A stretch of DNA of 64,000 nt. Source: OCS155 cluster bacterium AG-426-D23 (GTDB taxonomy: Bacteria > Actinomycetota > Acidimicrobiia > Actinomarinales > Actinomarinaceae). Below, piece by piece: positions 1 to 64,000 of this stretch; position 1 is the stretch's first letter, and each line of letters begins with the position of its first letter. A program made the position numbers and the translations under genes. The stretch is taken from assembly GCA_003213165.1 (NCBI GenBank), contig QCNO01000002.1, positions 74,868-138,867 on the forward strand, in the 5' to 3' direction. Under the pieces are notes generated by a model. It worked only from the letters and a program-made list of their open reading frames with translations, was not told the DNA's origin and made no database searches.

Positions 1-291
1 CCTAATCTAGAAAGATACTCCTGAAGCTCTTCTACATCCGAACCATAAATAACAGGGTTTGATAAAAAAAGAATCCTATCACCTAAAACATAACCATTAT
101 TTAATAATTCAAGCCACAAATGCTCTTTTGAAATATTTTTTGCAAGGTTATGATCCTCTATAAACAACTCCACAAAATTAATTAACTCTTCAATATTTTT
201 AGACCCAGAGTAACCACAGGAGTTTAGTTTTGTGGTTAAATCATCTAACTCTTCTGTTGAAAGTTCTTGTAAGTATTCTGTAAAATTTGAA

Positions 292-1206
292 TTAGTGGTC
301 AAGCCATCTCTCAACATCCATGGCTGCTTGACATCCGGTTCCAGCAGCAGTTATTGCTTGTCTATACAAAGAATCTGCTACATCACCAGCTGCAAATACA
401 CCAGGAACTGAAGTACTTGTTTCTGTTGTGAACCCAGTTTTTATGTAACCTTTTTCATCAAGCTCTAAAAGTCCATCTAAAAACTTTACATTTGGATCAT
501 GTCCTATAGCAACAAATACTCCATCAAGCTCTAGTTCATTTATTGATTCGTTTTTTACATCTTTCAACTCAATCGATGAAACACTTCCATCTCCATTAAT
601 CTTTTCAACAGTTTTGTTCCAAATAACTTCTATTTGTTCGTGGTTTAGTACTCTGTCTTGCATTATTTGGCTAGCTCTAAATTGGTCTCTTCTATGTATT
701 ACGTAAACTTTTGAAGCAAACTTGGTTAAAAACAAAGCCTCTTCCATTGCAGAATCACCGCCGCCAACAACTGCAACTGTCTTCTCCTTAAAGAAAAAAC
801 CATCACAAGTTGCGCAAGCAGAAACACCGTATCCTTGTAATTCTTCTTCACCCTCTACACCAAGCCATCTTGCTGATGCCCCTGAAGCGATAATTACTGA
901 TTTGAACAAGTATTCTCCTTTGGAACTTGTTAGCTTAAAGCCATTATCTAATTTTTCTATGGAATCTATTGTTTCTGTTTTAATTTGTGTTCCGAATCTT
1001 TCAGCCTGTCCTTTAAAGACTTGCATTAATTCAGGACCCATAATGCCATCAACGAAACCTGGATAATTTTCGACATCTGTGGTTAACATTAATTGACCTC
1101 CAGATTCTAAACCCTCAAAAAGCACCGGAGACAGGCTTGCTCTTCCTGCGTAAATTCCTGCAGTATATCCTGCGGGTCCAGAACCTATAATTGCTATATC
1201 ATCCAC
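292..1206 (-). CDS. trxB: thioredoxin-disulfide reductase
   Basis: 304-aa ORF; FAD GxGxxG (IIGSGPAGYTAG), redox-active CATC (SACATCDGFFF), NADPH site VVGGGDSAMEEA, C-terminal GVFAAGD. Confidence 0.95.
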   Translation of the reverse strand: MDDIAIIGSGPAGYTAGIYAGRASLSPVLFEGLESGGQLMLTTDVENYPGFVDGIMGPELMQVFKGQAERFGTQIKTETIDSIEKLDNGFKLTSSKGEYLFKSVIIASGASARWLGVEGEEELQGYGVSACATCDGFFFKEKTVAVVGGGDSAMEEALFLTKFASKVYVIHRRDQFRASQIMQDRVLNHEQIEVIWNKTVEKINGDGSVSSIELKDVKNESINELELDGVFVAIGHDPNVKFLDGLLELDEKGYIKTGFTTETSTSVPGVFAAGDVADSLYRQAITAAGTGCQAAMDVERWLDH

Positions 1207-1486
1207 TATTTTTTCTCCAATAATTTCTCAAAGACATAATTAGAAAGAGTAGTCCTATTGAGGCAAAAGCAAAGCCAGTTGGATTAATTCCAAGAAGCAA
1301 CCCCAGCCCTTGCATAATTTTTATTATCCCAATAATAAGAAACCCTAGAGCCATTAATAGTAAAACAACTAACATAAAGCCCATAGATGCAAATCCAGCA
1401 ACCCTTTTTATAGGTTTAACAACTAATCTCTTAATAGTCTCAATTAAACTTTCGACAGATTCTACAAAACTATCTTCTTGTTCCAT
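1199..1486 (-). CDS. small membrane protein, unknown function
   Basis: 95-aa ORF with two long hydrophobic segments; its 3' end overlaps the trxB start by 8 nt (coupled). Confidence 0.5.
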   Translation of the reverse strand: MEQEDSFVESVESLIETIKRLVVKPIKRVAGFASMGFMLVVLLLMALGFLIIGIIKIMQGLGLLLGINPTGFAFASIGLLFLIMSLRNYWRKNSG

Positions 1487-1533
1487 ATATCTAATATTAA
1501 GCGTTCAAAAATTATTCATGTAGTTCTAAATAT

Positions 1534-2232
1534 CTAACTAGCGTTTAAAATTGTAAAATTAGTTTTTGTTAACTCAAAGCCGTGTTTTACATAGAGGCTT
1601 TTTGCTGCCTTATTATTTTCTTGAGTATTTAACCTTATATTCGTGTACTTATTATCTTTAGCGAAACTAAGTACATTCTTAAGCAACTCAGAACCGTGTC
1701 CTTTGTTTTGATATCCTAAACTAATTCCAAATCGTTGTAGAAATGAAAAGTTTCTAGTCACACCTAAAATAGCATAACCAACAAGGAGATCTTCATCATA
1801 TTGTTTAAACAAATAATTTTGATTACAACTGTCTAGAGTTTCTATGAATGCAGCTTCAGAATTTTGCCAATAAGGATCAAATATAGATTTATCAAGGCTT
1901 ACCAACTCATTAATATTGTTTTTTGTAAAATTTTCAAAATTTTGAGATATTGCATTACTTAACTCTAAATTTCTTAAATTTACCGATAGGACATTTAATC
2001 TTTCCACCACACTCCACCCAGAAGCCAACCAAATATGTGTTTCATTTTCTTGAATCATTGATGAATTAAAATGCAGGCCTGTATTTTCAGCTTCTAGTTT
2101 TATTTTTTTAAGAAGACCTTTTCCACCATAAACTTTTTCGAAATAAATTATCGATGTGACATCGTTCCATTTTCTTGTTTTGTAACTACCAACCCAAGAA
2201 CTATGTTTGGTTTTTTCATTTGTTAAATACAT
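1534..2232 (-). CDS. GNAT-family N-acetyltransferase
   Basis: C-terminal acetyl-CoA motif region QRFGISLGYQNKGHGSELLKNVL ... LYVKHGFE. Confidence 0.7.
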   Translation of the reverse strand: MYLTNEKTKHSSWVGSYKTRKWNDVTSIIYFEKVYGGKGLLKKIKLEAENTGLHFNSSMIQENETHIWLASGWSVVERLNVLSVNLRNLELSNAISQNFENFTKNNINELVSLDKSIFDPYWQNSEAAFIETLDSCNQNYLFKQYDEDLLVGYAILGVTRNFSFLQRFGISLGYQNKGHGSELLKNVLSFAKDNKYTNIRLNTQENNKAAKSLYVKHGFELTKTNFTILNAS

Positions 2233-2641
2233 ATTTAAGTATTTTCTTATCTTCTTTGTGTGTTAGTAGATTTAAAGCTGTTTCATAATCAACTAAAGCA
2301 ACTTCTTCAATTTCATCATCAGGTTCGCTATCAAACGCTTTTAAAATATTCATTTTAAAGAACCAAACAGTTTTCTTTATCTTTTTTTTGTCAACAAATA
2401 TTTCATAGCGAGACTCAACCAATGGTTTCTCATCTGCCAACTCAACGATAAAACCCGTCTCTTCTATAACCTCTCTTTTTGCGGCATTTTTAGGTGCTTC
2501 TCCATCTTCTATGTGTCCTTTTGGAAAACCCCAGAATGATTTAGGGTTGTCGACATATTCATTTTTTCTATTTTTAACAAGAAGTATATTGTTATTTTCT
2601 AAAACAATCCCCCCAGCTGCAAAATCTACTTTTAAATTCAT
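2216..2641 (-). CDS. NUDIX hydrolase
   Basis: Nudix box GFPKGHIEDGEAPKNAAKREVIEETGF (GX5EX7REUXEEXGU). Confidence 0.9.
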   Translation of the reverse strand: MNLKVDFAAGGIVLENNNILLVKNRKNEYVDNPKSFWGFPKGHIEDGEAPKNAAKREVIEETGFIVELADEKPLVESRYEIFVDKKKIKKTVWFFKMNILKAFDSEPDDEIEEVALVDYETALNLLTHKEDKKILKYVFNK

Positions 2642-2678
2642 TGTTCTATTGTATCCACAGTTCTTCTAAGCTATCAAT

Positions 2679-4052
2679 ATGGTACCAATTACATTATTAA
2701 AATTAGTAGAGAATAATAGCTTTTTAAGTGTACTTTCTTCTCTGTATCACAGTAATGGTTTTGAGCTATATCTTGTTGGAGGAGCGGTGAGGGATGGAAT
2801 ACTAGATATTCCGACAGAGGATTTTGATTTTACAACTAACGCTACCCCAGAGGAGTCAATCAAATTGCTCAAAACAAACAACTACAAAACAACTGAGGTA
2901 GGTAGAAACTTTGGGACAATAGAACTTTATGACCAAAAAAATGTAGTACATATAACTACTTTTAGGAAAGACACTTACGAAACAGATTCAAGAAACCCCA
3001 AAATAGAAAATGCAACTGATCTTATAACAGACCTATCAAGAAGAGACTTTTCAATAAATTCAATTGCATATTCAATGGAAACCAATGAATTAATAGACCC
3101 GTTTTCAGGATTAAAAGATCTTGCATCTGGCACTATATCAACACCGGATGATCCAATTATCTCTTTTTCTGATGACCCTCTAAGAATGTTAAGAGTATGT
3201 AGATTTGTAAGCACACATGGATTTTCACCAGATAATGAAACCTATGTGGCAATGAAAGAAAACATAGAACGAATAAAAATAATAACAAAAGAAAGAATTA
3301 GAGATGAGATCAATAAGCTTTTAGTTGGCAAGAATCCGTCAGTAGGCATTCGAATTTTAGTCGAGAGCGGTCTGAGTTTGTATATTATTCCGGAAATAAA
3401 TGAACTCAAAATAGAAGTAGATCCAAAGCATCACCATAAAGACGTTTATGAACACACATTAGCTGTTTTAGATAGAGTACCTCCAAAACTCACTCTTAGA
3501 ATGGGAGCACTTCTACATGATATTGCTAAACCAAACACTAAAGGAATAGAAAATGGCAAAGTACACTTTAGGCACCACGAAGTCGTCGGTGCAAGGATGA
3601 CAAAAAAAATATTAAAAGGATTAAAATATGACAACAAAACGATTAAAGATATATCACTCCTTGTAGAACAGCACTTACGCCCCCATACCTTCAAAATGGG
3701 ATGGACAGATTCTGCAGTGAGAAGATATATTGTTGATGCTGGACATATGCTTGAGGATTTAAACCAACTAGTAAGGGCTGATGTAACTACAAAAAACAAA
3801 ACAAAAGCAAAAGAAATATATGACAATCTAGATGAAATGGAAAAAAGGATAGAAGAAGTTAAAGCTAAAGAAGAGCTTTCCAAAATTAGACCAGCTTTAT
3901 CTGGTGATGAGATTATGAAACATTTCAACATTCAACCTGGACCTAAAGTGGGAGTCATCATGAAAGCTCTGTACGAACAAAGAATTAACGACGGAGAGGT
4001 ATCCAAAGAAGAGGCTTTACAATTAGCTGAGGAAACATTTAAAAATTTATAA
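2679..4052 (+). CDS. cca: CCA-adding enzyme / poly(A) polymerase family nucleotidyltransferase with HD domain
   Basis: LVGGAVRDGILD, DFDFTT, RRDFSINS head motifs; HD region HHKDVYEHT...LLHDIAKP; divergent from the NUDIX gene. Confidence 0.9.
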   Translation: MVPITLLKLVENNSFLSVLSSLYHSNGFELYLVGGAVRDGILDIPTEDFDFTTNATPEESIKLLKTNNYKTTEVGRNFGTIELYDQKNVVHITTFRKDTYETDSRNPKIENATDLITDLSRRDFSINSIAYSMETNELIDPFSGLKDLASGTISTPDDPIISFSDDPLRMLRVCRFVSTHGFSPDNETYVAMKENIERIKIITKERIRDEINKLLVGKNPSVGIRILVESGLSLYIIPEINELKIEVDPKHHHKDVYEHTLAVLDRVPPKLTLRMGALLHDIAKPNTKGIENGKVHFRHHEVVGARMTKKILKGLKYDNKTIKDISLLVEQHLRPHTFKMGWTDSAVRRYIVDAGHMLEDLNQLVRADVTTKNKTKAKEIYDNLDEMEKRIEEVKAKEELSKIRPALSGDEIMKHFNIQPGPKVGVIMKALYEQRINDGEVSKEEALQLAEETFKNL

Positions 4053-4088
4053 TTGTATAAATATACAAATAAATGTATATTTATAAAT
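4053..4088. promoter_or_regulatory. two ARG-box-like palindromes overlapping a possible leaderless argR promoter
   Basis: TTGTATAAATATACAA (4053-4068) and ATGTATATTTATAAAT (4073-4088), 20-bp register; also reads as TTGTAT-17 nt-TATATT-7 nt-ATG(4089). Confidence 0.5.
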
Positions 4089-4550
4089 ATGACAAAAGCA
4101 ACTATTCAAAGACAAAAGCTCATAGCTAACTTTATTGATTCTGGAAATATTTCATCGCAGAATCAACTTAAAGGAATGCTTAAAAAAAATGGAACAATTA
4201 TTACTCAAGCTACATTATCAAGAGATTTAAACGAGCTCGGCGCCGTTAAGAAAAGATTAAAGAATGGTAAATTAGTTTACTTACTCCCAAAAAATCAAGA
4301 TAATAACGCACAGTACAAGATAGCTAAAAAAGCGCTTCAGGATTTTGTAACTGAAGTACAACCTGTTTCCAACCAAGTGGTTGTAAAGACTACTACTGCT
4401 GCTGCTCAGGTCATTGCAGAATCTATAGACAACCTATATCTTGAAGGAATTGTAGCTTCCCTTGCTGGTGATAATGTTGTTCTTGTTATTACAGCTGACC
4501 AAAAGAACGCAAAATTAGTAGCAAAATCAATAGAGGATTATATAGAATAA
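4089..4550 (+). CDS. argR: arginine repressor
   Basis: Winged-helix N-terminus (RQKLIANFIDSGNISSQNQL...ITQATLSRDLNELG) and C-terminal oligomerisation/Arg-binding domain (AGDNVVLVI). Start moved from 4053 to the ATG at 4089, since the upstream 12 codons are the AT-rich operator. Confidence 0.85.
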   Translation: MTKATIQRQKLIANFIDSGNISSQNQLKGMLKKNGTIITQATLSRDLNELGAVKKRLKNGKLVYLLPKNQDNNAQYKIAKKALQDFVTEVQPVSNQVVVKTTTAAAQVIAESIDNLYLEGIVASLAGDNVVLVITADQKNAKLVAKSIEDYIE

Positions 4551-4557
4551 TTACCCT

Positions 4558-5364
4558 ATGCTTTTATTTTCAGAATACGACAGAACTCTGAAAAATATTT
4601 CTATAAGCCAACCAATGGTGGATGTCGACATGGAAGATACAAATAGCCTCATTATCAGATATCCAAAATTTAAAAGAGTAACACATTTAATTCTCTCTTA
4701 CGACGCCCAGAATTTATTTTTAAAACAAAAAAACGGCTTTGGATACTTTATGGATCTTGAAACTACTCTTCAGGCGCAAGAAGATAACACTAATAATGGC
4801 TATTTCGTTATAGGTGTCACATCAAATTCAAGCAGGAAAATACAATACAACCCTTATCCAAGGGATGGTAAAACAAATTATGCCATAAAACATATAGATA
4901 ACATCATGAATGAATTCCTACCTCAAATTATTGGAGATTATGATGTTGACTATAACGAAGTCAAAAAAATTGTTTTAGGAAGTTCTATGGGGGGTCTCAT
5001 GTCATTCAAAACCTCAATACTGTATCCACAGTTTGATAATGTTATATCTTTTTCTCCTGCTTTTTGGTACGGGTATCCGGGAATTGAAGAAGACTTACAA
5101 TACCTGAGCCAAAATACTCTGTGCAACTTGTCAGTAGGCTCAGATGAAGGCGATATATTTGGTGATGAGGCAAGAAATATTTTTCCAAATGATTGGGATT
5201 TAGATTTTTCAAGCAATGATAATTTTTATATTTCTGGTGTAAGTAGAATCTTAGAAATTTTGAAACAGAGAAATGTTAAAACAAATTTTGTATTTCAGAA
5301 CTCAGGAAAACATAACGAAGAGACATGGAGTTATATTTTCAAGGAATTTTTGAAGTCCCTATAA
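4558..5364 (+). CDS. putative esterase (alpha/beta hydrolase)
   Basis: Nucleophile elbow LGSSMGGL, overall esterase-D-like layout. Confidence 0.55.
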   Translation: MLLFSEYDRTLKNISISQPMVDVDMEDTNSLIIRYPKFKRVTHLILSYDAQNLFLKQKNGFGYFMDLETTLQAQEDNTNNGYFVIGVTSNSSRKIQYNPYPRDGKTNYAIKHIDNIMNEFLPQIIGDYDVDYNEVKKIVLGSSMGGLMSFKTSILYPQFDNVISFSPAFWYGYPGIEEDLQYLSQNTLCNLSVGSDEGDIFGDEARNIFPNDWDLDFSSNDNFYISGVSRILEILKQRNVKTNFVFQNSGKHNEETWSYIFKEFLKSL

Positions 5365-5410
5365 AATTTATTGGCAAAAATAAGTTTGTTTAGATTAACC
5401 TTAAGTAGAT

Positions 5411-6832
5411 ATGAATAATGCAACAAATGCCAGAGAACGTTTAGCGAAAGTCATACAAAACGGAGCTGTTTTACTTCATGGAAATAGTGTTGTGTATAGA
5501 AATAATGACACATGGTATCCCTTCCGACAAGATTCAAATTTTCACTACTTAACAGCATGGCCAGAACAAGACGCACATGCAGTAATTATTATTAGGGATT
5601 CAAAATCTGAACTTCATTTGTTTGTACAGGATCGTAACGAAGAAATGGAAACATGGGAAGGAAGAAGATTGGGACAAGAAGGAGCACTAGATAAATTTGG
5701 TGCCATCAAAGCATACTCTTACAACAATTACCAAAATCAACTTCCTAAATTACTTGATGGAATTACAGATATATATTGTGATTACTCAAACTCTTCATTC
5801 AATAGATTTGATAAGAAAACATTGAATACTGCTGTTCCGTATGATCAACGTGGAGCTGACTTTAGTAAGGCAACACTCCATTCTCTTCAACCAGTAATTT
5901 CTGAATTAAGGCTTATTAAAGATGCTGGTGAATTAGATCTATTAACAAAAGCATGTGACATCACAGTTTTGGGTCATATTGAAGCAATGAAGTATGCAAA
6001 GCCTGATATGTTTGAATATCAAGTAGGGGCTCAAATGGAAAAAGTTTTTTTCGAACAAGGAGCTGAGAGATTGGGTTATCCATCTATCGTTGCAAGTGGG
6101 GATAATGCTTGTATTTTGCATTATTCAACAAATAGAGATCAAATTAAAAAGGGGACTTTATTACTCATTGATGCTGCTGCAGAATGTGGAATGTATTCCT
6201 CGGACGTTACAAGAACCTTTCCAGTTGGAACCAAATTTTCTCCTCCTCAAAAAGATGTATATAACGCAGTTCTTAAGTCACAAATTGAGGGAATAGAGGG
6301 AGTTGTTGAAGGAAATACTATGAAGAATGTCCACCAACAAACAATACTCTCTCTATCTGAGTCAATGGTTGATCTTGGATTAGTCCCGATGGGAGTTGAA
6401 GAGACTGTTTCAATGTTGCACTTCTTTGAATTTTTTATGCATGGCACAGGTCACTGGTTAGGTTTAGATGTACATGATGCTGGAAGTGGTGAATTTCAAG
6501 GTAAACCAAGAGAGTTTTCTGAGGGCATGGTAACTACTATCGAACCTGGCATTTACGTAAGACCAACAAAACCTGTAATCGAATTCCCACTACTGGAGAG
6601 AGATCCTGATGCAATAAGAGAGAGAAGAAAACACCTAGGCATGGAGGAAGCCACAAAGCTTGAACAAGAAGAAAAAGCAAATGCAAAAACCGTTTCGCAC
6701 GAAATTCCAAAAGATTTACTTGGTATTGGTGTAAGAATTGAAGATGATATAGTCTGTACAAAAAATGGGCCTTTGAATCTTACGGCAGATGCACCAAAAA
6801 CAATAGAAGAGATTGAAAATTTAATTAGTTAA
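5411..6832 (+). CDS. pepP: Xaa-Pro aminopeptidase (M24B)
   Basis: N-terminal AMP_N-like region; metal ligand motifs DAAAECGMYSSDVTRT, HGTGHWLGLDVHD, EPGIY, GVRIEDD. Confidence 0.9.
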   Translation: MNNATNARERLAKVIQNGAVLLHGNSVVYRNNDTWYPFRQDSNFHYLTAWPEQDAHAVIIIRDSKSELHLFVQDRNEEMETWEGRRLGQEGALDKFGAIKAYSYNNYQNQLPKLLDGITDIYCDYSNSSFNRFDKKTLNTAVPYDQRGADFSKATLHSLQPVISELRLIKDAGELDLLTKACDITVLGHIEAMKYAKPDMFEYQVGAQMEKVFFEQGAERLGYPSIVASGDNACILHYSTNRDQIKKGTLLLIDAAAECGMYSSDVTRTFPVGTKFSPPQKDVYNAVLKSQIEGIEGVVEGNTMKNVHQQTILSLSESMVDLGLVPMGVEETVSMLHFFEFFMHGTGHWLGLDVHDAGSGEFQGKPREFSEGMVTTIEPGIYVRPTKPVIEFPLLERDPDAIRERRKHLGMEEATKLEQEEKANAKTVSHEIPKDLLGIGVRIEDDIVCTKNGPLNLTADAPKTIEEIENLIS

Positions 6833-6834
6833 TC

Positions 6835-7605
6835 ATGAATTCGCCAAAATTAATTTATTCAATTTATGAAAATCGTCTGCAAAAATTGATTACAAAAGAA
6901 GATCTTCCAAAGCACATAGGTTTAATTCACGATGGTCACAGACGTTATGCTAGAAAAGAAGGCCTCCTTAGTTATGAGGTTTCTTATAAAATCGGAATGG
7001 AAAGACTTAAAGATTGTCTTCTATGGTGTGATGAAGCAGGCATCGGACATGTAACTAGTTGGTTACTGTCTAGAGAAAACTTAGCAAGACCAAATGAGGA
7101 GCTTGGTCCATATTTTGAGGTTTTAAATGAACTTTTTGAGGAGCTAATAATTGATGATGTTGTGGATAATTTTAAAATAACTTTTATAGGAAGTACCGAC
7201 CTTCTTCCACAAAAACTACAAGAAACTATTGAACGATTAAAAGAAGTTAGAGGCGGAGGTCAAAAATCATTAACCATAGCACTAGGATATGGTGGCAGAC
7301 AAGAGATTCTGGACGCCATAAAAAGTCTAATAGACGAGAACAGAAATAATGAAAATGACTTTGATGCTCTATTAGAAAATGTAACTGACGACCAATTAAG
7401 ACAGCATCTTTATTCACCTGAATCTCCAGATATAGACTTGATTATTAGAACTAGTGGAGAGTCAAGACTCTCAGGTTTTTTACTATGGCAAAGTGCTTAC
7501 TCTGAAGTAATTTTTCAAGATGTATATTGGCCAGAGTTTAGAAAGATTGATTTTCTTCGATGTCTTAGGGAATATACACAAAGAGAAAGAAGATTTGGAC
7601 AGTAA
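6835..7605 (+). CDS. uppS: isoprenyl transferase (cis-prenyl diphosphate synthase)
   Basis: HIGLIHDGHRRYA and DLIIRTSGESRLSGFLLWQSAYSE signatures. Confidence 0.92.
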   Translation: MNSPKLIYSIYENRLQKLITKEDLPKHIGLIHDGHRRYARKEGLLSYEVSYKIGMERLKDCLLWCDEAGIGHVTSWLLSRENLARPNEELGPYFEVLNELFEELIIDDVVDNFKITFIGSTDLLPQKLQETIERLKEVRGGGQKSLTIALGYGGRQEILDAIKSLIDENRNNENDFDALLENVTDDQLRQHLYSPESPDIDLIIRTSGESRLSGFLLWQSAYSEVIFQDVYWPEFRKIDFLRCLREYTQRERRFGQ

Positions 7606-7614
7606 AATATTGGT

Positions 7615-8178
7615 ATGAAATCACATACACCTCTAGCGAAATTTATCCACTGGAGTTTTTCAATTCTCTATGCATATGGAATATTTAAACAAGTAGGAGA
7701 TTTGTCAGAGCTTGAAGATCCAGCTTTGTTAAATTTCGAAATCTTATTTGCTGTTGCGTTTTTAGTTATTGTTTTCATCAGATATTTTTATATGAAAGAC
7801 ACTGAAACCTTGCTTGGTGCAAATATCGAAATTCGTAAAGGCCATTTGTTCATCGCAAAATCTGTACATAGGCTTGTATATTTTACTCTTGTAATGCTTC
7901 CACTGACTGGACTTTTGATTGCAGGACTCTTTTCCATAGGCGGTGGTGGGATTGAATTAGCAATAGGTTTACATGAATTTTCAGCCTTTTTAAGTTATGC
8001 GCTAATAGCTGTGCATGTTGGCGCTTCTTTTTACTCAAAGTTAAAAGGGGAAGGGATATGGAATGCTATGACCCCAGTTTGGAAAGAAAAAGAAAAGAAA
8101 GAATCAAAATTAATATCCTATTTAGAAAAAACTGAAGACAAAGTTTACGAAACAATTGAAAAAACTTTAAGGTTATAA
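7615..8178 (+). CDS. cytochrome b561-like four-helix membrane protein
   Basis: Four predicted TM helices carrying conserved-position His (IHWSF, VHRLVYF, LHEF, AVHVG). Confidence 0.5.
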   Translation: MKSHTPLAKFIHWSFSILYAYGIFKQVGDLSELEDPALLNFEILFAVAFLVIVFIRYFYMKDTETLLGANIEIRKGHLFIAKSVHRLVYFTLVMLPLTGLLIAGLFSIGGGGIELAIGLHEFSAFLSYALIAVHVGASFYSKLKGEGIWNAMTPVWKEKEKKESKLISYLEKTEDKVYETIEKTLRL

Positions 8179-8201
8179 AACACTTAGTCTAAAATCGATA
8201 C

Positions 8202-9464
8202 ATGCAAGATTTTCTAAATTCTACAAATTTTACCCAGATTTTTATTGCTCTTATTTTGATTAAGTTTTTACTAGAAACTTATTTAAAAATAAGAAACCTC
8301 AAATCTATTGACAACAACAAAGCCTCTGTACCGCCTAGATTTAAGGATGTTGTAACGGATGAGGAGTACAAAAAATCAATTCTTTACAATACAGATCGAA
8401 TCAAATTCCAGATATTTACTGCTTTATTTGGTTCAGTTGTTCTCGTCATTTTTACAATAGGGGGTTTGCTTAATTATTTAACAGAAGTTGTTATGGATAT
8501 AACTTCATCAAATGTCTTGGGAGCGGTACTTCTTGGATTACTTTTAATAATCGTTGAAGAAATAATTTCAATTCCGATATCAATATATTCAACTTTTGTG
8601 ATTGAAGAAAGACATGGTTTCAACAAAACAACAAAGAAAACATTTGTAACAGATATATTTAAAAGCCTTTTTATTTCTGGAGCAATATCTTCCATTCTTT
8701 ATGCAACTGTAATTTTTATTATTATTAGCGCAGGCGACCTGTGGTGGATTTATGCATTTGCGGCAGTCTTTACTTTACAAGCTATAATTTTCTTCTTATA
8801 TCCTGTATTAATAATGCCTTTGTTTAACAAATTTGAACCACTAGATGATGAACAGTTTAAAAAACCGATTGAAAAACTGTTAGAAAAAGTTGATTTTAAA
8901 TCAAAAGGTTTATTTGTGATGAATGCAAGCTTACGCAGCACACATGGCAATGCTTTTTTTACAGGATTTGGAAAAAATAAGAGAATTGTATTTTTTGATA
9001 CACTTTTGAAAACAATTAACCCTGATGAAATGGAAGCAATACTTGGTCACGAACTTGGTCACTATAAATTAGGACATATTCGCAAAACATTAATCAGCTC
9101 TCTAGTTTTTGGGTTTTTAGGATTTTATATTTTAAATGAAATATTTAAGAGCGATAATTTTTTCATAGCTCATGGATTGGAAAATTTAACAGTATATTCA
9201 AAGTTTTTAATGTTCTATTTAGTTATTGGTTCCTATACATTCTTCACTAAACCTATAACATCGGCTTTATCTAGGAAGAGGGAGTTTGAAGCAGATGACT
9301 TTTCTTTCCAATTTACAGATGGAGAACACATGATTTCTGGTTTGTTAAAACTTACTAAAGACAACGCTTCTAATTTAACCCCGGACCCACTTTACAGTTC
9401 GTATTATTACTCACACCCTCCAATAGCTGAAAGGGTCGCAAGTATAGAAAATAAGTTACAATAG
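8202..9464 (+). CDS. M48 (Ste24/HtpX-like) zinc metalloprotease
   Basis: Multi-TM N-terminus, HELGHYKLGH (HEXXH), downstream EFEADDFS glutamate. Confidence 0.85.
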   Translation: MQDFLNSTNFTQIFIALILIKFLLETYLKIRNLKSIDNNKASVPPRFKDVVTDEEYKKSILYNTDRIKFQIFTALFGSVVLVIFTIGGLLNYLTEVVMDITSSNVLGAVLLGLLLIIVEEIISIPISIYSTFVIEERHGFNKTTKKTFVTDIFKSLFISGAISSILYATVIFIIISAGDLWWIYAFAAVFTLQAIIFFLYPVLIMPLFNKFEPLDDEQFKKPIEKLLEKVDFKSKGLFVMNASLRSTHGNAFFTGFGKNKRIVFFDTLLKTINPDEMEAILGHELGHYKLGHIRKTLISSLVFGFLGFYILNEIFKSDNFFIAHGLENLTVYSKFLMFYLVIGSYTFFTKPITSALSRKREFEADDFSFQFTDGEHMISGLLKLTKDNASNLTPDPLYSSYYYSHPPIAERVASIENKLQ

Positions 9465-9473
9465 TACTAGACA

Positions 9474-9797
9474 ATGAGCACTGCAGATGAAATTAAAAAG
9501 CTAAATGAACTTCTTAGAGAAAGGGTTATATCTCAAGAAGAGTTTGACGCAGAAAAAGATAAACTTCTTAAAAAAAGTAGCCCATCAGAAAGTGACTCCC
9601 AATGGGTTGTAACTTTGCTTTTAGCATTTCTACTGGGAGTTATAGGAGCACACAGATTCTATGTCGGGAAAACAGGTACAGGAATATTAATGCTTCTAAC
9701 CTTTGGAGGCTTAGGAATATGGCTGTTAATAGATTTAATTCTTATTATTACAGGACAATTTACTAACAAAGCCGGAGAAAAAATAGCTAGAATTTAG
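9474..9797 (+). CDS. TM2-domain protein with SHOCT-like N-terminus
   Basis: EIKKLNELLRERVISQEEFDAEKDKLL then TM2 core LGVIGAHRFYVGKTGTGILMLLTFGGLGIWLLIDL. Confidence 0.75.
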   Translation: MSTADEIKKLNELLRERVISQEEFDAEKDKLLKKSSPSESDSQWVVTLLLAFLLGVIGAHRFYVGKTGTGILMLLTFGGLGIWLLIDLILIITGQFTNKAGEKIARI

Positions 9798-12199
9798 TCA
9801 TCTAGGCTAATCCAGTAAACACCACCAGCTCTTGTGCCAGCGTACAAAATTCTTGTTTCAGGGTTCAACTCTAAAGAGAATACTCCGGGATGCTGTAATC
9901 CTTTATTGAAATCTTCCCATGTTGTTCCACCATCAGTGCTTTTATAGATTCCAAAATCTCCCAATGCACCCCTGTCTCCTGCAAGCCTAAAGTAATCGAC
10001 AGTTGCTAAATAAAGCATGTTGCTATTTTTTGGATCGACTGCAATATCACCCACACCAAACGGTTCAGATATTTGTGGTACATTAAGCTGTATCCAGTTT
10101 GCTCCTCCGTTAGTGCTTTTATAAAGCCCGTCATCGTCAGTACCTAGGTAAAGAGTATTTGAATCATTTGGATCAACAACTAAAACATTTGTTTCTAAAG
10201 TGTCTAAACCATTATTTATCTGTTCCCAGCTTGAACCTCTGTCTACACTTTTGAAAACACCTGCACCATCACCTATTTTATCCGTGTAGTCTGTTTGACC
10301 TTGAGTAGTAGCATAGAACACATCACTATTGTTTGGATCTATAACTAATTTGCTTACGTGAACATCTCGAGTAAAACCATCATCTGAGTTTCTCCAAGAT
10401 TCACCCAAATTTTCAGAACCTGTGATACCCACTCCTCTTTTAGCTGATTGATCACCTCCACTACCTACTAATACTTTGTAAGGGCTTTCTGTCTCAACTA
10501 TTATCCCGTGGTAATGACAGTTTCCACCCCCTGGTTCTGGATCGTCACAGAGATCTTCACCACCAATTATTTCCCAGGAACCCCCAGCATTTTCAGATTT
10601 GTAGACACCACCACCAAATGTCGCAAATAAAATATCTGGGTCAATGGGGTGAGGAGCTAGTTGCATTCCGTACCAATTTTTGATTCCAAAAGAGGCAAAA
10701 CTCCAATTTTTGCCATTATCAATGCTTTTAAATATTCCAATATTGTACGTTGTTGCATACATTGTTCCATCAGTAGCAGTTGCTATATCAACAACCTCGG
10801 AACCAACAAATCCAGTATTTGTCTCAATCCAACTACTTCCTTCGTCGTATGTTCTGTACACTCCTTGAAGTCCGGCCATGATTACTTCTGTACTATTTTC
10901 ACCTGTCATTATTATTTCAACACCTACATCAGGAATTATTGGGTGTTCGCTAGTGCTCAGAAATTCTTCAGAAGAATTACCCCCATCTTTACTAATAAAC
11001 GTAACTCTTGAAAACACAGAATAAACAACGTTTTCTTTGAAATCATCTACATAAACACCCCCCTCAGAAGGGTCTCCACTTACTCCATCTAGTAAAACCC
11101 AACTATTTCCTCCATCAACACTTCTGTAAATTCCGGCACAATACCTAGCAACATCCTCTTCATAATCTAGGTCATCATCTTCTAAATTAAAACAGTCGGC
11201 AAAAGTATATTTTCCAACTCTTACATAAACTACATCTGAGTTCTCTGGATGAATAGCAATACCATTGACATCGGACCTATGAAAAGATTCACTTACTATT
11301 TTCCACGTTTCTCCCGAGTCCTCAGTTTTTGCTACTAGGTTGTCAGTTCCAACAAAAATAATACTTGGATTTTGTGGATCGACATATAAAGTTTCAATTC
11401 TATCAATTTCTTCTTCATCAAGCTCTTGTCCTTCTTCTAGCTCAATTTCTTCAAACACCCCTTTTGGTACGGGATTAGTTCTTGTCCACTGATCTCCCCA
11501 ATCAGGAGAAATATAAACAGCTGAGTTTTCTATCGGTGAACAATCTCCATTCTCATCATCTTCGCAGTCTTCTCCAAATGGTAAATATCTACCTGCTACA
11601 TATAGAAAATCCATAGTTTTGTCTATAGCAATTCCTGTGTATTCAACCACACCAGACTCAAAATCTCCTACGGGATTTGTTTCTGTCCATGTGAGGCCTT
11701 TGTCGAGTGATATAAATAATTTTGAGTCTGATGTGTTTGATGCTTCTGTAATGAAAGCAACTCCATCTGGATTATGTTTACCAACAACAACTCCAGCCAT
11801 ATTTCCGCCTATAGTTTTTTTCAATTCCCAAGTAAAAGTTTCTTTGTTAATAAAATATAAGTTACTATCGGCAAACCCAGAGTTATCTGTTGTAGTTGCC
11901 CAGTATCCATCTACAGTTTTAAATAAGCTTGTTACAGTTCCGCCAAATGGTCCATTTACTTGATTCCATTTAGAAGAACTTAGTGCTGGATCTGGTAAAT
12001 CTGGTAATTCAGGAGGTATAAATTCTGTAACTTCATTATCATTTTCTTCTTCATTATCATTTTCTTCTTCAAATTCTTCACTTTCGTCATCGGAAGATAT
12101 CTCAACCAGTGTAGGACCAGAGGAATCACTACTTGAACAGGCAGAAACAACTAAAAAAAACAAGAATAAGACGATTAATTTATTACTTATTTTTAACAT
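9794..12199 (-). CDS. BNR/Asp-box repeat lipoprotein (beta-propeller, GH74/sortilin-like)
   Basis: Signal peptide + lipobox (VVSAC); about 12 S-x-D-x-G-x-(T/S)-W boxes (SLDKGLTWT, SVDGGNSWV, STDGGTTWE and others); acidic linker. Confidence 0.85.
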   Translation of the reverse strand: MLKISNKLIVLFLFFLVVSACSSSDSSGPTLVEISSDDESEEFEEENDNEEENDNEVTEFIPPELPDLPDPALSSSKWNQVNGPFGGTVTSLFKTVDGYWATTTDNSGFADSNLYFINKETFTWELKKTIGGNMAGVVVGKHNPDGVAFITEASNTSDSKLFISLDKGLTWTETNPVGDFESGVVEYTGIAIDKTMDFLYVAGRYLPFGEDCEDDENGDCSPIENSAVYISPDWGDQWTRTNPVPKGVFEEIELEEGQELDEEEIDRIETLYVDPQNPSIIFVGTDNLVAKTEDSGETWKIVSESFHRSDVNGIAIHPENSDVVYVRVGKYTFADCFNLEDDDLDYEEDVARYCAGIYRSVDGGNSWVLLDGVSGDPSEGGVYVDDFKENVVYSVFSRVTFISKDGGNSSEEFLSTSEHPIIPDVGVEIIMTGENSTEVIMAGLQGVYRTYDEGSSWIETNTGFVGSEVVDIATATDGTMYATTYNIGIFKSIDNGKNWSFASFGIKNWYGMQLAPHPIDPDILFATFGGGVYKSENAGGSWEIIGGEDLCDDPEPGGGNCHYHGIIVETESPYKVLVGSGGDQSAKRGVGITGSENLGESWRNSDDGFTRDVHVSKLVIDPNNSDVFYATTQGQTDYTDKIGDGAGVFKSVDRGSSWEQINNGLDTLETNVLVVDPNDSNTLYLGTDDDGLYKSTNGGANWIQLNVPQISEPFGVGDIAVDPKNSNMLYLATVDYFRLAGDRGALGDFGIYKSTDGGTTWEDFNKGLQHPGVFSLELNPETRILYAGTRAGGVYWISLDD
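12032..12067. repeat. 18-nt perfect tandem duplication inside the lipoprotein linker
   Basis: ttcattatcattttcttc x2, encoding EEENDN x2 on the minus strand. Confidence 0.9.
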
Positions 12200-12243
12200 T
12201 TACCGAAATATTAGTATTAAAACCTATACCTCGCTTGAATATT

Positions 12244-13479
12244 TTATGGAACACTCAGTACAAATAAAGCTTGCAATGTTAATGCCACTGTTATAAATAA
12301 GAAAATATATTGTGTTTTATCGCTTTTTTGATGTCCAAATATTTTAACCGATAAATCATGAGCTAAAACCACACTAAGCATATGTCCTGCAAGCGTAACG
12401 ATGACCATAACTGTCCATAAAACAATTGGCTCCAAAAAATAATCAACAGTAGTTTCTTGTGCGTTAAATAGGTTCCACCCAAAACCTAGAGGATCGTTAA
12501 GTCTGTATAACAACGTTTGAGACTCAAACAAGAGTAGCCCTAGGTAATGAGTTACATGATATGCAAAAGCAATTGGCAGCATAGTGTGGCCAAATTTAAG
12601 CGAGATTTCATTAAGATCATAATTTTCTCCGCTAACGCGTATCGCAAAATAACAAGCAAACCTATAAAAAATTATGACAATTAAATTCATTGAGAGAAAA
12701 GCCATTGTTGAAAAAGATGTTTCATAGCTTCTGGTTCCAAATAAGTTGAACCAAAATGTTGTTTCCCGCAGTCCGTCGTAAGTAACCGTTCCAATCATTA
12801 GAAGAATAAAGTATTCCATTCCTTTTAGCTGAGCAAGGTTGGAAAGGTTGTTTAAAAGACTTTTGAAAACAGGAGCTTTATGAGTAACTCTCATCTTGCT
12901 ATAAAGATGATGTAGAACAAGCAAAGGATCAACTTCGATAATAGTTTTTTTATAAAACTTTTGTACAAGCGACACAACAACAATCAACAGTAAAAACACT
13001 ATACCGATATGTCTTGGATTGCCGGGTTTAGTCCAAACTAGTTCAAACCAAGTTAAACAAATAAACAGGAACGATGCAACATATACATTTTTAGAATCTC
13101 CTTTTTGATTCACAATTATTGACAAAGGATTGAACTTTGCATATAAATCACCAAAAAGAAGTCCAAGAACTGGAACTCCAATCCATAAGAAAACCCACAA
13201 AATTAAGGGAGTTACTGAAACCTTAGCTGCTTCATTATTTACTAAACCAGGAACAGTTAATAAAACTAGTACCAAGAGACCTAGAAGCTTCCCACTTGGG
13301 GTTTGTTTTGTTGAAAAAAGCCTCTCTTCAGAAGTTAAGATTGACTCCTTCCAAGAAACCTTCAAAAATACAAAAGTAACAACTACAGTCAAAACAGCAG
13401 CATTTAATACCATATTAAAAGGAATGGGCAAGTCACCTACATTTATAATTCCGTGACTTAAGTCTTGTTCTATTGACAT
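12244..13479 (-). CDS. polytopic membrane protein, unknown function
   Basis: 411-aa ORF, about 10 hydrophobic helices; no motif recognised. Confidence 0.65.
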   Translation of the reverse strand: MSIEQDLSHGIINVGDLPIPFNMVLNAAVLTVVVTFVFLKVSWKESILTSEERLFSTKQTPSGKLLGLLVLVLLTVPGLVNNEAAKVSVTPLILWVFLWIGVPVLGLLFGDLYAKFNPLSIIVNQKGDSKNVYVASFLFICLTWFELVWTKPGNPRHIGIVFLLLIVVVSLVQKFYKKTIIEVDPLLVLHHLYSKMRVTHKAPVFKSLLNNLSNLAQLKGMEYFILLMIGTVTYDGLRETTFWFNLFGTRSYETSFSTMAFLSMNLIVIIFYRFACYFAIRVSGENYDLNEISLKFGHTMLPIAFAYHVTHYLGLLLFESQTLLYRLNDPLGFGWNLFNAQETTVDYFLEPIVLWTVMVIVTLAGHMLSVVLAHDLSVKIFGHQKSDKTQYIFLFITVALTLQALFVLSVP

Positions 13480-13553
13480 AGGATAACCCCATTATATGTT
13501 TTCCAATTACAAAATCTCCACTAGAATTAAAATGATTAAACAGGGAAATCATT

Positions 13554-13733
13554 ATGTGTATAGTTTGTAACATTACTCAAAACGAATTTATTGAAACAGC
13601 ATTAGCCGTAGAGAATGTTTTTGATGGTGAATACATGACAATACCGTTAAGAGCGACACCTGAGCAAGTTCATTCATTTGAAGTTATTCAATCTATGTTG
13701 TTGAACGCAAATTTGATAGCTTTAATCTTTTAA
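13554..13733 (+). CDS. small protein (59 aa), unknown; below the ORF-track cutoff
   Basis: ATG at 13554 preceded by AGGGAAA 6 nt upstream; MCIVCNITQNEFIETALAVENVFDGEYMTIPLRATPEQVHSFEVIQSMLLNANLIALIF*; convergent with zur. Confidence 0.45.
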   Translation: MCIVCNITQNEFIETALAVENVFDGEYMTIPLRATPEQVHSFEVIQSMLLNANLIALIF

Positions 13734-13735
13734 AC

Positions 13736-14173
13736 TTATTTGCAATTAGAACACTGATCGGTACACGTACCAAACATTTCGACTCTGTGGTCATTTATAT
13801 GGAAATTAAACTTTCTTTCAATTTTTTTTATTTCTTCCGATAAAAGCTTTTCAAACTCATCGCTTAAACCAACATCAATAATCTCACCACAGTCACCACA
13901 AAATAAGTGATGATGATGTTCGGCATCATGCAGTAGTAGCTCAACAACTGTTGTGTTGTCTGGAGAGGTAAATTCGTGTAAAACATTTATTTTTTTAAGA
14001 TCTCCTAGGACTCGATACAGCGTAGACTTTGCTACTTTATTTTGTAACTTTTTTTGCAGGTCATCTATTGTTTGCGGATTCTGACTCTCCATGAGCGCTT
14101 CAAGAACAAGAATTCTTGGATTTGTGATTGAAACATTATGATCTGATAAAATTTTTCTTGAGCTCTCTGACAT
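13736..14173 (-). CDS. zur: Fur-family metalloregulator, probably Zur
   Basis: Winged helix (STLYRVLGDL), HHHHLFCGDCGEI and C-terminal CTDQCSNC metal sites; divergent from znuACB. Start moved to the ATG at 14173, since the upstream 16 codons cover the operator. Confidence 0.85.
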   Translation of the reverse strand: MSESSRKILSDHNVSITNPRILVLEALMESQNPQTIDDLQKKLQNKVAKSTLYRVLGDLKKINVLHEFTSPDNTTVVELLLHDAEHHHHLFCGDCGEIIDVGLSDEFEKLLSEEIKKIERKFNFHINDHRVEMFGTCTDQCSNCK

Positions 14174-14202
14174 ATTTTTATTATAGAATGCTGTATCAAA
14201 AA

Positions 14203-14223
14203 AAATGAGATAAATTCTCATTT
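14203..14223. promoter_or_regulatory. Zur/Fur-box-like 8-5-8 palindrome (box 1, zur side)
   Basis: AAATGAGA-TAAAT-TCTCATTT, perfect arms. Confidence 0.6.
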
Positions 14224-14227
14224 ATAC

Positions 14228-14256
14228 TTGACAATAAAATAAATGGGACTTATTCT
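14228..14256 (+). promoter_or_regulatory. znuA promoter candidate
   Basis: TTGACA (14228-14233) -17 nt- TATTCT (14251-14256); the -10 lies inside box 2. Confidence 0.55.
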
Positions 14257-14261
14257 CATTT
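14241..14261. promoter_or_regulatory. Zur/Fur-box-like palindrome (box 2, znuA side)
   Basis: AAATGGGA-CTTAT-TCTCATTT, one arm mismatch. Confidence 0.6.
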
Positions 14262-14288
14262 ATTGTTATAAATTAGAAGGAGAAACTT

Positions 14289-15314
14289 TTGAAAAATAAA
14301 TATAGTTTCAAATTTGGTGTGATCGCACTTTCTTTAGTATTGATAGCGTGTTCAGGCGGAAGTGCTGATGCAGGCTGTCCTGAAATAGATGGAAGAGAGA
14401 TTAATGTTGTAGCGACAACACCGATGATTGGAGAATTTGTTAGTAATGTAGGCGGAGATAATATAAACCTTACAGTTTTAATGCCGCCTGAAGCAGATCC
14501 CCATACGTACGAACCAGCTCCTCAGGATGCTGGAACAATTGCTGATGCAGATTTAGTTTTTTATACAGGGTTAATGTATGAACCAGCCCCGCTTGTAGAG
14601 TTACTTGAAAACTCAGTCTGCGGTTCTGAAGCTTTGGCTGAGGTTGGCGAAAGTGTTTTTCCCATAGAGTTTAAAGAAGGTGGTCATGATGACCATGACG
14701 ACCATGGAGAAAAAGGACATGATGACCATGACGAAGAAGGACATGATGACCATGACGAAGAAGGACATGAAGGCCACGGCCATGGTGCTTATGATCCTCA
14801 CTTTTGGTTTGATCCGAATAGAGTTGTCTATGCATCGGAATTTATAGAATCAAAATTAATTGAGCTTGACCCAAGTAATGCAGCTAGTTATCAAGCAGCT
14901 GGAGATGCTTATGCAACAGAGTTAAGCAGTTTAACAGGACAAGTTTCACAATTAATTGGGTCAATACCTTCTCAAAATAGAAAACTAATAACTACACACG
15001 AGTCGTTAGGTTACTTAGAGGCAAAATTTGGACTTGAAGTGCTTTCAACAATAATTCCTGATTTAGACTCTTCAAATGAAATAACACCAGCTCAGCTTGT
15101 TGATGTAATTGATGTAATTGAAGATAATAATGTAAAAGTAATCTTTATTGAGGCTGAAGCACCATCTGTTTACGCAGAAACAATTGTTGCGGAGACAGGA
15201 ATAAAAGCAGTTGAGGGCTTATGGGTAGAAACTTTGAAACTGGGTCAAACCTATCCAGAGTTTTTAATTGAAGCCGTTGAATTAATTGTGGAGAATCTTT
15301 CAAAAAGTGATTAA
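14289..15314 (+). CDS. znuA: zinc ABC transporter substrate-binding lipoprotein
   Basis: TTG start after AGGAG; lipobox LIAC; TroA/ZnuA fold motifs (DPHTYEP, DPHFWFDP); long His/Asp/Glu-rich loop typical of ZnuA. Confidence 0.9.
   Translation: MKNKYSFKFGVIALSLVLIACSGGSADAGCPEIDGREINVVATTPMIGEFVSNVGGDNINLTVLMPPEADPHTYEPAPQDAGTIADADLVFYTGLMYEPAPLVELLENSVCGSEALAEVGESVFPIEFKEGGHDDHDDHGEKGHDDHDEEGHDDHDEEGHEGHGHGAYDPHFWFDPNRVVYASEFIESKLIELDPSNAASYQAAGDAYATELSSLTGQVSQLIGSIPSQNRKLITTHESLGYLEAKFGLEVLSTIIPDLDSSNEITPAQLVDVIDVIEDNNVKVIFIEAEAPSVYAETIVAETGIKAVEGLWVETLKLGQTYPEFLIEAVELIVENLSKSD
14713..14770. repeat. 24-nt tandem repeat (2 perfect copies + partial) in the znuA His-rich loop
   Basis: aaggacatgatgaccatgacgaag at 14713-14736 and 14737-14760, then aaggacatga; encodes (E)GHDDHDEE units. 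Confidence 0.9.
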
Positions 15315-15359
15315 GTTGATTGTAGGTAACTTTCGTTAACCTACAAGAAAGATGTCACC

Positions 15360-16151
15360 ATGAAATCAACAGACGACAGAGTATTTGACAACACAGCAAT
15401 CATTGTATCTGATGGTTGCTGTGTTCAGATTGGAAACACCCAAGCACTAGATGATGTGACTTTTTCCATCACTAAAGGGAAAAAAGTTGCAGTGGTTGGA
15501 CCTAATGGCGGTGGCAAGTCTACTTTATTTAATGCCTTAGCTGGCTTAGCTCCGGTGGTTAATGGATCATTAAAAATTAACGGGCTCGACCCACAAGACG
15601 CAAAAGGTACAATTAGTTACGTTCCACAGAAAGATTTAATAAATCGAAACTTCCCTCTTTCTGTAAAACAAGTAGTAGAAATGGGTTTGATAACTCGGAA
15701 CTCTTTAAACCTCTTCGCAAGAAAGCAAATAAATTTAAAAATCGAAGAAGCCCTTGAAAATGTAGGTCTATCCGACAAAATAAACGAAAACATAAATAAT
15801 TTATCTGGTGGCCAGTTCCAAAGAGTCCTGATAGCAAGAGGGCTCGCTCAGGATGCAGATATTATATTATTGGATGAAGCTTTCAGTGCTGTCGATGTAG
15901 GAGCACAAGAAGACATCATGAGTTTGATAAGTGATATTAACTTAGATGGCAAAACGATATTAGTAGCGACTCATGATATAAATAATCTTGAAGAAAAATT
16001 TGATGAGGTTCTTTGTTTGAATAGACACTGTTGTGCCTACGGTGATCCATCAGAAGTTTTAACAGAAGATGTAATTAAAGAAATGTATGGCTCACATTAT
16101 GAGATGTTTAAGAATCATACTTCAGAGAGCCATGAAAAACATAATGATTGA
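15360..16151 (+). CDS. znuC: zinc ABC transporter ATPase
   Basis: Walker A GPNGGGKST, signature LSGGQFQRV, Walker B IILLDEAF. Confidence 0.9.
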   Translation: MKSTDDRVFDNTAIIVSDGCCVQIGNTQALDDVTFSITKGKKVAVVGPNGGGKSTLFNALAGLAPVVNGSLKINGLDPQDAKGTISYVPQKDLINRNFPLSVKQVVEMGLITRNSLNLFARKQINLKIEEALENVGLSDKINENINNLSGGQFQRVLIARGLAQDADIILLDEAFSAVDVGAQEDIMSLISDINLDGKTILVATHDINNLEEKFDEVLCLNRHCCAYGDPSEVLTEDVIKEMYGSHYEMFKNHTSESHEKHND

Positions 16152-16965
16152 GATAATAATTGAGCCTTTTAAATATGAATTTATGATGCGTTCTCTCATT
16201 ACTGCAACTGCATCGGGAATTATGTTGTCAATATTAGGACCCTTTGCAATTAACAGAAATATGGGTTTTATGGCAGACGCAATGGCTCATGCCACACTTC
16301 CAATTATTGCAGTGGGTGTATTTTTAGGTTTTAGTATTTCTGAATTAGGGGTTCCAGCATCTATATTGATTGCATTTTTCCTAGGTTATATAATTAAAAA
16401 TTCAAATGTGGGCGAGGATACTGCAATAGGTATTATTTTCTCATCGTTTTTTGCACTTGGGTTTATTCTGATTTCAATACTAAATGTAACAATTAACTTA
16501 GAGGATTTATTATTTGGGCAAATATTGGCAGTCAGCAGGTTCGATGTATTTATAGTTACAGCGATGTGTATTACAGTAGTAAGTCTTATAATAATTTTTT
16601 TCAAACAATTACTGTTTTATTCTTTTGATCCGATTGGTGCTGAAGTTAAGGGTCTAAATACCAACTTTCTAAATTATTTATTTCTTGTAATATTGTCGGT
16701 GGCAATTGTAGCCTCTCTTCAAACTGTTGGCATTATTTTAGTTTTAAGCATGCTTCTAATTCCAGCAGCCGCATCGAAGCAGATAACAAATACATTTGTT
16801 TCTTCTATATACGTAAGTATTCTCTTTGGTGTTTTTTCTTCAGTTTCAGGACTTTTTCTTTCTTACTTTTTTAATTTACCCTCAGGACCAACTATGTCTA
16901 TGGTTGCAACTTTCCTTTTTGTAGTCTGCTTTTTTGTAAATCAATTAAAAAAAACAAAAATTTAA
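16144..16965 (+). CDS. znuB: zinc ABC transporter permease
   Basis: ABC-3 type permease, 8-9 TM helices. Start set at the ATG at 16144 (ATGATTGA overlap with the znuC stop) rather than 16087. Confidence 0.88.
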   Translation: MIEIIIEPFKYEFMMRSLITATASGIMLSILGPFAINRNMGFMADAMAHATLPIIAVGVFLGFSISELGVPASILIAFFLGYIIKNSNVGEDTAIGIIFSSFFALGFILISILNVTINLEDLLFGQILAVSRFDVFIVTAMCITVVSLIIIFFKQLLFYSFDPIGAEVKGLNTNFLNYLFLVILSVAIVASLQTVGIILVLSMLLIPAAASKQITNTFVSSIYVSILFGVFSSVSGLFLSYFFNLPSGPTMSMVATFLFVVCFFVNQLKKTKI

Positions 16966-16972
16966 TTAAATA

Positions 16973-17440
16973 ATGTACTCGATTTGGCTTACAAGCTCAC
17001 AACATGACGAAGAAATTTACAGTTTAATTCAAAGATTTGCTGATGAAGAGGGTCAAGATGCTTTTATACCCCATGTAACACTGGTCACACAAATTTCTAC
17101 TAAAGAAAAAGTAGCTAAAATTCTAAATGAACTTTTTAAAAAAAAATGCAGTATTCTCTTTGATAAAATTTCAGTTGGTAATACCTACTTCCAGAAACTT
17201 TTCCTAGAGTCTTCTGATAACTCATATTTTTTTAAATCTATCTCAAATATTCAAGGTTGGCCAAGTCTATGGATACCTCATTTATCGTTGTACTACGGGG
17301 ATGAGCTACCCAAATCTTTTGACCTGGGGGAGCTCAATAAACTCATCCCTGTAGCACTCACTTTTGACACTATTGCTGTTTACAAAACAGGACCTGAAGT
17401 GTCAGAGTGGAAGGAGATAACCACTCTTTATTTGGATTGA
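16973..17440 (+). CDS. 2H phosphoesterase superfamily protein (LigT / cyclic phosphodiesterase-like)
   Basis: Two H-x-(T/S)-x motifs: IPHVTLVT and IPHLSLYY. Confidence 0.7.
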   Translation: MYSIWLTSSQHDEEIYSLIQRFADEEGQDAFIPHVTLVTQISTKEKVAKILNELFKKKCSILFDKISVGNTYFQKLFLESSDNSYFFKSISNIQGWPSLWIPHLSLYYGDELPKSFDLGELNKLIPVALTFDTIAVYKTGPEVSEWKEITTLYLD

Positions 17441-17469
17441 TTCCAAAACAACAAATATTTTTGTGATAC

Positions 17470-19704
17470 CTAAACAATTGCAAAACTTTCATTTGAAAAA
17501 TCTATTGATAAGCTTTGTGATGTAGATATCGTTGAAAAATTACTTTCACCAACACCAAGAATTGCTGGAATATTGTGCTCAGCACACCTTATCGCCATGT
17601 GAGAGTTTGGTCCCCCATACTTTGTAATCAAGGATTTGATTTTGTAATTAAAAATCCAATCCCATCCGGGGTCTGCTGCTGGAATAACTACAATTTTATT
17701 ATCGAGGTCATAAGGCTGATTTGAATAATTATCTAGAAGTAAAACTTTCCCAGAAACTGTTCCTTGTCCAATGTAATTTCCGTCTTTGCTCATTTCCTCA
17801 TATAAATAAAAATCATCGGACGACGAGATTAAGTCAGGCATTAATGTGTTTTTAAGATCTAAATTAATTGTATTTTCTTGGCTAAATTCAATATTTAGTC
17901 GTTGAAAAAGTTCTTCGTCGCTTATATTTTGCTCCTCTATTTCATTTAAAATACCGTCAATTCCTTTTGTGTAGTAAAATTTTGAATTCTCTCTTGTTGC
18001 AATAGCGGTCTGAAACATTTCAACCCAAGCTGATGCCGTGTATGGAATATTGTTTAATTCAAAATATTTATCAATATTTGAAAATATAACTTTTTGCAAT
18101 AAAATATTTTCATCTTGCGGTTCACTATTATGAACCAACAGCTCTGTAAACTCTAAATTATTTTTTAGATTAGATGAAGATAGATTATAGTTACCAGCCC
18201 TTATGTGTCCATAAATGTCTAAAAAGCTACTGAGACTTTTCTGTCCAAGTTTGACCTGATAGGCATCCGACTTCATTTTCGTACTTATTGAATTTACTGA
18301 CAACAGTATTGAGTTCTTTTGTGCTTCGGTAATTACATCTTTTCTCAAAAGATTGTTTAATTGAGCAAAATACACAAATCCCAGCCTTGAATGATGAGTA
18401 AAAGGTAACGCCATATTGTCTCTAATAAATTTTATATTTTCTTTTTTAGAGTATTTAAAATTCCCATCAAGCAAAGAGAATGCCCTTAACATAGTTTCAT
18501 TATTTTTTTCTAGGGTTGATTTGTTTAAGCTATCGATTTTAATTAAATCCTGATGCCATTTCTGAATCTCTTCTGGGCTAATAATGTTTTTATATTCAAT
18601 AGCAAATTCATCTTCAGTATCAAACACATATGATGACCTAGAGATATTAAATTCAATTGAATCATGTAAATGTGGGTTCTCTTTTAATTTTTCTAATTGA
18701 TGCTGTATTATTTTTTCACAGCTATCGGCTTGTAAGCTTCGAGTTAAAAAACTATTTAAACTATGGTTTACATTTATGTAGGCTACATTATTGAAAAGTT
18801 CCATTAATTTAGCTGGTTTATATTTTCTATAACCAAATTCACCACGTTGTATATTCCATGTTGAGTCTGTAAACATAAATTTGTATAAACCAAATGCAAC
18901 ATTGTCGGGTTTTTTTCCAATCATTTCGGCTGGATTCATGTCTGACATATTGCTAAAAAGCTGATTGATACCAAAACGATCGTTTGTAGTTTTTTTTAAA
19001 GAGTCATACTTTTTGACATTCTGCTCAATTATTTTTTTCTCTGTAAATATCAAATTCTTATTAACTTTTTTCTCCATCAGAGGCCGAACTTGTAAAAGCA
19101 GGGGTGAAGAATTATTATCCAGAACCATTTCAATGTCTAAATGCTTGTTACCAAATAAATCTTCTAGTTTTGTTAGAATTTTTAGATATACAGAATATTC
19201 ATTATATTTATTTGGCAACTTGTTTATTGATCTATGAACATAGAAATTTTTAATCTGATTGTACTTTCCAGATGTAACTGCATCAGTTTCTGGCCCATTA
19301 TAAATTGAAAATGAACGATAAAGAGAGTCTGTCCCAACCTTAAAAGATGTAAGCACAGATACGCTCTTTGCGTTTTTTACATAATCTTGCAAAATTACGG
19401 TTTGATTGGCATCTTTTTCATAGCTATTCAAGACCTGATTCCATGATTTTTTTATATCTTCTATTCTTTCCTTGCTAATTGGTCCGATGGAAAGATATTT
19501 ACCTGCATTAGAGGAGCTCTCCAAGTCTTCATTAGAACTATTGCTTCTTATCATTATTTCTTCTGAAAAATCATTAAGAATCTCGTTAATATTTCCTAAA
19601 TCTTTCAAAGAAAGCTCTCTAAAGTATGGAATTTTTATATCCGTATGGTTTGCTACGAACTCTAGGTTTTTAGCTTTGTTACCATAATTTATTCGATCAT
19701 CCAT
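17470..19704 (-). CDS. PEP-utilising-enzyme family phosphotransferase (ATP-grasp N-domain + unknown central domain + C-terminal swivel His domain)
   Basis: PPDK_N-like YGNKAKNLEFV, IMIRSNSSNEDLESSSNAGKY, VILQDYV; C-terminal mobile domain ITKYGGPNSHMAIRCAEHNIPAILGV; 7-nt gap after trpB2. Confidence 0.85.
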   Translation of the reverse strand: MDDRINYGNKAKNLEFVANHTDIKIPYFRELSLKDLGNINEILNDFSEEIMIRSNSSNEDLESSSNAGKYLSIGPISKERIEDIKKSWNQVLNSYEKDANQTVILQDYVKNAKSVSVLTSFKVGTDSLYRSFSIYNGPETDAVTSGKYNQIKNFYVHRSINKLPNKYNEYSVYLKILTKLEDLFGNKHLDIEMVLDNNSSPLLLQVRPLMEKKVNKNLIFTEKKIIEQNVKKYDSLKKTTNDRFGINQLFSNMSDMNPAEMIGKKPDNVAFGLYKFMFTDSTWNIQRGEFGYRKYKPAKLMELFNNVAYINVNHSLNSFLTRSLQADSCEKIIQHQLEKLKENPHLHDSIEFNISRSSYVFDTEDEFAIEYKNIISPEEIQKWHQDLIKIDSLNKSTLEKNNETMLRAFSLLDGNFKYSKKENIKFIRDNMALPFTHHSRLGFVYFAQLNNLLRKDVITEAQKNSILLSVNSISTKMKSDAYQVKLGQKSLSSFLDIYGHIRAGNYNLSSSNLKNNLEFTELLVHNSEPQDENILLQKVIFSNIDKYFELNNIPYTASAWVEMFQTAIATRENSKFYYTKGIDGILNEIEEQNISDEELFQRLNIEFSQENTINLDLKNTLMPDLISSSDDFYLYEEMSKDGNYIGQGTVSGKVLLLDNYSNQPYDLDNKIVVIPAADPGWDWIFNYKIKSLITKYGGPNSHMAIRCAEHNIPAILGVGESNFSTISTSQSLSIDFSNESFAIV

Positions 19705-19711
19705 TTTTTAC

Positions 19712-21067
19712 CTATTTTTTGACTGACTCCAAAGCTACTTGAACTTTTTCAGACGGAAATTCGTAATCAACCATCTCTCCACTCAAAAAGTTTTCATAAG
19801 CTTTCATATCAAAGTGACCATGTCCACACATTGCTGTCAAAACGGCAATACTTTCAGAATTTTGGTCAGCATCTTTCACTGCCCTAATTGCTGATGCAAT
19901 TGCATGAGTTGCTTCTGGAGCAGGTACTATGCCCTCTGTCTTAGCAAATAGTTGACCAGCTTCAAAGCATTCTTTTTGACCAATCGCTTCTGCTTCTATT
20001 GCTTTGTCTTCATAAAGTGCACTCACAAGAGGAGCCATTCCATGGTATCTCAACCCACCGGCATGAATCGGATCAGGGACAAAACTTGAACCAAGAGTGT
20101 GCATTTTGACAACAGGTGCCATTCCTACTGAATCCCCAAAGTCATATGTGTAAACACCTTTAGTTAATGAAGGGCATGCCTCTGGTTCAACCGCACGAAT
20201 AATAGTTTTTTGCTCTGTTTTCATATTGTTCCTAGCAAACGGTGAAAATAGCCCAGTAAAGTTTGAACCACCACCAGTACAACCAACAATTATATCTGGG
20301 TAGTCATCAGCCATCTCCATTTGTTTCAGTGCTTCAAGACCAATTATTGATTGGTGCATGAGAACATGATTGAGGACGCTTCCTAATGCGTATCTTGTTC
20401 CTTCTTCCTTCCTTGCAACCTCAATTGCTTCAGAGATTGCTATTCCAAGGCTTCCTGGAGTATTTGGGTCTTCTGACAAAAATTGTTTACCGATATCAGT
20501 CCTCTCAGACGGGCTTGGATGGACAGTAGCACCATATATCTCCATCATTGTTTTTCTGTAAGGCTTTGACTCAAAAGACGCAGCTACTTGAAAAACTTCA
20601 AGCTCAATTCCAAAGGCTTGACATGCAAATGACAAAGCTGAACCCCACTGACCAGCACCCGTTTCTGTAACCATTTTTTTTATTCCTTCTTCTGCGTTGT
20701 AATATGCTTGAGGAATTGCGGTATTTGGCTTGTGAGAACCTGATGGTGACCCACCTTCGTATTTATAATATATTCTTGACTTTGTTCCCAAAGCCTTTTC
20801 AAGCCTTAAAGCCCTATACATCGGTGAAGGCCTGTATAGCTTATACAAATCTAAAACAGGTTCAGGAATATCTATATAGCTTTGGTCAGACACTTCCTGC
20901 AGAATCAACCCCATTGGGAATAACGGTGCTAAATCCTCTGGACCGATTGGATCCATAGTCTGTGGATTCAACTGCGGAGGTAAAGGATTCGGTAAATCAG
21001 GCACAATGTTGTACCACTGTTTTGGAATATCATTTTCATCTAATAAATATTTGTACTGTTCTTTCAT
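19712..21067 (-). CDS. trpB: TrpB2-type tryptophan synthase beta-like PLP enzyme
   Basis: 451 aa (long TrpB2 form); PLP lysine motif GGSPSGSHKPNTA; GCTGGGSNFTG glycine loop; RBS AAAGGAG. Confidence 0.92.
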   Translation of the reverse strand: MKEQYKYLLDENDIPKQWYNIVPDLPNPLPPQLNPQTMDPIGPEDLAPLFPMGLILQEVSDQSYIDIPEPVLDLYKLYRPSPMYRALRLEKALGTKSRIYYKYEGGSPSGSHKPNTAIPQAYYNAEEGIKKMVTETGAGQWGSALSFACQAFGIELEVFQVAASFESKPYRKTMMEIYGATVHPSPSERTDIGKQFLSEDPNTPGSLGIAISEAIEVARKEEGTRYALGSVLNHVLMHQSIIGLEALKQMEMADDYPDIIVGCTGGGSNFTGLFSPFARNNMKTEQKTIIRAVEPEACPSLTKGVYTYDFGDSVGMAPVVKMHTLGSSFVPDPIHAGGLRYHGMAPLVSALYEDKAIEAEAIGQKECFEAGQLFAKTEGIVPAPEATHAIASAIRAVKDADQNSESIAVLTAMCGHGHFDMKAYENFLSGEMVDYEFPSEKVQVALESVKK

Positions 21068-21120
21068 TTTTACTCCTTTGTTTGGGTTGAGCCCGGAGTT
21101 TTAATTTCAGTGACAGTAAC

Positions 21121-21145
21121 AAAAAAACCGGGCTGTGCCCGGTTT
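21121..21145 (-). terminator. intrinsic terminator acting as attenuator in the trpB2 leader
   Basis: Minus strand AAACCGGGC-ACA-GCCCGGTTT followed by a T7 run, 53 nt upstream of the trpB2 ATG. Confidence 0.75.
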
Positions 21146-21170
21146 AAGAACTAACTAGTGGGGCACCTAC

Positions 21171-21212
21171 CTATGTAGTTGACCACCAATTCCAGCTAGT
21201 TACATTTTTCAT
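21171..21212 (-). CDS. trpL: Trp-rich leader peptide (13 aa)
   Basis: ATG AAA AAT GTA ACT AGC TGG AAT TGG TGG TCA ACT ACA TAG = MKNVTSWNWWSTT*; 3 Trp codons. Confidence 0.7.
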   Translation of the reverse strand: MKNVTSWNWWSTT

Positions 21213-21219
21213 TACCTAT

Positions 21220-21247
21220 AAGGTACCAAATAATACTTAAGATGCAA
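21220..21247 (-). promoter_or_regulatory. promoter candidate for the leaderless trp leader transcript
   Basis: Minus strand TTGCAT -16 nt- TACCTT -7 nt- ATG(21212). Confidence 0.45.
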
Positions 21248-21290
21248 AATTTATTTAAGTAAAATTTTTAATTCTCCTATTCTTTATTAA

Positions 21291-22019
21291 ATGGAAAACA
21301 TAATACAAGCTACAAAGCTGACCAAAATTTATGGAGAAAAAGAAACTAGCGTTACAGCACTCGATAATGTCGATGTCCAATTTAATGAAAATGAATTTAC
21401 AGCAATAATGGGACCTTCTGGTTCTGGTAAGTCAACATTGCTTCATTGTTTAGCAGGTTTAGATAGACCAACATCAGGACAAATATTCCTGAAAGATCAA
21501 GATATATCAACTTTAAATGACAAACAATTAACAAAAATCAGGAGAGATAGTTTTGGATTTGTTTTTCAAGCTTTTAATTTAATACCAACACTAACTGCCG
21601 AAGAGAATATAACCTTGCCAGCATCTATTTCAGGTAAAAAACCAGATATGGACTGGATTAAACAAGTTGTAGAAACAGTTGATATCGGTGACAGATTAAC
21701 CCATAGGCCCAATGAGTTATCTGGTGGTCAACAGCAGAGGGTTGCTGCTGCCAGAGCAATGGCAACAAAGCCAGAGGTTATTTTTGCTGATGAGCCTTCA
21801 GGAAACTTAGACTCCAAATCAAGCAAAGAGCTCTTAACTTTCATGAAGTCTGTTGTGGAGGAATTAAACCAAACAATAATAATGGTGACACACGATCCAT
21901 ATGCTGCGTCTTATGCAAGCAGAGTAATTATGCTAAAAGATGGAAGCATTGCAAGCGATTTAAAAGAACCAACTCAAGAAGAAATTGTTGCAGAGGTTAC
22001 AGCACTAACTAATATCTGA
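21291..22019 (+). CDS. ABC transporter ATPase (MacB/LolD-like)
   Basis: GPSGSGKST, LSGGQQQRVAAARA, VIFADEPSGNLD. Confidence 0.92.
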   Translation: MENIIQATKLTKIYGEKETSVTALDNVDVQFNENEFTAIMGPSGSGKSTLLHCLAGLDRPTSGQIFLKDQDISTLNDKQLTKIRRDSFGFVFQAFNLIPTLTAEENITLPASISGKKPDMDWIKQVVETVDIGDRLTHRPNELSGGQQQRVAAARAMATKPEVIFADEPSGNLDSKSSKELLTFMKSVVEELNQTIIMVTHDPYAASYASRVIMLKDGSIASDLKEPTQEEIVAEVTALTNI

Positions 22020-24634
22020 TGTTTGGTTTTACAAAACGCCCTCTTTTTTTAATTGCATGGAAAAACTTAAAAACCTATCCAGTTAGAATTTTTCTCACTA
22101 CGTCTTCCATTATTCTTGGTGTCGCAGTAATCATTGCTTCAAACATATTTTCAGAGAGTAATAAATCTGCGTTCGACAACTTATTTTCAGGAATTTATGA
22201 AGGAGTTGACTTAGTAGTGCAGCCGATTCAGGAAGATTTTGCACAGGGTTTTAGTGGAGATGGAGGACAAGGCCCTATTTCTTTCGAGGTAAAAAAAATA
22301 CCCGATAATAGAATTCAGGAAATAGTAAACCTGCCTAGTGTAAGAGCTGCATGGGGTGAAGTTTTAGGATTTGCACAATTCATAAAAATTGTAGACGGTG
22401 AAACAGTATTAATTTCAAATGGATTTGCTCCTACATTTGGTGCCGCATGGGACAGTAATCCATATGCACAACAGTGGTCACTTGTAGAAGGACAACCACC
22501 AACAAACAAAAAAGAAGTTGTCATGGATGTTGTAACTGCTGAAAACCATAATTTCTCAGTGGGAGACAGGGTGACTGTTCTTGCCGGTGCGACTCCTGCA
22601 TCATTTACAATCGTTGGAATCGCAGAGTTTGCCAATGTTGGTGCACCAGGTGGCGCAACTTTCGCTTTATTTGAATTTAGAACTGCACAGGCACTTCTTG
22701 ATTCAAAAGGAGAAGTAGATCTTATCAATGTAGTTATAGAAAATAATTTTGATATTAACGATGTAAAAAATGATATAACAAATCTAGATTCAGAAAATTT
22801 AAATGTAATTAACGCTCAAGAAGCTGCGGCTGAACAAGCTGATTCAATTAAACAGGGGCTAGATTTTTTTAACACAATACTTAATGTCTTTGCAGGGATT
22901 GCAATTTTTGTTGGTGCTTTTATTATTCAAAATACCTTCAGAATACTTTTACTTCAAAGAACAAAAGAACTGTCTTTGCTTAGAGCGCTCGGCACATCTA
23001 AAAGACAGATCTATAGGTTGGTCATATCTGAATCATTGTTTATGTCAATAATAGGATCAGGGCTTGGTATAGCTTTAGGTATTGGACTAGCAGTAGCAGT
23101 TAAAGAGGGGTTACAGTATTTTGAATTTGGTCTTCCTGACGGCCCTTTGGTTCTGACTACAGAAGCTGCAATCACAGGATTAATTATTGGTATTACAGTT
23201 ACAATCTTTTCTTCTCTGCTCCCTGCTAGAAAAGCTTCACAAGTAAGCCCAATGGAAGCAATCAGAGACAGTGTTTCAACCCCACAAAGAAAGTCTTTAC
23301 TTGCAAGACTTCTGTTTGGCTCGATAATTTCTATTGTTGGATTTGGAGTACTGTTTGGAGTTTTGTATGACTTCTTAGATCTCCCAACCTTATCATCCTT
23401 GCAACAAGTTGGATTTGGTGCAGGTGTTATATTTATTGGAATCTCAGTTGTAACCCCGTCTATAACGAAGCCTTTTGTTTTTATATTTGATAAAATTTAC
23501 AACTTATTATTTGGAATCTTAGGCAAATTAGCAACTGAAAACTCTAAAAGAACTCCAAGAAGAACTGCATCTACAGCTTCGGCTTTAATGATTGGCCTTA
23601 CATTGATTTCTTTAGCAAACGTTATTACAACCTCGTTTAAGGCACAGGCAGAGTCCTTAATTAGCGAAGTTATTCTTGCAGACTATCAGGTGAGTGCGGC
23701 AAATGTTTTTGCTTCTCCAGGTATTCCAACAGGTTTGTCAGAGGAACTTTTACAGCTCGATGAAGTAACCAAGCTCTCAAGAACAAGAGCGACAGTTGTT
23801 GGATTTAACGACAGACCACTGATATTGGGTGCTGTTGATGAGACTGTTTTTGATCTTGTAAAAACTGATGATGTATCTGGAGATAGAAAAGACTTTCTTG
23901 ATGAGAATGCCATAGGAATATTAAAACAAACAGCAGAAAGGGAAGAGCTTTTTGTTGGAGACGAAGTTGTTTTAACAATTCCTGAAGAAGGAGAAAGAAC
24001 ATTTACCGTGTCTTACATATTTGACTGGACTACACAACCTCCAGCAGAGTTCTTTGTCTTACTTGAAAATAACTCTTTCTTTTCGGATGAGTCTTTAGAC
24101 ACAGAACTATATTTCAATGTTGATAAAAAAACACCAGAGTTAGAAGAGAAAATTAATGCAATTGTTGATGAATATCCAGGAGTAGAAATAAGAGATGAAG
24201 ACGGTCTGGTTGAAGAGGCTAACAACCAAATCCAGTTACTTTTGAATGTAATATACGGATTCCTATCGATATCTATTTTTGTAGCACTATTTGGAATAAC
24301 TAACACACTATCTCTTTCTGTTTTTGAAAGAACAAGAGAAATAGGTCTTATGAGAGCTATTGGCACTTATAGAAAACAAATAAGAAGAATGATCTTTATT
24401 GAATCATCGATAATTTCAATATTTGGAGCAGCATTAGGAACTAGTCTAGGTATATTTTTTGCCTGGAGTCTCATACAAACTCTTGCTGACGAAGGATTCA
24501 CAGTATTTGCAGTGTCTATCCCTCAAACAGCATTATGGATTGGAATTTCGATTATTGCCGGAGTGATAGCTGCAATACTTCCTGCAATTCGAGCATCAAG
24601 ACAAAATATTCTTGAAGCCATCTCTTATGAGTAA
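22019..24634 (+). CDS. FtsX-family ABC permease with two FtsX modules
   Basis: 871 aa, two MacB_PCD/FtsX halves (LRALGTSKRQI and MRAIGTYRKQI); ATGA-type overlap with the ATPase. Confidence 0.9.
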   Translation: MFGFTKRPLFLIAWKNLKTYPVRIFLTTSSIILGVAVIIASNIFSESNKSAFDNLFSGIYEGVDLVVQPIQEDFAQGFSGDGGQGPISFEVKKIPDNRIQEIVNLPSVRAAWGEVLGFAQFIKIVDGETVLISNGFAPTFGAAWDSNPYAQQWSLVEGQPPTNKKEVVMDVVTAENHNFSVGDRVTVLAGATPASFTIVGIAEFANVGAPGGATFALFEFRTAQALLDSKGEVDLINVVIENNFDINDVKNDITNLDSENLNVINAQEAAAEQADSIKQGLDFFNTILNVFAGIAIFVGAFIIQNTFRILLLQRTKELSLLRALGTSKRQIYRLVISESLFMSIIGSGLGIALGIGLAVAVKEGLQYFEFGLPDGPLVLTTEAAITGLIIGITVTIFSSLLPARKASQVSPMEAIRDSVSTPQRKSLLARLLFGSIISIVGFGVLFGVLYDFLDLPTLSSLQQVGFGAGVIFIGISVVTPSITKPFVFIFDKIYNLLFGILGKLATENSKRTPRRTASTASALMIGLTLISLANVITTSFKAQAESLISEVILADYQVSAANVFASPGIPTGLSEELLQLDEVTKLSRTRATVVGFNDRPLILGAVDETVFDLVKTDDVSGDRKDFLDENAIGILKQTAEREELFVGDEVVLTIPEEGERTFTVSYIFDWTTQPPAEFFVLLENNSFFSDESLDTELYFNVDKKTPELEEKINAIVDEYPGVEIRDEDGLVEEANNQIQLLLNVIYGFLSISIFVALFGITNTLSLSVFERTREIGLMRAIGTYRKQIRRMIFIESSIISIFGAALGTSLGIFFAWSLIQTLADEGFTVFAVSIPQTALWIGISIIAGVIAAILPAIRASRQNILEAISYE

Positions 24635-24659
24635 AACATACAGGACTTAATATTACAAT

Positions 24660-25955
24660 ATGGCTCAACAAGAGATAATCAATTTGCTTTCTGAGATGGT
24701 AAAAATTCCATCCATAAGTTCTGATAAAGATCATAGAGATGATGTGGATGCTTCGGCCCAATTCGTAGAGAACTTATTTGCAGACCTTGGTCTTAATACA
24801 CAAGTTATCAAAGTACCAGGAGGAATGCCTGCTGTAGTTGCTCACACTGAGATTGATCCAGATAAAAAGACTGTACTTTTATATGCTCACCATGATGTTC
24901 AGCCTGTCGGAGATATAAGTTTATGGAACACTGACCCTTTTCAGCCAGAACTGATTGATGGAAGACTATTTGGTAGAGGATCTGGAGATAATAAATCTGG
25001 AGTAGTGGTACATTACAACGTCATAAAACAATTAATTGATGAACTACCTGTAAACATAAAAGTGTTTATTGAAGGTGAAGAAGAAATTGGGTCTCCAACA
25101 ATGGCTTTATTCATAGAGCAAAACAGAGAGGCACTTGAGGCAGATGTAATAATTATTGCCGATTCTGGAAATGTAAAAATTGGAGTACCAACTATTACAA
25201 CAACCCTTAGAGGTTTAGTTGATGGAATTATTGAAGTTGATCAACCAATGAGGCCAATTCATTCAGGTGTTGGAGGAGGTGTTGTACCAGATGCTTTTAT
25301 GGTACTCAGTAGAATCATTTCCTCGTTTCATGATGACAAAGGAAATCTTATGATAGAGGGTTTAACTTCTACAGATATGAAAGTTACCGAACTTGAGGAG
25401 TCCTTTCTTAAAAAAATGCTTGGCTCAGATGATATTGCCCTTTTTGACACTGAAAGTATTTCAAAGAGACTCTGGTTAGAGCCAGCGTTAGATGTGCTTG
25501 CAATCGACGCCCCGCCAGTAAAAGAAGCTGTTAACTTAGTTATTCCAACAGCTAGGGCAAAAGTTAGTTTAAGACTTCCGCCAACAGAAGACCCAGATCA
25601 TGCAATGAAGATGCTCGAGGAGCACATAATGAAAAATATTCCTTGGGATGCATCAGTTAAGTTTATTCCTAACTCTAAAGGCTCCGGAGTTGTGGCAGAT
25701 CCAAACAAACCCTTCACTACAGAATTAGTAAATAGTTTTAACTCTACTTGGGAAAATGAAACTGCATATATAGGAGTAGGTGGATCAATTCCTTTTGCTA
25801 ATGATTTTGTCAGAGAGTTTCCAAATGCAGAGCTTGTCTTAATTGGGGCTGCAGATGAAGAACTTGGAAATGCTCATGCTCCAAATGAGAGCGTACAAAT
25901 CGACCATATTGAGATGCTTATCGAAAGTCTTGTTAAGACTTTGAAGAATATTTAG
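24660..25955 (+). CDS. M20-family dipeptidase
   Basis: YAHHDVQP, GRGSGDNKSG, IEGEEEIGS metal/catalytic motifs. Confidence 0.85.
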   Translation: MAQQEIINLLSEMVKIPSISSDKDHRDDVDASAQFVENLFADLGLNTQVIKVPGGMPAVVAHTEIDPDKKTVLLYAHHDVQPVGDISLWNTDPFQPELIDGRLFGRGSGDNKSGVVVHYNVIKQLIDELPVNIKVFIEGEEEIGSPTMALFIEQNREALEADVIIIADSGNVKIGVPTITTTLRGLVDGIIEVDQPMRPIHSGVGGGVVPDAFMVLSRIISSFHDDKGNLMIEGLTSTDMKVTELEESFLKKMLGSDDIALFDTESISKRLWLEPALDVLAIDAPPVKEAVNLVIPTARAKVSLRLPPTEDPDHAMKMLEEHIMKNIPWDASVKFIPNSKGSGVVADPNKPFTTELVNSFNSTWENETAYIGVGGSIPFANDFVREFPNAELVLIGAADEELGNAHAPNESVQIDHIEMLIESLVKTLKNI

Positions 25956-25972
25956 ACCCTAAAACTACATAA

Positions 25973-27004
25973 ATGGAAATAGGAATAGACTCATTTGCTA
26001 AGAAGACTTTAACAAATGAAGGTGGCACTGTTGACGATGATGCAAAGGCCATGTCGGAGCTCATTGAACGAATTGTACATGCCGATAAAGTTGGGATTGA
26101 TGTTTTTGGTCTTGGGGAACACCATAGAGAAGAGTTTCTAGACTCTGCAGCACATAATATACTCTCAGCTGCAGCATCAAAAACAGATAGTATACGATTA
26201 ACTAGTGCAGTCGCAGTAATTAGTGCAATGGATCCAGTAAGATTATTTCAAAATTACTCAACATTAGATTTGATTTCTAACGGCAGAGCAGAAATAGTCG
26301 CAGGTAGAGGATCTTTTACGGAGGCTTTTCCTTTATTTGGACTTGACTTTAGTGATTATGACGACCTCTATGCTGAGAAACTTGATCTTCTTTTGAAAAT
26401 TAGAGATGAACAACAAGTTACTTGGTCCGGAAGATTTAGACCATCTTTAGAAAATCAGATTGTTTATCCGAGGCCTGTTCAAAAAAAATTACCAATATGG
26501 GTAGGTGTTGGAGGAACTCCCGCATCATTTGTGCGAGCAGGTTCCTTAGGCCTACCTCTTATGATTGCTGTAATTGGAGGTGAGACACATAGGTTTAAGC
26601 CGTTAGTTGATCTTTACTATAAAGCAGCTGAAGAGGCAGGCCATGAAAAATCTTCCTTGAAAATAGGACTTCACTCACTTGGTTTTGTGGCAAACACAAA
26701 AGAAGAAGCAGTGGAAAAATACTATCCGGGTTATAGAGTATGGTTTAACCAAATTGGCAAAGAGCGTGGCTGGCCACCAGTTACTTTGGAGAGATTTGAA
26801 CAACAAATTGGTGACTTAGGTGCCTATGTTATTGGAGATCCAGAAGAAGTTGCTGATAAATTAGTCAGACATAGTAAGGCTTTGGGAGGTATTTCACGTT
26901 TTACTTTTCAAATAGACAATGCTGGTCTGTCTCATGATGACCTTCTTCAGACATTTACCCTCATCGGGCAAAAAGTAAAACCGTTAGTTCTCGAAAAGTC
27001 CTAG
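25973..27004 (+). CDS. LLM-class (luciferase-like) flavin/F420-dependent oxidoreductase
   Basis: TIM-barrel LLM pattern GLGEHH..., ISNGRAEIVAGRGS, size 343 aa. Confidence 0.8.
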   Translation: MEIGIDSFAKKTLTNEGGTVDDDAKAMSELIERIVHADKVGIDVFGLGEHHREEFLDSAAHNILSAAASKTDSIRLTSAVAVISAMDPVRLFQNYSTLDLISNGRAEIVAGRGSFTEAFPLFGLDFSDYDDLYAEKLDLLLKIRDEQQVTWSGRFRPSLENQIVYPRPVQKKLPIWVGVGGTPASFVRAGSLGLPLMIAVIGGETHRFKPLVDLYYKAAEEAGHEKSSLKIGLHSLGFVANTKEEAVEKYYPGYRVWFNQIGKERGWPPVTLERFEQQIGDLGAYVIGDPEEVADKLVRHSKALGGISRFTFQIDNAGLSHDDLLQTFTLIGQKVKPLVLEKS

Positions 27005-27005
27005 A

Positions 27006-27047
27006 TTTACACAAACTTTACACAAATTTAACAAAATCCAACACAAG
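27006..27047 (+). promoter_or_regulatory. 11-bp periodic direct repeats abutting a TAGAAT -10
   Basis: TTTACACAAA(c)TTTACACAAA(t)TTAACAAAA(tc)CAACACAAG, then TAGAAT at 27064-27069. Confidence 0.4.
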
Positions 27048-27138
27048 CCCAATAAAAATTTTGTAGAATAGCCATGTAATTTAGGGAAGATAGATTACAT
27101 ATACAAATTAATAAAAGAAACTTAGGGAAGGAAGTTTT

Positions 27139-27723
27139 ATGAAAACATTTTTTACACAGCCGATTGGCCAACTTGGAAGACAAAACTCACTTGGATTTAT
27201 AGGAATAAATGTGGTTTTGTTGGTTGTATTTTTTGGGGAACTCGATATTTCAACAGGATTAGGTAATTTTATAAATTTTCTTTGGGGATTTTCACTATTT
27301 TCAATAATTCTTGCAGGATACTATTTGGTTCAAGACCAGGTACCAAGCTACTGGAGAGAGGCTTCAGCGATTTTAGGGGGAGTAATAATTGTGGGAACTC
27401 TTATAGAAATCTCCTCACCAGAATATACATTGGATAACGGTGGTTTTGCTCCAATGTATTTTTTATGGGCTTTCAACTCATTGATTTATGTTCTTACCAT
27501 GAGAGGTACGGGTATATTTAGACCAATTTATGAATATTTTAGTATCTTTGGTTATATTTCGATCTTTGTTGCCTCTGGTTCAAACGTGTTTCTTGATTAT
27601 GTAATACCAGAATCTATTCAACCAATATTTGGACTTGGTTGGATCGCAATGGTTATTGGATTAGGTTATGGTAGCTATGTTGCTTGGGGTGACAAACTAG
27701 CTTCAGGTAGTGAGTTGGAATAA
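27139..27723 (+). CDS. polytopic membrane protein, unknown
   Basis: 194 aa, 5-6 hydrophobic helices; RBS GGGAAGGAAG; first gene of the array. Confidence 0.65.
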   Translation: MKTFFTQPIGQLGRQNSLGFIGINVVLLVVFFGELDISTGLGNFINFLWGFSLFSIILAGYYLVQDQVPSYWREASAILGGVIIVGTLIEISSPEYTLDNGGFAPMYFLWAFNSLIYVLTMRGTGIFRPIYEYFSIFGYISIFVASGSNVFLDYVIPESIQPIFGLGWIAMVIGLGYGSYVAWGDKLASGSELE

Positions 27724-27757
27724 TTATAAAAATACATAATTAAGAAAGGAATAATTA

Positions 27758-28390
27758 ATGATAAGTAGAGAAGAAGCAAGACTTGGAACAATAATGTCGA
27801 ATTTTTTTGTTGGTCTAATTCTTGTTAATTTTGGTATTCAAATATTTGTATTAGGACCAGACCAGGTGGGTTACGACTCAACTTGGGGACCAGTACTTTC
27901 TGTTACAGGATTTGCTTTGGGGTTCTCGCTTTTATTTGTGTTTTACATAACAACAAAATTATTTGGAGGACCTAATAACCCATATGTTACAATCGCTGGT
28001 TCTATTGCTTTTGTTGCACAAGTTGTCACAACAATTGGAAGCTTTGCACAGGTTGATGCCTACAACAATGCAGACGCATTTTTAAATGCAAATGAAGTTG
28101 GAAACGCTGTTGGAGGAGTTACATCTGGATGGGGAATCACTATCGGTATCTTTGGTTTAGTTGCTTTAAGAACTTCAAAAAGTGTAGAGTTAATTCCTAG
28201 ATATGGAGTATTTGCGGGATATGGTGGTGCAACATTGATCATTGTTTCAACACTTGGATTCGCACTTGGAATACTCCCTGACACCTTAGGAATCGCTGTA
28301 TCTGCTTTAGGTGGGTTATTACTATACCCATTATTTATATTTTCTCTAGGAAAAGCTTTTACAAACTCACAAAACACACAAACTGAATAG
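27758..28390 (+). CDS. membrane protein, paralogue A of the 29053 gene
   Basis: Shares GPDQxGYDxxxGP near the N-terminus and LYPLFIFxLxKAF at the C-terminus with 29053..29664. Confidence 0.7.
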   Translation: MISREEARLGTIMSNFFVGLILVNFGIQIFVLGPDQVGYDSTWGPVLSVTGFALGFSLLFVFYITTKLFGGPNNPYVTIAGSIAFVAQVVTTIGSFAQVDAYNNADAFLNANEVGNAVGGVTSGWGITIGIFGLVALRTSKSVELIPRYGVFAGYGGATLIIVSTLGFALGILPDTLGIAVSALGGLLLYPLFIFSLGKAFTNSQNTQTE

Positions 28391-28399
28391 GAGGTCGAT

Positions 28400-29041
28400 A
28401 TGTTTGTAAGATTAACTCTCGCAGACGTGAACGAGGGTCAAATGGATAATGCTCTTGAATACGTCAAAAATACAGTTATACCCTCTTACGATGGAATTTC
28501 TGGTTTATTAGGGATAGCAGCCTGTGCTACAAATGATGGAAGATTTATGGCTTGGTCTACTTGGGCTAATGAAGAGGCAAAAGATGCAGCAATCGATACA
28601 TTTAATCAAGCTCTAGCAGGAGCGGGAGAGATGCTTGCAGGTCAGCCAGAGGTGATGGAGGGACCTATGGTTGCTGGACAACAATATATTGCAGTACCAA
28701 AAGATGGTGAAGAGGGATTCTTTGCGAGATTTGTTTTAGGTGGAGGCACTCAAGAGGGTAAAACCTATGATGATATTGCTGAATTTATGACCAACACGGT
28801 TTACCCAGCTTACGAAAATGTTGATGGAATTTATGGAACGGGAGCTTGTAAGGTTGCGGAGGATAAAGGATTTAGTTTTAACTTTTGGACTAATCATGAT
28901 GCTGCACATGAAGCATCAGATGTAATTGCATCAGTTGTTTCAGATGCAGTTGCAAATCTTATTTCAGAAGCACCCCAGGAAATAACTGGTCAATGTGATA
29001 TTTGGAAAAATTATGTTGATTTTCCTGTTGGAAAATTGTAA
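28400..29041 (+). CDS. soluble protein with two tandem ABM/Dabb-like (ferredoxin-fold) halves, paralogue 1
   Basis: Internal duplication (MFVRLTL...WSTWANEEA / FFARFVL...FNFWTNHDA); RBS AGGAGG. Confidence 0.65.
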   Translation: MFVRLTLADVNEGQMDNALEYVKNTVIPSYDGISGLLGIAACATNDGRFMAWSTWANEEAKDAAIDTFNQALAGAGEMLAGQPEVMEGPMVAGQQYIAVPKDGEEGFFARFVLGGGTQEGKTYDDIAEFMTNTVYPAYENVDGIYGTGACKVAEDKGFSFNFWTNHDAAHEASDVIASVVSDAVANLISEAPQEITGQCDIWKNYVDFPVGKL

Positions 29042-29052
29042 GAAAGGAAAAA

Positions 29053-29664
29053 ATGATTACGCAAAAAGAAAGAGAACTTGGTTCAAGGTTTGCACTCATT
29101 AACATTGGTGCAACTATTGCATCTTTTGTAATACTTGCATTCGTAATTGGACCGGATCAAACAGGATACGATGAAAGCCTAGGGCCAATTACAAATTTAA
29201 TTGGACTAGCTCAAGGATTATCATTTTTAGGCATTGTTAGACTGTCTGGAAAGTTATTTAATTCAAATGAAAACCCTCTTTTAGCTGGAGCTGTAGCAGT
29301 TGCTTATGGGACAGCAGTTGTAGGGCTTATGTTTACATTAACTCCAACATTTATAGCTAACGGGTTTTACCAGGGAACTATGAGTGCTGATATGGTTACT
29401 GATTTAGGATTTGCTTTAAACTTTACGCAATTTCTAATTGGTGCACTCTGGGTATCTCAAGTGGTAAGAGCTGATAGTGGCCAGCTTCCATCATGGGGAA
29501 GAAATGTAGGAAACGCACAGGCCTATGGCAGTGCTGCTGTGCTTTTAGCCTTCTATTTTGGAGCAATTGGAGAAACATTGTTCGTTCCGGCGCTGGTACT
29601 TTTTGGAATTGTTTTATACCCACTATTTATTTTTGGACTATTTAAAGCATTTGCAGATCAATAG
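29053..29664 (+). CDS. membrane protein, paralogue B of the 27758 gene
   Basis: See 27758..28390. Confidence 0.7.
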   Translation: MITQKERELGSRFALINIGATIASFVILAFVIGPDQTGYDESLGPITNLIGLAQGLSFLGIVRLSGKLFNSNENPLLAGAVAVAYGTAVVGLMFTLTPTFIANGFYQGTMSADMVTDLGFALNFTQFLIGALWVSQVVRADSGQLPSWGRNVGNAQAYGSAAVLLAFYFGAIGETLFVPALVLFGIVLYPLFIFGLFKAFADQ

Positions 29665-29696
29665 GAAATTACTCCGTAGAGTAAAAAATTAAACAA

Positions 29697-30341
29697 ATGT
29701 ATGCAGTAGCAGTCAGTATTTTATTTCAAGATGGGAAGCTTGATGAACTCAAAGAGTTCTTTGAAAATACAGGCTTCCCAGCTTTAGAAATTCTTAAAGG
29801 AGACTTGTATTCAATAGCCTTTTTTAATCCAAAAGACAATGTAAACCTAGGCATTGCTTTTATGAAGGACAAAGAGACTGCAGATAAATTTGCACAAATT
29901 AGAAACGAGAACTTGATGCAAATTCAAGATCTGCTTGCTAGTTTCCCAAGGGTTTATGAAGGTGAACTATTGACTGGCAAGACCTTAAAAGACTCCCTTG
30001 TTGCAGAACCAAGAGAATCTTTGTTTTTGGCATTCGCAAAGTTGGATGTAAAAAATGCTGACGAATATATGAATCTCCAAAAAGAAATTTATCTACCAAA
30101 ACTGGAAAAAGATGAGGGAATTATTTCTTACGGATCAATTAAGATGGATGATAACACACTTGTTTTATTTGAGTTTTGGACTTCACACGATGCAAAACAC
30201 AGTTTTGATGAAAAACTTAATTCTGATGAAAATGTATACGAAAAATTCATGCCATTAATGGATGGATTTACAGATTACTATGGTGAACCGTTTGCTATGA
30301 GGCAATTTACAGACTTTAAAACAGGGGAATCAATTAACTAA
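29697..30341 (+). CDS. double ABM/Dabb-like protein, paralogue 2
   Basis: Second half LFLAFAKLD...LFEFWTSHDAKHSF aligns with the other two. Confidence 0.6.
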   Translation: MYAVAVSILFQDGKLDELKEFFENTGFPALEILKGDLYSIAFFNPKDNVNLGIAFMKDKETADKFAQIRNENLMQIQDLLASFPRVYEGELLTGKTLKDSLVAEPRESLFLAFAKLDVKNADEYMNLQKEIYLPKLEKDEGIISYGSIKMDDNTLVLFEFWTSHDAKHSFDEKLNSDENVYEKFMPLMDGFTDYYGEPFAMRQFTDFKTGESIN

Positions 30342-30356
30342 AAAAGAAAGGAAATT

Positions 30357-30992
30357 ATGTACTTTAGAATAACGATTCCATCTCTTCAGGATGGAAAAAA
30401 AGACGAAGCCATATCTTTTGTTAAAGAAAAAGTTATGCCTGAGTTTGATGGGACACCCGGACTTCTAACGATGATGGCAGCTATCACAGGGGAGACCTCT
30501 GGTGTTAATTTGGCTGCTTATGAAAGTAAGGAAGCTGTAGAAGCTGTGGAAGAAAAAATCCAAGGAGTACTATCAGAAGCAGCTGGAATGATGTCGGCAC
30601 CTCCTGTGATTTATCAAGGAGATGCAGTTTATGGCAAGGTCTATCAGACTATGGCTAAGGAAAGTACAAGACCAAGCTATTTAAGGTTGGTTGTTGGTGT
30701 TGCCAAAGACACAGACGCAGTATTGAGCTTCCTTAAAGAAAAAGTAGAACCAATTTATGAAGAGTCTGAAGGGCTTCAAGTAACAGGGGCAGTTTTTGAC
30801 GGGAGTAGCGCTATTAGTTGGAACTTCTGGGATTCTGAGGAAGAGATGAATGCAGCTGTTGAAAAATTACAAGCAGTACTGGACAGTGAATCAGAGTCCG
30901 AACTGTTTGATGGAAGCACTATAGCTTACATGGGGCCTGTGTATGCAGGTAAGTTGTTTATCGATTTTAATGAAGGAGATACTCCAACATAA
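30357..30992 (+). CDS. double ABM/Dabb-like protein, paralogue 3
   Basis: MYFRITIPSL...FDGTPGLL / SYLRLVVG...SWNFWDSEEEM, aligns with 28400..29041. Confidence 0.65.
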   Translation: MYFRITIPSLQDGKKDEAISFVKEKVMPEFDGTPGLLTMMAAITGETSGVNLAAYESKEAVEAVEEKIQGVLSEAAGMMSAPPVIYQGDAVYGKVYQTMAKESTRPSYLRLVVGVAKDTDAVLSFLKEKVEPIYEESEGLQVTGAVFDGSSAISWNFWDSEEEMNAAVEKLQAVLDSESESELFDGSTIAYMGPVYAGKLFIDFNEGDTPT

Positions 30993-31016
30993 ATCTTTTT
31001 GAATAGATAACGCATA

Positions 31017-31051
31017 GAAAAAAAGAGATTTTTATAAAATCTCTTTTTTTT
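31017..31051. terminator. bidirectional intrinsic terminator
   Basis: AAAAAAAGAGATTTT-TAT-AAAATCTCTTTTTTTT. Confidence 0.7.
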
Positions 31052-31212
31052 GTATTGAAAATATTTAGCATATTTCTATGTTTAGAAAAATAACTCCTAC
31101 AAGAGTGCTTCTTATCATGCTGCTTTTATATATACTTTTTTCTGAAGATGAAACAGCAAGAAGAATTAAGCAACTCCCTGAACTATTGTTAAATTATTTT
31201 TAAAATGAATTT

Positions 31213-31584
31213 ATGGACTTAAAAGATTTCTCAAATGTCGAGTACATAAATCTAGTCACTTACAAAAAAGACAAAACTCCTGTTACAACACCGGTATGGG
31301 TTGCAGACTTTTCTGATTCATTAGTTGTAACAACAAGCATTAATGCTGGAAAAGTAAAAAGGGTTAGAAACAACGGTAAAGCAACAATTTACACTACTAA
31401 CCAAAATGGTTCTAAAAAGTTATCAGAAAGCCTTGATCTAGAAGCCTCATTAATAGAGGATGGCGATATGAAAAAGCAAGCTGCAGATACAATCAGAAAA
31501 AAATATGGCATGATGGCAAAAATAATTATGAAAGGACCTGATATTAATCGGGCGATTATAAAACTAGAGGAAAGGAGGGGGTAA
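31213..31584 (+). CDS. PPOX-class (pyridoxamine 5'-phosphate oxidase-like, probably F420/FMN-binding) small protein
   Basis: 123 aa split-barrel pattern YINLVTYKKDKTPVTTPVWV...AGKVKRVRNNGKATI. Confidence 0.6.
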   Translation: MDLKDFSNVEYINLVTYKKDKTPVTTPVWVADFSDSLVVTTSINAGKVKRVRNNGKATIYTTNQNGSKKLSESLDLEASLIEDGDMKKQAADTIRKKYGMMAKIIMKGPDINRAIIKLEERRG

Positions 31585-31623
31585 TGTTTTGTCCAGAGTG
31601 TGGATGCGAAGATGAAAATTAAT

Positions 31624-32133
31624 TTATGAAAACCAACGATGTTTTCCAAAATGGTTTCTAGGAACAGCCGTTCCTTTATCTAGGTACCATTTGAAACCTC
31701 CTACAACTGAATTTAAATAAGATGTCAATTTAGGGTTTATATATAAATAATATGGAAAAAAAGCAATAAACTTAGGCCATTTTCTAAAAAAGAAAGGGTA
31801 CACGGTTATTTTTAACTCTGATCCAAGAGAATGCTCTGTAATTCTCCACTCAACATATGACTTTGGACCACGTTTTGTTCCAATCCACAAATTATAGCCA
31901 GTACCTTCAAACCATTCTGAAAACTCTCTTATAAATGTGAGGCCATTTAAATACACGAGTTTATCCTGATGGTTTTCGTCGTTCCAAACTAAAATTTCAT
32001 TTTCCTTACAAAATGGATGTGTATCGTTTAAATTATTTTCTTTTGAAATCGCATTCCATAATTCACCAGGCTTTTGGGAAAATACCTGACTACTTGTTGA
32101 GCTAAAACCTTTCATTAAATAAATATAAATCAT
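31624..32133 (-). CDS. SRPBCC-like (START/Bet v1 fold) protein
   Basis: About 165 aa, pattern consistent with the polyketide-cyclase/SRPBCC family; weak call. Confidence 0.45.
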   Translation of the reverse strand: MIYIYLMKGFSSTSSQVFSQKPGELWNAISKENNLNDTHPFCKENEILVWNDENHQDKLVYLNGLTFIREFSEWFEGTGYNLWIGTKRGPKSYVEWRITEHSLGSELKITVYPFFFRKWPKFIAFFPYYLYINPKLTSYLNSVVGGFKWYLDKGTAVPRNHFGKHRWFS

Positions 32134-32193
32134 CTTTATAAAAAATGTAAAAAATTATCACCTGTAAAAACTAAAACAAGCTAATTTAGACGT

Positions 32194-32253
32194 AGGTCAA
32201 TCACCTATGGAAGTGTGTTTGAGTGATTTTCAACGCATACACGTGATTGACCT
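32194..32253. repeat. 11-bp perfect inverted repeat closing a 38-nt segment
   Basis: AGGTCAATCAC (32194-32204) ... GTGATTGACCT (32243-32253); inner GTGTGT/ATACAC pairing. Confidence 0.6.
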
Positions 32254-32276
32254 TTCAAATAATTATAATTTTTTGT

Positions 32277-32329
32277 TCACAAAGTTGCAAGATTGTGATT
32301 TTATTTTCACAAAATATCCCATATTGTGA
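32277..32329. promoter_or_regulatory. array of four TCACAA / TTGTGA half-sites
   Basis: TCACAA 32277-32282, TTGTGA 32293-32298, TCACAA 32307-32312, TTGTGA 32324-32329; the last pair extends to 10-bp arms ATTTTCACAA/TTGTGAAAAT. Confidence 0.5.
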
Positions 32330-32396
32330 AAATGTAATCTTATAATATCTCTAATGTTCTATTCTTAACTATTTAATACAGTCCTATTAAGTTTTT

Positions 32397-33563
32397 TTAG
32401 AATAACACCAATGTAATTGCAAGAGCTAGACACATAACAAGACCATATTGTGCAATGAATACAGAGTACAACCTCTCACTCTTTTTCAATCTGATCACGC
32501 TTAGATTTGTTAGTGCATAATAAATTAGAATAAAAAATGCACTCATCTTTATTGCATTTGTGATATTAAGAGTATAAATTCCAATAACAACTGTCATTAG
32601 AACAAATACCTCCGCAATATACGCGGAGTTATTTTTTTTATGTATTTTTGAAAAAACAGATGGAAGAATGTTGTCTCTAGACATCGCAACATAGATTCTG
32701 CTTATTGCTGGCAGCAATGCAAGAAATACAGAAGCTGTTGCAATAGTAGATGCAAAGATTATTAGAAAGGAAAATTCTGATAAAACCGTTACATCCATAG
32801 CAACAAGTAGAGGAGTATTAGAGTTTGATATAACTTTCGGTCCTATAATCGCTAGGGCCAACCAATTAACAATTAGGTAAATTGAAACTGTTATACCTAA
32901 GCCTGTAAGTATTGAACTAGGTATTATTTTTTCAGGATTTTTTATCTCCTCTCCATATGTTGCAAGTCTTGAATATCCGGTAAATGCAAAAAACCAAATA
33001 GATGTAGATAGTAATAAGTTACTTATACTAAAGCCATCTAGTAAAGGAATAAGCACATTAGTTGAAGGTGTGATAAGAATTGCAATACAGAAAAAGGCTA
33101 AAATTGCTACGATTATTAGTACAAACCACTTAGCTAGTGCTGCAGTTTTTGTAATCCCTCTATATCCAATTACAAAAACTATTACAGATAATCCAACCCC
33201 AAGTTCTTTTCCATAGACTGGTGAAATATAATGACCAAGTGTTAGTGCTATAGCAACACAACTAACTGTTTTTCCAAATATAAAAACAATTCCGGCTATA
33301 TTTCCTGCCACAGTTCCCAATACTTTATTTGCATACAAATATGTACCACCTGTTTGGGGATATAAAGATGCAAGTTGGGCAGATGAGGAGGCATTTGCAA
33401 ATGCAAGAGTACTAGCTAACAGTAACCCTAAAATTGTAGAGTACGAGCTTATTTTTGAAGTGGGAGCTAAATTATAAAATAATCCAGCACCAATCATTGA
33501 ACTTAATCCAAGATACAGGGAGTTTTTCTTAGTTAAAGTCCTCAAAAAATTATTCTCATCCAT
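32397..33563 (-). CDS. APC-superfamily amino acid/polyamine permease
   Basis: 388 aa, about 11-12 TM helices, N-terminal GAGLF motif region. Confidence 0.8.
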   Translation of the reverse strand: MDENNFLRTLTKKNSLYLGLSSMIGAGLFYNLAPTSKISSYSTILGLLLASTLAFANASSSAQLASLYPQTGGTYLYANKVLGTVAGNIAGIVFIFGKTVSCVAIALTLGHYISPVYGKELGVGLSVIVFVIGYRGITKTAALAKWFVLIIVAILAFFCIAILITPSTNVLIPLLDGFSISNLLLSTSIWFFAFTGYSRLATYGEEIKNPEKIIPSSILTGLGITVSIYLIVNWLALAIIGPKVISNSNTPLLVAMDVTVLSEFSFLIIFASTIATASVFLALLPAISRIYVAMSRDNILPSVFSKIHKKNNSAYIAEVFVLMTVVIGIYTLNITNAIKMSAFFILIYYALTNLSVIRLKKSERLYSVFIAQYGLVMCLALAITLVLF

Positions 33564-33640
33564 AAAAGAATTTTAATTTAGTTTTATTACTTTCCGCTTT
33601 ATGAAAGTACAAATGTTTAAAATGGATTAAAGATAGAAAA

Positions 33641-34618
33641 ATGTTTAATAAATTATCACCAACACCGATCACAAATAAAACCCACAGAAGCCTTTTAATA
33701 TTTACTATGATTTGGTTTTTTTCTGGAGCGTGGATTGATTCAAGTGCACACACTTATCTTATAGATGATATTGAGACATTTTTTACGCCGTGGCACGGAG
33801 TACTTTACTCAGGGTATATTTTTTCGGCTCTAGTTGTCATGTATATAAAGAATACAATGAAGGACTATAAATTTGATGTAGGTGTTTTAGGTGCAGTCAT
33901 TTTTGGAATCGGTGGTGCTTCAGATGCTATTTGGCACACACTCCTTGGGATTGAAACTGGCGTCGAGCCACTCATCACCCCATCACATCTGTTGTTATTT
34001 TTGGGTGCTTTTTTAATGTTGGATTACATCTTCACTACAAGACCATCAAAAGAGAGACTTGACAATGCATCAATATTCTCTGCAGCAACAAGTTATGGAT
34101 TAGTTCTCTTTATAACACTTTTTATAAATCCATTTTTAAATATATGGACCTTTATTCGAAGAGATGATGAACTTGCTGCTGGAAGTGTAATCCTGCAAGC
34201 AATGCTTGCAAGTTTTATATTTATTTATGTTATTCGCTTTAAAGTTTCTCCAAAACAAATGTCTTCGATTTATCTTATTTCTTTTATTTATATATCAATA
34301 AATACAAGCCTGGGTGAGCCGGATCGAACATTATTAATCTGTATTTCAGGACTAATAATGTCTGCATTCATACATCAAATTACTAAATGGTATCAAACAA
34401 CAAACCATGACAGAAAAATCCAAATAAGTGCAGCTTTAGTCGCCGGCTCATACGGATTGGTCTTTGTTCTGCACCTGTTGGTATTTTCTGGATTGAATGA
34501 AATAGAACTTTCATGGCGTTTTTACGGGCTTGGAGGCCTCGTAACAACACCAATATTATTTGGTTATATGTTAGGAAATTTGGGTGTCAGTCCAACATCT
34601 GGTGAAGTAGTTAGCTAA
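33641..34618 (+). CDS. polytopic membrane protein, unknown
   Basis: 325 aa, 8+ TM helices with several conserved-looking His (SSAHTY, PWHG, AIWHT, PSHLL). Confidence 0.6.
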   Translation: MFNKLSPTPITNKTHRSLLIFTMIWFFSGAWIDSSAHTYLIDDIETFFTPWHGVLYSGYIFSALVVMYIKNTMKDYKFDVGVLGAVIFGIGGASDAIWHTLLGIETGVEPLITPSHLLLFLGAFLMLDYIFTTRPSKERLDNASIFSAATSYGLVLFITLFINPFLNIWTFIRRDDELAAGSVILQAMLASFIFIYVIRFKVSPKQMSSIYLISFIYISINTSLGEPDRTLLICISGLIMSAFIHQITKWYQTTNHDRKIQISAALVAGSYGLVFVLHLLVFSGLNEIELSWRFYGLGGLVTTPILFGYMLGNLGVSPTSGEVVS

Positions 34619-35474
34619 TTTTTTTATACTTTCTGAGATGAATAAATCTATTGATTTTAAATAAGCCTTTTTTTCTTAAAGTTTCAACTTTGTACCGTAG
34701 TTGTTGAGTTGCAATATCATTATTATTGCTGAGTTGTGAAACATTGATTGGTTTTCCAATGACGATAGAGATAGGCTTTTCACTTTTATTAAATAACTCG
34801 TTCAACTGAGAAACATCTCTTAATTGTTTGCTTGTAATAGACGCAAAATAAAAGAACCATGAATTCTTTCCTTCAATATGAACAGGTATTAATGGAAAAT
34901 TGTTTCTTTTTGCAAGTATTATTGGCGTCTTCTCCCAGCTTCTATCCCACAATCCAAACAATGTAAGCTTAGAAAGCCGTCCAGAGGGAAATATTATTCC
35001 TGGCCTATTGTCATTAAAGAAAGTATTGAGTCTCTCAAAAGTATCTCTTGTCGCTGAGTGTGTCTCCTTCTCTTTGTTCCAAACAACAGGAGCCATTACA
35101 TTGTGAAATGAACCAAGTAAATAAACAAAAAGCTCATTAGCAAAGAAAAACACATCTTTCCTGACCTTATACAGTTGACTATACAAGGCGATTGCATCAG
35201 CAGCACCCATTGGATGATTAGCTACAAGTAGACAACTTCCATTACTTGGTATATTCTCTAATCCTTCCACAGAACAGTTATTTGTGTATCTATCTCCTAA
35301 CCAATTAAATGCATCTGCACCAGACATGTTTTGTATGTAATCTCCTGCGTATATTGTTTCATCGAATCTAAGCAATTTTTTAAGGAGGTTAAAAATTAAT
35401 ATTGATACGGGATTTTTTTTTGCTAACCATGGAGCTCGCTGTTCAACAAGGTTATTAATTTTTTCTTCCATCAC
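34611..35474 (-). CDS. lysophospholipid-acyltransferase-like protein
   Basis: VANHPMGAADA (NHPxGxxD variant of the acyltransferase His-Asp motif), FPSGRLS. Confidence 0.65.
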   Translation of the reverse strand: MMEEKINNLVEQRAPWLAKKNPVSILIFNLLKKLLRFDETIYAGDYIQNMSGADAFNWLGDRYTNNCSVEGLENIPSNGSCLLVANHPMGAADAIALYSQLYKVRKDVFFFANELFVYLLGSFHNVMAPVVWNKEKETHSATRDTFERLNTFFNDNRPGIIFPSGRLSKLTLFGLWDRSWEKTPIILAKRNNFPLIPVHIEGKNSWFFYFASITSKQLRDVSQLNELFNKSEKPISIVIGKPINVSQLSNNNDIATQQLRYKVETLRKKGLFKINRFIHLRKYKKIS

Positions 35475-36139
35475 GCTTTAAACCTACTTTTCTTTCCCTT
35501 GATCCCATCAAACTTAATTCTTAGTTTTTTAATAACATCTTCTATGTCACCATCAATTTCGAAGGATTCTAAAATATTAAATATCTGATTTTCGTAATCA
35601 ATCTGTACTGGCATAACTTCTGCGTTCAATTCTCTTGCAATATATAAAAAGCTAGTTCTAAATCTATCCGCATCAAACCTTCCTTCCGGAGTGACTATCA
35701 ACAAAAAAGAGTCTCTTTTTCTTAACTCTTTTACTACAGAATCGTATTGTCTACTGTTTTCTTTTCTATCAACAGGAATGGCTCCAAACTTTCTAAAAAC
35801 TTTTTCTTGTAGCCATCCAAGCGGCCATCGAACTCCTTGTTCGTCAATATCTTTTGATTTTTCAAAGGGATTAGGGATCCTTCTCATTGTCCACTTTGCA
35901 GACAGGTAACACACATCTACATCTAAAGCGAGAATAATTAAAATCATTAAATACTCGTCCTTACTCGATTGATGCGGTGCTGCAACTAAAACAACTCTTT
36001 TGTTATCTAAAAAACTTCCAACAGGACGAATATTTTCAAATAGAAGTAAAAATCTTGCAAGATATTTTAAGAAAAATCTTTTTTTTCGAGGGGTTAGAGA
36101 ACTAACGGTTATATCTGGAAGAATTTTAGTATACGTCAT
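35471..36139 (-). CDS. PlsC-family acyltransferase
   Basis: HX4D (APHQSSKDE) and VTPEGRF motifs; 4-nt overlap with the downstream gene. Confidence 0.75.
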   Translation of the reverse strand: MTYTKILPDITVSSLTPRKKRFFLKYLARFLLLFENIRPVGSFLDNKRVVLVAAPHQSSKDEYLMILIILALDVDVCYLSAKWTMRRIPNPFEKSKDIDEQGVRWPLGWLQEKVFRKFGAIPVDRKENSRQYDSVVKELRKRDSFLLIVTPEGRFDADRFRTSFLYIARELNAEVMPVQIDYENQIFNILESFEIDGDIEDVIKKLRIKFDGIKGKKSRFKA

Positions 36140-36158
36140 TTTCCTTCAATAAAATATT

Positions 36159-36854
36159 TTAGTAGGTTTGCTCCTCTGGATTTTCGATAAAAGACACATT
36201 ATTAAACTCTTTTAGCCTAAAAAAATGGCCATCTGATATTGCCATAGACCTCAACCTTGTGTGACCTGTGTGTCTTGGCAAGAACTTTTTCCACGTCCAT
36301 GCATAAAGAGGCATATTCAAAAAATATGAAAGCAAAACAGACATTGTTCCCGCGTGCGAAATAATCATCAAATTTTCTAGCGAATCATCTCTTATTTCAA
36401 ATTTCTTATCGAACGTATCGTCGATACACACAATACCTAATTTCTCTAACTCCCCTTCAAGATTAGTGATTATTTTTTTGCCAAAATCTTGCATATATAA
36501 TCCATGACTACTGACTGCCCACTCTTCAAAAGTTTGACTATTTCTTTTTTCAAAAAAACTCATTATTTCGTCGCTACTTTTTCCATATAAAGCTACCTCA
36601 TCTTTGTCTTCCATCTCCTTTAACCACTCAAAAGTCTTTATCTCTTTTGCAACTTCATTCGTCTCAAATGGAGTAAGTGTTTGTGCTGCTCTATTTAAGG
36701 GGGACACCCAAAGTTGGTCAATACTATGTTTTGTGAATTGTCTTGCCGATTTTGTGGATTGAATATATCCAAGTTCCGTTAGGCCAGGATTTCTTTGATA
36801 TTCATCATTTATCATCCATTCAGGTTGACCGTGGCGTATAAGTACTATTTCCAT
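36159..36854 (-). CDS. histidine phosphatase family protein
   Basis: LIRHGQPEW (RHG motif), SPLNRAAQT, ISHAGT. Confidence 0.85.
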   Translation of the reverse strand: MEIVLIRHGQPEWMINDEYQRNPGLTELGYIQSTKSARQFTKHSIDQLWVSPLNRAAQTLTPFETNEVAKEIKTFEWLKEMEDKDEVALYGKSSDEIMSFFEKRNSQTFEEWAVSSHGLYMQDFGKKIITNLEGELEKLGIVCIDDTFDKKFEIRDDSLENLMIISHAGTMSVLLSYFLNMPLYAWTWKKFLPRHTGHTRLRSMAISDGHFFRLKEFNNVSFIENPEEQTY

Positions 36855-36918
36855 AACAAAACAATAGCTAAATTAGGTTATTCTGATACCTAAAGAAAAA
36901 AATAAAAAGAAAGTAAAA

Positions 36919-37146
36919 ATGATAAGACCTTTTTTATTCGGACTCACCTTATCTTATCTTGCTATAGATAACATTCTTGATGGACCTTTTAGAGAATTTC
37001 TAGCAACATATTTTGATTTAAAAGCATTTGGAACAAATACTAGAGAAGAGTATCTATATTACCTTCTACTTTTTCTTGGACTTTTTCAAATAATCGTTTC
37101 TATTAATGAGGCATTAAGCTCCCCAAGCTTAAATGAAGAGGAATAA
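36919..37146 (+). CDS. small membrane protein
   Basis: 75 aa, two hydrophobic helices. Confidence 0.4.
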   Translation: MIRPFLFGLTLSYLAIDNILDGPFREFLATYFDLKAFGTNTREEYLYYLLLFLGLFQIIVSINEALSSPSLNEEE

Positions 37147-37194
37147 TCTTAAATAATTTATTAATATTATTAAGTATCTTATAAAAGGAGAAAT

Positions 37195-37725
37195 ATGTTT
37201 GATTTAAGAGAAGGAGATTTAAAAGTAGCAAAAATTTTATGGAATATAGCAATTCCTCTTTTTCTTGCTGCACCTGTTGCCTATTTTGCAGGGATCGAGT
37301 TTCCATTCGGGTTTTTTAATTTGTTCATGGCTATTGCCGTTTACTATGCTTTGAAAATTTGTACAGATGCAGAGAAGTCTTTAATGACTCCATTCTTTTT
37401 GTTATTTTTAGCTGGTGGAGTAATGGACGCATATGCACAGGGAAATACTATTGCTTATGGCACTGAGTTTGATATTTACTCACCAGGATCCCATATTTTG
37501 TTTATGCTCTTTCTACTTTCCTCATATTGGGGGTTTAAGTCTATAATTCCCAACTGGGCAAGAATTGCTGTTTTGATTGCCGGTATAAGTCAGGTTGTAG
37601 CTTCCTATGCTTCTCTTATCGCAGACAATGCTTTACATGACATTGCAGACACAGGTGCATTTTTAATGTTATTTTTCTTGTTTGCAGTCAGAAATGCAGT
37701 AGTAGATGCTGCAAAAAGTGGATAA
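37195..37725 (+). CDS. polytopic membrane protein, unknown
   Basis: 176 aa, 5 TM helices; RBS AAGGAG. Confidence 0.6.
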   Translation: MFDLREGDLKVAKILWNIAIPLFLAAPVAYFAGIEFPFGFFNLFMAIAVYYALKICTDAEKSLMTPFFLLFLAGGVMDAYAQGNTIAYGTEFDIYSPGSHILFMLFLLSSYWGFKSIIPNWARIAVLIAGISQVVASYASLIADNALHDIADTGAFLMLFFLFAVRNAVVDAAKSG

Positions 37726-37754
37726 AGTTCGCGAAAAAAGGATTAGTAAATATC

Positions 37755-37783
37755 TTGCATAAGATCAAAAGCTAATTTATATT
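37755..37783 (+). promoter_or_regulatory. promoter of sRNA copy 1
   Basis: TTGCAT (37755-37760) -17 nt- TATATT (37778-37783); TTCGCGAA palindrome at 37728-37735. Confidence 0.55.
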
Positions 37784-37789
37784 TATAAC

Positions 37790-37875
37790 ACTATCAGAAA
37801 AGAAATCGAAAGATGGAAAAGAAGATAGAATAGAAAATCCCGAAGGGCCGAGAGGTCAATCGGGATTTTTGCTTT
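37790..37875 (+). ncRNA. candidate small RNA, tandem copy 1 (ends approximate)
   Basis: Purine-rich 5' part, AUC-GAAA-GAU mini-hairpin (37805-37814), then 10-bp stem AAAATCCCGA/TCGGGATTTT (37834-37869) enclosing GGCC-GAGA-GGUC, then UUUUUGCUUU. Confidence 0.55.
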
Positions 37876-37938
37876 ACAGATGATGGTTTTTATAAAATTT
37901 ATGTATAAAAGTTCGCGAAAAAAACAGACGAAAATTTC

Positions 37939-37967
37939 TTGCCAAAATAGCAAATCCACACTATTTT
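37939..37967 (+). promoter_or_regulatory. promoter of sRNA copy 2
   Basis: TTGCCA (37939-37944) -17 nt- TATTTT (37962-37967); TTCGCGAA at 37912-37919; exactly 184 nt from copy 1. Confidence 0.5.
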
Positions 37968-37973
37968 TATATA

Positions 37974-38058
37974 ACTATCAGAAATGAAGTCGCAAGACCT
38001 AATAGAAGATAGTAAGAAAATCCCGGAGGGTCGCAAGATCAATCGGGATTTTCACTTT
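37974..38058 (+). ncRNA. candidate small RNA, tandem copy 2 (ends approximate)
   Basis: GUC-GCAA-GAC (37989-37998); outer stem 38017-38052 enclosing GGUC-GCAA-GAUC; UUUUCACUUU tail. Confidence 0.55.
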
Positions 38059-38229
38059 ATAAGGCCTTTTTAGAAAAAAATGCAATAAGACTCCCTGTGG
38101 CTGTAATTTTTTGTTTTATCGCCTTTTGAAGTGGCTCAAAGCACGAAAGGAAGTCTTACTATTATTTTACTCTTTTTAGGTTTATTAATACTATTTGGGC
38201 AAAAATAAAGATGATTTATACTTAAATTC

Positions 38230-38997
38230 ATGAATATTGGTGCGCATATACCCTCAAAAAACGCAATTGAAGAGATAAAACTGCGAAAAGGCGATACTTT
38301 CCAGATATTTGTATCGAGTCCTCAAATGTGGAAAAGTCCAAAACCTCGAGAAGATGTCGATATTTTACAAGATTATGATGGACCAATATATGTTCATGCC
38401 CCATATTTAATAAATGTTGCTACTCCGAACAACAAAGTACGTCATCCAAGCAGAAAACTTTTAAAGGACACATGTAAAGTCGCGGCAAGTTTTGGAGCCA
38501 AAGGAGTTATTGTTCATGGGGGATCTGTTGGAGAAGGTGGAGACATCGGTGTTGGCTATGATAACTGGAGAAAAGCTATAGAGCATGTGGAAGATACTGG
38601 AATGAGAGTTCTAGTAGAGAATACAGCTGGTGGAAAAAACTCAGTTGCCAGATACATGGACTCTATTGAAAGACTCTGGGAAGTAATTGGCCATTTAAAT
38701 GTTGGGCTTTGTTTAGATACATGTCATACATGGGCAGGAGGAATTCCTACAGAAAAAGCAGTAAAGGGATTTAAAAAACTTGTTAAGAAGATAGACCTTG
38801 TTCATTTCAATGACTCAAAAGATGGCTTTGAAAGCTCGAGAGATCGTCATGAGAACTTGGGTAAAGGACAGATTCCAAAAGCTGAACTCGAATATGTCAT
38901 TAAAAACTGTAAAACAGATATTGTTGTAGAAACTCCTGGAGGACTAGAAGCGCAAAAGAAAGACATTGCGTGGATTAAGCGTCGCTTAAAGAAATGA
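38230..38997 (+). CDS. nfo: deoxyribonuclease IV (endonuclease IV)
   Basis: HAPYLINVA, VHGGS, LVENTAGG, CLDTCH, HFNDSK metal-binding motifs. Confidence 0.93.
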   Translation: MNIGAHIPSKNAIEEIKLRKGDTFQIFVSSPQMWKSPKPREDVDILQDYDGPIYVHAPYLINVATPNNKVRHPSRKLLKDTCKVAASFGAKGVIVHGGSVGEGGDIGVGYDNWRKAIEHVEDTGMRVLVENTAGGKNSVARYMDSIERLWEVIGHLNVGLCLDTCHTWAGGIPTEKAVKGFKKLVKKIDLVHFNDSKDGFESSRDRHENLGKGQIPKAELEYVIKNCKTDIVVETPGGLEAQKKDIAWIKRRLKK

Positions 38998-40262
38998 ACT
39001 ATTTACCATCTAACCTTGAATTTAAAGATGGAGTCGCTTTTATCGGAGAGACTTCACTACTTGATGTCGCCAAAGAGTACGGGACTCCCCTGTATGTCTA
39101 TGACTGGGAACACCTACGAGCTAATATTGATCATTTTACGAATGCTTTTGGAGAAGAGACTTATTTCAGATATGCAGCAAAAGCATTTATCTGTAAAGCC
39201 TTAGTCAAAGAATTAGATGACAAAGGTTGGGGAGTAGATGTTGTGTCTGGTGGAGAGATGGCAACAGTCCAAGCTGTTACTGGAACCTTAGAAAACTCTT
39301 TATTTAATGGAACCTTTAAACATAAAGATGAGATTGAGTTCTTTATGCAACATAATGGTGGCCATATCTCTGTAGATAATCGTTTTGAGATTCCAATGCT
39401 AGAAGAGGTTGCAAGTAAATTAGATAGAAAACAACCAGTCATTATGCGTATAAACCTAGATGTTGGAGCCGAGACCCATCCAATGGTATTGACTTCAGGT
39501 TACGACCAACAGTTCGGTATCTCTATTGGGTTTGCTGAAGAGGCATTACAGCAAATATATAATTCAAAACATTTACTCTTTTCTGGAGTCCATGTCCATA
39601 TTGGAAGTCAGATTAAAGACCCAGATCGTTATAAAAAAGCAATGAGCGAGTGTGCAGATTTTCTTAACGCTCATCCTGCAAGTGTAGAAAGAGAGATAGT
39701 TTTTGATGCTGGTGGCGGTTTCTTTTCACCCTACGCTGGTGATGAAGTAGACCATGAATTAAAAGTGTATGCAGATGCCATTCATGAAGGGATTAAAGAA
39801 CACTGGAGCGGTTCCTATAAAGTGATGATTGAGCCAGGAAGAGCCTTAGTAAATAATCCAGGAGTTATTTTATATACTGCAGGAGCCATTAAAGATGATC
39901 GAGGTGAGAAACCATATATTTTGGTGGATGGTGGAATGTCAGATAATCCAAGACCTGCACTGTATGGCAGTGAACATAAGCTCTTCAATATCTCTGGTGG
40001 AAAAGCTGGAGAAGACGTGGTGCATGCCGTATCTGGTAGACACTGTGAAAGTGGAGATTTATTAGTAAAAGATGCAATGTTGCCAAGCGATACTGTGTCT
40101 GGAGATATTTTAATGTCTACATCAACTGGAGCCTATACCTTTGCTATGGCAAGTAACTATAACCGAGTACCTAAATCTGGAGTAGTTGCCGTTACTAAGA
40201 GTGGTGTAGTTGAGTTAGTAAATAGACAGAGCTTTCAAGATACTTTTATAAACGACATATAA
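38994..40262 (+). CDS. lysA: diaminopimelate decarboxylase
   Basis: PLP lysine YAAKAF, HVHIGSQ, DAGGGF, EPGRALV, CESGD; 4-nt overlap with nfo. Confidence 0.93.
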   Translation: MNYLPSNLEFKDGVAFIGETSLLDVAKEYGTPLYVYDWEHLRANIDHFTNAFGEETYFRYAAKAFICKALVKELDDKGWGVDVVSGGEMATVQAVTGTLENSLFNGTFKHKDEIEFFMQHNGGHISVDNRFEIPMLEEVASKLDRKQPVIMRINLDVGAETHPMVLTSGYDQQFGISIGFAEEALQQIYNSKHLLFSGVHVHIGSQIKDPDRYKKAMSECADFLNAHPASVEREIVFDAGGGFFSPYAGDEVDHELKVYADAIHEGIKEHWSGSYKVMIEPGRALVNNPGVILYTAGAIKDDRGEKPYILVDGGMSDNPRPALYGSEHKLFNISGGKAGEDVVHAVSGRHCESGDLLVKDAMLPSDTVSGDILMSTSTGAYTFAMASNYNRVPKSGVVAVTKSGVVELVNRQSFQDTFINDI

Positions 40263-40302
40263 AAGATTTGAATCTGTCATTTTAAATTTATAAGATAAAG
40301 TC

Positions 40303-40857
40303 ATGTCATCTTCCAGTCATTTAGATAATGGGTTTTGGTGCACTTTGCCAAATAAAAAAGTAAACCCAGCCGACAAGAGTGAAGTAAGTGAGTTTAAAAA
40401 GAGGTATGGATTTGTAGAACCGTATCTTTCTATGGGATCTATCCCACCTCCAATAGATGAATTACCAAAAATTTTTATAAGATGGGGGCAAGAACCAGCT
40501 AAAGGCACTGAGTGGAAAAGCATTCAAAACGACCCACACCCACACAGACATGATATTAATTTTCCTATTACTGATTATGTTGAAAAGTTTCCTTTTGTAA
40601 ATCCTAAAACGAATGAATTTGAAGATAGAAATAGATGTCAAAAATGTCACAATGCACACAATAATAATGGTGAAGATTGCTGTGGAATGGGAGAAGAAGG
40701 GTGGGTATGTATAAATCCAACCAACATTTTTACATGGGATGAGTTATTAAAAGAATATGCAAGCTGCTATTTAAAAGTAGAAGAGAATTTATTTCCTGCT
40801 TTGGTAAGCAAAAAGAACAATCAAAAGAGAAATCGAAAAAATGGTAGAAGAAGATAA
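40303..40857 (+). CDS. hypothetical Cys/His-rich protein with basic tail (island operon gene 1)
   Basis: 184 aa; CQKCHNAH...DCCG...C cluster; C-terminal KKNNQKRNRKNGRRR; 17-nt overlap with the next gene. Confidence 0.6.
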   Translation: MSSSSHLDNGFWCTLPNKKVNPADKSEVSEFKKRYGFVEPYLSMGSIPPPIDELPKIFIRWGQEPAKGTEWKSIQNDPHPHRHDINFPITDYVEKFPFVNPKTNEFEDRNRCQKCHNAHNNNGEDCCGMGEEGWVCINPTNIFTWDELLKEYASCYLKVEENLFPALVSKKNNQKRNRKNGRRR

Positions 40858-42385
40858 GAACCTAGTTAATCTCGAAAAAAGATTTCTTGGAAATGTAAAT
40901 TTCTATTTCAATTTAGATAATTACTCAATTCAAAATTTTCATCAAGATTATAAAGAGTGGAAAAATGTTATGTTAGGAAGGCAATTCGAGTCACAAGGGT
41001 TTCAAAATTTTGAAGCTCTATTTTTAATCGCTTCTCATAACTACCTTAAAAAGAATCAACACTTTAAAGATAAGTCATACTATCTGAGGTATTTCGAGGA
41101 AAACATAATAACTGATGAGGCAGAAAAGAGCTTTGAAGAACTGGATTTTAATTATTATTTTATAAACAAACAAAATAAAATCGAAAAGCTAATTAGTGGC
41201 GCTGTTGAGTTGAGTAACGATTTAAAAATATGGTTATTATTCAACTTACGTCCCGACTCTACTGATAATAAAAATCAACTATCACCGACAAGTTTTTTTA
41301 GACTAAATCAAAAAGTAAATTATGTAGAAGAGGTTTATTTATTCCCATATATGATTTTGAAGACAGATATAAAAGATTTATTTTTTCAGATATATAAAAG
41401 CAATTGGTCATATGCTCAAACCCTGGTTGAAAGGTCAAAAATTATTGTCGACCCGGAACTTACTAAACAAACACATATTCAGAACGCATTCAAATCAATA
41501 AAAGAAAGCATGGAATGTTTTAAGGTTAGTTATCTTGAAAAACATGATGAAGAAAATGAATTTATCTATATTTATAAAAATAGTAAATCTGTAAGTAATT
41601 TATCCGGACTTCAAAAAGAAATAATTGGACAAAAGATTCTTTCAAATTATCCAAAAAAAACAATGGTAAAAGTGGGAGACCCAACTTACTGGTCAGTGTA
41701 TTCTGATTTGAATTTATTACAGTTTCTTATCGAATTTTCAAAAAAGATTGGAGAAGTATCTTCAACTACACTAAAAAGTGTCTTTGAAAGGATGGCTCCT
41801 TCATCTGATCAAAAAACCTATTATGCTTCCGATGCTCAAAAAACACAAAATTTTAAAAAGGGATTAGATAAACAAAAAGACGATGTTGGGATAGAAGAGT
41901 TGTCAGAATTTGGTTTATTTAATGAAAGCAATCTAGAGAGTAAATTATTAAAAGATGTTCTAAGTAATGTTGATATTAAAACTCAAGGTATTGATTTTGA
42001 TGATGAAGTTTATGAAAAAACAATGATTTTAGAGTTTTTAAAGGTCAACGCACAAGGTTTAAACGAGTATGAAGTCGAATTTTTAGAGATTTACTATGCA
42101 GAACTATCTGCGGAACAACCTGAGTTATATCTAATAATTTCTGAATATTTGAAAAAAAGAGAAAAACTCTTACATTTAATATATAAAGGGAAGATTATGC
42201 AAGAAAGTATTGAAAATAGAATCTTAGATCAACTGGGTGTTAGAAAAGTTGAAAAAGTAATGACATATTTTGATGCAATGGTTGAAAAAATTAATAAATA
42301 CAAAATTGATATTTTAAAACAAGAGAATACAAAAACAGATAAGTCATTAATAATCAACTATTTTCTATATAGGTTTTTGAAATGA
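40841..42385 (+). CDS. hypothetical protein (island operon gene 2)
   Basis: 514-aa uninterrupted ORF in very A+T-rich DNA; no motif recognised. Confidence 0.75.
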   Translation: MVEEDKNLVNLEKRFLGNVNFYFNLDNYSIQNFHQDYKEWKNVMLGRQFESQGFQNFEALFLIASHNYLKKNQHFKDKSYYLRYFEENIITDEAEKSFEELDFNYYFINKQNKIEKLISGAVELSNDLKIWLLFNLRPDSTDNKNQLSPTSFFRLNQKVNYVEEVYLFPYMILKTDIKDLFFQIYKSNWSYAQTLVERSKIIVDPELTKQTHIQNAFKSIKESMECFKVSYLEKHDEENEFIYIYKNSKSVSNLSGLQKEIIGQKILSNYPKKTMVKVGDPTYWSVYSDLNLLQFLIEFSKKIGEVSSTTLKSVFERMAPSSDQKTYYASDAQKTQNFKKGLDKQKDDVGIEELSEFGLFNESNLESKLLKDVLSNVDIKTQGIDFDDEVYEKTMILEFLKVNAQGLNEYEVEFLEIYYAELSAEQPELYLIISEYLKKREKLLHLIYKGKIMQESIENRILDQLGVRKVEKVMTYFDAMVEKINKYKIDILKQENTKTDKSLIINYFLYRFLK

Positions 42386-43218
42386 ATAAAAAACAATTAA
42401 AAGTAATATTACATCCAACGATAAAATCAAATTGTTCATTTGAACATTTTCAAAACTTTTTTTACCATAAACATCAACTTACAGAAAATAGCAACATAAC
42501 ACCTGTTGTAACTGAGGAAACACAAGAGAATATTTTTAAAAAGGTTGCTAAGAATATGGATAATCCTAAATATTTCGACCTTTTGCCAGAAGTTGAAAGA
42601 TTTGTAACAATTGACTCAAGTTTTAAAGATTTAATATTTAATGAAAAATTTTCATTAGGTCAGATCGTAAGTGTAAAGGATTATGGCTGGCCACACAGTA
42701 ACCAAGCTTCTATGGACGCAGTAGTCACTGGGTTAGGTTTTAAGGATATTTACTATGTTTCACCATTTACCTATGACTATGAATTAGCATCTAATAAGAG
42801 CACAATATTAAATGAAGATGAGACAAACATAGGTGCATCAATATCCATATTGAATGAATTTGAAATCCCAGTATTTAATACACAATTACAAAAATCAGAA
42901 TTTTCTATAACTGAAAAAGCCTTTGACAAAATTATAAAAACAGAAGATCCAAAAAATGTTTTTGAAAGCTACACAGGTGTACCATTAAAAAGAAAAGCTG
43001 ACTGGAGATATATGCCCAGAAAAATAATTGTGGACACTTCAATAAAGCTTGGAGCCAAGGCAAGTGAGTTTATTATGAATGGACCAAATAATATGAATGA
43101 ATACATTAATACACCAGAAATAGATTTTATTTTAACAAATGACAAAAACATTTTAGAAAATGAAACTTTGGCTGAAATATCTACAGAAGACCATAACAAA
43201 ATATTGGTGGCAGCATGA
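42382..43218 (+). CDS. hypothetical protein (island operon gene 3)
   Basis: 278 aa; ATGA overlaps on both sides. Confidence 0.75.
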   Translation: MNKKQLKVILHPTIKSNCSFEHFQNFFYHKHQLTENSNITPVVTEETQENIFKKVAKNMDNPKYFDLLPEVERFVTIDSSFKDLIFNEKFSLGQIVSVKDYGWPHSNQASMDAVVTGLGFKDIYYVSPFTYDYELASNKSTILNEDETNIGASISILNEFEIPVFNTQLQKSEFSITEKAFDKIIKTEDPKNVFESYTGVPLKRKADWRYMPRKIIVDTSIKLGAKASEFIMNGPNNMNEYINTPEIDFILTNDKNILENETLAEISTEDHNKILVAA

Positions 43219-46004
43219 ACATTGATAAAGAGCAATTTGAAGTACTTGAGCAGCATATGGAAAAATTAGATGAAGAATTTTTGTCAGATAAAACTCACGT
43301 ATTTACAGCTGTATCTAAATCTTCCTCAATAGGAGAGGCTAACTCAATACGAAGATTTCTAAGGTTAGAACTGGAAACTTCATCGAGAGTAAAAAAAATA
43401 TGTATTACTAACATTAAGTCACTTAAAAATGTTGAAATAGAACTGTCAAACTTAAATATTGTTGCAGGAATTAATTCAATTGGTAAAAGTACACTTTTGG
43501 AAGCAATAGCTCTATTACCAAGATATTTTGATTCAGAATTGGACATTATTCCACTAGGTGATGATAAATTTGGAAATAAGAATTTTAAAAATTTTCTTTC
43601 AACCAATGTCGAGTTAGATGAATTTTCTTCAATAAGCATTATTTATGACAACATATTTCAAGGAAAAACAATTGGAGAAGTTGTCCTTAGCTTTAGCTTC
43701 GATGATTCATTGAGAGACATGTTGCCAGGGCTTACAAAAGCTGGGAGGGCTTTAGAAATTGCAAAAATAAATTATTTACCAATTAAATCAATCTCGTTAG
43801 AAGTTCTTCAAGACCCTCAGAAAACCAAGGGAATGGATATCGTACCTATAAAAGCAAAAATTGAATTAGAAAATAATAGAAAAAAATATAATACAAAATC
43901 TTATGATCTCGGAACTTATATAGAAAAAAATAGACTTTTTGGAAGCTCAAAAGATAAAGAAAACCTACACAAAGAGTTTCAAGATAAATACAAAAATAAA
44001 GAAAACTATACCTTCACAGTATCCGTAAATACTCCTGAAGAATCAGCATCATCAATTGATAATAAAGTTAGTTTGCACAACTTAAATTTTGATAAATTTA
44101 GTTATAAGTTATCAAAACAAACAATATCCAAAGACGTTGTTGTAAATAAACATAAAACAGAAGCAGAATACGAATTTAATGGAAATATGACAGTAGAAAT
44201 TTCTAAGTATCTTCGCTTGCTTATTCTAGATATTATTGCATCTGAAAATAACAATTTAAAAGACAATAATGAATTTAAAAATCAATTTAAAAAACTCTTT
44301 TTTAATATGCTAAATGAAACAAAGAATATTCAATTAAGTAAAGAAAAATTAAACGAATTTATAAAGATTGCAGAGAAAAACACATTTGATGATATGGGCA
44401 TACAACGTGAATTAGCAATGAATAGCACGCTTCAATATTTGATGGGGCTACGAGCTCAAGCATACAGCATTCTCAATCAAAGTTACAGGACAACAAATAT
44501 GGGTGGCGGCCCTTTAAGTAGAAAGAAAGGATTAAAAGACGGAACTTATTTTAAAGGAATATTTGACTGGATTAAACTAGAAGATCTTGATACCTCTTTA
44601 CAGAAAAAAGTTAAAATCAAAAAAATTCATAATGATGTACTTGAATTGTGGTTTGATGATACGTTTAATTCAGAAAAAATTACAGAATATATTGATGACA
44701 ATAAGAATATATTAAAAGAAAGACTCAAAGCATTAAATGTTAATAATGAAATTGGAAAATTTTTTGACTCAGCATACGGAGACTATGCAAACTTCTTGAA
44801 CGAGTGTTCAAAATATATCAACAAATATTCTGAATTAATAAAAAGTGAAAATTTTGAATCTGCAAAAAAATATATTGATGAATTTATCGACAAAGTAACA
44901 CTCCAACTAAAAAAAGATAATGTTAGTTATCCTTTTAATTCGAATTTACACAGTTCAATAAGCACTGATCTAAAGAGTTTTACCCTGAGAGATTTAATAT
45001 TAATGAAAATTTGTCATAAAAATTACAACGATGATGATCTTCTTGTGCCCTTATATAAAGTAAAAGATTTAAAAATGCCAAAATTCATAAATGCATTTTT
45101 AAGTCAAGGTACAAATACAGATATTACAGAGGTACCAATTTTTGATGCTATTAAAAATTTTAAAAATATACAGTTCTTAGGACCATTAAGAGACAGAGGA
45201 GATTCAACAAAGCTGTTTTATAAAAAAGAAATTCCCTTTACGTTGGGTATTTTTGGTGAGTATTCCAAAATATTTCTCAAGGAAAATGCACTTGAAAAGA
45301 GTGAATTTGTTACACCAAAACTATTTGATGAAAAGTTTATCAACTTAATAATAGATAAAAATAAGTTTCAACAAACTTCCTTTGCTGACAAACTAATTAT
45401 TTTAAGAAAAGAAGGCGTTTTGTCTGAGCTTACATACATTGACTTTGTATCTAAGTGGGGAAAGTATTTAGGAATATGTGAAAAGTTTGAAATTAATAAC
45501 GAGTCTGAGTCTCCTTCGATTTTTGTTGTTGATTCCAGTGGAAATAGTGTAGATATTGTAAACGTTGGAATTGGGGTAAGCCAAGTATTGCCGGTAATAC
45601 TAATTTGTTCACTAGCAGGACTTAATAGATCTGAATTTACTTTAAAAGATCCAAATATAATTTTATTGGAACAACCAGAATTACACTTACATCCTAAAGC
45701 ACAGGCTAAACTTGCAGATTTCATACTTGCTAATTCGTTAATAGATTCTATAGTTTTGGAAACTCATTCTGAATATACTCTGAATAGATTGAGATACAGA
45801 CATGCACAATTTGGTTCATTTTTAGGTGATCACATAAATATTAATTATGTCAGAAAAGATAGTAAAAATAATCCTGCTTTTGAGAGAATACTAATCAATG
45901 AAGAAGGTGGTTTAAATGCCTATCCCGAAGACTTCTTTGATCAATCGCAGCTTCAAGCACAAGACTTTATTAAATTAAAAATCAGTAAAAAAGGTAAAAA
46001 GTAG
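43215..46004 (+). CDS. ABC-type ATPase of the OLD / AAA_15-AAA_21 / DUF3696 kind with a very long insertion (island operon gene 4)
   Basis: Walker A VAGINSIGKSTLLEAI (about aa 84-99); near the C-terminus VGIGVSQVLPV, Walker B IILLEQPELHLHP, H-loop VLETHSEYTLNRLR. Confidence 0.85.
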   Translation: MNIDKEQFEVLEQHMEKLDEEFLSDKTHVFTAVSKSSSIGEANSIRRFLRLELETSSRVKKICITNIKSLKNVEIELSNLNIVAGINSIGKSTLLEAIALLPRYFDSELDIIPLGDDKFGNKNFKNFLSTNVELDEFSSISIIYDNIFQGKTIGEVVLSFSFDDSLRDMLPGLTKAGRALEIAKINYLPIKSISLEVLQDPQKTKGMDIVPIKAKIELENNRKKYNTKSYDLGTYIEKNRLFGSSKDKENLHKEFQDKYKNKENYTFTVSVNTPEESASSIDNKVSLHNLNFDKFSYKLSKQTISKDVVVNKHKTEAEYEFNGNMTVEISKYLRLLILDIIASENNNLKDNNEFKNQFKKLFFNMLNETKNIQLSKEKLNEFIKIAEKNTFDDMGIQRELAMNSTLQYLMGLRAQAYSILNQSYRTTNMGGGPLSRKKGLKDGTYFKGIFDWIKLEDLDTSLQKKVKIKKIHNDVLELWFDDTFNSEKITEYIDDNKNILKERLKALNVNNEIGKFFDSAYGDYANFLNECSKYINKYSELIKSENFESAKKYIDEFIDKVTLQLKKDNVSYPFNSNLHSSISTDLKSFTLRDLILMKICHKNYNDDDLLVPLYKVKDLKMPKFINAFLSQGTNTDITEVPIFDAIKNFKNIQFLGPLRDRGDSTKLFYKKEIPFTLGIFGEYSKIFLKENALEKSEFVTPKLFDEKFINLIIDKNKFQQTSFADKLIILRKEGVLSELTYIDFVSKWGKYLGICEKFEINNESESPSIFVVDSSGNSVDIVNVGIGVSQVLPVILICSLAGLNRSEFTLKDPNIILLEQPELHLHPKAQAKLADFILANSLIDSIVLETHSEYTLNRLRYRHAQFGSFLGDHININYVRKDSKNNPAFERILINEEGGLNAYPEDFFDQSQLQAQDFIKLKISKKGKK

Positions 46005-46210
46005 AAAAACTTTTACAGTTTTAATAATGTGGGCAGGATTAAGAAAACGCCCGCGTCTTAAACCCAGGGCCAAATATTACTGGTACCGAGGTGTTTTAAG
46101 GGATTAAATATCCAAATATTTACTCCCTTCATGAATAAAAAGTTCAGAAGTTCTGAAATATTTTTCAATAATATTTTACCTTCCTGCTTTTTACAGGCTT
46201 CACGCCGCAA

Positions 46211-46246
46211 GGCCAGAAGGGGTCTACTCCTTTCTACCCTCTGGCC
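46211..46246 (+). other. GC-rich stem-loop upstream of the 46275 gene
   Basis: GGCCAGA(a)GGG ... CCC-TCTGGCC; followed by TTATGAATTTATTGAGAGGAGGGCATTTATG. Confidence 0.55.
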
Positions 46247-46274
46247 TTATGAATTTATTGAGAGGAGGGCATTT

Positions 46275-46862
46275 ATGCCTATAATTAACGCCTTTGGCGG
46301 ACAGAGATTAATCGGCTTTATAAACAAAAAGCCGTTAGTCGCAAAATTTAAAGTCGACATCGATTCATTCGAAGTTGGGTTTAATCAAAAAATCTTGGAT
46401 AAAGAGTATGCAGGTCAGTTTGATAAAAACTTACTTGGTTCATCTTTAGAGATCCTAGAGAAAAGGTATACAGCACCTTTGGGTAAGCCATATAGCACCA
46501 TGGGGGCAAAAGGTACCTCAACAACAGTTAGCACACTACCTTGGATTGCATCTCTAATAGATGCAGCAGAAGTAGAAATGGGATCTGGAAATAAACAGAT
46601 TTCAAAAGAGCTTTTTGAGAAAATCGCTCAGGCTATTTATGCATCAAATGCATTCCACAGGTCAGACTTAGAGAGCGGATTGATAACATATTTGGATGTT
46701 TCTAAACAATTCAATTTACAACCATCAGGTCAATATAAGTACACAGAGATGGGTATAAATAGACTGTTTAGTCAATTTTCAAAAAATATGTCTGTTTTTT
46801 CACAGATAACAACTATCCCACATAGTTATTTGCTCTTTGAGAAAAGTGCCAAAGTCGCCTAA
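46275..46862 (+). CDS. hypothetical protein (195 aa)
   Basis: Start set at the internal ATG at 46275, preceded by GAGGAGGG. The 48 upstream codons of the track ORF cover the structured intergenic region. Confidence 0.65.
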   Translation: MPIINAFGGQRLIGFINKKPLVAKFKVDIDSFEVGFNQKILDKEYAGQFDKNLLGSSLEILEKRYTAPLGKPYSTMGAKGTSTTVSTLPWIASLIDAAEVEMGSGNKQISKELFEKIAQAIYASNAFHRSDLESGLITYLDVSKQFNLQPSGQYKYTEMGINRLFSQFSKNMSVFSQITTIPHSYLLFEKSAKVA

Positions 46863-46875
46863 AAGGAGATACCCA

Positions 46876-46938
46876 TGCTAACACTAATGCTTGCGGTTAT
46901 AGATGCACTCTCATCTAAACCAAAAAAACGCAAGTAGC
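46876..46938 (+). CDS. possible 20-aa peptide
   Basis: AAAGGAG 6 nt upstream; MLTLMLAVIDALSSKPKKRK*. Confidence 0.3.
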
Positions 46939-46948
46939 CACACCAAGC

Positions 46949-46973
46949 CCTGCCAGATCCACTCTGGCAGGGA
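46949..46973 (+). other. perfect 10-bp stem-loop upstream of the 46996 gene
   Basis: CCCTGCCAGA-TCCAC-TCTGGCAGGG; followed by AATGAATTACAAAGGAGAAAACATTG. Confidence 0.6.
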
Positions 46974-46995
46974 ATGAATTACAAAGGAGAAAACA

Positions 46996-48261
46996 TTGAG
47001 TAATACAAAACTAAAAGTAATAGATAATAAAGAGTTAAAATTTAGCATCACACTCGATGATGTTGAATTGCTACAGTCATTATCTAAAACAACAAAATCA
47101 GAAAAGCAAAAAATAGTTCAAACAATATTTGAGCTCGGCTTAAAGATTTGGAAAATTCAGAGCGTAGAGGTAGATTATCAAAAACTTGACGATCAGAGAG
47201 AAAAAATTGTTAAGTCATTTGAATCAGCTTCAAAAAATGCTGAAAGCAACCTATCTGATTTAACTGATAAATTGCTTAAAGGCAAAAACGGCAGACTTGC
47301 TCTAGCTGTAGACAGAGAAGCAAAAAATTTAGAGAAACAACTGGGCCAACTATTTGAGTCAGATAATAAAAAATCTGTCCCATCAAAAATAGAAAAAGTT
47401 GTTGAATCAACAGTTGCAGAAGTTGTTTCTGAAGTCCTAGAGGAGATCAAGTCTATTACAGACGCTTCAGACGTAAATAGTCCACTGTCAAAAATTAAAG
47501 ATCAGATTCTTAAAGGGGTTTTAGAACCAGTTAATAAAATAATGGAGGATTTCGAGGATGTCTCCAATGTTATTAAAACCCACTCTCTTGTAAAACAAGA
47601 GTTCGAAAAAGGCTCTAACAAGGGATTAGTTTTCGAAGATCAGGTTGGTGATATTTTAGAGACATTTACAAATATCTCTGGAGACTTTATAGATAGAGTT
47701 GGAAACACAGAAGGAGCTTCTAAAACAGGTAAAGGTAAAAAAAAGGGAGACCATGTCGTCATTGTTGGAGATGCAGATGGTAACTCTTCTAGGGTGGTTT
47801 TTGAGGTTAAAAATATTAGCAAAAAACCATCAGTTAATTCTGTAATTAAGCTTCTAACCCAGTCTTGTAAAAATAGACAAGCAGCTGTCGGTGTTTATGT
47901 TGCATCAACTAAAGAGTCGGCCCCAGTGCAGTCTGCATTTTCGAGACTAGCTCCGAATATGTACTCGGTTGTAGTTAATAAAGAGACACTAGACACCCTT
48001 GCATTAGAAGTTTGCTACCAGGTTTCTAAACTTGAGGCATTAGCAAAACTTCAACAAACAACTGATAGCGAGAATATAGATTTTGAAGCGATTCAAAGTA
48101 ATTTAAAAAATCTTGCATCTTTAACCGAGATTGTGTCACAGATCAGAGGTAATGTATCTAAAGCAGAAACTGATCTTGACGATGCCCATGGGAATATAAA
48201 CAATCTTGAGTCACAGTTAAAAGATTCTGTATCAGAACTAAAAAAAGAGTTAAAAAAGTAA
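46996..48261 (+). CDS. coiled-coil protein with C-terminal PD-(D/E)xK-like motif
   Basis: TTG start after AAAGGAG; helical/charged N-terminal 220 aa; KGDHVVIVGDADGNSSRVVFEVKN (D...E-x-K); C-terminal coiled coil. Confidence 0.7.
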   Translation: MSNTKLKVIDNKELKFSITLDDVELLQSLSKTTKSEKQKIVQTIFELGLKIWKIQSVEVDYQKLDDQREKIVKSFESASKNAESNLSDLTDKLLKGKNGRLALAVDREAKNLEKQLGQLFESDNKKSVPSKIEKVVESTVAEVVSEVLEEIKSITDASDVNSPLSKIKDQILKGVLEPVNKIMEDFEDVSNVIKTHSLVKQEFEKGSNKGLVFEDQVGDILETFTNISGDFIDRVGNTEGASKTGKGKKKGDHVVIVGDADGNSSRVVFEVKNISKKPSVNSVIKLLTQSCKNRQAAVGVYVASTKESAPVQSAFSRLAPNMYSVVVNKETLDTLALEVCYQVSKLEALAKLQQTTDSENIDFEAIQSNLKNLASLTEIVSQIRGNVSKAETDLDDAHGNINNLESQLKDSVSELKKELKK

Positions 48262-48271
48262 AAACTCTTAC

Positions 48272-48316
48272 AGTCTTATTTACAGAAGGCAAGCAAACCT
48301 TTCTGTATCTAAGACT
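48272..48316 (+). other. bipartite stem-loop upstream of the 48345 gene
   Basis: AGTCTTA-tt-TACAGAAGG-caagcaaa-CCTT(T)CTGTA-tc-TAAGACT; followed by ATGAAGCTAATAGATAAAGGAGGGCATTATG. Confidence 0.6.
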
Positions 48317-48344
48317 ATGAAGCTAATAGATAAAGGAGGGCATT

Positions 48345-48659
48345 ATGCCAAACAATAAAGTAGCAAAACTACCTACTAAGGTAGAAAAACCATTCTGGAA
48401 GCAAGGCTTTCATAAAATACCGGAAGTTCTTTCCATTTCAGATATTGCTGAATACCTTAGAGTGCCAGAGGCAACAGTTGAAAGTCTCATAACTAGTGGA
48501 GATATTCAAACACTTCCTGGAATTGAGGAGAAAAGAGTATTCAAAGGCTTTTTTCTTTCTTACTTAACCCAATCACATCCAGAGTCTATGGGTCTAATGG
48601 GAAAACCAGAGGATGCTATTCCTACTGGCATTAGAAACTCAGTAGGAGCTGGATTCTAA
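48345..48659 (+). CDS. excisionase/MerR-type helix-turn-helix DNA-binding protein
   Basis: ISDIAEYLRVPEATVESLITSGDIQTLPG (HTH_17-like). Confidence 0.65.
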   Translation: MPNNKVAKLPTKVEKPFWKQGFHKIPEVLSISDIAEYLRVPEATVESLITSGDIQTLPGIEEKRVFKGFFLSYLTQSHPESMGLMGKPEDAIPTGIRNSVGAGF

Positions 48660-48670
48660 TTTACCTACCA

Positions 48671-48695
48671 ATGCCCTACCAAAAAGGTAGGGCAT
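48671..48695 (+). other. perfect 10-bp hairpin occluding the SD-like GGTAGGG and the first two nt of the next start codon
   Basis: ATGCCCTACC-AAAAA-GGTAGGGCAT; an extra CCTACCAA copy lies just upstream (48664-48671). Confidence 0.6.
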
Positions 48696-49176
48696 GATGA
48701 ACATATTACATAAAGGAGATATTTTGGAACAAGAGACTAAAAAAGGCGAAGAAGTGAGTGTGAGTGCATTTAAAAGTATTAAAAAATTAGAGAATTTTAT
48801 AGTAAACGGTGAAGACTTAAAAACTAAAATTGACAACCATCCAAGAGTTATTTCTTACCTATCAGATCACACTGATGGTTCAACTTGGTATGGTGCAGAT
48901 GTTTTAGTAGTTTTTAGAAAAACATTAGAAATGAAACACTGGGTTTCTAGATCTTCTTCACATCAATTAGTAGAAACAAAGCACGCTAAAGGTATAGCTT
49001 GGGTATTTATTGTTTTAGGCAACATATATGTGGAAAAAATTGACTCTATTACTAAATACTTTTTTTATGCAGATCTTGCAAAAGCAGCAAATTCATACCT
49101 GGAAAGATCAAAAGGTGAAGTTAATTTGAAAAGTCTTTTACTTGAAATTGTTAGGAGCTCAAAAAAATATTTATGA
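48694..49176 (+). CDS. hypothetical protein (160 aa)
   Basis: Uninterrupted ORF; no motif recognised. Confidence 0.6.
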   Translation: MMNILHKGDILEQETKKGEEVSVSAFKSIKKLENFIVNGEDLKTKIDNHPRVISYLSDHTDGSTWYGADVLVVFRKTLEMKHWVSRSSSHQLVETKHAKGIAWVFIVLGNIYVEKIDSITKYFFYADLAKAANSYLERSKGEVNLKSLLLEIVRSSKKYL

Positions 49177-49256
49177 AAGAACGATTAAAAGAAATATGGA
49201 AAGAAACAATAAAAAAACATATCAGAAGATGGAAGACTCTTCCTGGCATGGCGTAG
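49173..49256 (+). CDS. possible 27-aa basic peptide
   Basis: ATGA overlap with the preceding stop; MKERLKEIWKETIKKHIRRWKTLPGMA*. Confidence 0.3.
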   Translation: MKERLKEIWKETIKKHIRRWKTLPGMA

Positions 49257-49284
49257 TTTATTAAAATATAATTGAAAGAAAGTA

Positions 49285-50025
49285 ATGACAATTAGAACAA
49301 GAAATATTTATGATCCCAGCGATGATAAACCATACAAATTAAGCAGATCTAAAGTTGATAATTTTATTCGTTGTAAAAGATGTTTTTACATTGACAGACG
49401 ACTAGGTGTTTCCGAACCACCAGGTTTCCCTTTTAATATCAATTCAGCAGTCGATGAACTCTTAAAAAAAGAATTTGATTTATACAGAAAAAAGGGAGAA
49501 CCACATCCTTATATGCTAGAAACAGGTAAAAATCTAATTCCATTTCAACACGAACTACTTGATGAATGGAGGGAAAACTTTAAAGGCGTTCAGTACCATC
49601 ACAAAAAAACAAATTTTATCCTTACAGGTGCAGTCGATGATTTATGGTTTGATTTAGACACAGAAGAAGTAATTGTCGTTGACTATAAATCTACCTCTAA
49701 AAATTCAGAAGTAACAATTGATGAAGAATGGCAGGATGGATACAGAAGACAAATGGATTTTTATCAATGGTTGATGAGAAAAAATGGATTTAAGGTTTCC
49801 AATTCTGGATATTTTGTATATTGCAATGGTGATAAAAGTAAGAGGAAATTCTCAAATAAAATCTCATTTAAGGTTTCCATTTTAGAATATGTTGGAAATG
49901 ATTATTGGGTGGAAGACACAATATTAGAAATAAAGCAAATACTCAACTCGAACAAATTACCAGAAACTAGTAATGAATGTAAGATGTGTTCGTTCATAAA
50001 TTCACACCAGGAGGTGACTAAATAG
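49285..50025 (+). CDS. PD-(D/E)XK nuclease, Cas4/RecB-like with Cys cluster
   Basis: N-terminal CKRC, GAVDDLW, VVDYKST (D/E-x-K), QMDFYQWL (QxxxY), C-terminal YCNG / CKMC. Confidence 0.75.
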   Translation: MTIRTRNIYDPSDDKPYKLSRSKVDNFIRCKRCFYIDRRLGVSEPPGFPFNINSAVDELLKKEFDLYRKKGEPHPYMLETGKNLIPFQHELLDEWRENFKGVQYHHKKTNFILTGAVDDLWFDLDTEEVIVVDYKSTSKNSEVTIDEEWQDGYRRQMDFYQWLMRKNGFKVSNSGYFVYCNGDKSKRKFSNKISFKVSILEYVGNDYWVEDTILEIKQILNSNKLPETSNECKMCSFINSHQEVTK

Positions 50026-51119
50026 TGCCTAAAAATTTAGAAAGAGATATAAGATCAATGATGTCTAGCATCGGAAGTAATATATCTGAAAAATTTAAAA
50101 ATATTAATGGAAAAACAGCAAAAAATAATGTACCTGATCATTTATGGCAAAAGAGAACTCATAGAAAGAACAGGGTGCTGACGTCCTGGAAAAGCGTTCA
50201 TCGAAATGAATTAAATTTTGATCAATTAGAAACTTTTGATGGAGGAATAGTTGTTGAGTTTGTAAATGACGATTTTTTTAATCCATTATTTTCTGAGAAT
50301 GATGTCTATAAAGAACTTAAAAACAGAGTCGGAAGTGATGAAAACGTATCTTCAATAATTTCTTTCAGGGTAGAAGAGGGAGATTCTGGGGCCAATGTTG
50401 CCAGAGAAAGTTATGCTAAATTTCAAAAAATGTTTCCTGACTTTACACTTTCTCCAATAGTTAGAAAAGAAGGATCTTTTAGGAATGTAGGTATGGGAAA
50501 TGATAAATGGGAAGGAAATAGCTATATTTTTATTCAAGGTGGACAACAACATTCCATAAATAGCCATGATCATTTTAAACAAAATCTAGGATTTAAAAAT
50601 CCACAATTATTTAATCCTGCAAATGAATTTGCAAATGAACAAGTCCGTAAAGACTTGTACATTTCACTTACTTATTTTTTTCTACACTGCCACGATATAA
50701 ACCATTATGTAGAAAGTGCTCTATTACAAAATTTAAAAGAAGGATGTGAGTCCTATTTAAATTCTAGAAACTATGATCATGTTAATTTGTTAGAATATTG
50801 CATTAATCATCCATCTATTGCTTGGGAAAAAGGTGTTTTAATGGACCCAATTGCTGTTGAAAGGCTTAATGTTTTAGATTTTGATGTTAAATGGGATTTT
50901 GAAAATCCTCTTTGTATAGCAATTTGTCATAATCAGCCGGTAAATAAAGACATTTTTGTTTATGATCATAAAAATAATTGTATACTTACACCCGCTCAGC
51001 CTACTAATGTGTTTTGGGGTAAACAATCATCAAACATGATTCAACAAAGCCACAAACTTGATGATTATTTTAGGCTTGAAGAAGCAAGGGTCGAAAAAAG
51101 AAGGCCTTATCTTAGTTAA
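50025..51119 (+). CDS. hypothetical protein, candidate restriction endonuclease partner
   Basis: GTG start overlapping the previous stop by 1 nt; contains MDP-x13-DVK and AICHNQPVNK...N strings, but the fold is not assignable by eye. Confidence 0.55.
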   Translation: MPKNLERDIRSMMSSIGSNISEKFKNINGKTAKNNVPDHLWQKRTHRKNRVLTSWKSVHRNELNFDQLETFDGGIVVEFVNDDFFNPLFSENDVYKELKNRVGSDENVSSIISFRVEEGDSGANVARESYAKFQKMFPDFTLSPIVRKEGSFRNVGMGNDKWEGNSYIFIQGGQQHSINSHDHFKQNLGFKNPQLFNPANEFANEQVRKDLYISLTYFFLHCHDINHYVESALLQNLKEGCESYLNSRNYDHVNLLEYCINHPSIAWEKGVLMDPIAVERLNVLDFDVKWDFENPLCIAICHNQPVNKDIFVYDHKNNCILTPAQPTNVFWGKQSSNMIQQSHKLDDYFRLEEARVEKRRPYLS

Positions 51120-51160
51120 ATGTGAAATATTGTCAGATATAATCTTTAGAATTAAAAATA

Positions 51161-52408
51161 ATGGAAAATAGCTTATTTAAACAAAATCTAAAATACTTAG
51201 AAAATATTTTATCTAATAGTGAAATTGATAAGTTAGAAAAATCTTTTAATACTAAATCATTTAAAGATCAAAAAGAAGAGGTCGGGTATTTTACTGAAAA
51301 ATATAATCACATGATTAAGTTAAAACATCAAAAAGAATATAAAGATTCAGATAAAGAATTAAATAAATTTCTTAATAAAAAATCATCTAATACAAAAATT
51401 ATTTGGGGAGATTGTCTGACAGCTTTAAAAAAAATGGATAGTGAATCAATACAATTAATGGTTACTTCTCCACCTTATTACAACGCAAGAGATTATTCGC
51501 AATGGAAAAATATCGATGAATATTTAGATGATATGAGAGATATTATTAAGGAAACATGGAGAGTTTTAGATAACCACAGAGTTTGGGTATTTAATGTTGG
51601 AGATATTTTCGATAACCCAAATACCAAAACAACTTCTGTGTGGGGAAAGCAACGTATCCCACTTGGAGCATACTTTATACAGATATTTGAAGATATCGGA
51701 TTTACGTTTGTAGATGACTTTATTTGGGATAAAGGGGAAGTTCAAAGTCAGAGGCAAAAAAATGCTGACAACCCTTATCCAATGTATCAGTATCCTATTA
51801 ATGCATATGAACATATTCTTATATTTCATAAACATAGATTAGATACAACTAAATTTCCATGCCCAAGATGTGGAAGCCTACAGGTAAATGGCAATACACA
51901 AAGTGAACCAGGTTTGCAAAGTTGGGAGTGTAAGAATAATGATTGTCCTGAAAGAAGCGCTTCTAATCGTGGAAAGAGGTTTTCGCTAAAAACCAACATG
52001 ACACAGTCAGACCAATTAAGAACAAATGAAAATCATATAGATGAAGAGTTTATAAAAAAATGGAGAAAAGACATAATCTCTTTTCCACCAGTAATAAAAA
52101 TAAATTCAAAAGGCGAAAATATTCTTGGACATACCGCTCCTTTTCCTGATTTAATCCCAGAGTATGCAGTAAAAATGTTTACATATAAGGGCGAAAAGGT
52201 CCTAGACCCTTTTGCAGGAAGTTTTACTTCTCCTAAAGTTGCAGCTGAACTTGGAAGGGTTGGTATTGGAATAGAGTTGAATAAAAAAATGTTCGGAAAG
52301 TCAATTATGAATAAATTAACCTCAGGTGAAGATAAGCTTTTTGGATCTAACCTAACAGTAGAGGAATTTAGTTTGCTAAAAGAAAAGAAAGAAAATAGAC
52401 AAATTTAA
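51161..52408 (+). CDS. DNA methyltransferase (N6-adenine or N4-cytosine, beta class) with zinc-ribbon insert
   Basis: Motif IV MVTSPPYYNARDY, C-terminal motif I VLDPFAGSFTS; insert CPRCGSLQ...ECKNNDCPERS. Confidence 0.88.
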   Translation: MENSLFKQNLKYLENILSNSEIDKLEKSFNTKSFKDQKEEVGYFTEKYNHMIKLKHQKEYKDSDKELNKFLNKKSSNTKIIWGDCLTALKKMDSESIQLMVTSPPYYNARDYSQWKNIDEYLDDMRDIIKETWRVLDNHRVWVFNVGDIFDNPNTKTTSVWGKQRIPLGAYFIQIFEDIGFTFVDDFIWDKGEVQSQRQKNADNPYPMYQYPINAYEHILIFHKHRLDTTKFPCPRCGSLQVNGNTQSEPGLQSWECKNNDCPERSASNRGKRFSLKTNMTQSDQLRTNENHIDEEFIKKWRKDIISFPPVIKINSKGENILGHTAPFPDLIPEYAVKMFTYKGEKVLDPFAGSFTSPKVAAELGRVGIGIELNKKMFGKSIMNKLTSGEDKLFGSNLTVEEFSLLKEKKENRQI

Positions 52409-52447
52409 TTTTGTTTTTTATATACAAAAGGCAAATTTAATTCATAC

Positions 52448-52894
52448 CTAAGCTAAACCCCTGCATGTAGAACAGTATTTAATATTTTTCTTTTCTTTTA
52501 GAAATAAATTGAGACAATACCAAGCCTTACAACTTGTAGCCTCATAGTTATAACAAATAAAATCTGAACACCACTCATCACATTTGTGTACCTTGTCATC
52601 TAAAGCATCAATCAATATCTTGAGTTCGTGATCTGTTATTAAACTAAAAGGTTTTTTGTTTCGAAGGTTGTAACTTGCTCTCCAATCAAGAGAGTATTTG
52701 TAGCCATCGTAACAACCAAAACACATACCTCTACAGTCTTCATAACATGGATCAGGACCCTCATCAAAAGGTTCAATCAATGAGGCTATAGATAATACCT
52801 TGTCAAAATTGTTGTTTGTTTTTAAGTGTTTCCAGGTTTCTTCTTCAAGAATCTCTTTAATTGCTAGTTGAATTCTTGTCTCTACCTTAACCAT
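52448..52894 (-). CDS. hypothetical Cys-rich protein
   Basis: 148 aa with about 15 Cys (CYEDCRGMCFGCYDGY; CDEWCSDFICYNYEATSCKAWYC; YCSTC). Confidence 0.55.
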   Translation of the reverse strand: MVKVETRIQLAIKEILEEETWKHLKTNNNFDKVLSIASLIEPFDEGPDPCYEDCRGMCFGCYDGYKYSLDWRASYNLRNKKPFSLITDHELKILIDALDDKVHKCDEWCSDFICYNYEATSCKAWYCLNLFLKEKKNIKYCSTCRGLA

Positions 52895-52960
52895 ACAGTT
52901 TTATTCTAGAAAGCGAGGAAGACAAAAAAGTGTCACACCTCATTTTTATATTCTTATTAA

Positions 52961-53401
52961 ATGAAAGATATTGAATATAAAGTAATTCGATTTTTAATAT
53001 TTATAGGATTATTGTTTGTAAATTATCATGTACTGATGCTCTTTACTTCTTTTATTGCACCTGAAAGTTTTTTAAATGACGTAAGAAGAATTGGTGGATT
53101 CTTTATAAATCTTCTGGGGATTCATGTTTTGTTTGCTTTTGGAACATATTTTTATTCAAGAATGTATCTCAATTTCAAAATTAAATTCTACTTGTTAGGA
53201 CTGTCTATTATCACGCCTCTGTTGTATTTATTCTTTAACCTTGAATATCTACATACAATTCAAATGCCTGATATATCTATTATTGTTGCATCTTTTTTCA
53301 TCATTAATCTATTTATTAAGGATTTTAAATATAACTTTATCTGGCATTATTTAAACGTCTTGATAGACCCTTTTTACAAGGACGATGTTGAACCTTTTTA
53401 A
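52961..53401 (+). CDS. small polytopic membrane protein
   Basis: 146 aa, 4 TM helices. Confidence 0.5.
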   Translation: MKDIEYKVIRFLIFIGLLFVNYHVLMLFTSFIAPESFLNDVRRIGGFFINLLGIHVLFAFGTYFYSRMYLNFKIKFYLLGLSIITPLLYLFFNLEYLHTIQMPDISIIVASFFIINLFIKDFKYNFIWHYLNVLIDPFYKDDVEPF

Positions 53402-53486
53402 TAAATTAATTTACTCCTATTTTGTATTTAATGTTGTAACTAAATGGATAGTCGATAGGGAAATTAAATATGAATTGTGAAAGAAT

Positions 53487-54956
53487 ATGATCAGAAAGCT
53501 GTTTATTTCAATTTGGATTTTCTCTTGGTCTATATTCGCTGTTGATCAAATTTCATTTGCCTTTAAGCATTTGACTTCAACTAACACAACTACAGAAACT
53601 TTAGTTGTTAGTGAGAAATCATTAAACAATAATGAAACAGGTTTAAACAAAAATCAAAATGATTTTGTTGGCAAGGACGCCGAAGAACTATCTGAGAGTA
53701 TTTGTTTTAATGAGGAATTTTGGTCTTCAGTAGAAGCAGAAATAACTGAGGATAAAAGAAACTTTACAATTTCATTTCCCTCTATTCCAAATAAAAATGA
53801 TATAAAGTCAATAGACATAATTGTTAAGCCAATCACAATTAATTATGAAAGTTCTAAAAATGCTTTTCATATGCATTCGATCCGTCAGTCACGACTTAAC
53901 ACCAACCAAAAAGAGCATGAGTTTCAATTAGATTTAATTGATGGAATCGATACAAATTACTCGTATTTAGTGAAAGACTGGAAGCTAGATATAATCGCAA
54001 GCTCAAATAATTTAGCTGATTGTTATGAATCAACAGTTCTTCGATTTAATAGTGAAGACTATGAAAACGTTTCTAATTTATCAGTTTTTTATGAAAAAAA
54101 TATAATAAGTCCAATTTTTGAAAAAAATTATGATGTTCAAGAATTTCAAGAGCAACAATATTTGAATCAATTCTTCCAAAAATTAGAACTAAAAAAATTA
54201 CAAAAAACTCTACCACCTCCACATGAGGCAGCACTTGCTCTGCTCAATAAAGATGTTAAATATGATTTTAGTAAATCAAAAAAAGGCGAAGAGTATGTTA
54301 ACGAGTATATTTCTGATAGACAAAGATTAACTGGAGAGGTAAATATTGGTTTATTTGGAAATGCTACGAGTTATGACCTACATGTGGTGAATAATGTATT
54401 AAATATATTAAATATTGTCGCTCCTGATTTAAAAATTTCTTACTCTGACAACCCTGCAGACGTGAACCTACCTATACATTTTGCTCATTGCACAAAGAGA
54501 TTTTCTGAGTTAGTAAATGACTGTAGAAGTAAATTTGCTGGAATATTTTATCATTCTCATAGCAAACTAGAGAATGCAAAGTTTGGTTGGATTTGGGTTG
54601 ATTCTCAGTATTCAAAGTCAATGAGAGAACATATTCTCATACATGAACTAGGACACGCTTTAGGCCTCGGTCATAATCTGTGCAGTAATTCAGTGATGTC
54701 TTACTCTAAGTTTGCTGATTCAATGCCATATTTTACAGAAATTGATCTAATGCAATTAAGACTGTTATATGATCCAAAATTAGAAGAAATATATAACAAT
54801 TTTCAAGTTATCGAAGATCTGGATCTAAACCCAGATATTTATTCAGATTATATTTACAACAATAAACCTATGTGCAGTCCACAACAAGGAGGCTGGAAGG
54901 ATTTTGTTAAGTTTCAAAAAGGTCTTAAAAAAATCGATGAGTTCTTAGATTATTAA
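53487..54956 (+). CDS. secreted metzincin-type zinc metalloprotease
   Basis: N-terminal signal-like helix; HELGHALGLGHN (HEXXHXXGXXH) and downstream SVMSY Met-turn. Confidence 0.8.
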   Translation: MIRKLFISIWIFSWSIFAVDQISFAFKHLTSTNTTTETLVVSEKSLNNNETGLNKNQNDFVGKDAEELSESICFNEEFWSSVEAEITEDKRNFTISFPSIPNKNDIKSIDIIVKPITINYESSKNAFHMHSIRQSRLNTNQKEHEFQLDLIDGIDTNYSYLVKDWKLDIIASSNNLADCYESTVLRFNSEDYENVSNLSVFYEKNIISPIFEKNYDVQEFQEQQYLNQFFQKLELKKLQKTLPPPHEAALALLNKDVKYDFSKSKKGEEYVNEYISDRQRLTGEVNIGLFGNATSYDLHVVNNVLNILNIVAPDLKISYSDNPADVNLPIHFAHCTKRFSELVNDCRSKFAGIFYHSHSKLENAKFGWIWVDSQYSKSMREHILIHELGHALGLGHNLCSNSVMSYSKFADSMPYFTEIDLMQLRLLYDPKLEEIYNNFQVIEDLDLNPDIYSDYIYNNKPMCSPQQGGWKDFVKFQKGLKKIDEFLDY

Positions 54957-55057
54957 AACTGATTCTAGATTTAAATAATTTTTCATATACGCCAATCATC
55001 GCGAAAACTTTACCTCTGAAAAAACAACTAAAACCTAAATCTGGCACTATATGCATT

Positions 55058-55552
55058 ATGCAAGATTATAAGAGACAAAATCTCTCAGTAAACGAGAGAA
55101 AGATAGTTGAACTCACTCTTCAAGGTGAAAGTCAGATAGATATTGCCAACAAATTAGATATTGCCCCAAGTACCGTGTATAGAACATTAAGAAGAGAACA
55201 TATCCAAGGTATGATTACATCAGCCACACAAGGATTGATGTCTTCTTTAGTTCAGAAGATGCTGCAAAACTATGAAAAAGCTCAGGAGAGAATCAGTAAA
55301 GAAATTGATACTATGTCTATCCAAAATGTAATTTATTATATTAATCACGTAAAACAAGCACTTCAACACATCCATATCGATGTAGCAAAAAACGAAATGC
55401 AGAAATTACAAGATGCCAAAGAAGGCGTAGCTGTTGTAAAGGTAAAATACAGTGACACCGATGCAATGTTTGATAAACAGGTTAAAAATGCCTTACGAGA
55501 ATTTGGTATTCCAGAAGATGTGATCCAACAACAGAACTTTAAATATGGATAA
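55058..55552 (+). CDS. HTH DNA-binding protein (sigma-70 region 4 / LuxR-like HTH at N-terminus)
   Basis: LSVNERKIVELTLQGESQIDIANKLDIAPSTVYRTLRR. Confidence 0.55.
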   Translation: MQDYKRQNLSVNERKIVELTLQGESQIDIANKLDIAPSTVYRTLRREHIQGMITSATQGLMSSLVQKMLQNYEKAQERISKEIDTMSIQNVIYYINHVKQALQHIHIDVAKNEMQKLQDAKEGVAVVKVKYSDTDAMFDKQVKNALREFGIPEDVIQQQNFKYG

Positions 55553-55603
55553 TATTTACTTTTTGATTTTCTCATAAAATCAAAAACTTGTTTTAATAAA
55601 AAT

Positions 55604-56011
55604 ATGAACGTAAAAACATTAAATGTAAAGATAGATGAATTTGTGTCCTACACAATGAGTTTTTTGAATAACATTCAAGTCTTTCATTGGCAGACACAAT
55701 CCTATGCAGAACATGAGGCATTAGGCGAATATTATGAAAGCCTTACAGACTTAAACGATAAGTTAGTTGAGTCATGGCAGGGAAATCAAAATACCAGACT
55801 CAAATTTAGCGAAGGACCTTATTCTTTAGAAAATTATTTCTCTAAAGAAGAAACCAAAAATAAAATTAATGAATTCAAAAATCAAGTGACTCAGTTATCA
55901 GGGTTTGTAGCAGAATTAAACGAATCAAACTCCTTTGATGATATAGAAAATATCTTAGAAGAGATCTCTGAAGTAAACAGCAGAACATTGTACCTGCTAA
56001 GCTTGAGCTAA
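55604..56011 (+). CDS. ferritin-like / Dps-like four-helix protein
   Basis: FHWQTQSYAEHEALGEYYESLTDLNDKLVE resembles the Dps ferroxidase helix pair; weak call. Confidence 0.45.
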   Translation: MNVKTLNVKIDEFVSYTMSFLNNIQVFHWQTQSYAEHEALGEYYESLTDLNDKLVESWQGNQNTRLKFSEGPYSLENYFSKEETKNKINEFKNQVTQLSGFVAELNESNSFDDIENILEEISEVNSRTLYLLSLS

Positions 56012-56187
56012 TGTTTAAGAAATTTTTAGAACTAGAAAAAAGACTATTTTCTGCACCGTATAGATGGCTTGTTAAAAAAGGTATCGTCACGATACTTGTT
56101 ACTTCAAAAAAAATATACAGAACAGCTGAAGATTTTTACGAGAGCAGATATGACGAACCTTTTGACCAGAGTCCCAACGTTCCCTAA
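56011..56187 (+). CDS. small protein (58 aa), paralogue of 62332..62517; below the ORF-track cutoff
   Basis: TAATG overlap with the preceding gene; KFLELEKRLFSAPYRWLVKKGIV matches KFLEVEDRVFRAPYNYLKEKGII (14/23 identical). Confidence 0.55.
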   Translation: MFKKFLELEKRLFSAPYRWLVKKGIVTILVTSKKIYRTAEDFYESRYDEPFDQSPNVP

Positions 56188-56345
56188 CTAATTAATTCTT
56201 TCAAATCTATTGGGAGAGTAAGAGAAAACCACAAAACAAAGGTATTAGAAGTATAAATGCACCTATCAGTATTCTTGTAGCGTTCATAACTACTTAATCT
56301 TAGTCCAAATTATTTTATTTAATAAAAGTTAAACAAATAGAATTA

Positions 56346-57056
56346 TTATCTTGTTATTTTTTCAGGAGATAAGAGATGTGTATCGTTTAATTTTTGTAAC
56401 CTAAAAATATGTTCTTTACCTACTGATACCCCAACTAGCATAGCTATTGATGCATGGTCTATTCCTAATCGAACGACATTCCAGGGTTTAAAATCAAATG
56501 AAAGAAGTTCAGATAACAGTACTGAATTAGTACCTCCATGCCCAACAATAAGTAAATTCTTATCTGTAGTTATCTCCCATACTTTTTCATCACCATTTCT
56601 AGTTTGTTGATAACTTTTTTTTATACCAAAATCTTCTAATGACTGATAAAAATGTGGTGTGAGATTGTTTGCATGATCAACAAAATTTTCCATTGATTCA
56701 AAACCCTCGTACCATTTATCAAGTTCAACTGCATTGAAATCAGATTTTTCAGATCTTTCAGCATACTCTTTCATACCCTTAAAATCGAGTAATTTGACTT
56801 CATTCAACCAAGAATGCTCTGACATTTTTATATTGTTATCAAGCTCTTTAGAAATTAATTCTGCTGTTTGTCTAGACCTAGTTAATTCTGAATGCCAAAT
56901 TGTTTCAAATGTAATATCCATGCTTTTCAAGAGATTGATATAGTTACCTGTAATCTTTCCCTGCTCAATACCAAGCTCTGTTAGTTCAGGATTGTTAGGA
57001 TCTTTTGCTTCCTCTCTCCAAAAAGGTTGCGCATGCCTAACCAATAATATAAACAT
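56346..57056 (-). CDS. histidine phosphatase family protein (last gene of the phn operon)
   Basis: LVRHAQPFW, SELTRSRQT, VGHGGT; TAATG overlap with the upstream phnE. Confidence 0.85.
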   Translation of the reverse strand: MFILLVRHAQPFWREEAKDPNNPELTELGIEQGKITGNYINLLKSMDITFETIWHSELTRSRQTAELISKELDNNIKMSEHSWLNEVKLLDFKGMKEYAERSEKSDFNAVELDKWYEGFESMENFVDHANNLTPHFYQSLEDFGIKKSYQQTRNGDEKVWEITTDKNLLIVGHGGTNSVLLSELLSFDFKPWNVVRLGIDHASIAMLVGVSVGKEHIFRLQKLNDTHLLSPEKITR

Positions 57057-57844
57057 TATGTTCCCTCTATAATTTTTGATCGTATTCTCGATGAAATCTC
57101 ATCGATAATAACAACTACAAGGACAGTAAATAATACAACGGTTCCAGCTCTTGGAAAGTCTCTATATTGAAATTGTCCAAGCAATTCTGCCCCAATTCCA
57201 CCTGCACCAATAAGTCCTAAAATTGCTGACGCTCTTATATTTATTTCAAATCTATATAAATAAAAACTTAAGAGTGATGGGAGAACTTGAGGAAGGACAG
57301 CCCATCTAGATTCTACGACACTTGTAGCACCAGTTGCAATAACAGCTTCTCTCTGCCCAAAATCAACCTCTTCTGATAATTCAGATTGCCATTTACCGAG
57401 CGTTCCTATTGATCCTATGCCAATAGCAAGGGTACCTGTTAAAGCACCTAGCCCAGTTATAGGTATTAATACATAGGCAATAATGAGTTCGGGTATTGCT
57501 CGTATTATCACAAGTAGTGATTTAAAAGGGCCCCATACGAAGTTTGGAAACAAGTTTGAACTTGCTAAGAATCCAAGAGGTATTGAGAAAATTATACCAA
57601 TTATCGTGCCTACCCAGGCAATCCATATTGTCTCTTCTAGCTTAATAAAGACTCTGGTAATCATTTCAGTGCTTAAATCTGGTGGAATCATTAAGCTAAA
57701 TATTTTTGCAACTTTAGGGAATGAGCTTACAAACCTCTCCCATGTTATTGAGAGGTCAGATGAGGACCAAAATACAACAACTCCAAGTAAAATATAAAAT
57801 CCTAACCTGATGTATTTAGTTCTATTATCTGTTGAGGTTATCAT
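57056..57844 (-). CDS. phnE: phosphonate ABC transporter permease
   Basis: PhnE-type motif REAVIATGATSVVESRW; 6 TM helices. Confidence 0.85.
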   Translation of the reverse strand: MITSTDNRTKYIRLGFYILLGVVVFWSSSDLSITWERFVSSFPKVAKIFSLMIPPDLSTEMITRVFIKLEETIWIAWVGTIIGIIFSIPLGFLASSNLFPNFVWGPFKSLLVIIRAIPELIIAYVLIPITGLGALTGTLAIGIGSIGTLGKWQSELSEEVDFGQREAVIATGATSVVESRWAVLPQVLPSLLSFYLYRFEINIRASAILGLIGAGGIGAELLGQFQYRDFPRAGTVVLFTVLVVVIIDEISSRIRSKIIEGT

Positions 57845-58659
57845 CTTAACAACCTACTTCGTACACTAGTTGAAATGATTTCAAGGATAACTATCATTGC
57901 AGTCATTGCCAAGACAATTGCACTTACGTTATCCCAATGAAAGTAAACTCTTTCAACATTTAGCAATTGACCTATGCCGCCAGCACCAACTAAGCCTATC
58001 ACTGCACTTACCCTTATAGAGAGTTCAAGCATAAAAATACATAGAGCAAAATATATAGGATTTATCTCTTTAACAACTGAATGTCTTAACGATGTAAAAT
58101 ATGTTGCACCCGTAGCATTTAAAGCCTCTAAGGGTCCAGGATCTAATGCATCGATAGATTCTGTAAACATCTTATACACAACAAAAACAACAAATATAAT
58201 AATTGCAACTAGGCCCGCAAATGGCCCGAAACCAAGTGCTGTAGTTGCAAGTATTACCCAGAAAAGTTCGGGCATTGTTCTTATCACATTTACTGAAGTT
58301 CTTGTTGTGTTTAATACAACTTTGTTTGGAGCTGTTAATTTAGAACCAAATAAACATAAGGGATATGCAAGGATACAACCTATGATTGCACCCAGGACTC
58401 CTACTTGAATTGACTCAATAAAGGCTCCAGAAGCTACCTCATACGTCCATTCAATAGCACCCCCTTCTTGAAAATAATCTTCAGGGAAAAATTTTGAAAC
58501 AACAAAAATTAAATTATCAATAGCACCATCAACTCTTCTGGGTGAAAAACCAACCCTATCAATTCCAAATACTGTTAATAGAATTATTGATAAAACGATA
58601 AAAAATCTATTTCTTAAGTTTTTTCTTGAGTCAGGATTTTTAATTTGTTCTTGTTTCAT
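57841..58659 (-). CDS. phnE: phosphonate ABC transporter permease
   Basis: LEALNATGATYFTSLRH. Start moved to the ATG at 58659 (MKQEQIK...); the track start at 58752 would overlap phnC by 113 nt. Confidence 0.82.
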   Translation of the reverse strand: MKQEQIKNPDSRKNLRNRFFIVLSIILLTVFGIDRVGFSPRRVDGAIDNLIFVVSKFFPEDYFQEGGAIEWTYEVASGAFIESIQVGVLGAIIGCILAYPLCLFGSKLTAPNKVVLNTTRTSVNVIRTMPELFWVILATTALGFGPFAGLVAIIIFVVFVVYKMFTESIDALDPGPLEALNATGATYFTSLRHSVVKEINPIYFALCIFMLELSIRVSAVIGLVGAGGIGQLLNVERVYFHWDNVSAIVLAMTAMIVILEIISTSVRSRLLR

Positions 58660-59413
58660 TATAATCTTCCTCGGTGAGTTGACCTCCATAGATTTTTTCA
58701 AAATCTGCATCAGTAATATCATCAACCATGCCATCGTAAACAATTTTTCCATCGTACATTCCTATGATGCGTTCTGCATAGTCTTTTGCTAAGTCAAGGA
58801 AGTGTAGATTTACAATTGTTGTTATACCTAACTCAACGTTAATTTTTTTGATATAGTCCATGACTTTTCTAGATGTAACTGGATCTAATGAAGCAACTGG
58901 TTCATCAGCTAAAACAAGCTTGGGTTTTTGTGTCAAGGCCCTTGCTATGCCAACTCTTTGTTGCTGACCGCCAGATAATTTTGAGGCTCTTGTCCATGCT
59001 TTCTCTTCTATCTCTACTTCTTTTAATGCATCCATTGCTATTTTTTTATCTTCGTCAGACCATAATCCAAAAAATCCTCTAAGTGTTGACATCTCGCCTA
59101 ATCTTCCAGTTAAGACATTGTTAAATACTGTGGTTCTTGTGACAAGATTGAAAGTTTGAAATATCATCCCAGTCTTTGAGCGAATCTCTCTGAGCTCTCT
59201 TTTTGATGATGTTGTAACTTCTTTGTCAAAGATATTAATACTCCCACTTGTAGTTTTTACTAGACCATTTAGCGTTCTTAATAAAGTTGACTTACCTGCT
59301 CCTGATTTTCCAACTATAACTAAAAAATCTCCTTCATTTATGTCTAATGAAACATCCTTCATAGCATGAGTGCCTGTTGGATAAATAACATTCACATTTT
59401 TTAATTTGATCAA
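58640..59413 (-). CDS. phnC: phosphonate ABC transporter ATPase
   Basis: TTG start after GGGAG; GKSGAGKSTLLR, LSGGQQQRVGIARAL, LVLADEPVASLD. Confidence 0.9.
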   Translation of the reverse strand: MIKLKNVNVIYPTGTHAMKDVSLDINEGDFLVIVGKSGAGKSTLLRTLNGLVKTTSGSINIFDKEVTTSSKRELREIRSKTGMIFQTFNLVTRTTVFNNVLTGRLGEMSTLRGFFGLWSDEDKKIAMDALKEVEIEEKAWTRASKLSGGQQQRVGIARALTQKPKLVLADEPVASLDPVTSRKVMDYIKKINVELGITTIVNLHFLDLAKDYAERIIGMYDGKIVYDGMVDDITDADFEKIYGGQLTEEDYNETRTN

Positions 59414-59437
59414 AATAACTCCCTTATTTTAAATATG

Positions 59438-59471
59438 ATAATCCGGCAGAGCTTTAGATCTGCCGGATTAT
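59438..59471 (-). other. 13-bp perfect intercistronic stem-loop between phnD and phnC
   Basis: ATAATCCGGCAGA-gctttaga-TCTGCCGGATTAT. Confidence 0.65.
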
Positions 59472-59507
59472 TTAGTTCAGTGTCGTACTTTATATAAATG
59501 AATAGAC

Positions 59508-60560
59508 TTACGGCTCAGTTATCCCAAAGGATTCTTGAGCTTCCCTTACCGGGTCAAATTCTGAATCTTCTACTGGTTCAACAGCAGTCCATCCATAAAA
59601 TGTATCAAAAAAGTTCTCAGCCTCTTCTCCTTGTGCAAGGAATGCAACCATACCATCTAATATAAGCTGTTGTAATTCATCTGAAAGATCAGCATTAACA
59701 GCTATTACATCGTTTGGTATTTCTGGTGAGATTCCAATAACAATTATTTTTTCTCCAACGTCTGGATTCTCTTTTCGGAGAGTTCTTCTTGCATCATCAT
59801 ATGAAAATCCAAAATCAGCATCTCCATTGTAAACTGCTTGGATTACTCCACCGTGTCCACCAGCAAATATGAGATTCATATCTGCATCTAAATCAAGTCC
59901 TGCGTTTTTTGCTGCAAGACCTGGAAATAAATAGCCGGAGGTTGATGCTGGATCAGCAGCAGCAACAGTTTTACCCTTCATGGATGTTAAATCTGCTTCA
60001 CAAGCATATCCAGGGCTTACTGTTTCTCCAGTATCTAAAACTTCAGGTTCTAATCCATTATCACCAAACGACCATCCCACTTGTAATGCTTTTACATCTG
60101 GTGGTGCAGTTGTTGATCCTGGAATAATTTCTGGTGTTCCATTTTTATTAGACCATGCTCCAATTACAGGTGCTGATTTACATACTGATGGATCATTTGT
60201 AACAATCTGTCCATGATACGTTGCAGAACCAAATCGTATAGCTTTTGATATGGCTGTAATCTTATCAGGGTATTGTTGTTGTGCTAATACAAACCCCAAA
60301 GGTCCTAAACCTGCAACATCAAGTTGTCCAGACCCTAAACCTGTAATAGCTCCAGCATAATCTTGTGTAAGACTTGCCTCAATTGGTATTCCAACATAGT
60401 CACTCATAAATTCAACAAATGGTTCGGATAATTCCTGTAATGCATCTGCATTATCAGCAGGAATAAATCCCCATTTGATGACCTCAGGATCTGAAGAGCC
60501 ACCACATGCGGTTGCAAATAGTCCCAAAATGAGAAGACTTACAATAAATTTTTTATTCAT
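59508..60560 (-). CDS. phnD: phosphonate/phosphite-type ABC substrate-binding lipoprotein
   Basis: Lipobox ATAC; PhnD-like GLGSGQLDVAGLGPLGFV; RBS AGGAGG. Confidence 0.8.
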   Translation of the reverse strand: MNKKFIVSLLILGLFATACGGSSDPEVIKWGFIPADNADALQELSEPFVEFMSDYVGIPIEASLTQDYAGAITGLGSGQLDVAGLGPLGFVLAQQQYPDKITAISKAIRFGSATYHGQIVTNDPSVCKSAPVIGAWSNKNGTPEIIPGSTTAPPDVKALQVGWSFGDNGLEPEVLDTGETVSPGYACEADLTSMKGKTVAAADPASTSGYLFPGLAAKNAGLDLDADMNLIFAGGHGGVIQAVYNGDADFGFSYDDARRTLRKENPDVGEKIIVIGISPEIPNDVIAVNADLSDELQQLILDGMVAFLAQGEEAENFFDTFYGWTAVEPVEDSEFDPVREAQESFGITEP

Positions 60561-60827
60561 TATTTAATTGTCCTCCTATTAACAATGTAATAATTATGAA
60601 TTAATTATCTAAACAAAAAGTAAATAAAACATAAACCCTTCCTTAACCTTATAAAATTAAGGAAGAGCAGTCCGCGGAGGACATTCGTATACACTAAGGT
60701 GTTTTAAACACTTATTGAGATAAACAAGTATGAATGTAACTGAAAAAATTAAATTTAAAGTAAATTATTTGGAAACAGATGTAAACATTATTTTAAAATA
60801 TGAAATAGAATTTTATTGGAAAATAAT

Positions 60828-61481
60828 ATGAGATTTACAACTTCGAAACAGTCTTTAATATCTGAGTTCATAGGGACATTCAGTTTAGTTTTTTTTGGTT
60901 GTGGATCAATTATTCTTTCTGAAATTAGTAATCTCAAATCCGAATATATTCCTTTTATTTTTGGGTGTACAATAGCTATTTTTATATATATTTTTGGAAA
61001 ATATTCTGGTGCTCATTTTAACCCAGCAGTCACGATTGGGTTTTTTATTAATAAGGAAATCTCAGTAAAAGATGGAATTCTTTACATAAGTATTCAGATA
61101 CTAAGTGCACTTTCCGCATCGTTGTTACACAATATTGTATTTACAGAACAACATAGTTTTGGAACCACAACTATATCTACTACATATATATCTGGATCTG
61201 TGGCAGAGATATTATGCACAACTTTTCTTATGTTGGTGATTCTATTAGTAACAAGAAACGACAACAGAGTTTATGGTTTAGCAATTGGAGGAGCAGTTAC
61301 TCTATCCGCACTTCTTATTGGAGACTTGACAGGTGCATCTTTAAATCCAGCACGAAGTATTGGACCCATGATTCTATATGGAAACACTAATGAGATATGG
61401 TTTTATATACTATTTCCTATTATTGGAAGTTCTATAGGTGTAGTTCTTTATAACTATTTAAAAAATGATCCCTCTGGATAA
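60828..61481 (+). CDS. MIP-family channel (aquaporin/aquaglyceroporin)
   Basis: Two NPA boxes (HFNPAVT, SLNPARS). ATG at 60828 preferred over TTG at 60816. Confidence 0.88.
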   Translation: MRFTTSKQSLISEFIGTFSLVFFGCGSIILSEISNLKSEYIPFIFGCTIAIFIYIFGKYSGAHFNPAVTIGFFINKEISVKDGILYISIQILSALSASLLHNIVFTEQHSFGTTTISTTYISGSVAEILCTTFLMLVILLVTRNDNRVYGLAIGGAVTLSALLIGDLTGASLNPARSIGPMILYGNTNEIWFYILFPIIGSSIGVVLYNYLKNDPSG

Positions 61482-61843
61482 TTTTTTAAGACATATCGTG
61501 TAAATAAAAACAGATTTATCTCACCAACTAACAGAACAATTGAAACTGGATGAATTCCTTCTTGCACAAAACTAATAACCCTCGCAACCATTACGAACCC
61601 TAGAGTCACAAAAACAATTCTTATCCAGAAATTATCTTTTGTTCTAAACCAAAGAAGTGGGGCGACACCTATAAGAATCCAAAGACCGCCAATATCTGCT
61701 TTAATTTGATTCAAAACATAATTTTCAGAGATTGTGACTCCAAGAAAGTCAAAAAACTGATTATTGAATACGAGTAATGCAACAGCAACAGTAAATCCAA
61801 GGACTGAAGTTCCGATTACACCTACTCTTATAAATAGTTTCAT
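61454..61843 (-). CDS. small four-helix membrane protein
   Basis: 129 aa, 4 TM helices. Confidence 0.55.
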   Translation of the reverse strand: MKLFIRVGVIGTSVLGFTVAVALLVFNNQFFDFLGVTISENYVLNQIKADIGGLWILIGVAPLLWFRTKDNFWIRIVFVTLGFVMVARVISFVQEGIHPVSIVLLVGEINLFLFTRYVLKNYPEGSFFK

Positions 61844-61846
61844 AAT

Positions 61847-62200
61847 CTAATGATTTGTAAGATCGATATCCATTCCAGCCATATTGATTTCAAGCAACTT
61901 TCCTGCTTCTCTTTCCTCAGCAGTTTTACCAGTTTTCTCTACCATTTTTTCATCAAACTCTGCTGTTCCAGCATCTACGTCATAACTTTCTAGCCAAGCA
62001 TCTCTTGATTCTTTCGAAGGAAACAAATTTACCCCAATATAGTAAATCCCATCTTCCTGCTCTTGGTGAGCCCAGTAATATTTAACTCCTGTTGCATCTG
62101 AAAACTCTTTTGAATATTCAGTCCAAACTTCTTTTTGGGCCTGAAAAGTCTCTTCATCGTGATTTTCAAATTTTGATAACATTATTGTCATTTGTTCCAT
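61847..62200 (-). CDS. small soluble protein, unknown (possibly ferredoxin-fold)
   Basis: 117 aa; RBS AAGGAGG. Confidence 0.5.
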   Translation of the reverse strand: MEQMTIMLSKFENHDEETFQAQKEVWTEYSKEFSDATGVKYYWAHQEQEDGIYYIGVNLFPSKESRDAWLESYDVDAGTAEFDEKMVEKTGKTAEEREAGKLLEINMAGMDIDLTNH

Positions 62201-62331
62201 ATTTAACCTCCTTTCCTTAGGGTATCAAAACCACTAAAACCTTGCATATATAGTTGTTAAACGTTTGTTAACAAAAATTTATTATTTTAAATTACAGTTA
62301 AATTCTCAGTTACGGTATTTTTAATAGCATC

Positions 62332-62517
62332 ATGAAAGACAAAATAAATAAATTTTTGGAAGTCGAAGACAGAGTATTTCGAGCACCTTATAACTATCTA
62401 AAGGAAAAAGGGATTATTGATAAGGTTAAAGAAATCAGAACAAGATTTGTTGAAATTTATGCCAAGGACGAAGAAATTCCATATGGTGGAAATCAAATGT
62501 TCTTTGGTGACGACTAA
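62332..62517 (+). CDS. small protein (61 aa), paralogue of 56011..56187
   Basis: See 56011..56187. Confidence 0.55.
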   Translation: MKDKINKFLEVEDRVFRAPYNYLKEKGIIDKVKEIRTRFVEIYAKDEEIPYGGNQMFFGDD

Positions 62518-62519
62518 GT

Positions 62520-63350
62520 CTATTTCTTTATACAGTACGGACAGTATTCGTTAATCTTAAAATCTGGAGAAGCCTTCTCTTCTGCTGACAGTGGCTCTCT
62601 GCAGATATAACAATAAATGTACTCTGTTTCATTGAGGTCTGTATCTAATGCAACACGTTCATCAAAAACAAAACAGTCACCGTTCCAATATTTTCCATCT
62701 GTCTTATTGAAGTAGTCAAGTACTCCACCCTCAAGTTGTTTTACATCAGAAAACCCTGCTTCCATCATTACTGCGGATGCTTTCTCACATCTAATTCCAC
62801 CAGTGCAGTACATAACAATTTGTTTGTCTTTGTATTCCTCTGGTAGTTGTTCTATTGCATCTGGAAAATCTCTAAATGTATCAAGTTGGAGGTCAACAGC
62901 ATTTTCAAACAATCCAACACGAGTCTCATATTCATTGCGAGTATCCAAGACAATGACATCTTCATTATTTTCATACATTGCATAGAGTTCTTGTGGAGTG
63001 ACATAATCTCCTGTTAGTTCTCTTGGATTAATATCATCTCTACCTAATGAGATGATTTCTTTTTTTGGACGCACTTTCATTCTTCTAAAAGGCTGAGTCT
63101 CACTGTATGTTTTTTTTAGAGGGATATCTAAAAATCTTTTATCTTGTTCCAAAAAATGAAGATACTTTTCTATAGCTTCTTTGTTACCAGCAAGAGAGAA
63201 GTTAATTCCGTTTGGACTTAAATATACTGAGCCTTTTAATTCAAGTTCGACACAAATTGATTGAAACTCAGGAACCAAATCTTTAAAGTCATCTAATGGT
63301 TCAAATTTATATCCGGCAATATTGAGTACATTTAAATTATTCACAGACAT
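62520..63350 (-). CDS. trhO: rhodanese-domain protein of the UPF0176/TrhO family
   Basis: Active-site loop YCTGGIRCEKAS, C-terminal CxxC...CxxC. Confidence 0.85.
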   Translation of the reverse strand: MSVNNLNVLNIAGYKFEPLDDFKDLVPEFQSICVELELKGSVYLSPNGINFSLAGNKEAIEKYLHFLEQDKRFLDIPLKKTYSETQPFRRMKVRPKKEIISLGRDDINPRELTGDYVTPQELYAMYENNEDVIVLDTRNEYETRVGLFENAVDLQLDTFRDFPDAIEQLPEEYKDKQIVMYCTGGIRCEKASAVMMEAGFSDVKQLEGGVLDYFNKTDGKYWNGDCFVFDERVALDTDLNETEYIYCYICREPLSAEEKASPDFKINEYCPYCIKK

Positions 63351-63367
63351 ATTGTAAATCCCAATCC

Positions 63368-64000
63368 TTATTTTATAAGACCTCTTTTTTGAAAAAAATC
63401 CACAATGTCGCTTATTGTTTCATCTACAGGCCTTGGTTTATGATCAAGTATTTCTTTTGCGAGAGTGCTTGGAATAATTTTGTTTTGGACTTTTACGGTA
63501 TGAATTGAATCAACAGTGGCACTTCTTGGTTTGTTGAAAAAAAGTGCCTTTAAATAAGAGGAAGGAACTGATAAATAAGCAAAGAAAAACGGAAGTGTAC
63601 CTCTTATTAATTTTTTATTTAACTTCTTAGACATTATTTCACCGATTCCAACAAAATCTATATAGTTTCCTCCAACAATATAATTTTGTTTTGACTCGCC
63701 TTTTTCTACACAGTTTATTGCAGTGAGGCAAAGATCTCGAACATCAACATAGTCATAACTAACATTTACTGTAAAAGGTCTTTTTCCATTAGCAATATTT
63801 ATAATCTCTTGGCCAAACAAACTAGGTTTAAAATCATTAGGTCCAAAAATTCCTGAAGGATGAATAATTGAAGCATCAAGACCTTTTTCACAATAATCAT
63901 AAACAATTCTCTGTGCATCTGCTTTTGATAGATCGTACGGAACAGAATTAGGATTTGTTACAAGGGGTCTATCTTCCAAAAGTGCTTCATCTAAAGGTTC
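63368..64000 (-). CDS. NAD-dependent epimerase/dehydratase family protein, C-terminal part (runs off the window)
   Basis: The reading frame stays open to the window edge; C-terminal substrate-domain pattern of SDR-extended enzymes. Confidence 0.55.
   Translation of the reverse strand, partial: EPLDEALLEDRPLVTNPNSVPYDLSKADAQRIVYDYCEKGLDASIIHPSGIFGPNDFKPSLFGQEIINIANGKRPFTVNVSYDYVDVRDLCLTAINCVEKGESKQNYIVGGNYIDFVGIGEIMSKKLNKKLIRGTLPFFFAYLSVPSSYLKALFFNKPRSATVDSIHTVKVQNKIIPSTLAKEILDHKPRPVDETISDIVDFFQKRGLIK

Follow-up and report, generated by a model that had tools for sequence, protein, structure and literature searches.

The locus described here is probably a tryptophan-starvation-inducible accessory cassette: an attenuated TrpB2 salvage gene joined by a facultative, strongly diverged kinase with an altered acceptor. 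We put the probability of this reading at roughly 60%. The locus belongs to the Ca. Actinomarina genome AG-426-D23 and lies in a stretch of 64,000 nucleotides (contig QCNO01000002.1, positions 74,868 to 138,867), here called the window; all positions below are those of the window.

All features are on the minus strand, in the order leader, antiterminator/terminator pair, trpB2, kinase. The leader peptide ORF (MKNVTSWNWWSTT*, 21212-21171) has 13 codons, three of them for Trp: W7, W9 and W10 (21194-21192, 21188-21186 and 21185-21183). Just past the leader stop lies the 5' segment of the antiterminator, GUGCCC (21166-21161), with its partner GGGCAC at 21140-21135. The antiterminator is short, with 6 bp only. 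An intrinsic terminator, CCGGGC-ACA-GCCCGG-U7, is found at 21142-21121 by terminator scan and folding, and next to it is a conserved element, GTTACTGTCACTGAAATTAAAACTCCGGGCTCAACCCAAA (21081-21120), directly after which the cargo genes start. trpB2 (19712-21067, 451 aa; Shine-Dalgarno AAGGAG at 21078-21073) is separated from the kinase-family ORF (17470-19704, 744 aa) by exactly 7 nt (TAG gtaaaaa ATG). This gap had been reported by an earlier, sequence-only reading of the locus, and it was recovered together with the other sequence features described there. A candidate promoter, TTGCAT-16-TACCTT (21220-21247), is read from the sequence and is not among the results of the consensus scan. With its -10 ending 7 nt ahead of the leader's ATG, the promoter may produce a leader mRNA that is leaderless. 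Metatranscriptome RNA contigs cross the trpB2/kinase junction (X4, 19575-19739; X6, 19405-19840) and their depth is higher in the leader bin than in the trpB2 body; these are assembled contigs, in which DNA carry-over and pooling of several strains are possible.

That the operon is controlled by Trp attenuation, as the sequence-only reading had proposed, is supported by conservation. Among 15 distinct leaders of the genus the pattern W-x-W-W is invariant while the remaining codons vary, and in the AG-426-D23 genome such a leader occurs as a single copy. The terminator stem is invariant in all 15 leaders. For the antiterminator, 96.7% of the cells over the 15 leaders are paired, against at most 49% in slid registers, and 12 of 500 shuffles reach an equal score. 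One pair shows a compensatory change, from G-C to C-G, in the kinase-only clade. GGGCAC overlaps the 5' arm and loop of the terminator, and the two structures are mutually exclusive. When the leader region was compared with Rfam, no family matched at E up to 10.

From this arrangement we infer Trp-dependent read-through. When Trp-tRNA is scarce, the ribosome would stall at the Trp codons of the leader and leave GUGCCC free; its pairing with GGGCAC would then block the terminator, and the cargo genes would be transcribed. When Trp is plentiful, a ribosome at the stop codon would cover GUGCCC and the terminator would form. The greater RNA-contig depth over the leader than over trpB2 is indirect evidence for this.

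The first cargo gene is a clear TrpB2. It scores 701 bits against NF009057 (cut-off 366) and 609 bits against TIGR01415 (cut-off 519), and among PDB structures it matches 6HUL_B with 424 bits and 4QYS_B with 383 bits. The catalytic, PLP-binding Lys motif GSHKxNTA aligns, with GSHKPNTA in TrpB2 and GSHKINTA in 6HUL_B. The earlier remark that no other trp genes are nearby turns out to be an understatement: in tblastn searches of the whole 86%-complete assembly, the E. coli TrpA, TrpC, TrpD and TrpE queries gave no match, and TrpB2 was the sole match to E. coli TrpB. Further, a TrpB1-type match is found in none of the 64 genus genomes, while relatives in the class do have one. Ca. Actinomarina has been reported to be uniformly and irreversibly tryptophan-auxotrophic (PMC7771536; bioRxiv 10.64898/2026.04.03.716425). 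As the de novo pathway is absent from both the genome and the genus, the data support TrpB2 as a stand-alone, Trp-attenuated gene for putative indole salvage. The enzyme would convert scavenged indole, together with L-serine or O-phospho-L-serine, to L-Trp; dependence on O-phospho-L-serine has been reported for TrpB2 enzymes (Busch et al. 2014, as cited in PMC11917138).

The second cargo gene codes for a protein of three domains: an ATP-grasp domain (residues ~1-215, 19704-19060), a helical domain predicted to bind the acceptor (residues ~216-625, 19059-17830) and a swivel phosphohistidine domain (residues ~626-744, 17829-17473). The motif GGPNSHMAIRC is confirmed, with the catalytic His702 at 17601-17599. 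In Pfam the PEP-utilizers swivel domain matches residues 669-736 (2e-13), and the PPDK_N match is sub-threshold. A PEP synthase or pyruvate phosphate dikinase was rejected: Pfam finds no PEP/pyruvate TIM-barrel domain, the protein stops after the swivel, and PEP-synthase models give at most 31 bits against cut-offs of at least 598. The structure prediction that the sequence-only reading had suggested gave an AlphaFold2 model (pLDDT 92, pTM 0.90) with a three-domain fold like that of rifampin phosphotransferase (RPH), and the six best PDB matches of the model are all RPH, full length (E 1e-19 to 5e-14). Since the match is full length, the domain order of a small-molecule phosphotransferase, which had been proposed in place of a PEP synthase, is real. 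Rifampin phosphotransferase itself was rejected as an identification, because NF041857 gives 20.5 bits against a cut-off of 999 and in the C-terminal domain only; the resemblance is at the fold level. The ATP-grasp and C-terminal swivel domains had thus been read correctly, but the central domain is not unrecognisable, as had been stated: one family model, NF004508 / PRK05849, spans the whole protein.

On this model the kinase scores 496.2 bits, 5 below the curated cut-off of 501. The kinases of other Actinomarina clades score 483-489 bits; for reference, the nearest outgroup reaches 575 bits and a protein that JGI names 'glutamine kinase' reaches 931. At the 95 family columns that are conserved to at least 90%, the kinase keeps 76 residues, while 144 family representatives keep a mean of 92 and a minimum of 80; it is the most diverged of all at conserved positions. 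The columns that are 100% invariant are all kept except one (G116S), and the strictly invariant polar residues of the middle domain (E260, D348, E351, R440, R502, R571, E572, K575) are retained. The family-conserved W256, D311, K349 and P503 are replaced, and the Actinomarina-specific replacements are located in the MPDWNPAE, HDK and GHLRPGTY motifs. Judged by these alignments, the kinase branched from the L-glutamine kinase (Cj1418) family and has diverged strongly.

In Campylobacter jejuni, O-methyl phosphoramidate biosynthesis starts with Cj1418, an L-glutamine kinase (EC 2.7.3.13). Family loci in other phyla carry a Cj1417-like GATase (gamma-glutamyl-CDP-amidate hydrolase) nearby in 59 of 74 cases and a Cj1416-like cytidylyltransferase (phosphoglutamine cytidylyltransferase) in 65 of 74, and the nearest outgroups (41% and 37% identity) adjoin GATase/Peptidase_C26 and NTP_transf_3 genes. 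By tblastn, none of the Cj1415/1416/1417-type partner genes is found in the AG-426-D23 genome. Nonetheless the kinase is under purifying selection: its dN/dS is 0.18 within the kinase-only clade and ranges from 0.09 to 0.18 in the rest. The four replaced residues, the loss of the partners and the continued selection together favour an altered acceptor, probably no longer glutamine.

By homology, the ATP-grasp domain would move the phosphoryl group of ATP onto His702, and the swivel domain would hand it to a small acceptor bound in the helical middle domain; the product may help under Trp limitation. The retained invariant polar residues mean that the acceptor could still be glutamine. In that case the kinase would make N5-phospho-L-glutamine for a use outside the Campylobacter-type phosphoramidate pathway, as its score close to the family cut-off and the 76 of 95 conserved columns would allow. 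We consider this unlikely, as the Cj1417-like and Cj1416-like genes of most other loci are gone, the protein has diverged more than any other member at conserved positions, with the three motifs altered, phosphoglutamine has no known fate here and its control by Trp would have no rationale.

How the two cargo genes are distributed was counted in the 64 species genomes of Ca. Actinomarina. They are linked in 12 species, and six more have both genes unlinked; eight species have trpB2 without the kinase, and in three the kinase stands alone behind the leader, with no trpB2 and with an identical deletion junction in all three. Overall 18 genomes have both genes, 5 only the kinase, 8 only trpB2 and 33 neither, which corresponds to an odds ratio of 14.9 (Fisher p 1e-5, not phylogeny-corrected). 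In the six unlinked cases the genes are ~50 kb apart or on separate contigs, and the kinase has no Trp leader. A kinase at another site, behind a DoxX/DUF417-like gene and without leader, is present in seven species, and six of these seven genomes also carry trpB2. The operon is kept in two kinase clades that are just 72% identical. As either gene is found alone in related species, the phyletic pattern indicates that the kinase is a facultative add-on and not an obligate partner of TrpB2. The odds ratio and the persistence of the operon in two clades would fit a tighter functional coupling than this.

These counts also bear on the function first proposed for the kinase, namely that it supplies TrpB2 with O-phosphoserine by phosphorylating L-serine (or a related hydroxy-amino acid), so that the two form a coupled module for indole salvage. 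Such a module would agree with the reported phosphoserine dependence of TrpB2 enzymes, the 7-nt gap and the RNA contigs across it, the linkage in 12 species and two deeply diverged clades, the co-occurrence that extends to the unlinked kinase type, and the presence of O-phosphorylating enzymes, such as rifampin phosphotransferase, in the superfamily. However, the genes are separable: eight species keep trpB2 without the kinase, three have kept the kinase under selection since a single deletion removed trpB2, and the unlinked clade does without the Trp leader. Further, SerC is present in AG-426-D23 (353 bits, cut-off 253) and in 51 of the 64 genomes, among them every one of the 12 with a completeness of 90% or more, so O-phosphoserine is already made as an intermediate regardless of the kinase. 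The ancestry of the kinase lies among amide-N kinases, and its outgroups sit in phosphoramidate clusters. The gene-neighbourhood comparison suggested along with the proposal gave a divided answer, as the pairing recurs within the genus but none of the 74 family loci outside it is near a trpB. The serine proposal is weakened by this, not refuted, and we now regard it as improbable.

At least eight species have an intact leader that no cargo gene follows (G013, G004, G023, G012, G019, G010, G020 and, on a second contig, G002). These cargo-less leaders are 72-84% identical although synonymous divergence in the neighbouring abcATP gene has reached saturation (dS 1.3-2.9). The position of the leader upstream of the kinase is therefore no proof of a Trp-related role. 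The element GTTACTGTCACTGAAATTAAAACTCCGGGCTCAACCCAAA is present in trpB2-plus-kinase, trpB2-only, kinase-only and cargo-less alleles and absent in MYKVTNWNWW-type alleles, and one RNA contig joins 21083 directly to 17425, the empty-slot form. In one genome (G018) the slot is a recombination junction, with one flank 96-97% identical and the other 70-77%. The kinase might be a passenger unrelated to Trp that inserted at a site prone to recombination, downstream of a leader already in place, and whose Trp control is incidental; the leaderless copies at the DoxX/DUF417-like site would also suit this. We doubt it, since the kinase co-occurs significantly with trpB2 even when unlinked, and the tight operon has long been retained although gene order in Ca. 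Actinomarina is otherwise fluid (bioRxiv 10.64898/2026.04.03.716425).

The RPH-like fold and the patchy, accessory distribution could also suggest an enzyme that inactivates a Trp antimetabolite or an inhibitor of tryptophanyl-tRNA synthetase, with the leader sensing a drop in charged tRNA-Trp. A parallel is trpRS1 of Streptomyces coelicolor, which is indolmycin-resistant and attenuator-controlled. The family ancestry is, however, biosynthetic and not one of resistance, and the unlinked copies have no leader; we consider such a role very unlikely.

A more far-reaching picture can be proposed tentatively, at less than even odds: a descendant of a glutamine kinase has acquired a new acceptor that is relevant to Trp limitation, and the W-x-W-W leader is an autonomous Trp sensor, which selection maintains even where no gene follows and which would thus have a second function independent of cargo. 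Candidates for the acceptor are serine, whose phosphorylation would supply TrpB2 with O-phosphoserine, and compounds related to indole or Trp. The leader could act on the convergent zinc-uptake operon, with read-through transcripts as antisense regulators, or it could be a regulatory RNA. If the picture is true, the most abundant marine actinobacterium gains a conditional, two-enzyme way out of Trp auxotrophy.

Ca. Actinomarina are tiny and among the most abundant bacteria of the surface ocean. About 40% of their species would have a regulated escape from auxotrophy, in which TrpB2 turns indole into Trp upon shortage of Trp-tRNA. The locus therefore bears on marine cross-feeding of indole, a widespread microbial exometabolite. 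As a capsule-modification kinase that has lost its pathway and is kept by purifying selection in a 1-Mb genome, the kinase offers a natural experiment in enzyme recruitment. Conserved attenuators without cargo may indicate a new use of leader-peptide switches.

In comparison with attenuators of the E. coli trpL type, the Actinomarina leader shares the short ORF, the clustered Trp codons, the alternative hairpins and the U-run. It differs in its very small size (13-14 codons, with an antiterminator of 6 bp), in governing the salvage gene of an auxotroph and in being conserved even without a downstream gene. Like known TrpB2 proteins (TIGR01415 / NF009057; PDB 4QYS, 6HUL), the one studied here is full-length and high-scoring with the catalytic-Lys motif, and a role in indole salvage agrees with published TrpB2 biology. 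In contrast to these, it is the sole trp-pathway gene of its genome, has its own leader-peptide attenuator and is accessory in the genus (26 of 64 species).

The kinase has the three-domain order of the Cj1418 family and the same GGxNSHMAIR catalytic-His motif. Compared with its nearest relatives it lacks ~24 loop residues and the N-terminal nucleotidyltransferase-like extension, and unlike Cj1418, whose gene belongs to a capsule cluster, it is encoded downstream of a Trp attenuator and trpB2. With RPH (PDB 5HV1, 5FBS) it shares the order of ATP-grasp domain, helical substrate domain and C-terminal swivel His, while the sequences are only 14-15% identical and the overall TM-score is only ~0.4.

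In the best-supported reading, the core of the cassette is the leader together with trpB2. The gene pair of the sequence-only reading, with its 7-nt gap, is recovered by ORF listing and translation: trpB2 (451 aa, 19712-21067, minus strand) is followed, through TAG-gtaaaaa-ATG, by the gene of a 744-aa phosphotransferase-like protein, here called the kinase (17470-19704, minus strand). A strong Shine-Dalgarno sequence, AAGGAG, stands ahead of trpB2 on the same strand. Further upstream, also on the minus strand, sequence reading gives a leader ORF, MKNVTSWNWWSTT plus stop codon (21212-21171), and, with the fold, the 5' antiterminator segment GUGCCC (21166-21161); a terminator scan and the fold give a hairpin, CCGGGC-ACA-GCCCGG followed by U7 (21142-21121). 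After the terminator comes a 40-nt element, GTTACTGTCACTGAAATTAAAACTCCGGGCTCAACCCAAA (21081-21120, minus strand), and the cargo, meaning the gene or genes behind a leader, starts directly 3' of it. This element is kept in cargo-bearing and cargo-less alleles, is absent from alleles of the MYKVTNWNWW type, and holds a second CCGGGC copy and a small hairpin. The cassette is flanked on one side by genes for a Zur-like regulator, znuACB and a CPDase-like 2H-phosphoesterase (13736-17440), and on the other by a MacB-type ABC exporter (ATPase and 871-aa FtsX permease) and an M20 peptidase (21291-25955). Leader and exporter operon are divergent in nearly all species.

Leaders were gathered from more than 20 species, and 15 distinct sequences were compared. 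Little or no variation is seen in the W-x-W-W motif (three TGG codons), the GUGCC segment, the terminator stem and the U-run; the terminator helix shows none at all, and the remaining codons of the leader differ freely, as in MKNVTSWNWWSTT, MYKVTNWNWWTLHM, MINVINWHWWTTT and MLKTNNWNWWNLLT. For the 6-bp antiterminator GUGCCC:GGGCAC, 96.7% of cells are paired, against at most 49% in registers slid by 1-3 nt, and this score is equalled by 12 of 500 column shuffles. The pairing survives wobble changes at four positions, and a clade that carries the kinase only has one compensatory swap of G-C to C-G (CUGCCC:GGGCAG). The leader stop codon lies 5 nt upstream of GUGCCC. A ribosome stalled at W7-W10 would leave GUGCCC free, while one at the stop codon would cover it, so that the predicted geometry fits the classical attenuation model. 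Judging from this conservation, the attenuator is real and conserved, and the proposal of a Trp-attenuated operon is supported. In Rfam (E up to 10, 16000-23000) only chance matches to snoRNAs and miRNAs were obtained and no Trp-leader family, and a whole-genome scan found no further unit of W-rich leader and terminator.

A candidate -10 element, TACCTT, ends 7 nt ahead of the leader ATG, and translation of the leader may therefore start on a leaderless mRNA. Contigs from assembled marine metatranscriptomes cover trpB2 and the kinase and span their junction (X4 19575-19739; X6 19405-19840). In three runs the leader bin is 2-3 times or more as deep as the trpB2 body, although depth is measured poorly by contigs and several strains are pooled in the leader. 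These contigs are consistent with co-transcription and frequent termination.

The leader also occurs on its own. At least eight species have an intact leader in the slot, the genomic site of the cassette, with no gene behind it: peptide, antiterminator, terminator and usually the 40-nt element are present (loci L061 6275-6410, L063 6080-6246, L064 5776-5915, L065 6109-6248, L066 1192-1329, L067 5829-5960, L062 6040-6175 and L070 3398-3537). The orphan leader abuts the 3' end of a convergent gene in the genomes G013, G004, G023, G012, G019 and G010 and on a second G002 contig; in G020 its context is different. The empty-slot joint, 17425 to 21083, is also seen in one RNA contig. Comparison of cargo-less species shows saturation at synonymous sites of the flanking exporter ATPase gene (dS 1.3-2.9), yet their leaders are 72-84% identical and retain all functional features, which argues that conservation of the leader does not depend on its cargo. 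The orphan leaders would thus serve a function apart from any cargo, perhaps by antisense read-through into the zinc-uptake genes that converge on them. Their conservation also weakens the argument that a kinase left behind the leader after loss of trpB2 needs a tryptophan-related job.

The upstream gene is, by its profile scores, an unambiguous TrpB2 (NF009057, 701 bits against a cut-off of 366; TIGR01415, 609 bits). It aligns with the solved TrpB2 structures 6HUL_B (424 bits) and 4QYS_B (383 bits), including the lysine motif GSHKxNTA. The absence of other trp genes, first noted for the neighbourhood, holds genome-wide: in the assembly that contains the window (G000; 0.96 Mb, 33% G+C, 86% complete), tblastn with E. 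coli TrpA/B/C/D/E found no trpA, trpC, trpE or TrpD transferase domain, and the TrpB query matched only TrpB2. Among 64 species-level Actinomarina genomes the TrpB2 profile, which can see TrpB1 (E 1e-33 to 1e-54 in other Acidimicrobiia), found no TrpB1. Two studies independently report that tryptophan, arginine and histidine synthesis are missing in Actinomarina (PMC7771536; bioRxiv 10.64898/2026.04.03.716425); TrpB2 goes unmentioned in both, and a literature search found no paper pairing 'Actinomarina' with 'tryptophan synthase'. Since genome and genus lack the de novo genes, TrpB2 would be a stand-alone last-step enzyme that only makes sense as indole salvage, as had been suggested. In class relatives, other Acidimicrobiia, TrpB2 lies about 1 kb or less from TrpB1 (G034:C2:23238-26507; G029:C29:4892-8055), probably inside a trp operon. 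The Actinomarina trpB2 may thus be the last remnant of an ancestral operon and not a new acquisition.

Across the same 64 genomes the pairing of trpB2 and kinase is frequent but not obligatory. Leader, trpB2 and kinase stand together in 12 species, in two kinase clades with a mutual identity of only 72%. In six species leader and trpB2 occupy the slot, with the kinase on a different contig or at a distance of about 50 kb; eight have trpB2 without kinase, three have leader and kinase with trpB2 nowhere, one has an unlinked kinase alone, one a kinase pseudogene alone, and 33 have neither. From these counts (18/5/8/33) the odds ratio is 14.9 (Fisher p 1e-5), a value that overstates the evidence as the species are non-independent. 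The pairing recurs only inside the genus: within 8 kb of 74 loci of the kinase family from many phyla, TrpB or TrpB2 was found in 0. In the six species with trpB2 and an unlinked kinase, a gene for a DoxX/DUF417-like membrane protein (145 aa) precedes the kinase, with 2 nt between its stop codon and the kinase start. This arrangement is seen in a third Actinomarina clade, where the kinase has 757 aa and 67% identity and trpB2 is about 50 kb distant (L015 4829-7542, also L016, L018 and L157). The pair is flanked by hydrolase genes and an O-acetylhomoserine-sulfhydrylase-like gene, and no Trp leader was found upstream of it.

In the three kinase-only species the trpB2 5'UTR is fused to the kinase start at an identical junction, which points to loss of trpB2 by a single deletion. 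Binning error is excluded, as two of the three are genomes of single cells, and the kinase has stayed intact since the deletion over a dS of about 0.23. Further, species whose flanking ftsX genes share only 76-77% identity have TrpB2 proteins that are 92% identical, which suggests that the cassette has been exchanged between members of the genus. In G018 (locus L028, with L026 and L027 alongside) the slot is a recombination junction: abcATP/ftsX on one side are 96-97% identical to the window, and CPDase/znu on the other only 54-77%.

The kinase had been proposed to phosphorylate serine and so supply TrpB2 with phosphoserine. A preprint states that serC is absent from Actinomarina (bioRxiv 10.64898/2026.04.03.716425), which, if right, would have favoured a serine kinase. 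This is contradicted by a 355-aa SerC in G000, outside the window (C4:74608-75675; NF003764, 353 bits against a cut-off of 253), and by SerC, the phosphoserine transaminase, in 51 of 64 genus genomes, including 12 of 12 at 90% completeness or more; in two high-quality genomes, G042 and G077, the copies look truncated or contain stops. The support from a phosphoserine shortage thus fell away: with SerC near-universal, O-phosphoserine is a normal intermediate and TrpB2 needs no dedicated serine kinase. As the two genes are also separable, and never neighbours in the outside loci, we consider serine phosphorylation an improbable one among several options and not the best-supported reading.

The domain order of a phosphotransferase, in contrast, stands. 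An AlphaFold2 model of the kinase built from 127 sequences (pLDDT 92, pTM 0.90) has rifampin phosphotransferase as all six of its top PDB matches, at full length (E 1e-19 to 5e-14), and the model confirms an architecture of ATP-grasp, helical acceptor domain and swivel-His domain. A PDB sequence search matched the swivel domain alone; the whole is visible only by fold search. In Pfam the PEP-utilizers swivel phosphohistidine domain covers residues 669-736 (2e-13), with the catalytic His702 in GGPNSHMAIRC (17601-17599, minus strand), PPDK_N is a sub-threshold match, and there is no PEP/pyruvate domain, which rules out a PEP synthase or PPDK. The central domain is not unrecognisable, as was first thought: NCBIfam NF004508 (PRK05849), the L-glutamine kinase family, matches the protein over its whole length and scores 496 bits, where the curated cut-off is 501. 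A representative named 'glutamine kinase' by JGI scores 931 bits. The family has 2430 representatives at 50% clustering. Many of them reach about 1000 aa and carry an N-terminal extension; in alignments the beginning of this extension resembles the glycine-rich start of nucleotidyltransferases, and Pfam has no domain there.

Divergence was measured on those 95 columns of the alignment in which 144 representatives of the family show at least 90% conservation. Of these columns, 75-76 are retained in the three Actinomarina clades, below every representative (mean 92, sd 2.4, minimum 80), and 82-83 in a sister clade. All strictly invariant residues except G116, here Ser, are retained: E59, D60, E192, Q205 and R207 in the ATP-grasp domain, E260, D348, E351, R440, R502, R571, E572 and K575 in the middle domain, and H702 in the swivel domain; the catalytic machinery therefore looks intact. 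Substitutions common to all Actinomarina clades and not found in the sister clade hit those motifs of the middle domain that are conserved best: MPDW to MSDM (W256M), D311N, HDK to HDS (K349S) and GHLRPGTY to GHIRAGNY (P503A). The loss of one acidic and one basic conserved side chain would, as a conjecture, fit an altered acceptor. Values of dN/dS (0.12-0.13 at dS 0.35 for a trpB2-linked clade, 0.18 at dS 0.23 for the kinase-only clade, 0.09-0.18 for the unlinked clade) indicate purifying selection in all contexts. A decayed copy with 20 in-frame stops occurs in a species without trpB2 (L022, G010:C5:884338-886409).

Taken together, the gene pair, the conserved attenuator, the predicted salvage role for TrpB2 and the predicted phosphotransferase architecture are confirmed. 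We believe that the counts across the genus, the survey of 74 loci, the finding of SerC, the measurements of conserved columns and dN/dS, the structural match and the persistence of orphan leaders over long times are added here. The two closest homologues from outside Actinomarina (41% and 37% identity) adjoin genes for GATase/Peptidase_C26, NTP_transf_3 and a glycosyltransferase, which by gene content is the Cj1418-Cj1417-Cj1416 arrangement. In Campylobacter this set converts glutamine, ATP and CTP to CDP-phosphoramidate 3'-phosphate (PMC11800397; PMC6429109). The partners are usual in the family: within 8 kb, a Cj1417-like gene occurs at 59 of the 74 loci and a Cj1416-like gene at 65. By tblastn the G000 genome has no homologue of either, which rules out the canonical phosphoramidate pathway. 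Next to these systems, the best-supported reading is that the Actinomarina kinase is a facultative and, by its residues, diverged descendant of the glutamine kinases.

Follow-up and report, generated by a model that had tools for sequence, protein, structure and literature searches.

A new family of paired, highly expressed small RNA genes confined to the marine order Actinomarinales

Two tandem non-coding units in a 64,000-nucleotide stretch of an Actinomarinales genome (the window; source assembly 0.96 Mb, 33% G+C) are almost certainly genuine stand-alone small RNA (sRNA) genes, and they represent independent genes for two old paralogues, types A and B, of a family confined to the order Actinomarinales. 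Their own promoter, an intrinsic terminator, a discrete short transcript and compensatory base change, the marks of a stand-alone sRNA gene, were all found. The family is genuine, new, lineage-specific and highly expressed. We consider the whole account, in which two paralogous sRNA genes encode RNAs of twin-rod shape that act in trans as ligands of a protein, to be moderately probable.

The complete type-A gene (unit 1, positions 37725..37908, + strand) comprises an upstream site, promoter, RNA, terminator and spacer, and is followed by the homologous and likewise complete type-B gene (unit 2, 37909..38092, + strand). Pairwise alignment gave 84% identity with a single 1-nt indel, hence the units are spaced by 184 nt at the 5′ end and by 183 nt at the 3′ end. 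A first-pass annotation, made by reading the letters of the window, had described two 184-bp units in register, and this description stands with the 183-nt spacing at the 3′ end added. The same unit architecture was kept across 113 distinct units of relatives. The earlier reading of a tandem gene pair, each member having its own promoter and terminator, agrees with the conserved promoter elements, the U-tract hairpins and the discrete transcripts.

The palindromes and promoters claimed for both units were found in place. The unstranded palindrome TTCGCGAA lies at 37728..37735 in unit 1, followed by an A-tract and centred ~57 nt 5′ of the RNA start, and at 37912..37919 in unit 2 (centre ~58 nt 5′ of the RNA start). 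A centre 57–58 nt upstream of an RNA 5′ end is typical of activator sites or UP elements, and the palindrome with its A-tract is a candidate factor-binding site or UP-like element. sRNA A is preceded by TTGCAT-17-TATATT (37755..37783, + strand; −35 box 37755–37760, −10 box 37778–37783), read directly from the sequence, with the RNA 5′ end just downstream. The corresponding promoter of sRNA B, TTGCCA-17-TATTTT (37939..37967, + strand; −35 box 37939–37944, −10 box 37962–37967), was also recovered by a promoter scan, and the RNA 5′ end at 37974 leaves a 6-nt spacer after the −10 box. Across the 113 distinct units, the −35 TTGC, the −10 TAtaTT and TCGCGAAAAA were each conserved at ≥90% or at 60%–90% (TCGCGAAAAA itself at ≥90%), with spacers that were variable. 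The upstream site is also present in the sister genus, where one copy carries AAGTTCGCGAAAAATA and CTTGCG and the second carries CTCGCGAAAAC. A sigma-70-type promoter, preceded by the conserved site TCGCGAAAAA, and an intrinsic terminator are common to all of the genes.

Parts of the window were contained in 24 public marine RNA runs, all from mixed natural populations. In three seawater small-RNA ("ncRNA-Seq") libraries, whose source is probably the Kane'ohe Bay diel MSR-seq data set (PMC12678497), contigs covered 37788–37861/72 and 37974–38055 only, and both the gap between them and the flanks were empty. The 5′ adapter abutted 37788 and the 3′ adapter abutted 37872 in contigs of sRNA A, giving a transcript of 85 nt (37788..37872, + strand). 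sRNA B (37974..38056, + strand) was recovered in two libraries as an 82–83-nt contig with no mismatch to copy 2, and an Illumina adapter followed 38055/38056. These adapter-defined transcripts correspond to the discrete species of ~85 nt that had been predicted. The adapter after 38055 is the one that sits at the 3′ end of 5S rRNA from this genome, a transcript of known strand; the sRNAs are therefore transcribed from the + strand. Small-RNA contigs reached depths of 1,000–18,000×. In libraries X6 and X7, summed contig depth (a rough measure of abundance, which sums related strains) was 2,100–7,200 for sRNA A and 9,400–18,700 for sRNA B, and that of the same genome's 5S rRNA was 3,700–8,800 in X6 and 1,300–1,700 in X7. 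sRNA depth equals or exceeds that of the organism's 5S rRNA in the same seawater small-RNA libraries, and in situ the RNA clearly ranks with the organism's most abundant small RNAs.

Both RNAs fold into the same two-hairpin arrangement. In sRNA A, helix P1 pairs 37791–37795 with 37824–37828 and helix P2 pairs 37805–37807 with 37812–37814 (loop GAAA), followed by a terminator hairpin (37833–37870, + strand) with an inner helix at 37846–37849/37854–37857 and a GAGA loop. In sRNA B, the equivalent features are P1 (37975–37979/38008–38012), P2 (37989–37991/37996–37998, loop GCAA) and the terminator hairpin (38016–38053, + strand; inner helix 38029–38032/38037–38040, loop GCAA). P1, a 5-bp closing helix (CUAUC/GAUAG) that was overlooked in the first-pass annotation, encloses a symmetric 9×9 purine loop and the small GNRA hairpin. 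Other elements of the structure described there were borne out, namely the small GNRA-capped helix (AUC-GAAA-GAU at 37805–37814, GUC-GCAA-GAC at 37989–37998) and, in both copies, a terminator hairpin with a 2×2 AG/AA loop, 4-bp inner helix, GNRA loop and U-tract, whose outer stem amounts to 11 bp in each copy when the closing G·U or G-C is counted. All of the compensatory differences listed between the copies check out: A-U/G-C for the small helix, C-G/U-A for the inner helix and A-U/G·U for the outer stem. Relative to shuffled sequences, + strand folds of the two RNAs had z scores of −6.2 and −7.0, with 0 of 200 shuffles as good for either RNA, and − strand folds had z scores of −3.8 and −3.9. 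The minimum free energy (MFE) structure made up 0.70 and 0.37 of the respective ensembles, and left the loops unpaired.

Covariation across the family points to the same structure. Among 83 distinct sequences, the 23 proposed pairs were standard in 98.9% of cells, in an alignment that was itself fitted to the model. Eight pairs changed on both sides, and 0 of 500 shuffles matched the observed values. When partners were slid by 1–3 columns, pairing fell to 30%–52%. RNAalifold independently predicted the same helices, with seven pairs that changed on both sides. The structured RNA proposed from a single pair of copies is thereby upheld family-wide. A G65·U74 pair was present in 82 of the 83 sequences and G51·U88 was also conserved; read on the opposite strand these would be C·A, and because the conserved G·U pairs form only on the + strand, they assign the RNA to that strand. 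The terminator hairpin was near-invariant in the bases of its loop, internal loop and stem. The tip GGCC-GAGA-GGUC of copy 1 is an outlier, as GGUC-GCAA-GAUC occurred in 81 of 83 sequences. A small protein-coding gene was rejected, given that no open reading frame (ORF) is conserved and that substitutions preserve pairs and not codons. An AUG-initiated frame exists only in type-B copies carrying AAAUGAAG, consistent with the earlier statement that no ORF is conserved, and is missing from B copies with AAAAAGAAG and from most A copies.

We assessed how widely the family is distributed using covariance models and BLAST. Model R1, built from three copies, detected the RNA in 59 of 65 Actinomarinales genomes (one to seven copies each), among them the sole genome of a second genus and all 12 of the high-quality genomes, and model R2, built from 129 matches, had no match in 336 other Acidimicrobiia genomes. 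By BLAST, the unit was present in 34 of 36 genomes of the same genus and in 0 of 24 genomes of other genera in the class. The family was found only in Candidatus Actinomarina and its sister genus. A phage origin was rejected, as the conserved terminator pattern had no exact match in a viral contig collection. The A-U/G-C difference in the small helix proved to be a genus-wide mark of the two paralogue types (44 sequences with A-U, 38 with G-C): type A has AUC-GNAA-GAU and loops of the form (G/A)GAAAAGAA, and type B has GUC-GCAA-GAC and loops such as AGAAAUGAA/CUAAUAGAA. The order A-then-B upstream of an nfo-like gene was kept across the genus. This genome also holds a third copy that the first-pass annotation overlooked (G000 C3:122099-122193, minus strand), with 91% identity to copy 1, located on another contig between a metY-like gene and a 5′-3′ exonuclease gene. 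A fourth BLAST match, at window positions 40817–40876, was discarded as A-rich coding sequence that both covariance models missed.

The 5′ half of the RNA had been suggested to be a purine-rich, single-stranded target-binding region, a view that was not supported. Its two loop strands are nearly identical in sequence, and when set antiparallel they juxtapose G20·A35 in 77 of 83 sequences and the adjoining A21·G34 in 73 of 83, in a register of loop pairing that is inferred and cannot be proved from sequence given that one strand is almost all A. A second G·A/A·G step, at 15–40 and 16–39, becomes A·G/A-U in one subtype, and type B has A-U and U-A in place of three central A·A steps. The 9×9 purine loop is probably a stack of tandem sheared G·A and A·A pairs and not an open single strand. 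In the sister genus, a Watson-Crick helix stands in place of the purine-rich loop strands: one copy is predicted to fold into two near-identical hairpins, each with 11 bp, a 2×2 GA/AA loop, 4 bp and a GNRA loop, and in the other copy the predicted 5′ hairpin is broken only by 2×2 loops. We infer that the RNA consists of two similar rod-like hairpins in which an outer stem leads through a purine-purine internal loop to a short inner helix capped by a G(C/A)AA tetraloop. Both hairpins share a UC-GCAA-GA tip. The sister-genus folds and the juxtaposition of the loop strands suggest that what is conserved is a capped rod, present twice per RNA, and not an open purine seed. The twin-hairpin RNA may have arisen by internal duplication.

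The units sit among variable neighbours, which bears on whether they could serve the adjacent genes or the DNA itself. Downstream of the RNA, and not part of it, is the nfo-like gene (endonuclease IV/TIM-barrel; 38230..38997, + strand), followed by lysA. Total-RNA (metatranscriptome) contigs extend from ~37970 or 38016 across the terminator into the nfo-like gene, an apparent case of read-through by transcription starting at the sRNA-B promoter. A small share of transcription passes the terminator into whichever gene follows, and this leaky termination probably contributes to downstream expression. At some loci, in relatives and at the third locus, ORFs begin roughly 30–45 nt past the terminator, and the median intergenic spacer in Actinomarinales is 2 bp (PMC7771536). 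Such observations would suit a role in cis, whereby a strong promoter and leaky terminator feed or throttle the next gene and the small RNA is a terminated by-product. We regard this as quite unlikely: coverage of the terminated species exceeds that of the read-through by orders of magnitude, the 5′ hairpin is conserved in sequence and structure far more strongly than a promoter-terminator cassette would require, no alternative anti-terminator pairing exists, and the downstream genes are unrelated (nfo-like, P450, lipoprotein, 5′-3′ exonuclease), the next gene being convergent in one genome. A cis-regulatory leader or riboswitch was rejected because downstream genes differ, one of them convergent, and because on inspection no competing pairing was seen for the 5′ strand of the terminator. 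Distances from A to B and from B to the nfo-like gene range from 183 bp to ~2 kb, the sRNA lies between ~170 nt and >2 kb from this gene in relatives, and the cargo found between A and B or between B and nfo (P450, GNAT acetyltransferase, lipoprotein) varies by genome, as would be expected if the units were recombination or cassette-boundary sites at which accessory genes are swapped. This DNA-level role is highly improbable, however, given that no recombinase is nearby, the copies occupy fixed chromosomal positions, conservation follows RNA pairing (including strand-specific G·U pairs) and the transcripts are abundant and discrete. It is simpler to suppose that non-coding DNA is among the few places where insertions are tolerated, and the sRNA units may be such rare spots. 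Taken together, the cis cassette and the DNA-level element retain a low probability.

An RNA acting in trans, as opposed to one tied to its neighbours, is favoured by the differences among downstream genes and by the convergent one, and the choice is then mainly between a protein partner and base pairing with mRNAs. Multi-copy sibling sRNAs of other bacteria mostly act by base pairing, and an arrangement of tandem or multiple sRNA genes, each equipped with a promoter and terminator, is typical of such regulators (PrrF1/2, OmrA/B, Qrr1-5, Yfr2-5). As sibling riboregulators, the RNAs would open their purine strands (GAAAAGAA, twice) to pair chaperone-free with pyrimidine-rich mRNA stretches, and the target sets of A and B would differ in part. 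Consistent with this, the MFE fold leaves the loops unpaired, and differences between A and B are concentrated in the purine loops, as those of diverging seeds would be. Set against it, a duplex scan of 987 translation-initiation regions found complementarity no better than that of shuffled sRNAs (a crude comparison, covering one genome with guessed ORF starts and no accessibility term). The most invariant bases are those of the GNRA tips and terminator and not those of a seed, the tandem G·A is conserved, and the sister genus swaps the loops for a Watson-Crick helix with the hairpin shape kept. Complementarity of the sRNA to the 16S 3′ tail reached only 5 nt. We therefore view base pairing as somewhat unlikely, if a serious contender. 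Tentatively, the most likely mode is that of a protein ligand, with the RNA as decoy or scaffold. This mode is favoured by the near-invariant loop and internal-loop bases, by twin equal tips that suggest a dimer, by 5S-like abundance, by a sister genus that keeps the shape and not the seed, and by the lack of excess complementarity to start regions. Under the protein-ligand reading, the RNA would be an abundant binding partner that serves a protein as decoy or scaffold; this protein, plausibly dimeric, would recognize the two near-invariant hairpin tips, and types A and B would be two variants of the RNA ligand. Counting against a protein partner, no homologue of Hfq or CsrA was detected in this genome by tblastn, meaning that no known sRNA-binding hub is at hand, and Ffh appears to be missing too.

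The upstream palindrome offers a speculative extension. Its 8-mer, TTCGCGAA, was not enriched genome-wide relative to a reversed control; a separate count gave 9 observed versus 4.1 expected. About half of its occurrences per genome either belong to sRNA promoters or form a conserved pair, 20 bp apart, upstream of rpmH, and this pair recurs in four of the six genus genomes searched. The rpmH-upstream region, used as a control, harbored no small RNA and had zero coverage in the small-RNA libraries, and an occurrence of TTCGCGAA before a WhiB-like gene had no counterpart at the matching position in a second genome (G009). It is conceivable, although we give it little credence, that a compact global circuit operates in this organism, which has only two sigma factors, and that the twin-hairpin RNA is its RNA arm, acting as an abundant decoy that titrates a dimeric nucleic-acid-binding protein via its two UC-GCAA-GA tips. 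The titrated protein may then bind TTCGCGAA at every copy and the paired sites upstream of rpmH, closing an autoregulatory loop in which A and B would set two thresholds.

Candidatus Actinomarina, one of the smallest and most abundant free-living bacteria in the surface ocean, is uncultured, with a genome that is 97% coding and very few protein regulators (PMC7771536). This genome devotes ~0.5 kb to two copies of an RNA present at 5S-rRNA-like levels, with one or more further copies elsewhere, and since it is kept at such cost the RNA is likely central to cell physiology. Now that its host is defined, a covariance model has been built, the transcript ends are placed exactly, the promoter site is seen to be conserved and two stable types of paralogue are recognized, the new family is ready for inclusion in RNA catalogues, and its levels could be tracked culture-free in existing diel and depth-resolved metatranscriptomes. 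It also provides a clean example of a twin-hairpin RNA.

As a separate observation, Actinomarina appears to lack the entire signal recognition particle (SRP) system (Ffh, FtsY and 4.5S RNA). The SRP54-type GTPase domain shared by Ffh and FtsY (PF00448) had no match in 37 Actinomarina genomes, compared with two strong matches in each of 24 out of 24 other Acidimicrobiia, and the Ffh M domain (PF02978) was found in 0 of 28 Actinomarina genomes versus 18 of 18 other Acidimicrobiia. The RNA model RF00169 matched 0 of 7 Actinomarina genomes (control 12 of 14). In the genome studied here, a six-frame motif search and tblastn were both negative; ffh does not occur upstream of rpsP, nor ftsY after smc, and secY and yidC are present. 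If true in closed genomes, this would represent an abundant free-living bacterium without a signal recognition particle pathway.

The first-pass annotation had not recognized the RNA as any known family, and a scan of the whole window with Rfam 15 (4227 models) returned zero matches at gathering thresholds. At E values of up to 10, the region 37600–38300 gave four chance-level matches (11.6–16.4 bits, relative to thresholds of 47–94), and we found no paper describing an Actinomarina small RNA in the literature library searched. Identity with SRP RNA was rejected, as there was no RF00169 match, the genus is without the Ffh/FtsY GTPase or M domain, and ffs is not upstream of dnaX. Helix 8 (domain IV) of SRP (4.5S) RNA nevertheless resembles the hairpins in having a GNRA loop, a 3–4-bp helix and a symmetric purine-rich internal loop, and SRP RNA is similarly very abundant at about 85–110 nt; the Actinomarina RNA differs in that it is without the AGG/AGCA loop bases, exists in 2–7 copies and does not match RF00169. 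6S RNA was also rejected, being ~180 nt with a central bubble versus 82–85 nt here, and RF00013 was not matched. RF00013 was detected in 0 of 13 genomes, but in only 5 of 14 controls, so an absence of 6S RNA from the lineage is weakly supported. The actinobacterial 6C RNA (RF01066) is alike in being Hfq-independent and in having two hairpins with the same conserved loop motif. Its loops are C-rich and pair, whereas the Actinomarina RNA has GNRA tetraloops, no RF01066 match and a distribution limited to one order. IMES-1 to IMES-4, known from marine metatranscriptomes, are likewise structured small RNAs of orphan function with very high levels in the ocean. The Actinomarina RNA matches no Rfam model, and unlike the IMES RNAs has a defined host, gene copies, promoter and ends.

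Functionally, the closest analogues are adjacent sibling sRNA genes such as PrrF1/2 and OmrA/B, together with the Yfr2 family. PrrF1/PrrF2 of Pseudomonas, OmrA/OmrB of E. coli and AbcR1/AbcR2 of Rhizobiales are adjacent paralogous sRNA genes, each with its own promoter, conserved upstream site and intrinsic terminator, and with some read-through. They differ from the Actinomarina RNA in sequence and structure (no Rfam match), in that Actinomarina is without Hfq, and in that the variable region of its RNA looks helical and not like an open seed. Yfr2-Yfr5 (Cyano-1, RF01701) of marine picocyanobacteria belong to another phylum, and the Actinomarina RNA, which had no RF01701 match at E values of up to 10, has motifs unlike theirs in its twin UC-GCAA-GA hairpin tips and purine-purine loops. 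In both cases, however, a streamlined marine bacterium that has few protein regulators carries an abundant multi-copy family of ~90-nt RNAs.

The genus Candidatus Actinomarina seems to lack the signal recognition particle (SRP) pathway. Our survey reached beyond the window, taking in its whole genome (G000) together with as many as 36 congeneric genomes, and no SRP54-type GTPase (Ffh or FtsY) was detected in any of 37 Actinomarina genomes, while all 24 of the other Acidimicrobiia tested had two strong matches each. The Ffh M domain followed the same pattern (0 of 28 Actinomarina genomes; 18 of 18 other Acidimicrobiia tested), and small SRP RNA was missing from the seven Actinomarina genomes searched with a procedure that was positive in 12 of 14 control genomes. 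Local motif and tblastn searches of G000 likewise recovered neither Ffh nor FtsY, and neither gene occupied its customary position, which for ffh is upstream of rpsP (C1:193099) and for ftsY after smc (C1:186005-188299). The genes secY and yidC, by contrast, are present.

Among other RNA genes, 6S RNA (RF00013) was found in none of 13 genomes of the genus; its absence is weakly supported, because the same search was positive in just 5 of 14 control genomes. The 20 longest ORF-free gaps of G000 contained no Rfam family beyond rRNA and a tRNA. ARAGORN predicted a tRNA-SeC (anticodon TCA) at C3:152083-152175 of this roughly 1-Mb genome. Within the window, 40817-40876 bears a weak likeness to the 5' half of the sRNA, which is rich in purines (BLAST, 78% over 55 nt, E 5e-4), and spans the overlap between the end of a 184-aa ORF and the start of the next ORF (40841-42385). 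As a candidate relative of the sRNA family it was rejected: neither covariance model picks it up, and the likeness is therefore most likely compositional.

Judging from comparison among Actinomarina genomes, the spacers downstream of sRNA A (37788-37872, +) and of sRNA B (37974-38056, +) are insertion hot spots. The cargo varies by genome: some encode a cytochrome P450 there, others a GNAT acetyltransferase or a ~410-aa lipoprotein, and the flanking genes are unchanged. Insertion regions in two relatives (L117:171-2847 and L103:857-2657) are homologous to the interval between 37872 and the start of the nfo-like gene at 38230.

The palindrome ahead of the sRNA promoters (37728 and 37912) also occurs elsewhere in G000. 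One TTCGCGAA-A7 site outside the window precedes an 86-aa WhiB-like ORF by 44 nt (C2:172085-172396); this site may be a chance occurrence, since the single-contig genome G009 has no TTCGCGAA-type site at the matching distance. Paired TTTTTCGCGAAC sites, spaced exactly 20 bp apart, lie ~80 nt upstream of rpmH in the rpmH-rnpA-yidC cluster (C2:69782-69809, ~5 kb before the window start), and the same 20-bp pair is carried by three other Actinomarina genomes (G009, G034 and G087). The region upstream of rpmH is the source of no small RNA in the seawater small-RNA libraries. Each TTTTTCGCGAAC there is the palindrome that precedes every sRNA copy, and this sharing suggests that one DNA-binding factor may serve both the sRNA promoters and the rpmH-upstream pair.

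Follow-up and report, generated by a model that had tools for sequence, protein, structure and literature searches.

The window analysed here, 64,000 nucleotides from OCS155 cluster bacterium AG-426-D23, contains four open reading frames on the + strand that overlap by 17, 4 and 4 nt. The ORF listing reproduces exactly the coupled genes, sizes and overlaps put forward in a preliminary description of this DNA as a candidate defence operon:

40303-40857, + strand: gene 1, 184 aa, with invariant W12, H116, C127 and C155 and a basic C-terminal tail
40841-42385, + strand: gene 2, 514 aa, mostly alpha-helical, with an invariant DxTYWSV motif; hypervariable allele
42382-43218, + strand: gene 3, 278 aa, with an N-terminal alpha/beta region, a predicted central MazF-fold domain and C-terminal helices
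42649-42981, + strand: predicted MazF/PemK-fold domain of gene 3, residues ~90-200 (AF2, Foldseek, PDB profile)
43215-46004, + strand: gene 4, 929 aa, an NsnB-clade ABC ATPase with a giant Insert-1 and a DUF3696 tail

The operon start adjoins lysA with a gap of 40 nt, and the GC fraction is 0.28 across 41-45 kb and 0.33-0.38 in the flanks. Independent assemblies, from SAGs as well as metagenomes, show the same gene order and coupling at identities of 29-100%, so the four-gene set is no chance run of ORFs but a conserved, co-inherited unit. There are at least seven diverged marine versions of this order. It recurs, at a greater distance, in ~13 high-GC Acidimicrobiia/Actinomycetota genomes, with the cassette upstream of NsnB-like ATPases. 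The family thus far spans one bacterial class, with about ten diverged versions among the matches listed and shallow alignments. Absence of co-occurrence in other genomes had been named as grounds for abandoning the proposal; the four families do travel together elsewhere, and this objection falls away. The operon is nevertheless accessory, and rare within the tiny marine bacterium Candidatus Actinomarina: the 90% clusters of its genes have 2-52 members, compared with 700-1693 for the flanking housekeeping genes.

Gene 4 alone matches known families, as anticipated, while genes 1-3 match none in Pfam, PADLOC, NCBIfam or PHROGs. The identification of gene 4 as an OLD/DUF3696-type ABC ATPase is borne out by Pfam matches to AAA_15 (3.4e-19), AAA_21 (1.2e-12) and DUF3696 (6.8e-07), all above cut-offs, and the protein belongs to the AAA_15/OLD-ABC branch of the ABC ATPase superfamily. 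In PADLOC, the best match is NsnB (2.4e-40), the ATPase of Menshen (NsnA-NsnB-NsnC; Millman et al. 2022; analysed in PMC12065111), followed by PDC-M55A (2e-29), HEC-03B (7.5e-25) and AriA (2.6e-18). The HEC-03B model of PADLOC is the one that matches the ATPase; in the preprint that names the system, the ATPase is HEC-03A and the PIN protein HEC-03B (10.1101/2024.01.29.577857). Among solved structures, those nearest by sequence to the Walker A region are AriA and OLD. The ATPase is built as follows:

43464-43493, + strand: Walker A, AGINSIGKST, residues 84-93; G90, K91, S92 and T93 invariant in the ATPase alignment
43605-45134, + strand: Insert-1, residues ~131-640, where the ATPase varies most; the NsnB profile skips this segment
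45171-45200, + strand: QFLGPLRDRG, an Arg-containing loop at the Q-loop position, residues 653-662, invariant in the ATPase alignment
45561-45584, + strand: NVGIGVSQ, in which GxG replaces the SGG signature, invariant in the ATPase alignment
45663-45695, + strand: Walker B, LLEQPELHLHP, in which E819-Q820 replaces the D-E dyad, invariant in the ATPase alignment
45825-46004, + strand: DUF3696 tail, residues 871-929, with Pfam DUF3696 at residues 873-912

K91, not K90 as first given, is the Walker A lysine. Across the ATPase alignment, Walker A reads AGxNSxGKST, and ETHSEY is a further invariant motif. NsnB likewise has an Arg in place of the Q-loop Gln, a GxG signature and a degenerate Walker B, which reads E-N (PMC12065111). 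Gene 4 shares these features and the DUF3696 tail with the NsnB clade, and lies far from NsnB in its length and Insert-1. Identity to close alleles is 51-54% in Insert-1 and 78-85% in the heads and tail, the DUF3696 tail being the best conserved segment at 85%; for distant alleles, the corresponding ranges are 23-27% and 42-71%.

Genes 1-3 had been described as unrecognisable and as showing no Toprim, HNH or DUF4435 motif. The absence of these three stands, but gene 3 is predicted to contain a toxin-type fold. Structure prediction and Foldseek searches, recommended at the outset, led to MazF for gene 3 and to nothing for gene 2. The AF2 model of gene 3 (pLDDT 67.7 overall) is confident in the central domain only, where pLDDT is 81-91. 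When this domain was compared with the PDB by Foldseek, all 50 top matches were MazF-family toxins, with a probability of 1.00, E-values down to 8e-5 and TM-scores of 0.60-0.73 normalised to the toxin. The five PDB matches of the gene 3 profile were likewise all MazF6 or MazF9, at E 0.27-1.0. In addition, hhalign related the marine gene 3 family to its high-GC counterpart (probability 91.5%, P = 8e-7; controls negative). These models and profiles indicate a MazF/PemK-fold domain within gene 3. The arginine of the MazF 'RP' motif acts as catalytic general acid/base, together with a partner Thr/Ser. In the alignment of the gene 3 profile with MazF6, 12 of 13 high-GC gene 3 homologues have an Arg at this position, and all five marine sequences have S or L; the Thr position is not reliably placeable. 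No NsnC or PIN match (Pfam, PADLOC) and no recognisable nuclease domain was found.

The Cys/His cluster and basic tail attributed to gene 1 are both present, and H116, C127 and C155 are unchanged in 16 of 16 aligned homologues. These residues probably form a metal site. The gene 1 profile reached MazF sequences alone in the PDB, at non-significant E-values of 1.1-2.6, and one family member matched PemK_toxin at E 0.07; the core of the protein is possibly MazF/PemK-like. The marine and high-GC gene 1 families are related by hhalign at P = 4e-4. Gene 2 has just 10 matches among 1.84 billion representative proteins, and its poor AF2 model (pLDDT 55.8) has no Foldseek match. The high-GC relatives carry a sigma-r4/LuxR-HTH protein in the gene 2 position, with no significant similarity to gene 2 by hhalign and further comparisons.

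The conserved marine unit reaches past position 46004, where the following features are found:

46044-46251, + strand: structured RNA of ~210 nt with four hairpin domains, directly 3' of the ATPase stop, showing covariation
46275-46862, + strand: p195, a neighbour in all marine contexts; its start is at 46275, rather than that of the 243-aa ORF from 46131
46996-48261, + strand: p421, whose N- and C-terminal regions are coiled-coil-like and whose centre holds a D252...E270-x-K272 motif
48345-48659, + strand: HTH_17/excisionase-like protein of 104 aa (Pfam HTH_17 2.7e-5; weak MADS1-model matches), conserved in position

The RNA is previously undescribed and supported by covariation. RNAalifold places 66 pairs in it, 15 of them with compensatory changes. 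Paired cells amount to 97%, compared with 42-52% in slid controls, and double changes number 15 versus 1-3; none of 500 shuffles attained the observed value, and the folding z-score is -4.46. Nothing in the whole window reached the gathering score of any Rfam 15 family, the best sub-threshold match, to the opposite strand, scoring 23 bits where 58.7 is required. The RNA looks like a leader of p195. The loop at the tip of its last hairpin (46206-46251), CUACUCCUUUCU (46224-46235), is complementary to the p195 Shine-Dalgarno sequence at 46260-46269. It lies 3' of the ATPase gene in all marine loci with sequence there, and is absent from the high-GC cassettes.

The operon occurs in three unrelated upstream contexts, next to lysA, a GMC oxidoreductase gene or NUDIX/NrtR. 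The HTH gene marks the border between the conserved neighbours and a variable restriction-modification cassette. Further downstream lie either a Cas4-like nuclease and an N6_N4 methylase or HsdR/N6_Mtase cassettes; at locus L081, two HsdM genes come after the cassette. The operon had been placed at the edge of a defence-like island, and these variable restriction-modification genes agree with that placement.

For genes 2, 3 and 4, deeply divergent alleles replace one another gene by gene in a near-identical background. At L104, lysA, p195 and p421 are 97%, 96% and 99% identical, compared with 59% for gene 2, 66% for gene 3 and 41% for gene 4. At L009/L003, nucleotide identity is 97-100% in the flanks and 56-76% over the ATPase gene alone, and at L001 the stretch of low identity (56-76%, with flanks at 97-100%) is restricted to gene 2. 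L109 has another allele set in the same slot. Each haplotype is present in at least two independent assemblies, and allele divergence is concentrated in Insert-1. Such gene-by-gene diversity is the pattern expected for an anti-phage system.

We consider it fairly probable that this accessory operon encodes a conflict system, directed most probably against phages, and that it adds a new four-gene form to the known pairing of an NsnB/HEC-03-clade ABC ATPase with a toxin-fold partner. A role in defence is suggested by its relatives, its neighbourhood and its population pattern. On the model of Menshen, HEC-03, PARIS and Septu, the ATPase oligomer would hold its partner through the conserved DUF3696 tails; in Menshen models, the NsnB tails are predicted to clamp the N-terminal inactive PIN domain of the effector. 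The MazF-fold domain of gene 3, which in marine versions lacks an Arg where the catalytic Arg of MazF aligns, might dock in the manner of the inactive PIN of NsnC. The hypervariable Insert-1, together with gene 2, may recognise a phage component. With the catalytic Glu replaced by Gln, binding of nucleotide would serve as a switch rather than a motor, freeing or activating a toxic component. This component could be gene 1 (possibly MazF-like, with a metal site), gene 3 or both, and would act on RNA so that growth of the infected cell stops. Phages that evade individual sensor alleles would then exert the selection behind allele turnover.

The four genes can stand alone, because the high-GC cassettes lack the RNA, p195, p421 and p160. 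Conversely, the functional unit may exceed four genes, since the same RNA, p195, p421 and HTH gene trail the operon in all marine loci. It is therefore worth weighing a larger system in which all of these cooperate, with p421 as a nuclease effector and the RNA as a regulator or decoy. Such a system would account for the constancy of the region behind the ATPase gene across the three upstream contexts. In the L098 lineage, moreover, the p421 cluster (22 members) is about as small as those of genes 1-3 (11-19), with 255-327 for housekeeping neighbours, and no intrinsic terminator is evident 3' of the ATPase gene. The D...ExK motif of p421 appears, by eye only, PD-(D/E)XK-like, but a nuclease assignment is backed by no search: p421 has no family match (Pfam and PHROGs included) and no PDB match. 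Beyond the high-GC cassettes, cluster sizes and evolutionary rates also speak against this reading. The 90% cluster of p195 has 302 members, ~6 times that of gene 1 (52); p421 and p195 are 75% and 50% identical in lineages whose operon proteins are at 35-47%, evolving far more slowly and outside the allele swapping. Spacers of 270, 133 and 83 nt, together with a shared intergenic motif, point to transcription as separate units. We regard the larger system as unlikely. Slightly less credence is given to the bolder idea that operon, RNA and p195/p421 form one new immune module, a hybrid of protein and RNA that would work partly like Menshen and partly like a type III TA system. The RNA loop does include U^CCUU and UU^CCU, which are cleavage motifs of mycobacterial MazF toxins. 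If true, toxin-type immunity would here be described for the first time in a lineage that reportedly has neither TA nor CRISPR systems.

The MazF fold of gene 3, the tight translational coupling, the accessory distribution and the low GC content would also suit a selfish, TA-like addiction or stabilisation module that persists in a recombination hot spot with no specific anti-phage benefit. The HTH in the high-GC gene 2 analogue, as in many antitoxins, points the same way. However, simple TA modules feature neither a sensor-type ATPase of 929 aa whose insert is hypervariable nor gene-by-gene allele replacement, and the nearest relatives of this ATPase belong to validated defence systems. No MazE-, PemI- or AbrB-like match was detectable in genes 1-2 with Pfam, PADLOC or NCBIfam. 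This explanation has a low probability in our assessment.

Less probable still is a housekeeping or regulatory complex peculiar to this lineage, such as one for RNA processing or ribosome quality control, in which the MazF-fold proteins would act on cellular RNA and the ATPase would control them. The chromosomal site beside lysA, the anti-SD-like loop of the adjacent leader RNA and the ability of MazF toxins to target rRNA at the anti-SD (PMC12274833) are compatible with it. Against this, the flanking housekeeping genes have clusters 15-30 times the size of those of the operon, the operon occurs in three different genomic contexts, the location is a restriction-modification island, and alleles at 41-66% in a 97%-identical background are incompatible with a conserved housekeeping role.

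Loop-extruding plasmid restriction of the SMC/kleisin/KITE-like Wadjet/MksBEF type, to which the size order of 514/278/929 aa and a weak SMC_N match (Walker A region only, E 0.004, 17 bits against a cut-off of 40) might point, is extremely improbable, because the insertion sits after Walker A and ahead of the Q-loop position instead of at the SMC coiled-coil position between Q-loop and signature, gene 3 has a predicted MazF fold where a KITE was envisaged, and no kleisin, KITE, JetA/B/D or MksE/F was matched (Pfam, PADLOC, NCBIfam). The size analogy drawn earlier finds no support; the accompanying remark that the head motifs are not SMC-type and that JetD is missing was sound, these motifs being NsnB-type.

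The earlier view that the operon fits no known system is right in that no catalogued system was matched, but has to be amended in that the ATPase head belongs to the NsnB/HEC-03 clade. PARIS (AriA-AriB), Gabija (GajA-GajB), Septu (PtuA-PtuB) and OLD share with it an AAA_15/OLD-type ABC ATPase that acts as sensor or scaffold holding an effector. They were rejected as identities: genes 1-4 and their neighbours match no Toprim, UvrD, DUF4435 or HNH domain in Pfam, PADLOC or NCBIfam, and the similarity is that of generic heads only.

Among toxin-antitoxin systems, MazEF/PemIK are comparable in that the central domain of gene 3 is predicted to have the MazF fold across the full length of the toxin, and gene 1 may be related. 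They differ in being autoregulated pairs with a small antitoxin gene next to the toxin, whereas gene 3 is a multidomain protein of 278 aa within a four-gene ATPase operon that has no MazE-like antitoxin gene, and marine gene 3 lacks an Arg where the conserved catalytic Arg aligns. In type III TA systems (ToxIN, AbiQ), a Kid/MazF-related endoribonuclease toxin is neutralised by an adjacent structured RNA. The conserved structured RNA adjoining the marine operon offers a loose likeness, but it is a single multi-hairpin RNA downstream of the ATPase gene, not a series of tandem repeats upstream of a toxin.

HEC-03 is a validated anti-phage system of an ATPase and a VapC-like PIN RNase, both genes of which are required (bioRxiv 10.1101/2024.01.29.577857). 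It likewise joins an ABC ATPase of the same broad clade to a type II toxin-fold partner. Identity with HEC-03 was rejected, as genes 1-3 are unmatched in PADLOC and have no PIN domain (Pfam). HEC-03 has two genes and a PIN partner, whereas the present operon has four genes, a MazF fold and a giant insert.

Identity with Menshen was also rejected, as the operon has neither NsnA with its ParB-DUF262 and ParBDB domains, for which no match at E <= 0.1 was found in genes 1-3, the neighbours or the high-GC cassettes (Pfam, PADLOC, NCBIfam), nor the NsnC fusion of inactive PIN and nuclease. It further differs in having four genes with the ATPase last, a partner with a MazF instead of a PIN fold, and an ATPase of 929 rather than ~345 aa owing to the ~500-aa Insert-1. 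The two systems nevertheless resemble one another in the NsnB-type ATPase head, with AAA_15 and a DUF3696 tail (dyad E-Q here, E-N in NsnB), and in a partner with a toxin-superfamily fold that may be inactive, as in the inactive PIN of NsnC. In both, partner and sensor parts are strongly polymorphic, and in the operon described here it is the ATPase that is the most polymorphic component.

The coordinates, product sizes and overlaps of the four genes in the preliminary description were all confirmed, with consecutive genes overlapping by 17, 4 and 4 nt.

40303-40857, forward strand: gene 1, 184 aa
40841-42385, forward strand: gene 2, 514 aa
42382-43218, forward strand: gene 3, 278 aa
43215-46004, forward strand: gene 4, the ATPase, 929 aa

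Gene 4 alone is recognizable by family (AAA_15, AAA_21, DUF3696), as had been described; for genes 1-3 and their high-GC homologues, nothing usable came from Pfam, PADLOC, NCBIfam or PHROGs. GC content drops to 0.28 in the operon, compared with 0.33-0.38 on both flanks. An endonuclease IV gene lies a short distance upstream of the operon, and its product clusters at >=90% identity with a deoxyribonuclease IV of Candidatus Actinomarina sp. These gene families are extremely rare: exhaustively searching 1.84 billion representative proteins with HMMER gave 10 matches for gene 2, and word-indexed searches recovered two clusters for gene 2 and, for the ATPase, four full-length clusters. Clustered at 90% identity, the operon proteins fall into groups of 2-52 members, whereas the products of flanking housekeeping genes form groups of 700-1693. 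The four families do nevertheless occur together elsewhere, as the earlier proposal of a single system implied: the same set is present in diverged versions (29-100% identical), with the order and coupling of all four genes retained wherever sequence suffices. A search of viral contigs for gene 2 gave no match.

The most striking result of the analysis is the population pattern. Compared with the marine loci L009 and L003, the window is 97-100% identical in nucleotide sequence over genes 1-3 and the downstream genes, whereas the ATPase gene alone is 56-76% identical, with the boundaries falling at the gene ends. At L001, gene 2 is the sole gene replaced relative to the window. In L104-L106, lysA and the neighbor genes p195 and p421 on the 3' side are 97%, 96% and 99% identical to those of the window, versus 59%, 66% and 41% for genes 2, 3 and 4. 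L109 (lysA 91% identical) holds a further allele set in the same slot, encoding proteins of 209, 541, 288 and 957 aa; it was the only one of eight loci from a p421-based metagenome scan to be informative on linkage. Chimeric assembly can be ruled out as the source of this mosaic because every haplotype recurs in independent assemblies.

The best PADLOC model for the ATPase is NsnB of the anti-phage system Menshen (2.4e-40), followed by PDC-M55A, HEC-03B and AriA. Models for OLD, GajA and PtuA rank after AriA and match mainly through motifs of the ATPase heads. Comparison of five diverged alleles identified the following invariant motifs.

Residues 84-93: AGxNSxGKST
Residues 653-662: QFLGPLRDRG
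Residues 783-790: NVGIGVSQ
Residues 817-827: LLEQPELHLHP
Residues 849-854: ETHSEY
Residues 898-912: GGLxxYPxDFFDQSQ, in the tail

Alignment of the alleles shows the Walker A lysine to be K91, correcting the K90 given previously. The hallmarks of NsnB are an arginine at the Q-loop position, GxG in place of SGG, a degenerated Walker B dyad and a DUF3696 tail (PMC12065111), and the ATPase described here shares all of them. The NsnB profile covers residues ~58-105 and 600-918, which places the extra ~500 residues in an insertion (Insert-1) before the Q-loop position. Divergence among alleles is concentrated in this insertion, with 51-54% identity versus 78-85% in the heads and tail. Over its C-terminal half, the ATPase also matches phrog_21420, a phage protein family of unknown function (4e-34), and hence phages also encode relatives of this clade. 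The ATPase N-terminus and the HTH_17 protein encoded downstream of the operon have weak matches to MADS1 / MADS3 models, far under the cut-offs.

More distant relatives are found in high-GC genomes. In a scan of one genome per species by ATPase alignment, the matches listed were generic NsnB-like ATPases only, mostly aligned over the C-terminal half at 24-41% identity. At least ~13 of the 80 loci listed carry a translationally coupled cassette (proteins of ~125-170, ~320-340 and ~273-430 aa) upstream of an ATPase of 530-730 aa; these are all from Actinomycetota, mostly Acidimicrobiales. Profile-profile comparison, for which cross-family controls gave P >= 0.03, supports homology of the marine and high-GC versions of gene 3 (91.5%, P = 8e-7, 138 columns) and is suggestive of the same for gene 1 (P = 4e-4). 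For gene 2, the hhalign comparison with its high-GC analogue was not significant (P = 0.08), so the equivalence is positional only; the high-GC protein has a C-terminal sigma-70 region 4 / LuxR-type HTH (E 0.0016-0.03, many solved structures). Relatives of p195, p421 and p160, another 3' neighbor, were not found near the high-GC cassettes, and the four genes therefore constitute the evolutionarily conserved core. At one high-GC locus (L081), two HsdM genes follow the cassette. Another locus in an Acidimicrobiales genome (L067, 7383-14184) encodes homologues of genes 1 and 3 and the ATPase, without the gene 2 analogue, and the stop of its ATPase gene is overlapped by the gene for a Helicase_C protein of 1148 aa. 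The locus may represent a variant with three of the genes and another fourth component.

Structural modelling with AlphaFold and Foldseek, which had been suggested for genes 1-3, was productive for gene 3 and failed for gene 2. The high-GC homologues of gene 3 have, by eye, a MazF-like strand pattern. When the domain profile was searched against all PDB sequences, the five matches were all MazF6 or MazF9 of M. tuberculosis (E 0.27-1.0), colinear across nearly the entire toxin. In an AF2 model from a 14-sequence alignment, residues 90-200 are at pLDDT 81-91, and every one of the top 50 Foldseek matches in the PDB is a MazF-family toxin (E as low as 8e-5, probability 1.00, TM 0.60-0.73 normalized to the toxin). 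Of 13 high-GC homologues, 12 retain the arginine aligned with that of the MazF 'RP' motif, whereas all marine homologues have another residue there. The marine domain may accordingly lack catalytic activity, in parallel with the inactive PIN domain of Menshen NsnC. The earlier resemblance to kleisin/KITE/SMC sets does not survive these gene 3 results and the position of Insert-1, which differs from the SMC coiled-coil insertion site; domain topology rules that reading out. Gene 1 has four invariant residues (W12, H116, C127, C155). Its combined marine and high-GC profile reached only MazF among PDB sequences, and MazF was one of the two reached by the high-GC profile; at a non-significant E of 1.1-2.6 in both cases, this is no more than a lead to a possible MazF-like protein. 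A fused profile of genes 1 and 3 retrieved four close marine gene 3 variants and nothing else. The gene 2 product is helical; its AF2 model, based on five sequences, has a pLDDT of 55.8 and no Foldseek match.

The operon occurs in three unrelated upstream contexts (lysA; GMC oxidoreductase; NUDIX/NrtR). On its 3' side, all three share a 270-nt spacer, p195, p421, the HTH_17 protein and usually p160. The following features lie downstream of the operon in the window.

46044-46251, forward strand: structured RNA of ~210 nt with four hairpin domains, in the spacer 46005-46274
46996-48261, forward strand: p421, with coiled-coil-like ends and a central GDHVVIV...VVFEVKN
53487-54956: M10-like metallopeptidase/DUF2927 protein
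55058-55552: HTH_38 protein
55604-56011: DUF5856 protein

A mechanical ORF of 243 aa (46131-46862, forward strand) passes through the structured RNA. A strong Shine-Dalgarno sequence (GAGAGGAGGG, 46260-46269) and the majority of database gene calls point to a p195 start at 46275 and a 195-aa product. p421 is 75% identical across lineages in which the operon proteins are 35-47% identical. By eye, its D252, E270 and K272 look like a PD-(D/E)XK core; PDB profile searches with p421 and p195 gave no meaningful matches. Beyond the HTH_17 protein and p160 is a variable cassette, and the segment after the HTH_17 gene (window 48345-52408, forward strand; L009, L098, L104, L107) is swappable. A Cas4-like PD-(D/E)XK nuclease is present in the window and L107, and in the window it precedes a protein of 364 aa and an N6_N4 methylase; other contigs carry an HsdR-like helicase with N6_Mtase/Eco57I/Methylase_S genes. 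Low GC (0.29-0.31) and small unknown ORFs extend to about 56 kb (52448-56011). Housekeeping genes, including those for phosphonate transport, resume beyond this stretch, which delimits an island of ~40.3-56.2 kb. Neither att-like direct repeats nor tRNA genes bound this island, and a consensus promoter/terminator scan performed no better than on shuffled sequence.

The spacer is conserved in nucleotide sequence between lineages whose flanking proteins are just 35-50% identical. RNAalifold predicts four hairpin domains comprising 66 pairs, of which 15 show compensatory changes. In a controlled count, 97% of cells are paired versus 42-52% with slid partners, and 15 pairs show double changes versus 1-3; none of 500 shuffles reached the observed values. 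Forty-six cells pairing as G-U would turn into A-C mismatches on the opposite strand, favoring the forward one. For folding of one sequence by itself, z is -4.46 (opposite strand, -3.35). A covariance model located the RNA after the ATPase stop in every marine locus with sequence there and in zero high-GC loci; it matches no Rfam family, and a search of viral contigs for the RNA core gave no match. The last hairpin has an apical loop (46224-46235) with the sequence CUACUCCUUUCU, or CCUCCUUUC in other lineages, that is complementary to the p195 Shine-Dalgarno sequence 25 nt downstream. Hence, the simplest reading is that the RNA is a leader sequestering this site, a candidate new cis-regulatory motif. 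A 5' motif, AAAAACTYTTACAGTYT, is found exactly at the ATPase and p421 stops (46005-46021 and 48260-48276, forward strand) and, in other loci, at equivalent sites; the RNA-p195 unit and the HTH gene may share it as a promoter, operator or processing signal. A third copy with two mismatches is inside gene 2 at 42162. Additional RNA copies, which may be recombination joints or repeated regulatory units, occur in L109 (14972-15073; 5'-partial, 8.5 kb downstream at the contig end) and L101 (8321-8420; first ~100 nt duplicated in tandem). U^CCUU and UU^CCU are cleavage sites of mycobacterial MazF toxins, and the 16S anti-Shine-Dalgarno sequence is removed by MazF-mt11 (PMC12274833). The RNA loop contains sequence of the kind cut by these toxins; a functional link between the MazF-fold proteins and the RNA, suggested by their adjacency, is speculative.

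Few free-living marine bacteria are as small or as abundant as Candidatus Actinomarina. According to a survey of the order, no toxin-antitoxin or CRISPR systems could be identified; the survey described a hyperdiversified, genus-specific island carrying restriction-modification genes of types I-III, consistent with the operon locus, and did not describe the operon (PMC7771536). If the operon is immune in function, these extremely streamlined genomes still spend ~5.7 kb on a sensor-effector system. The MazF fold would join the PIN fold as a partner of NsnB-clade ATPases, widening the rule of 'ABC ATPase plus toxin fold'. The locus would also be a natural experiment, with alleles of the ATPase insert and genes 2-3 that are 41-66% identical in near-identical genomes; such divergence would point to the phage-recognizing parts and suggest that selection in the open ocean is frequency-dependent. 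The neighboring RNA is a candidate for a new cis-regulatory motif, with covariation in its support.

Among described systems, Menshen and HEC-03 come closest. HEC-03 couples an ABC ATPase to a VapC-like PIN protein; it has been experimentally validated and needs both genes. In models of Menshen, an NsnB dimer uses its DUF3696 tails to clamp the inactive PIN domain of the effector. By analogy, we infer that the operon works by the same logic: the MazF-fold protein would be held by the conserved DUF3696 tail, an invader would be sensed by the hypervariable insert and gene 2, and nucleotide binding (Walker B E-Q) would be the switch freeing a toxic activity, probably against RNA. Defining features of each named system are absent: DUF262 for Menshen, PIN for HEC-03, a Toprim, UvrD-helicase, DUF4435 or HNH effector for PARIS, Gabija, Septu and OLD, the SMC coiled coil for Wadjet, and MazE for MazEF. 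The operon is therefore classed outside all of these systems.
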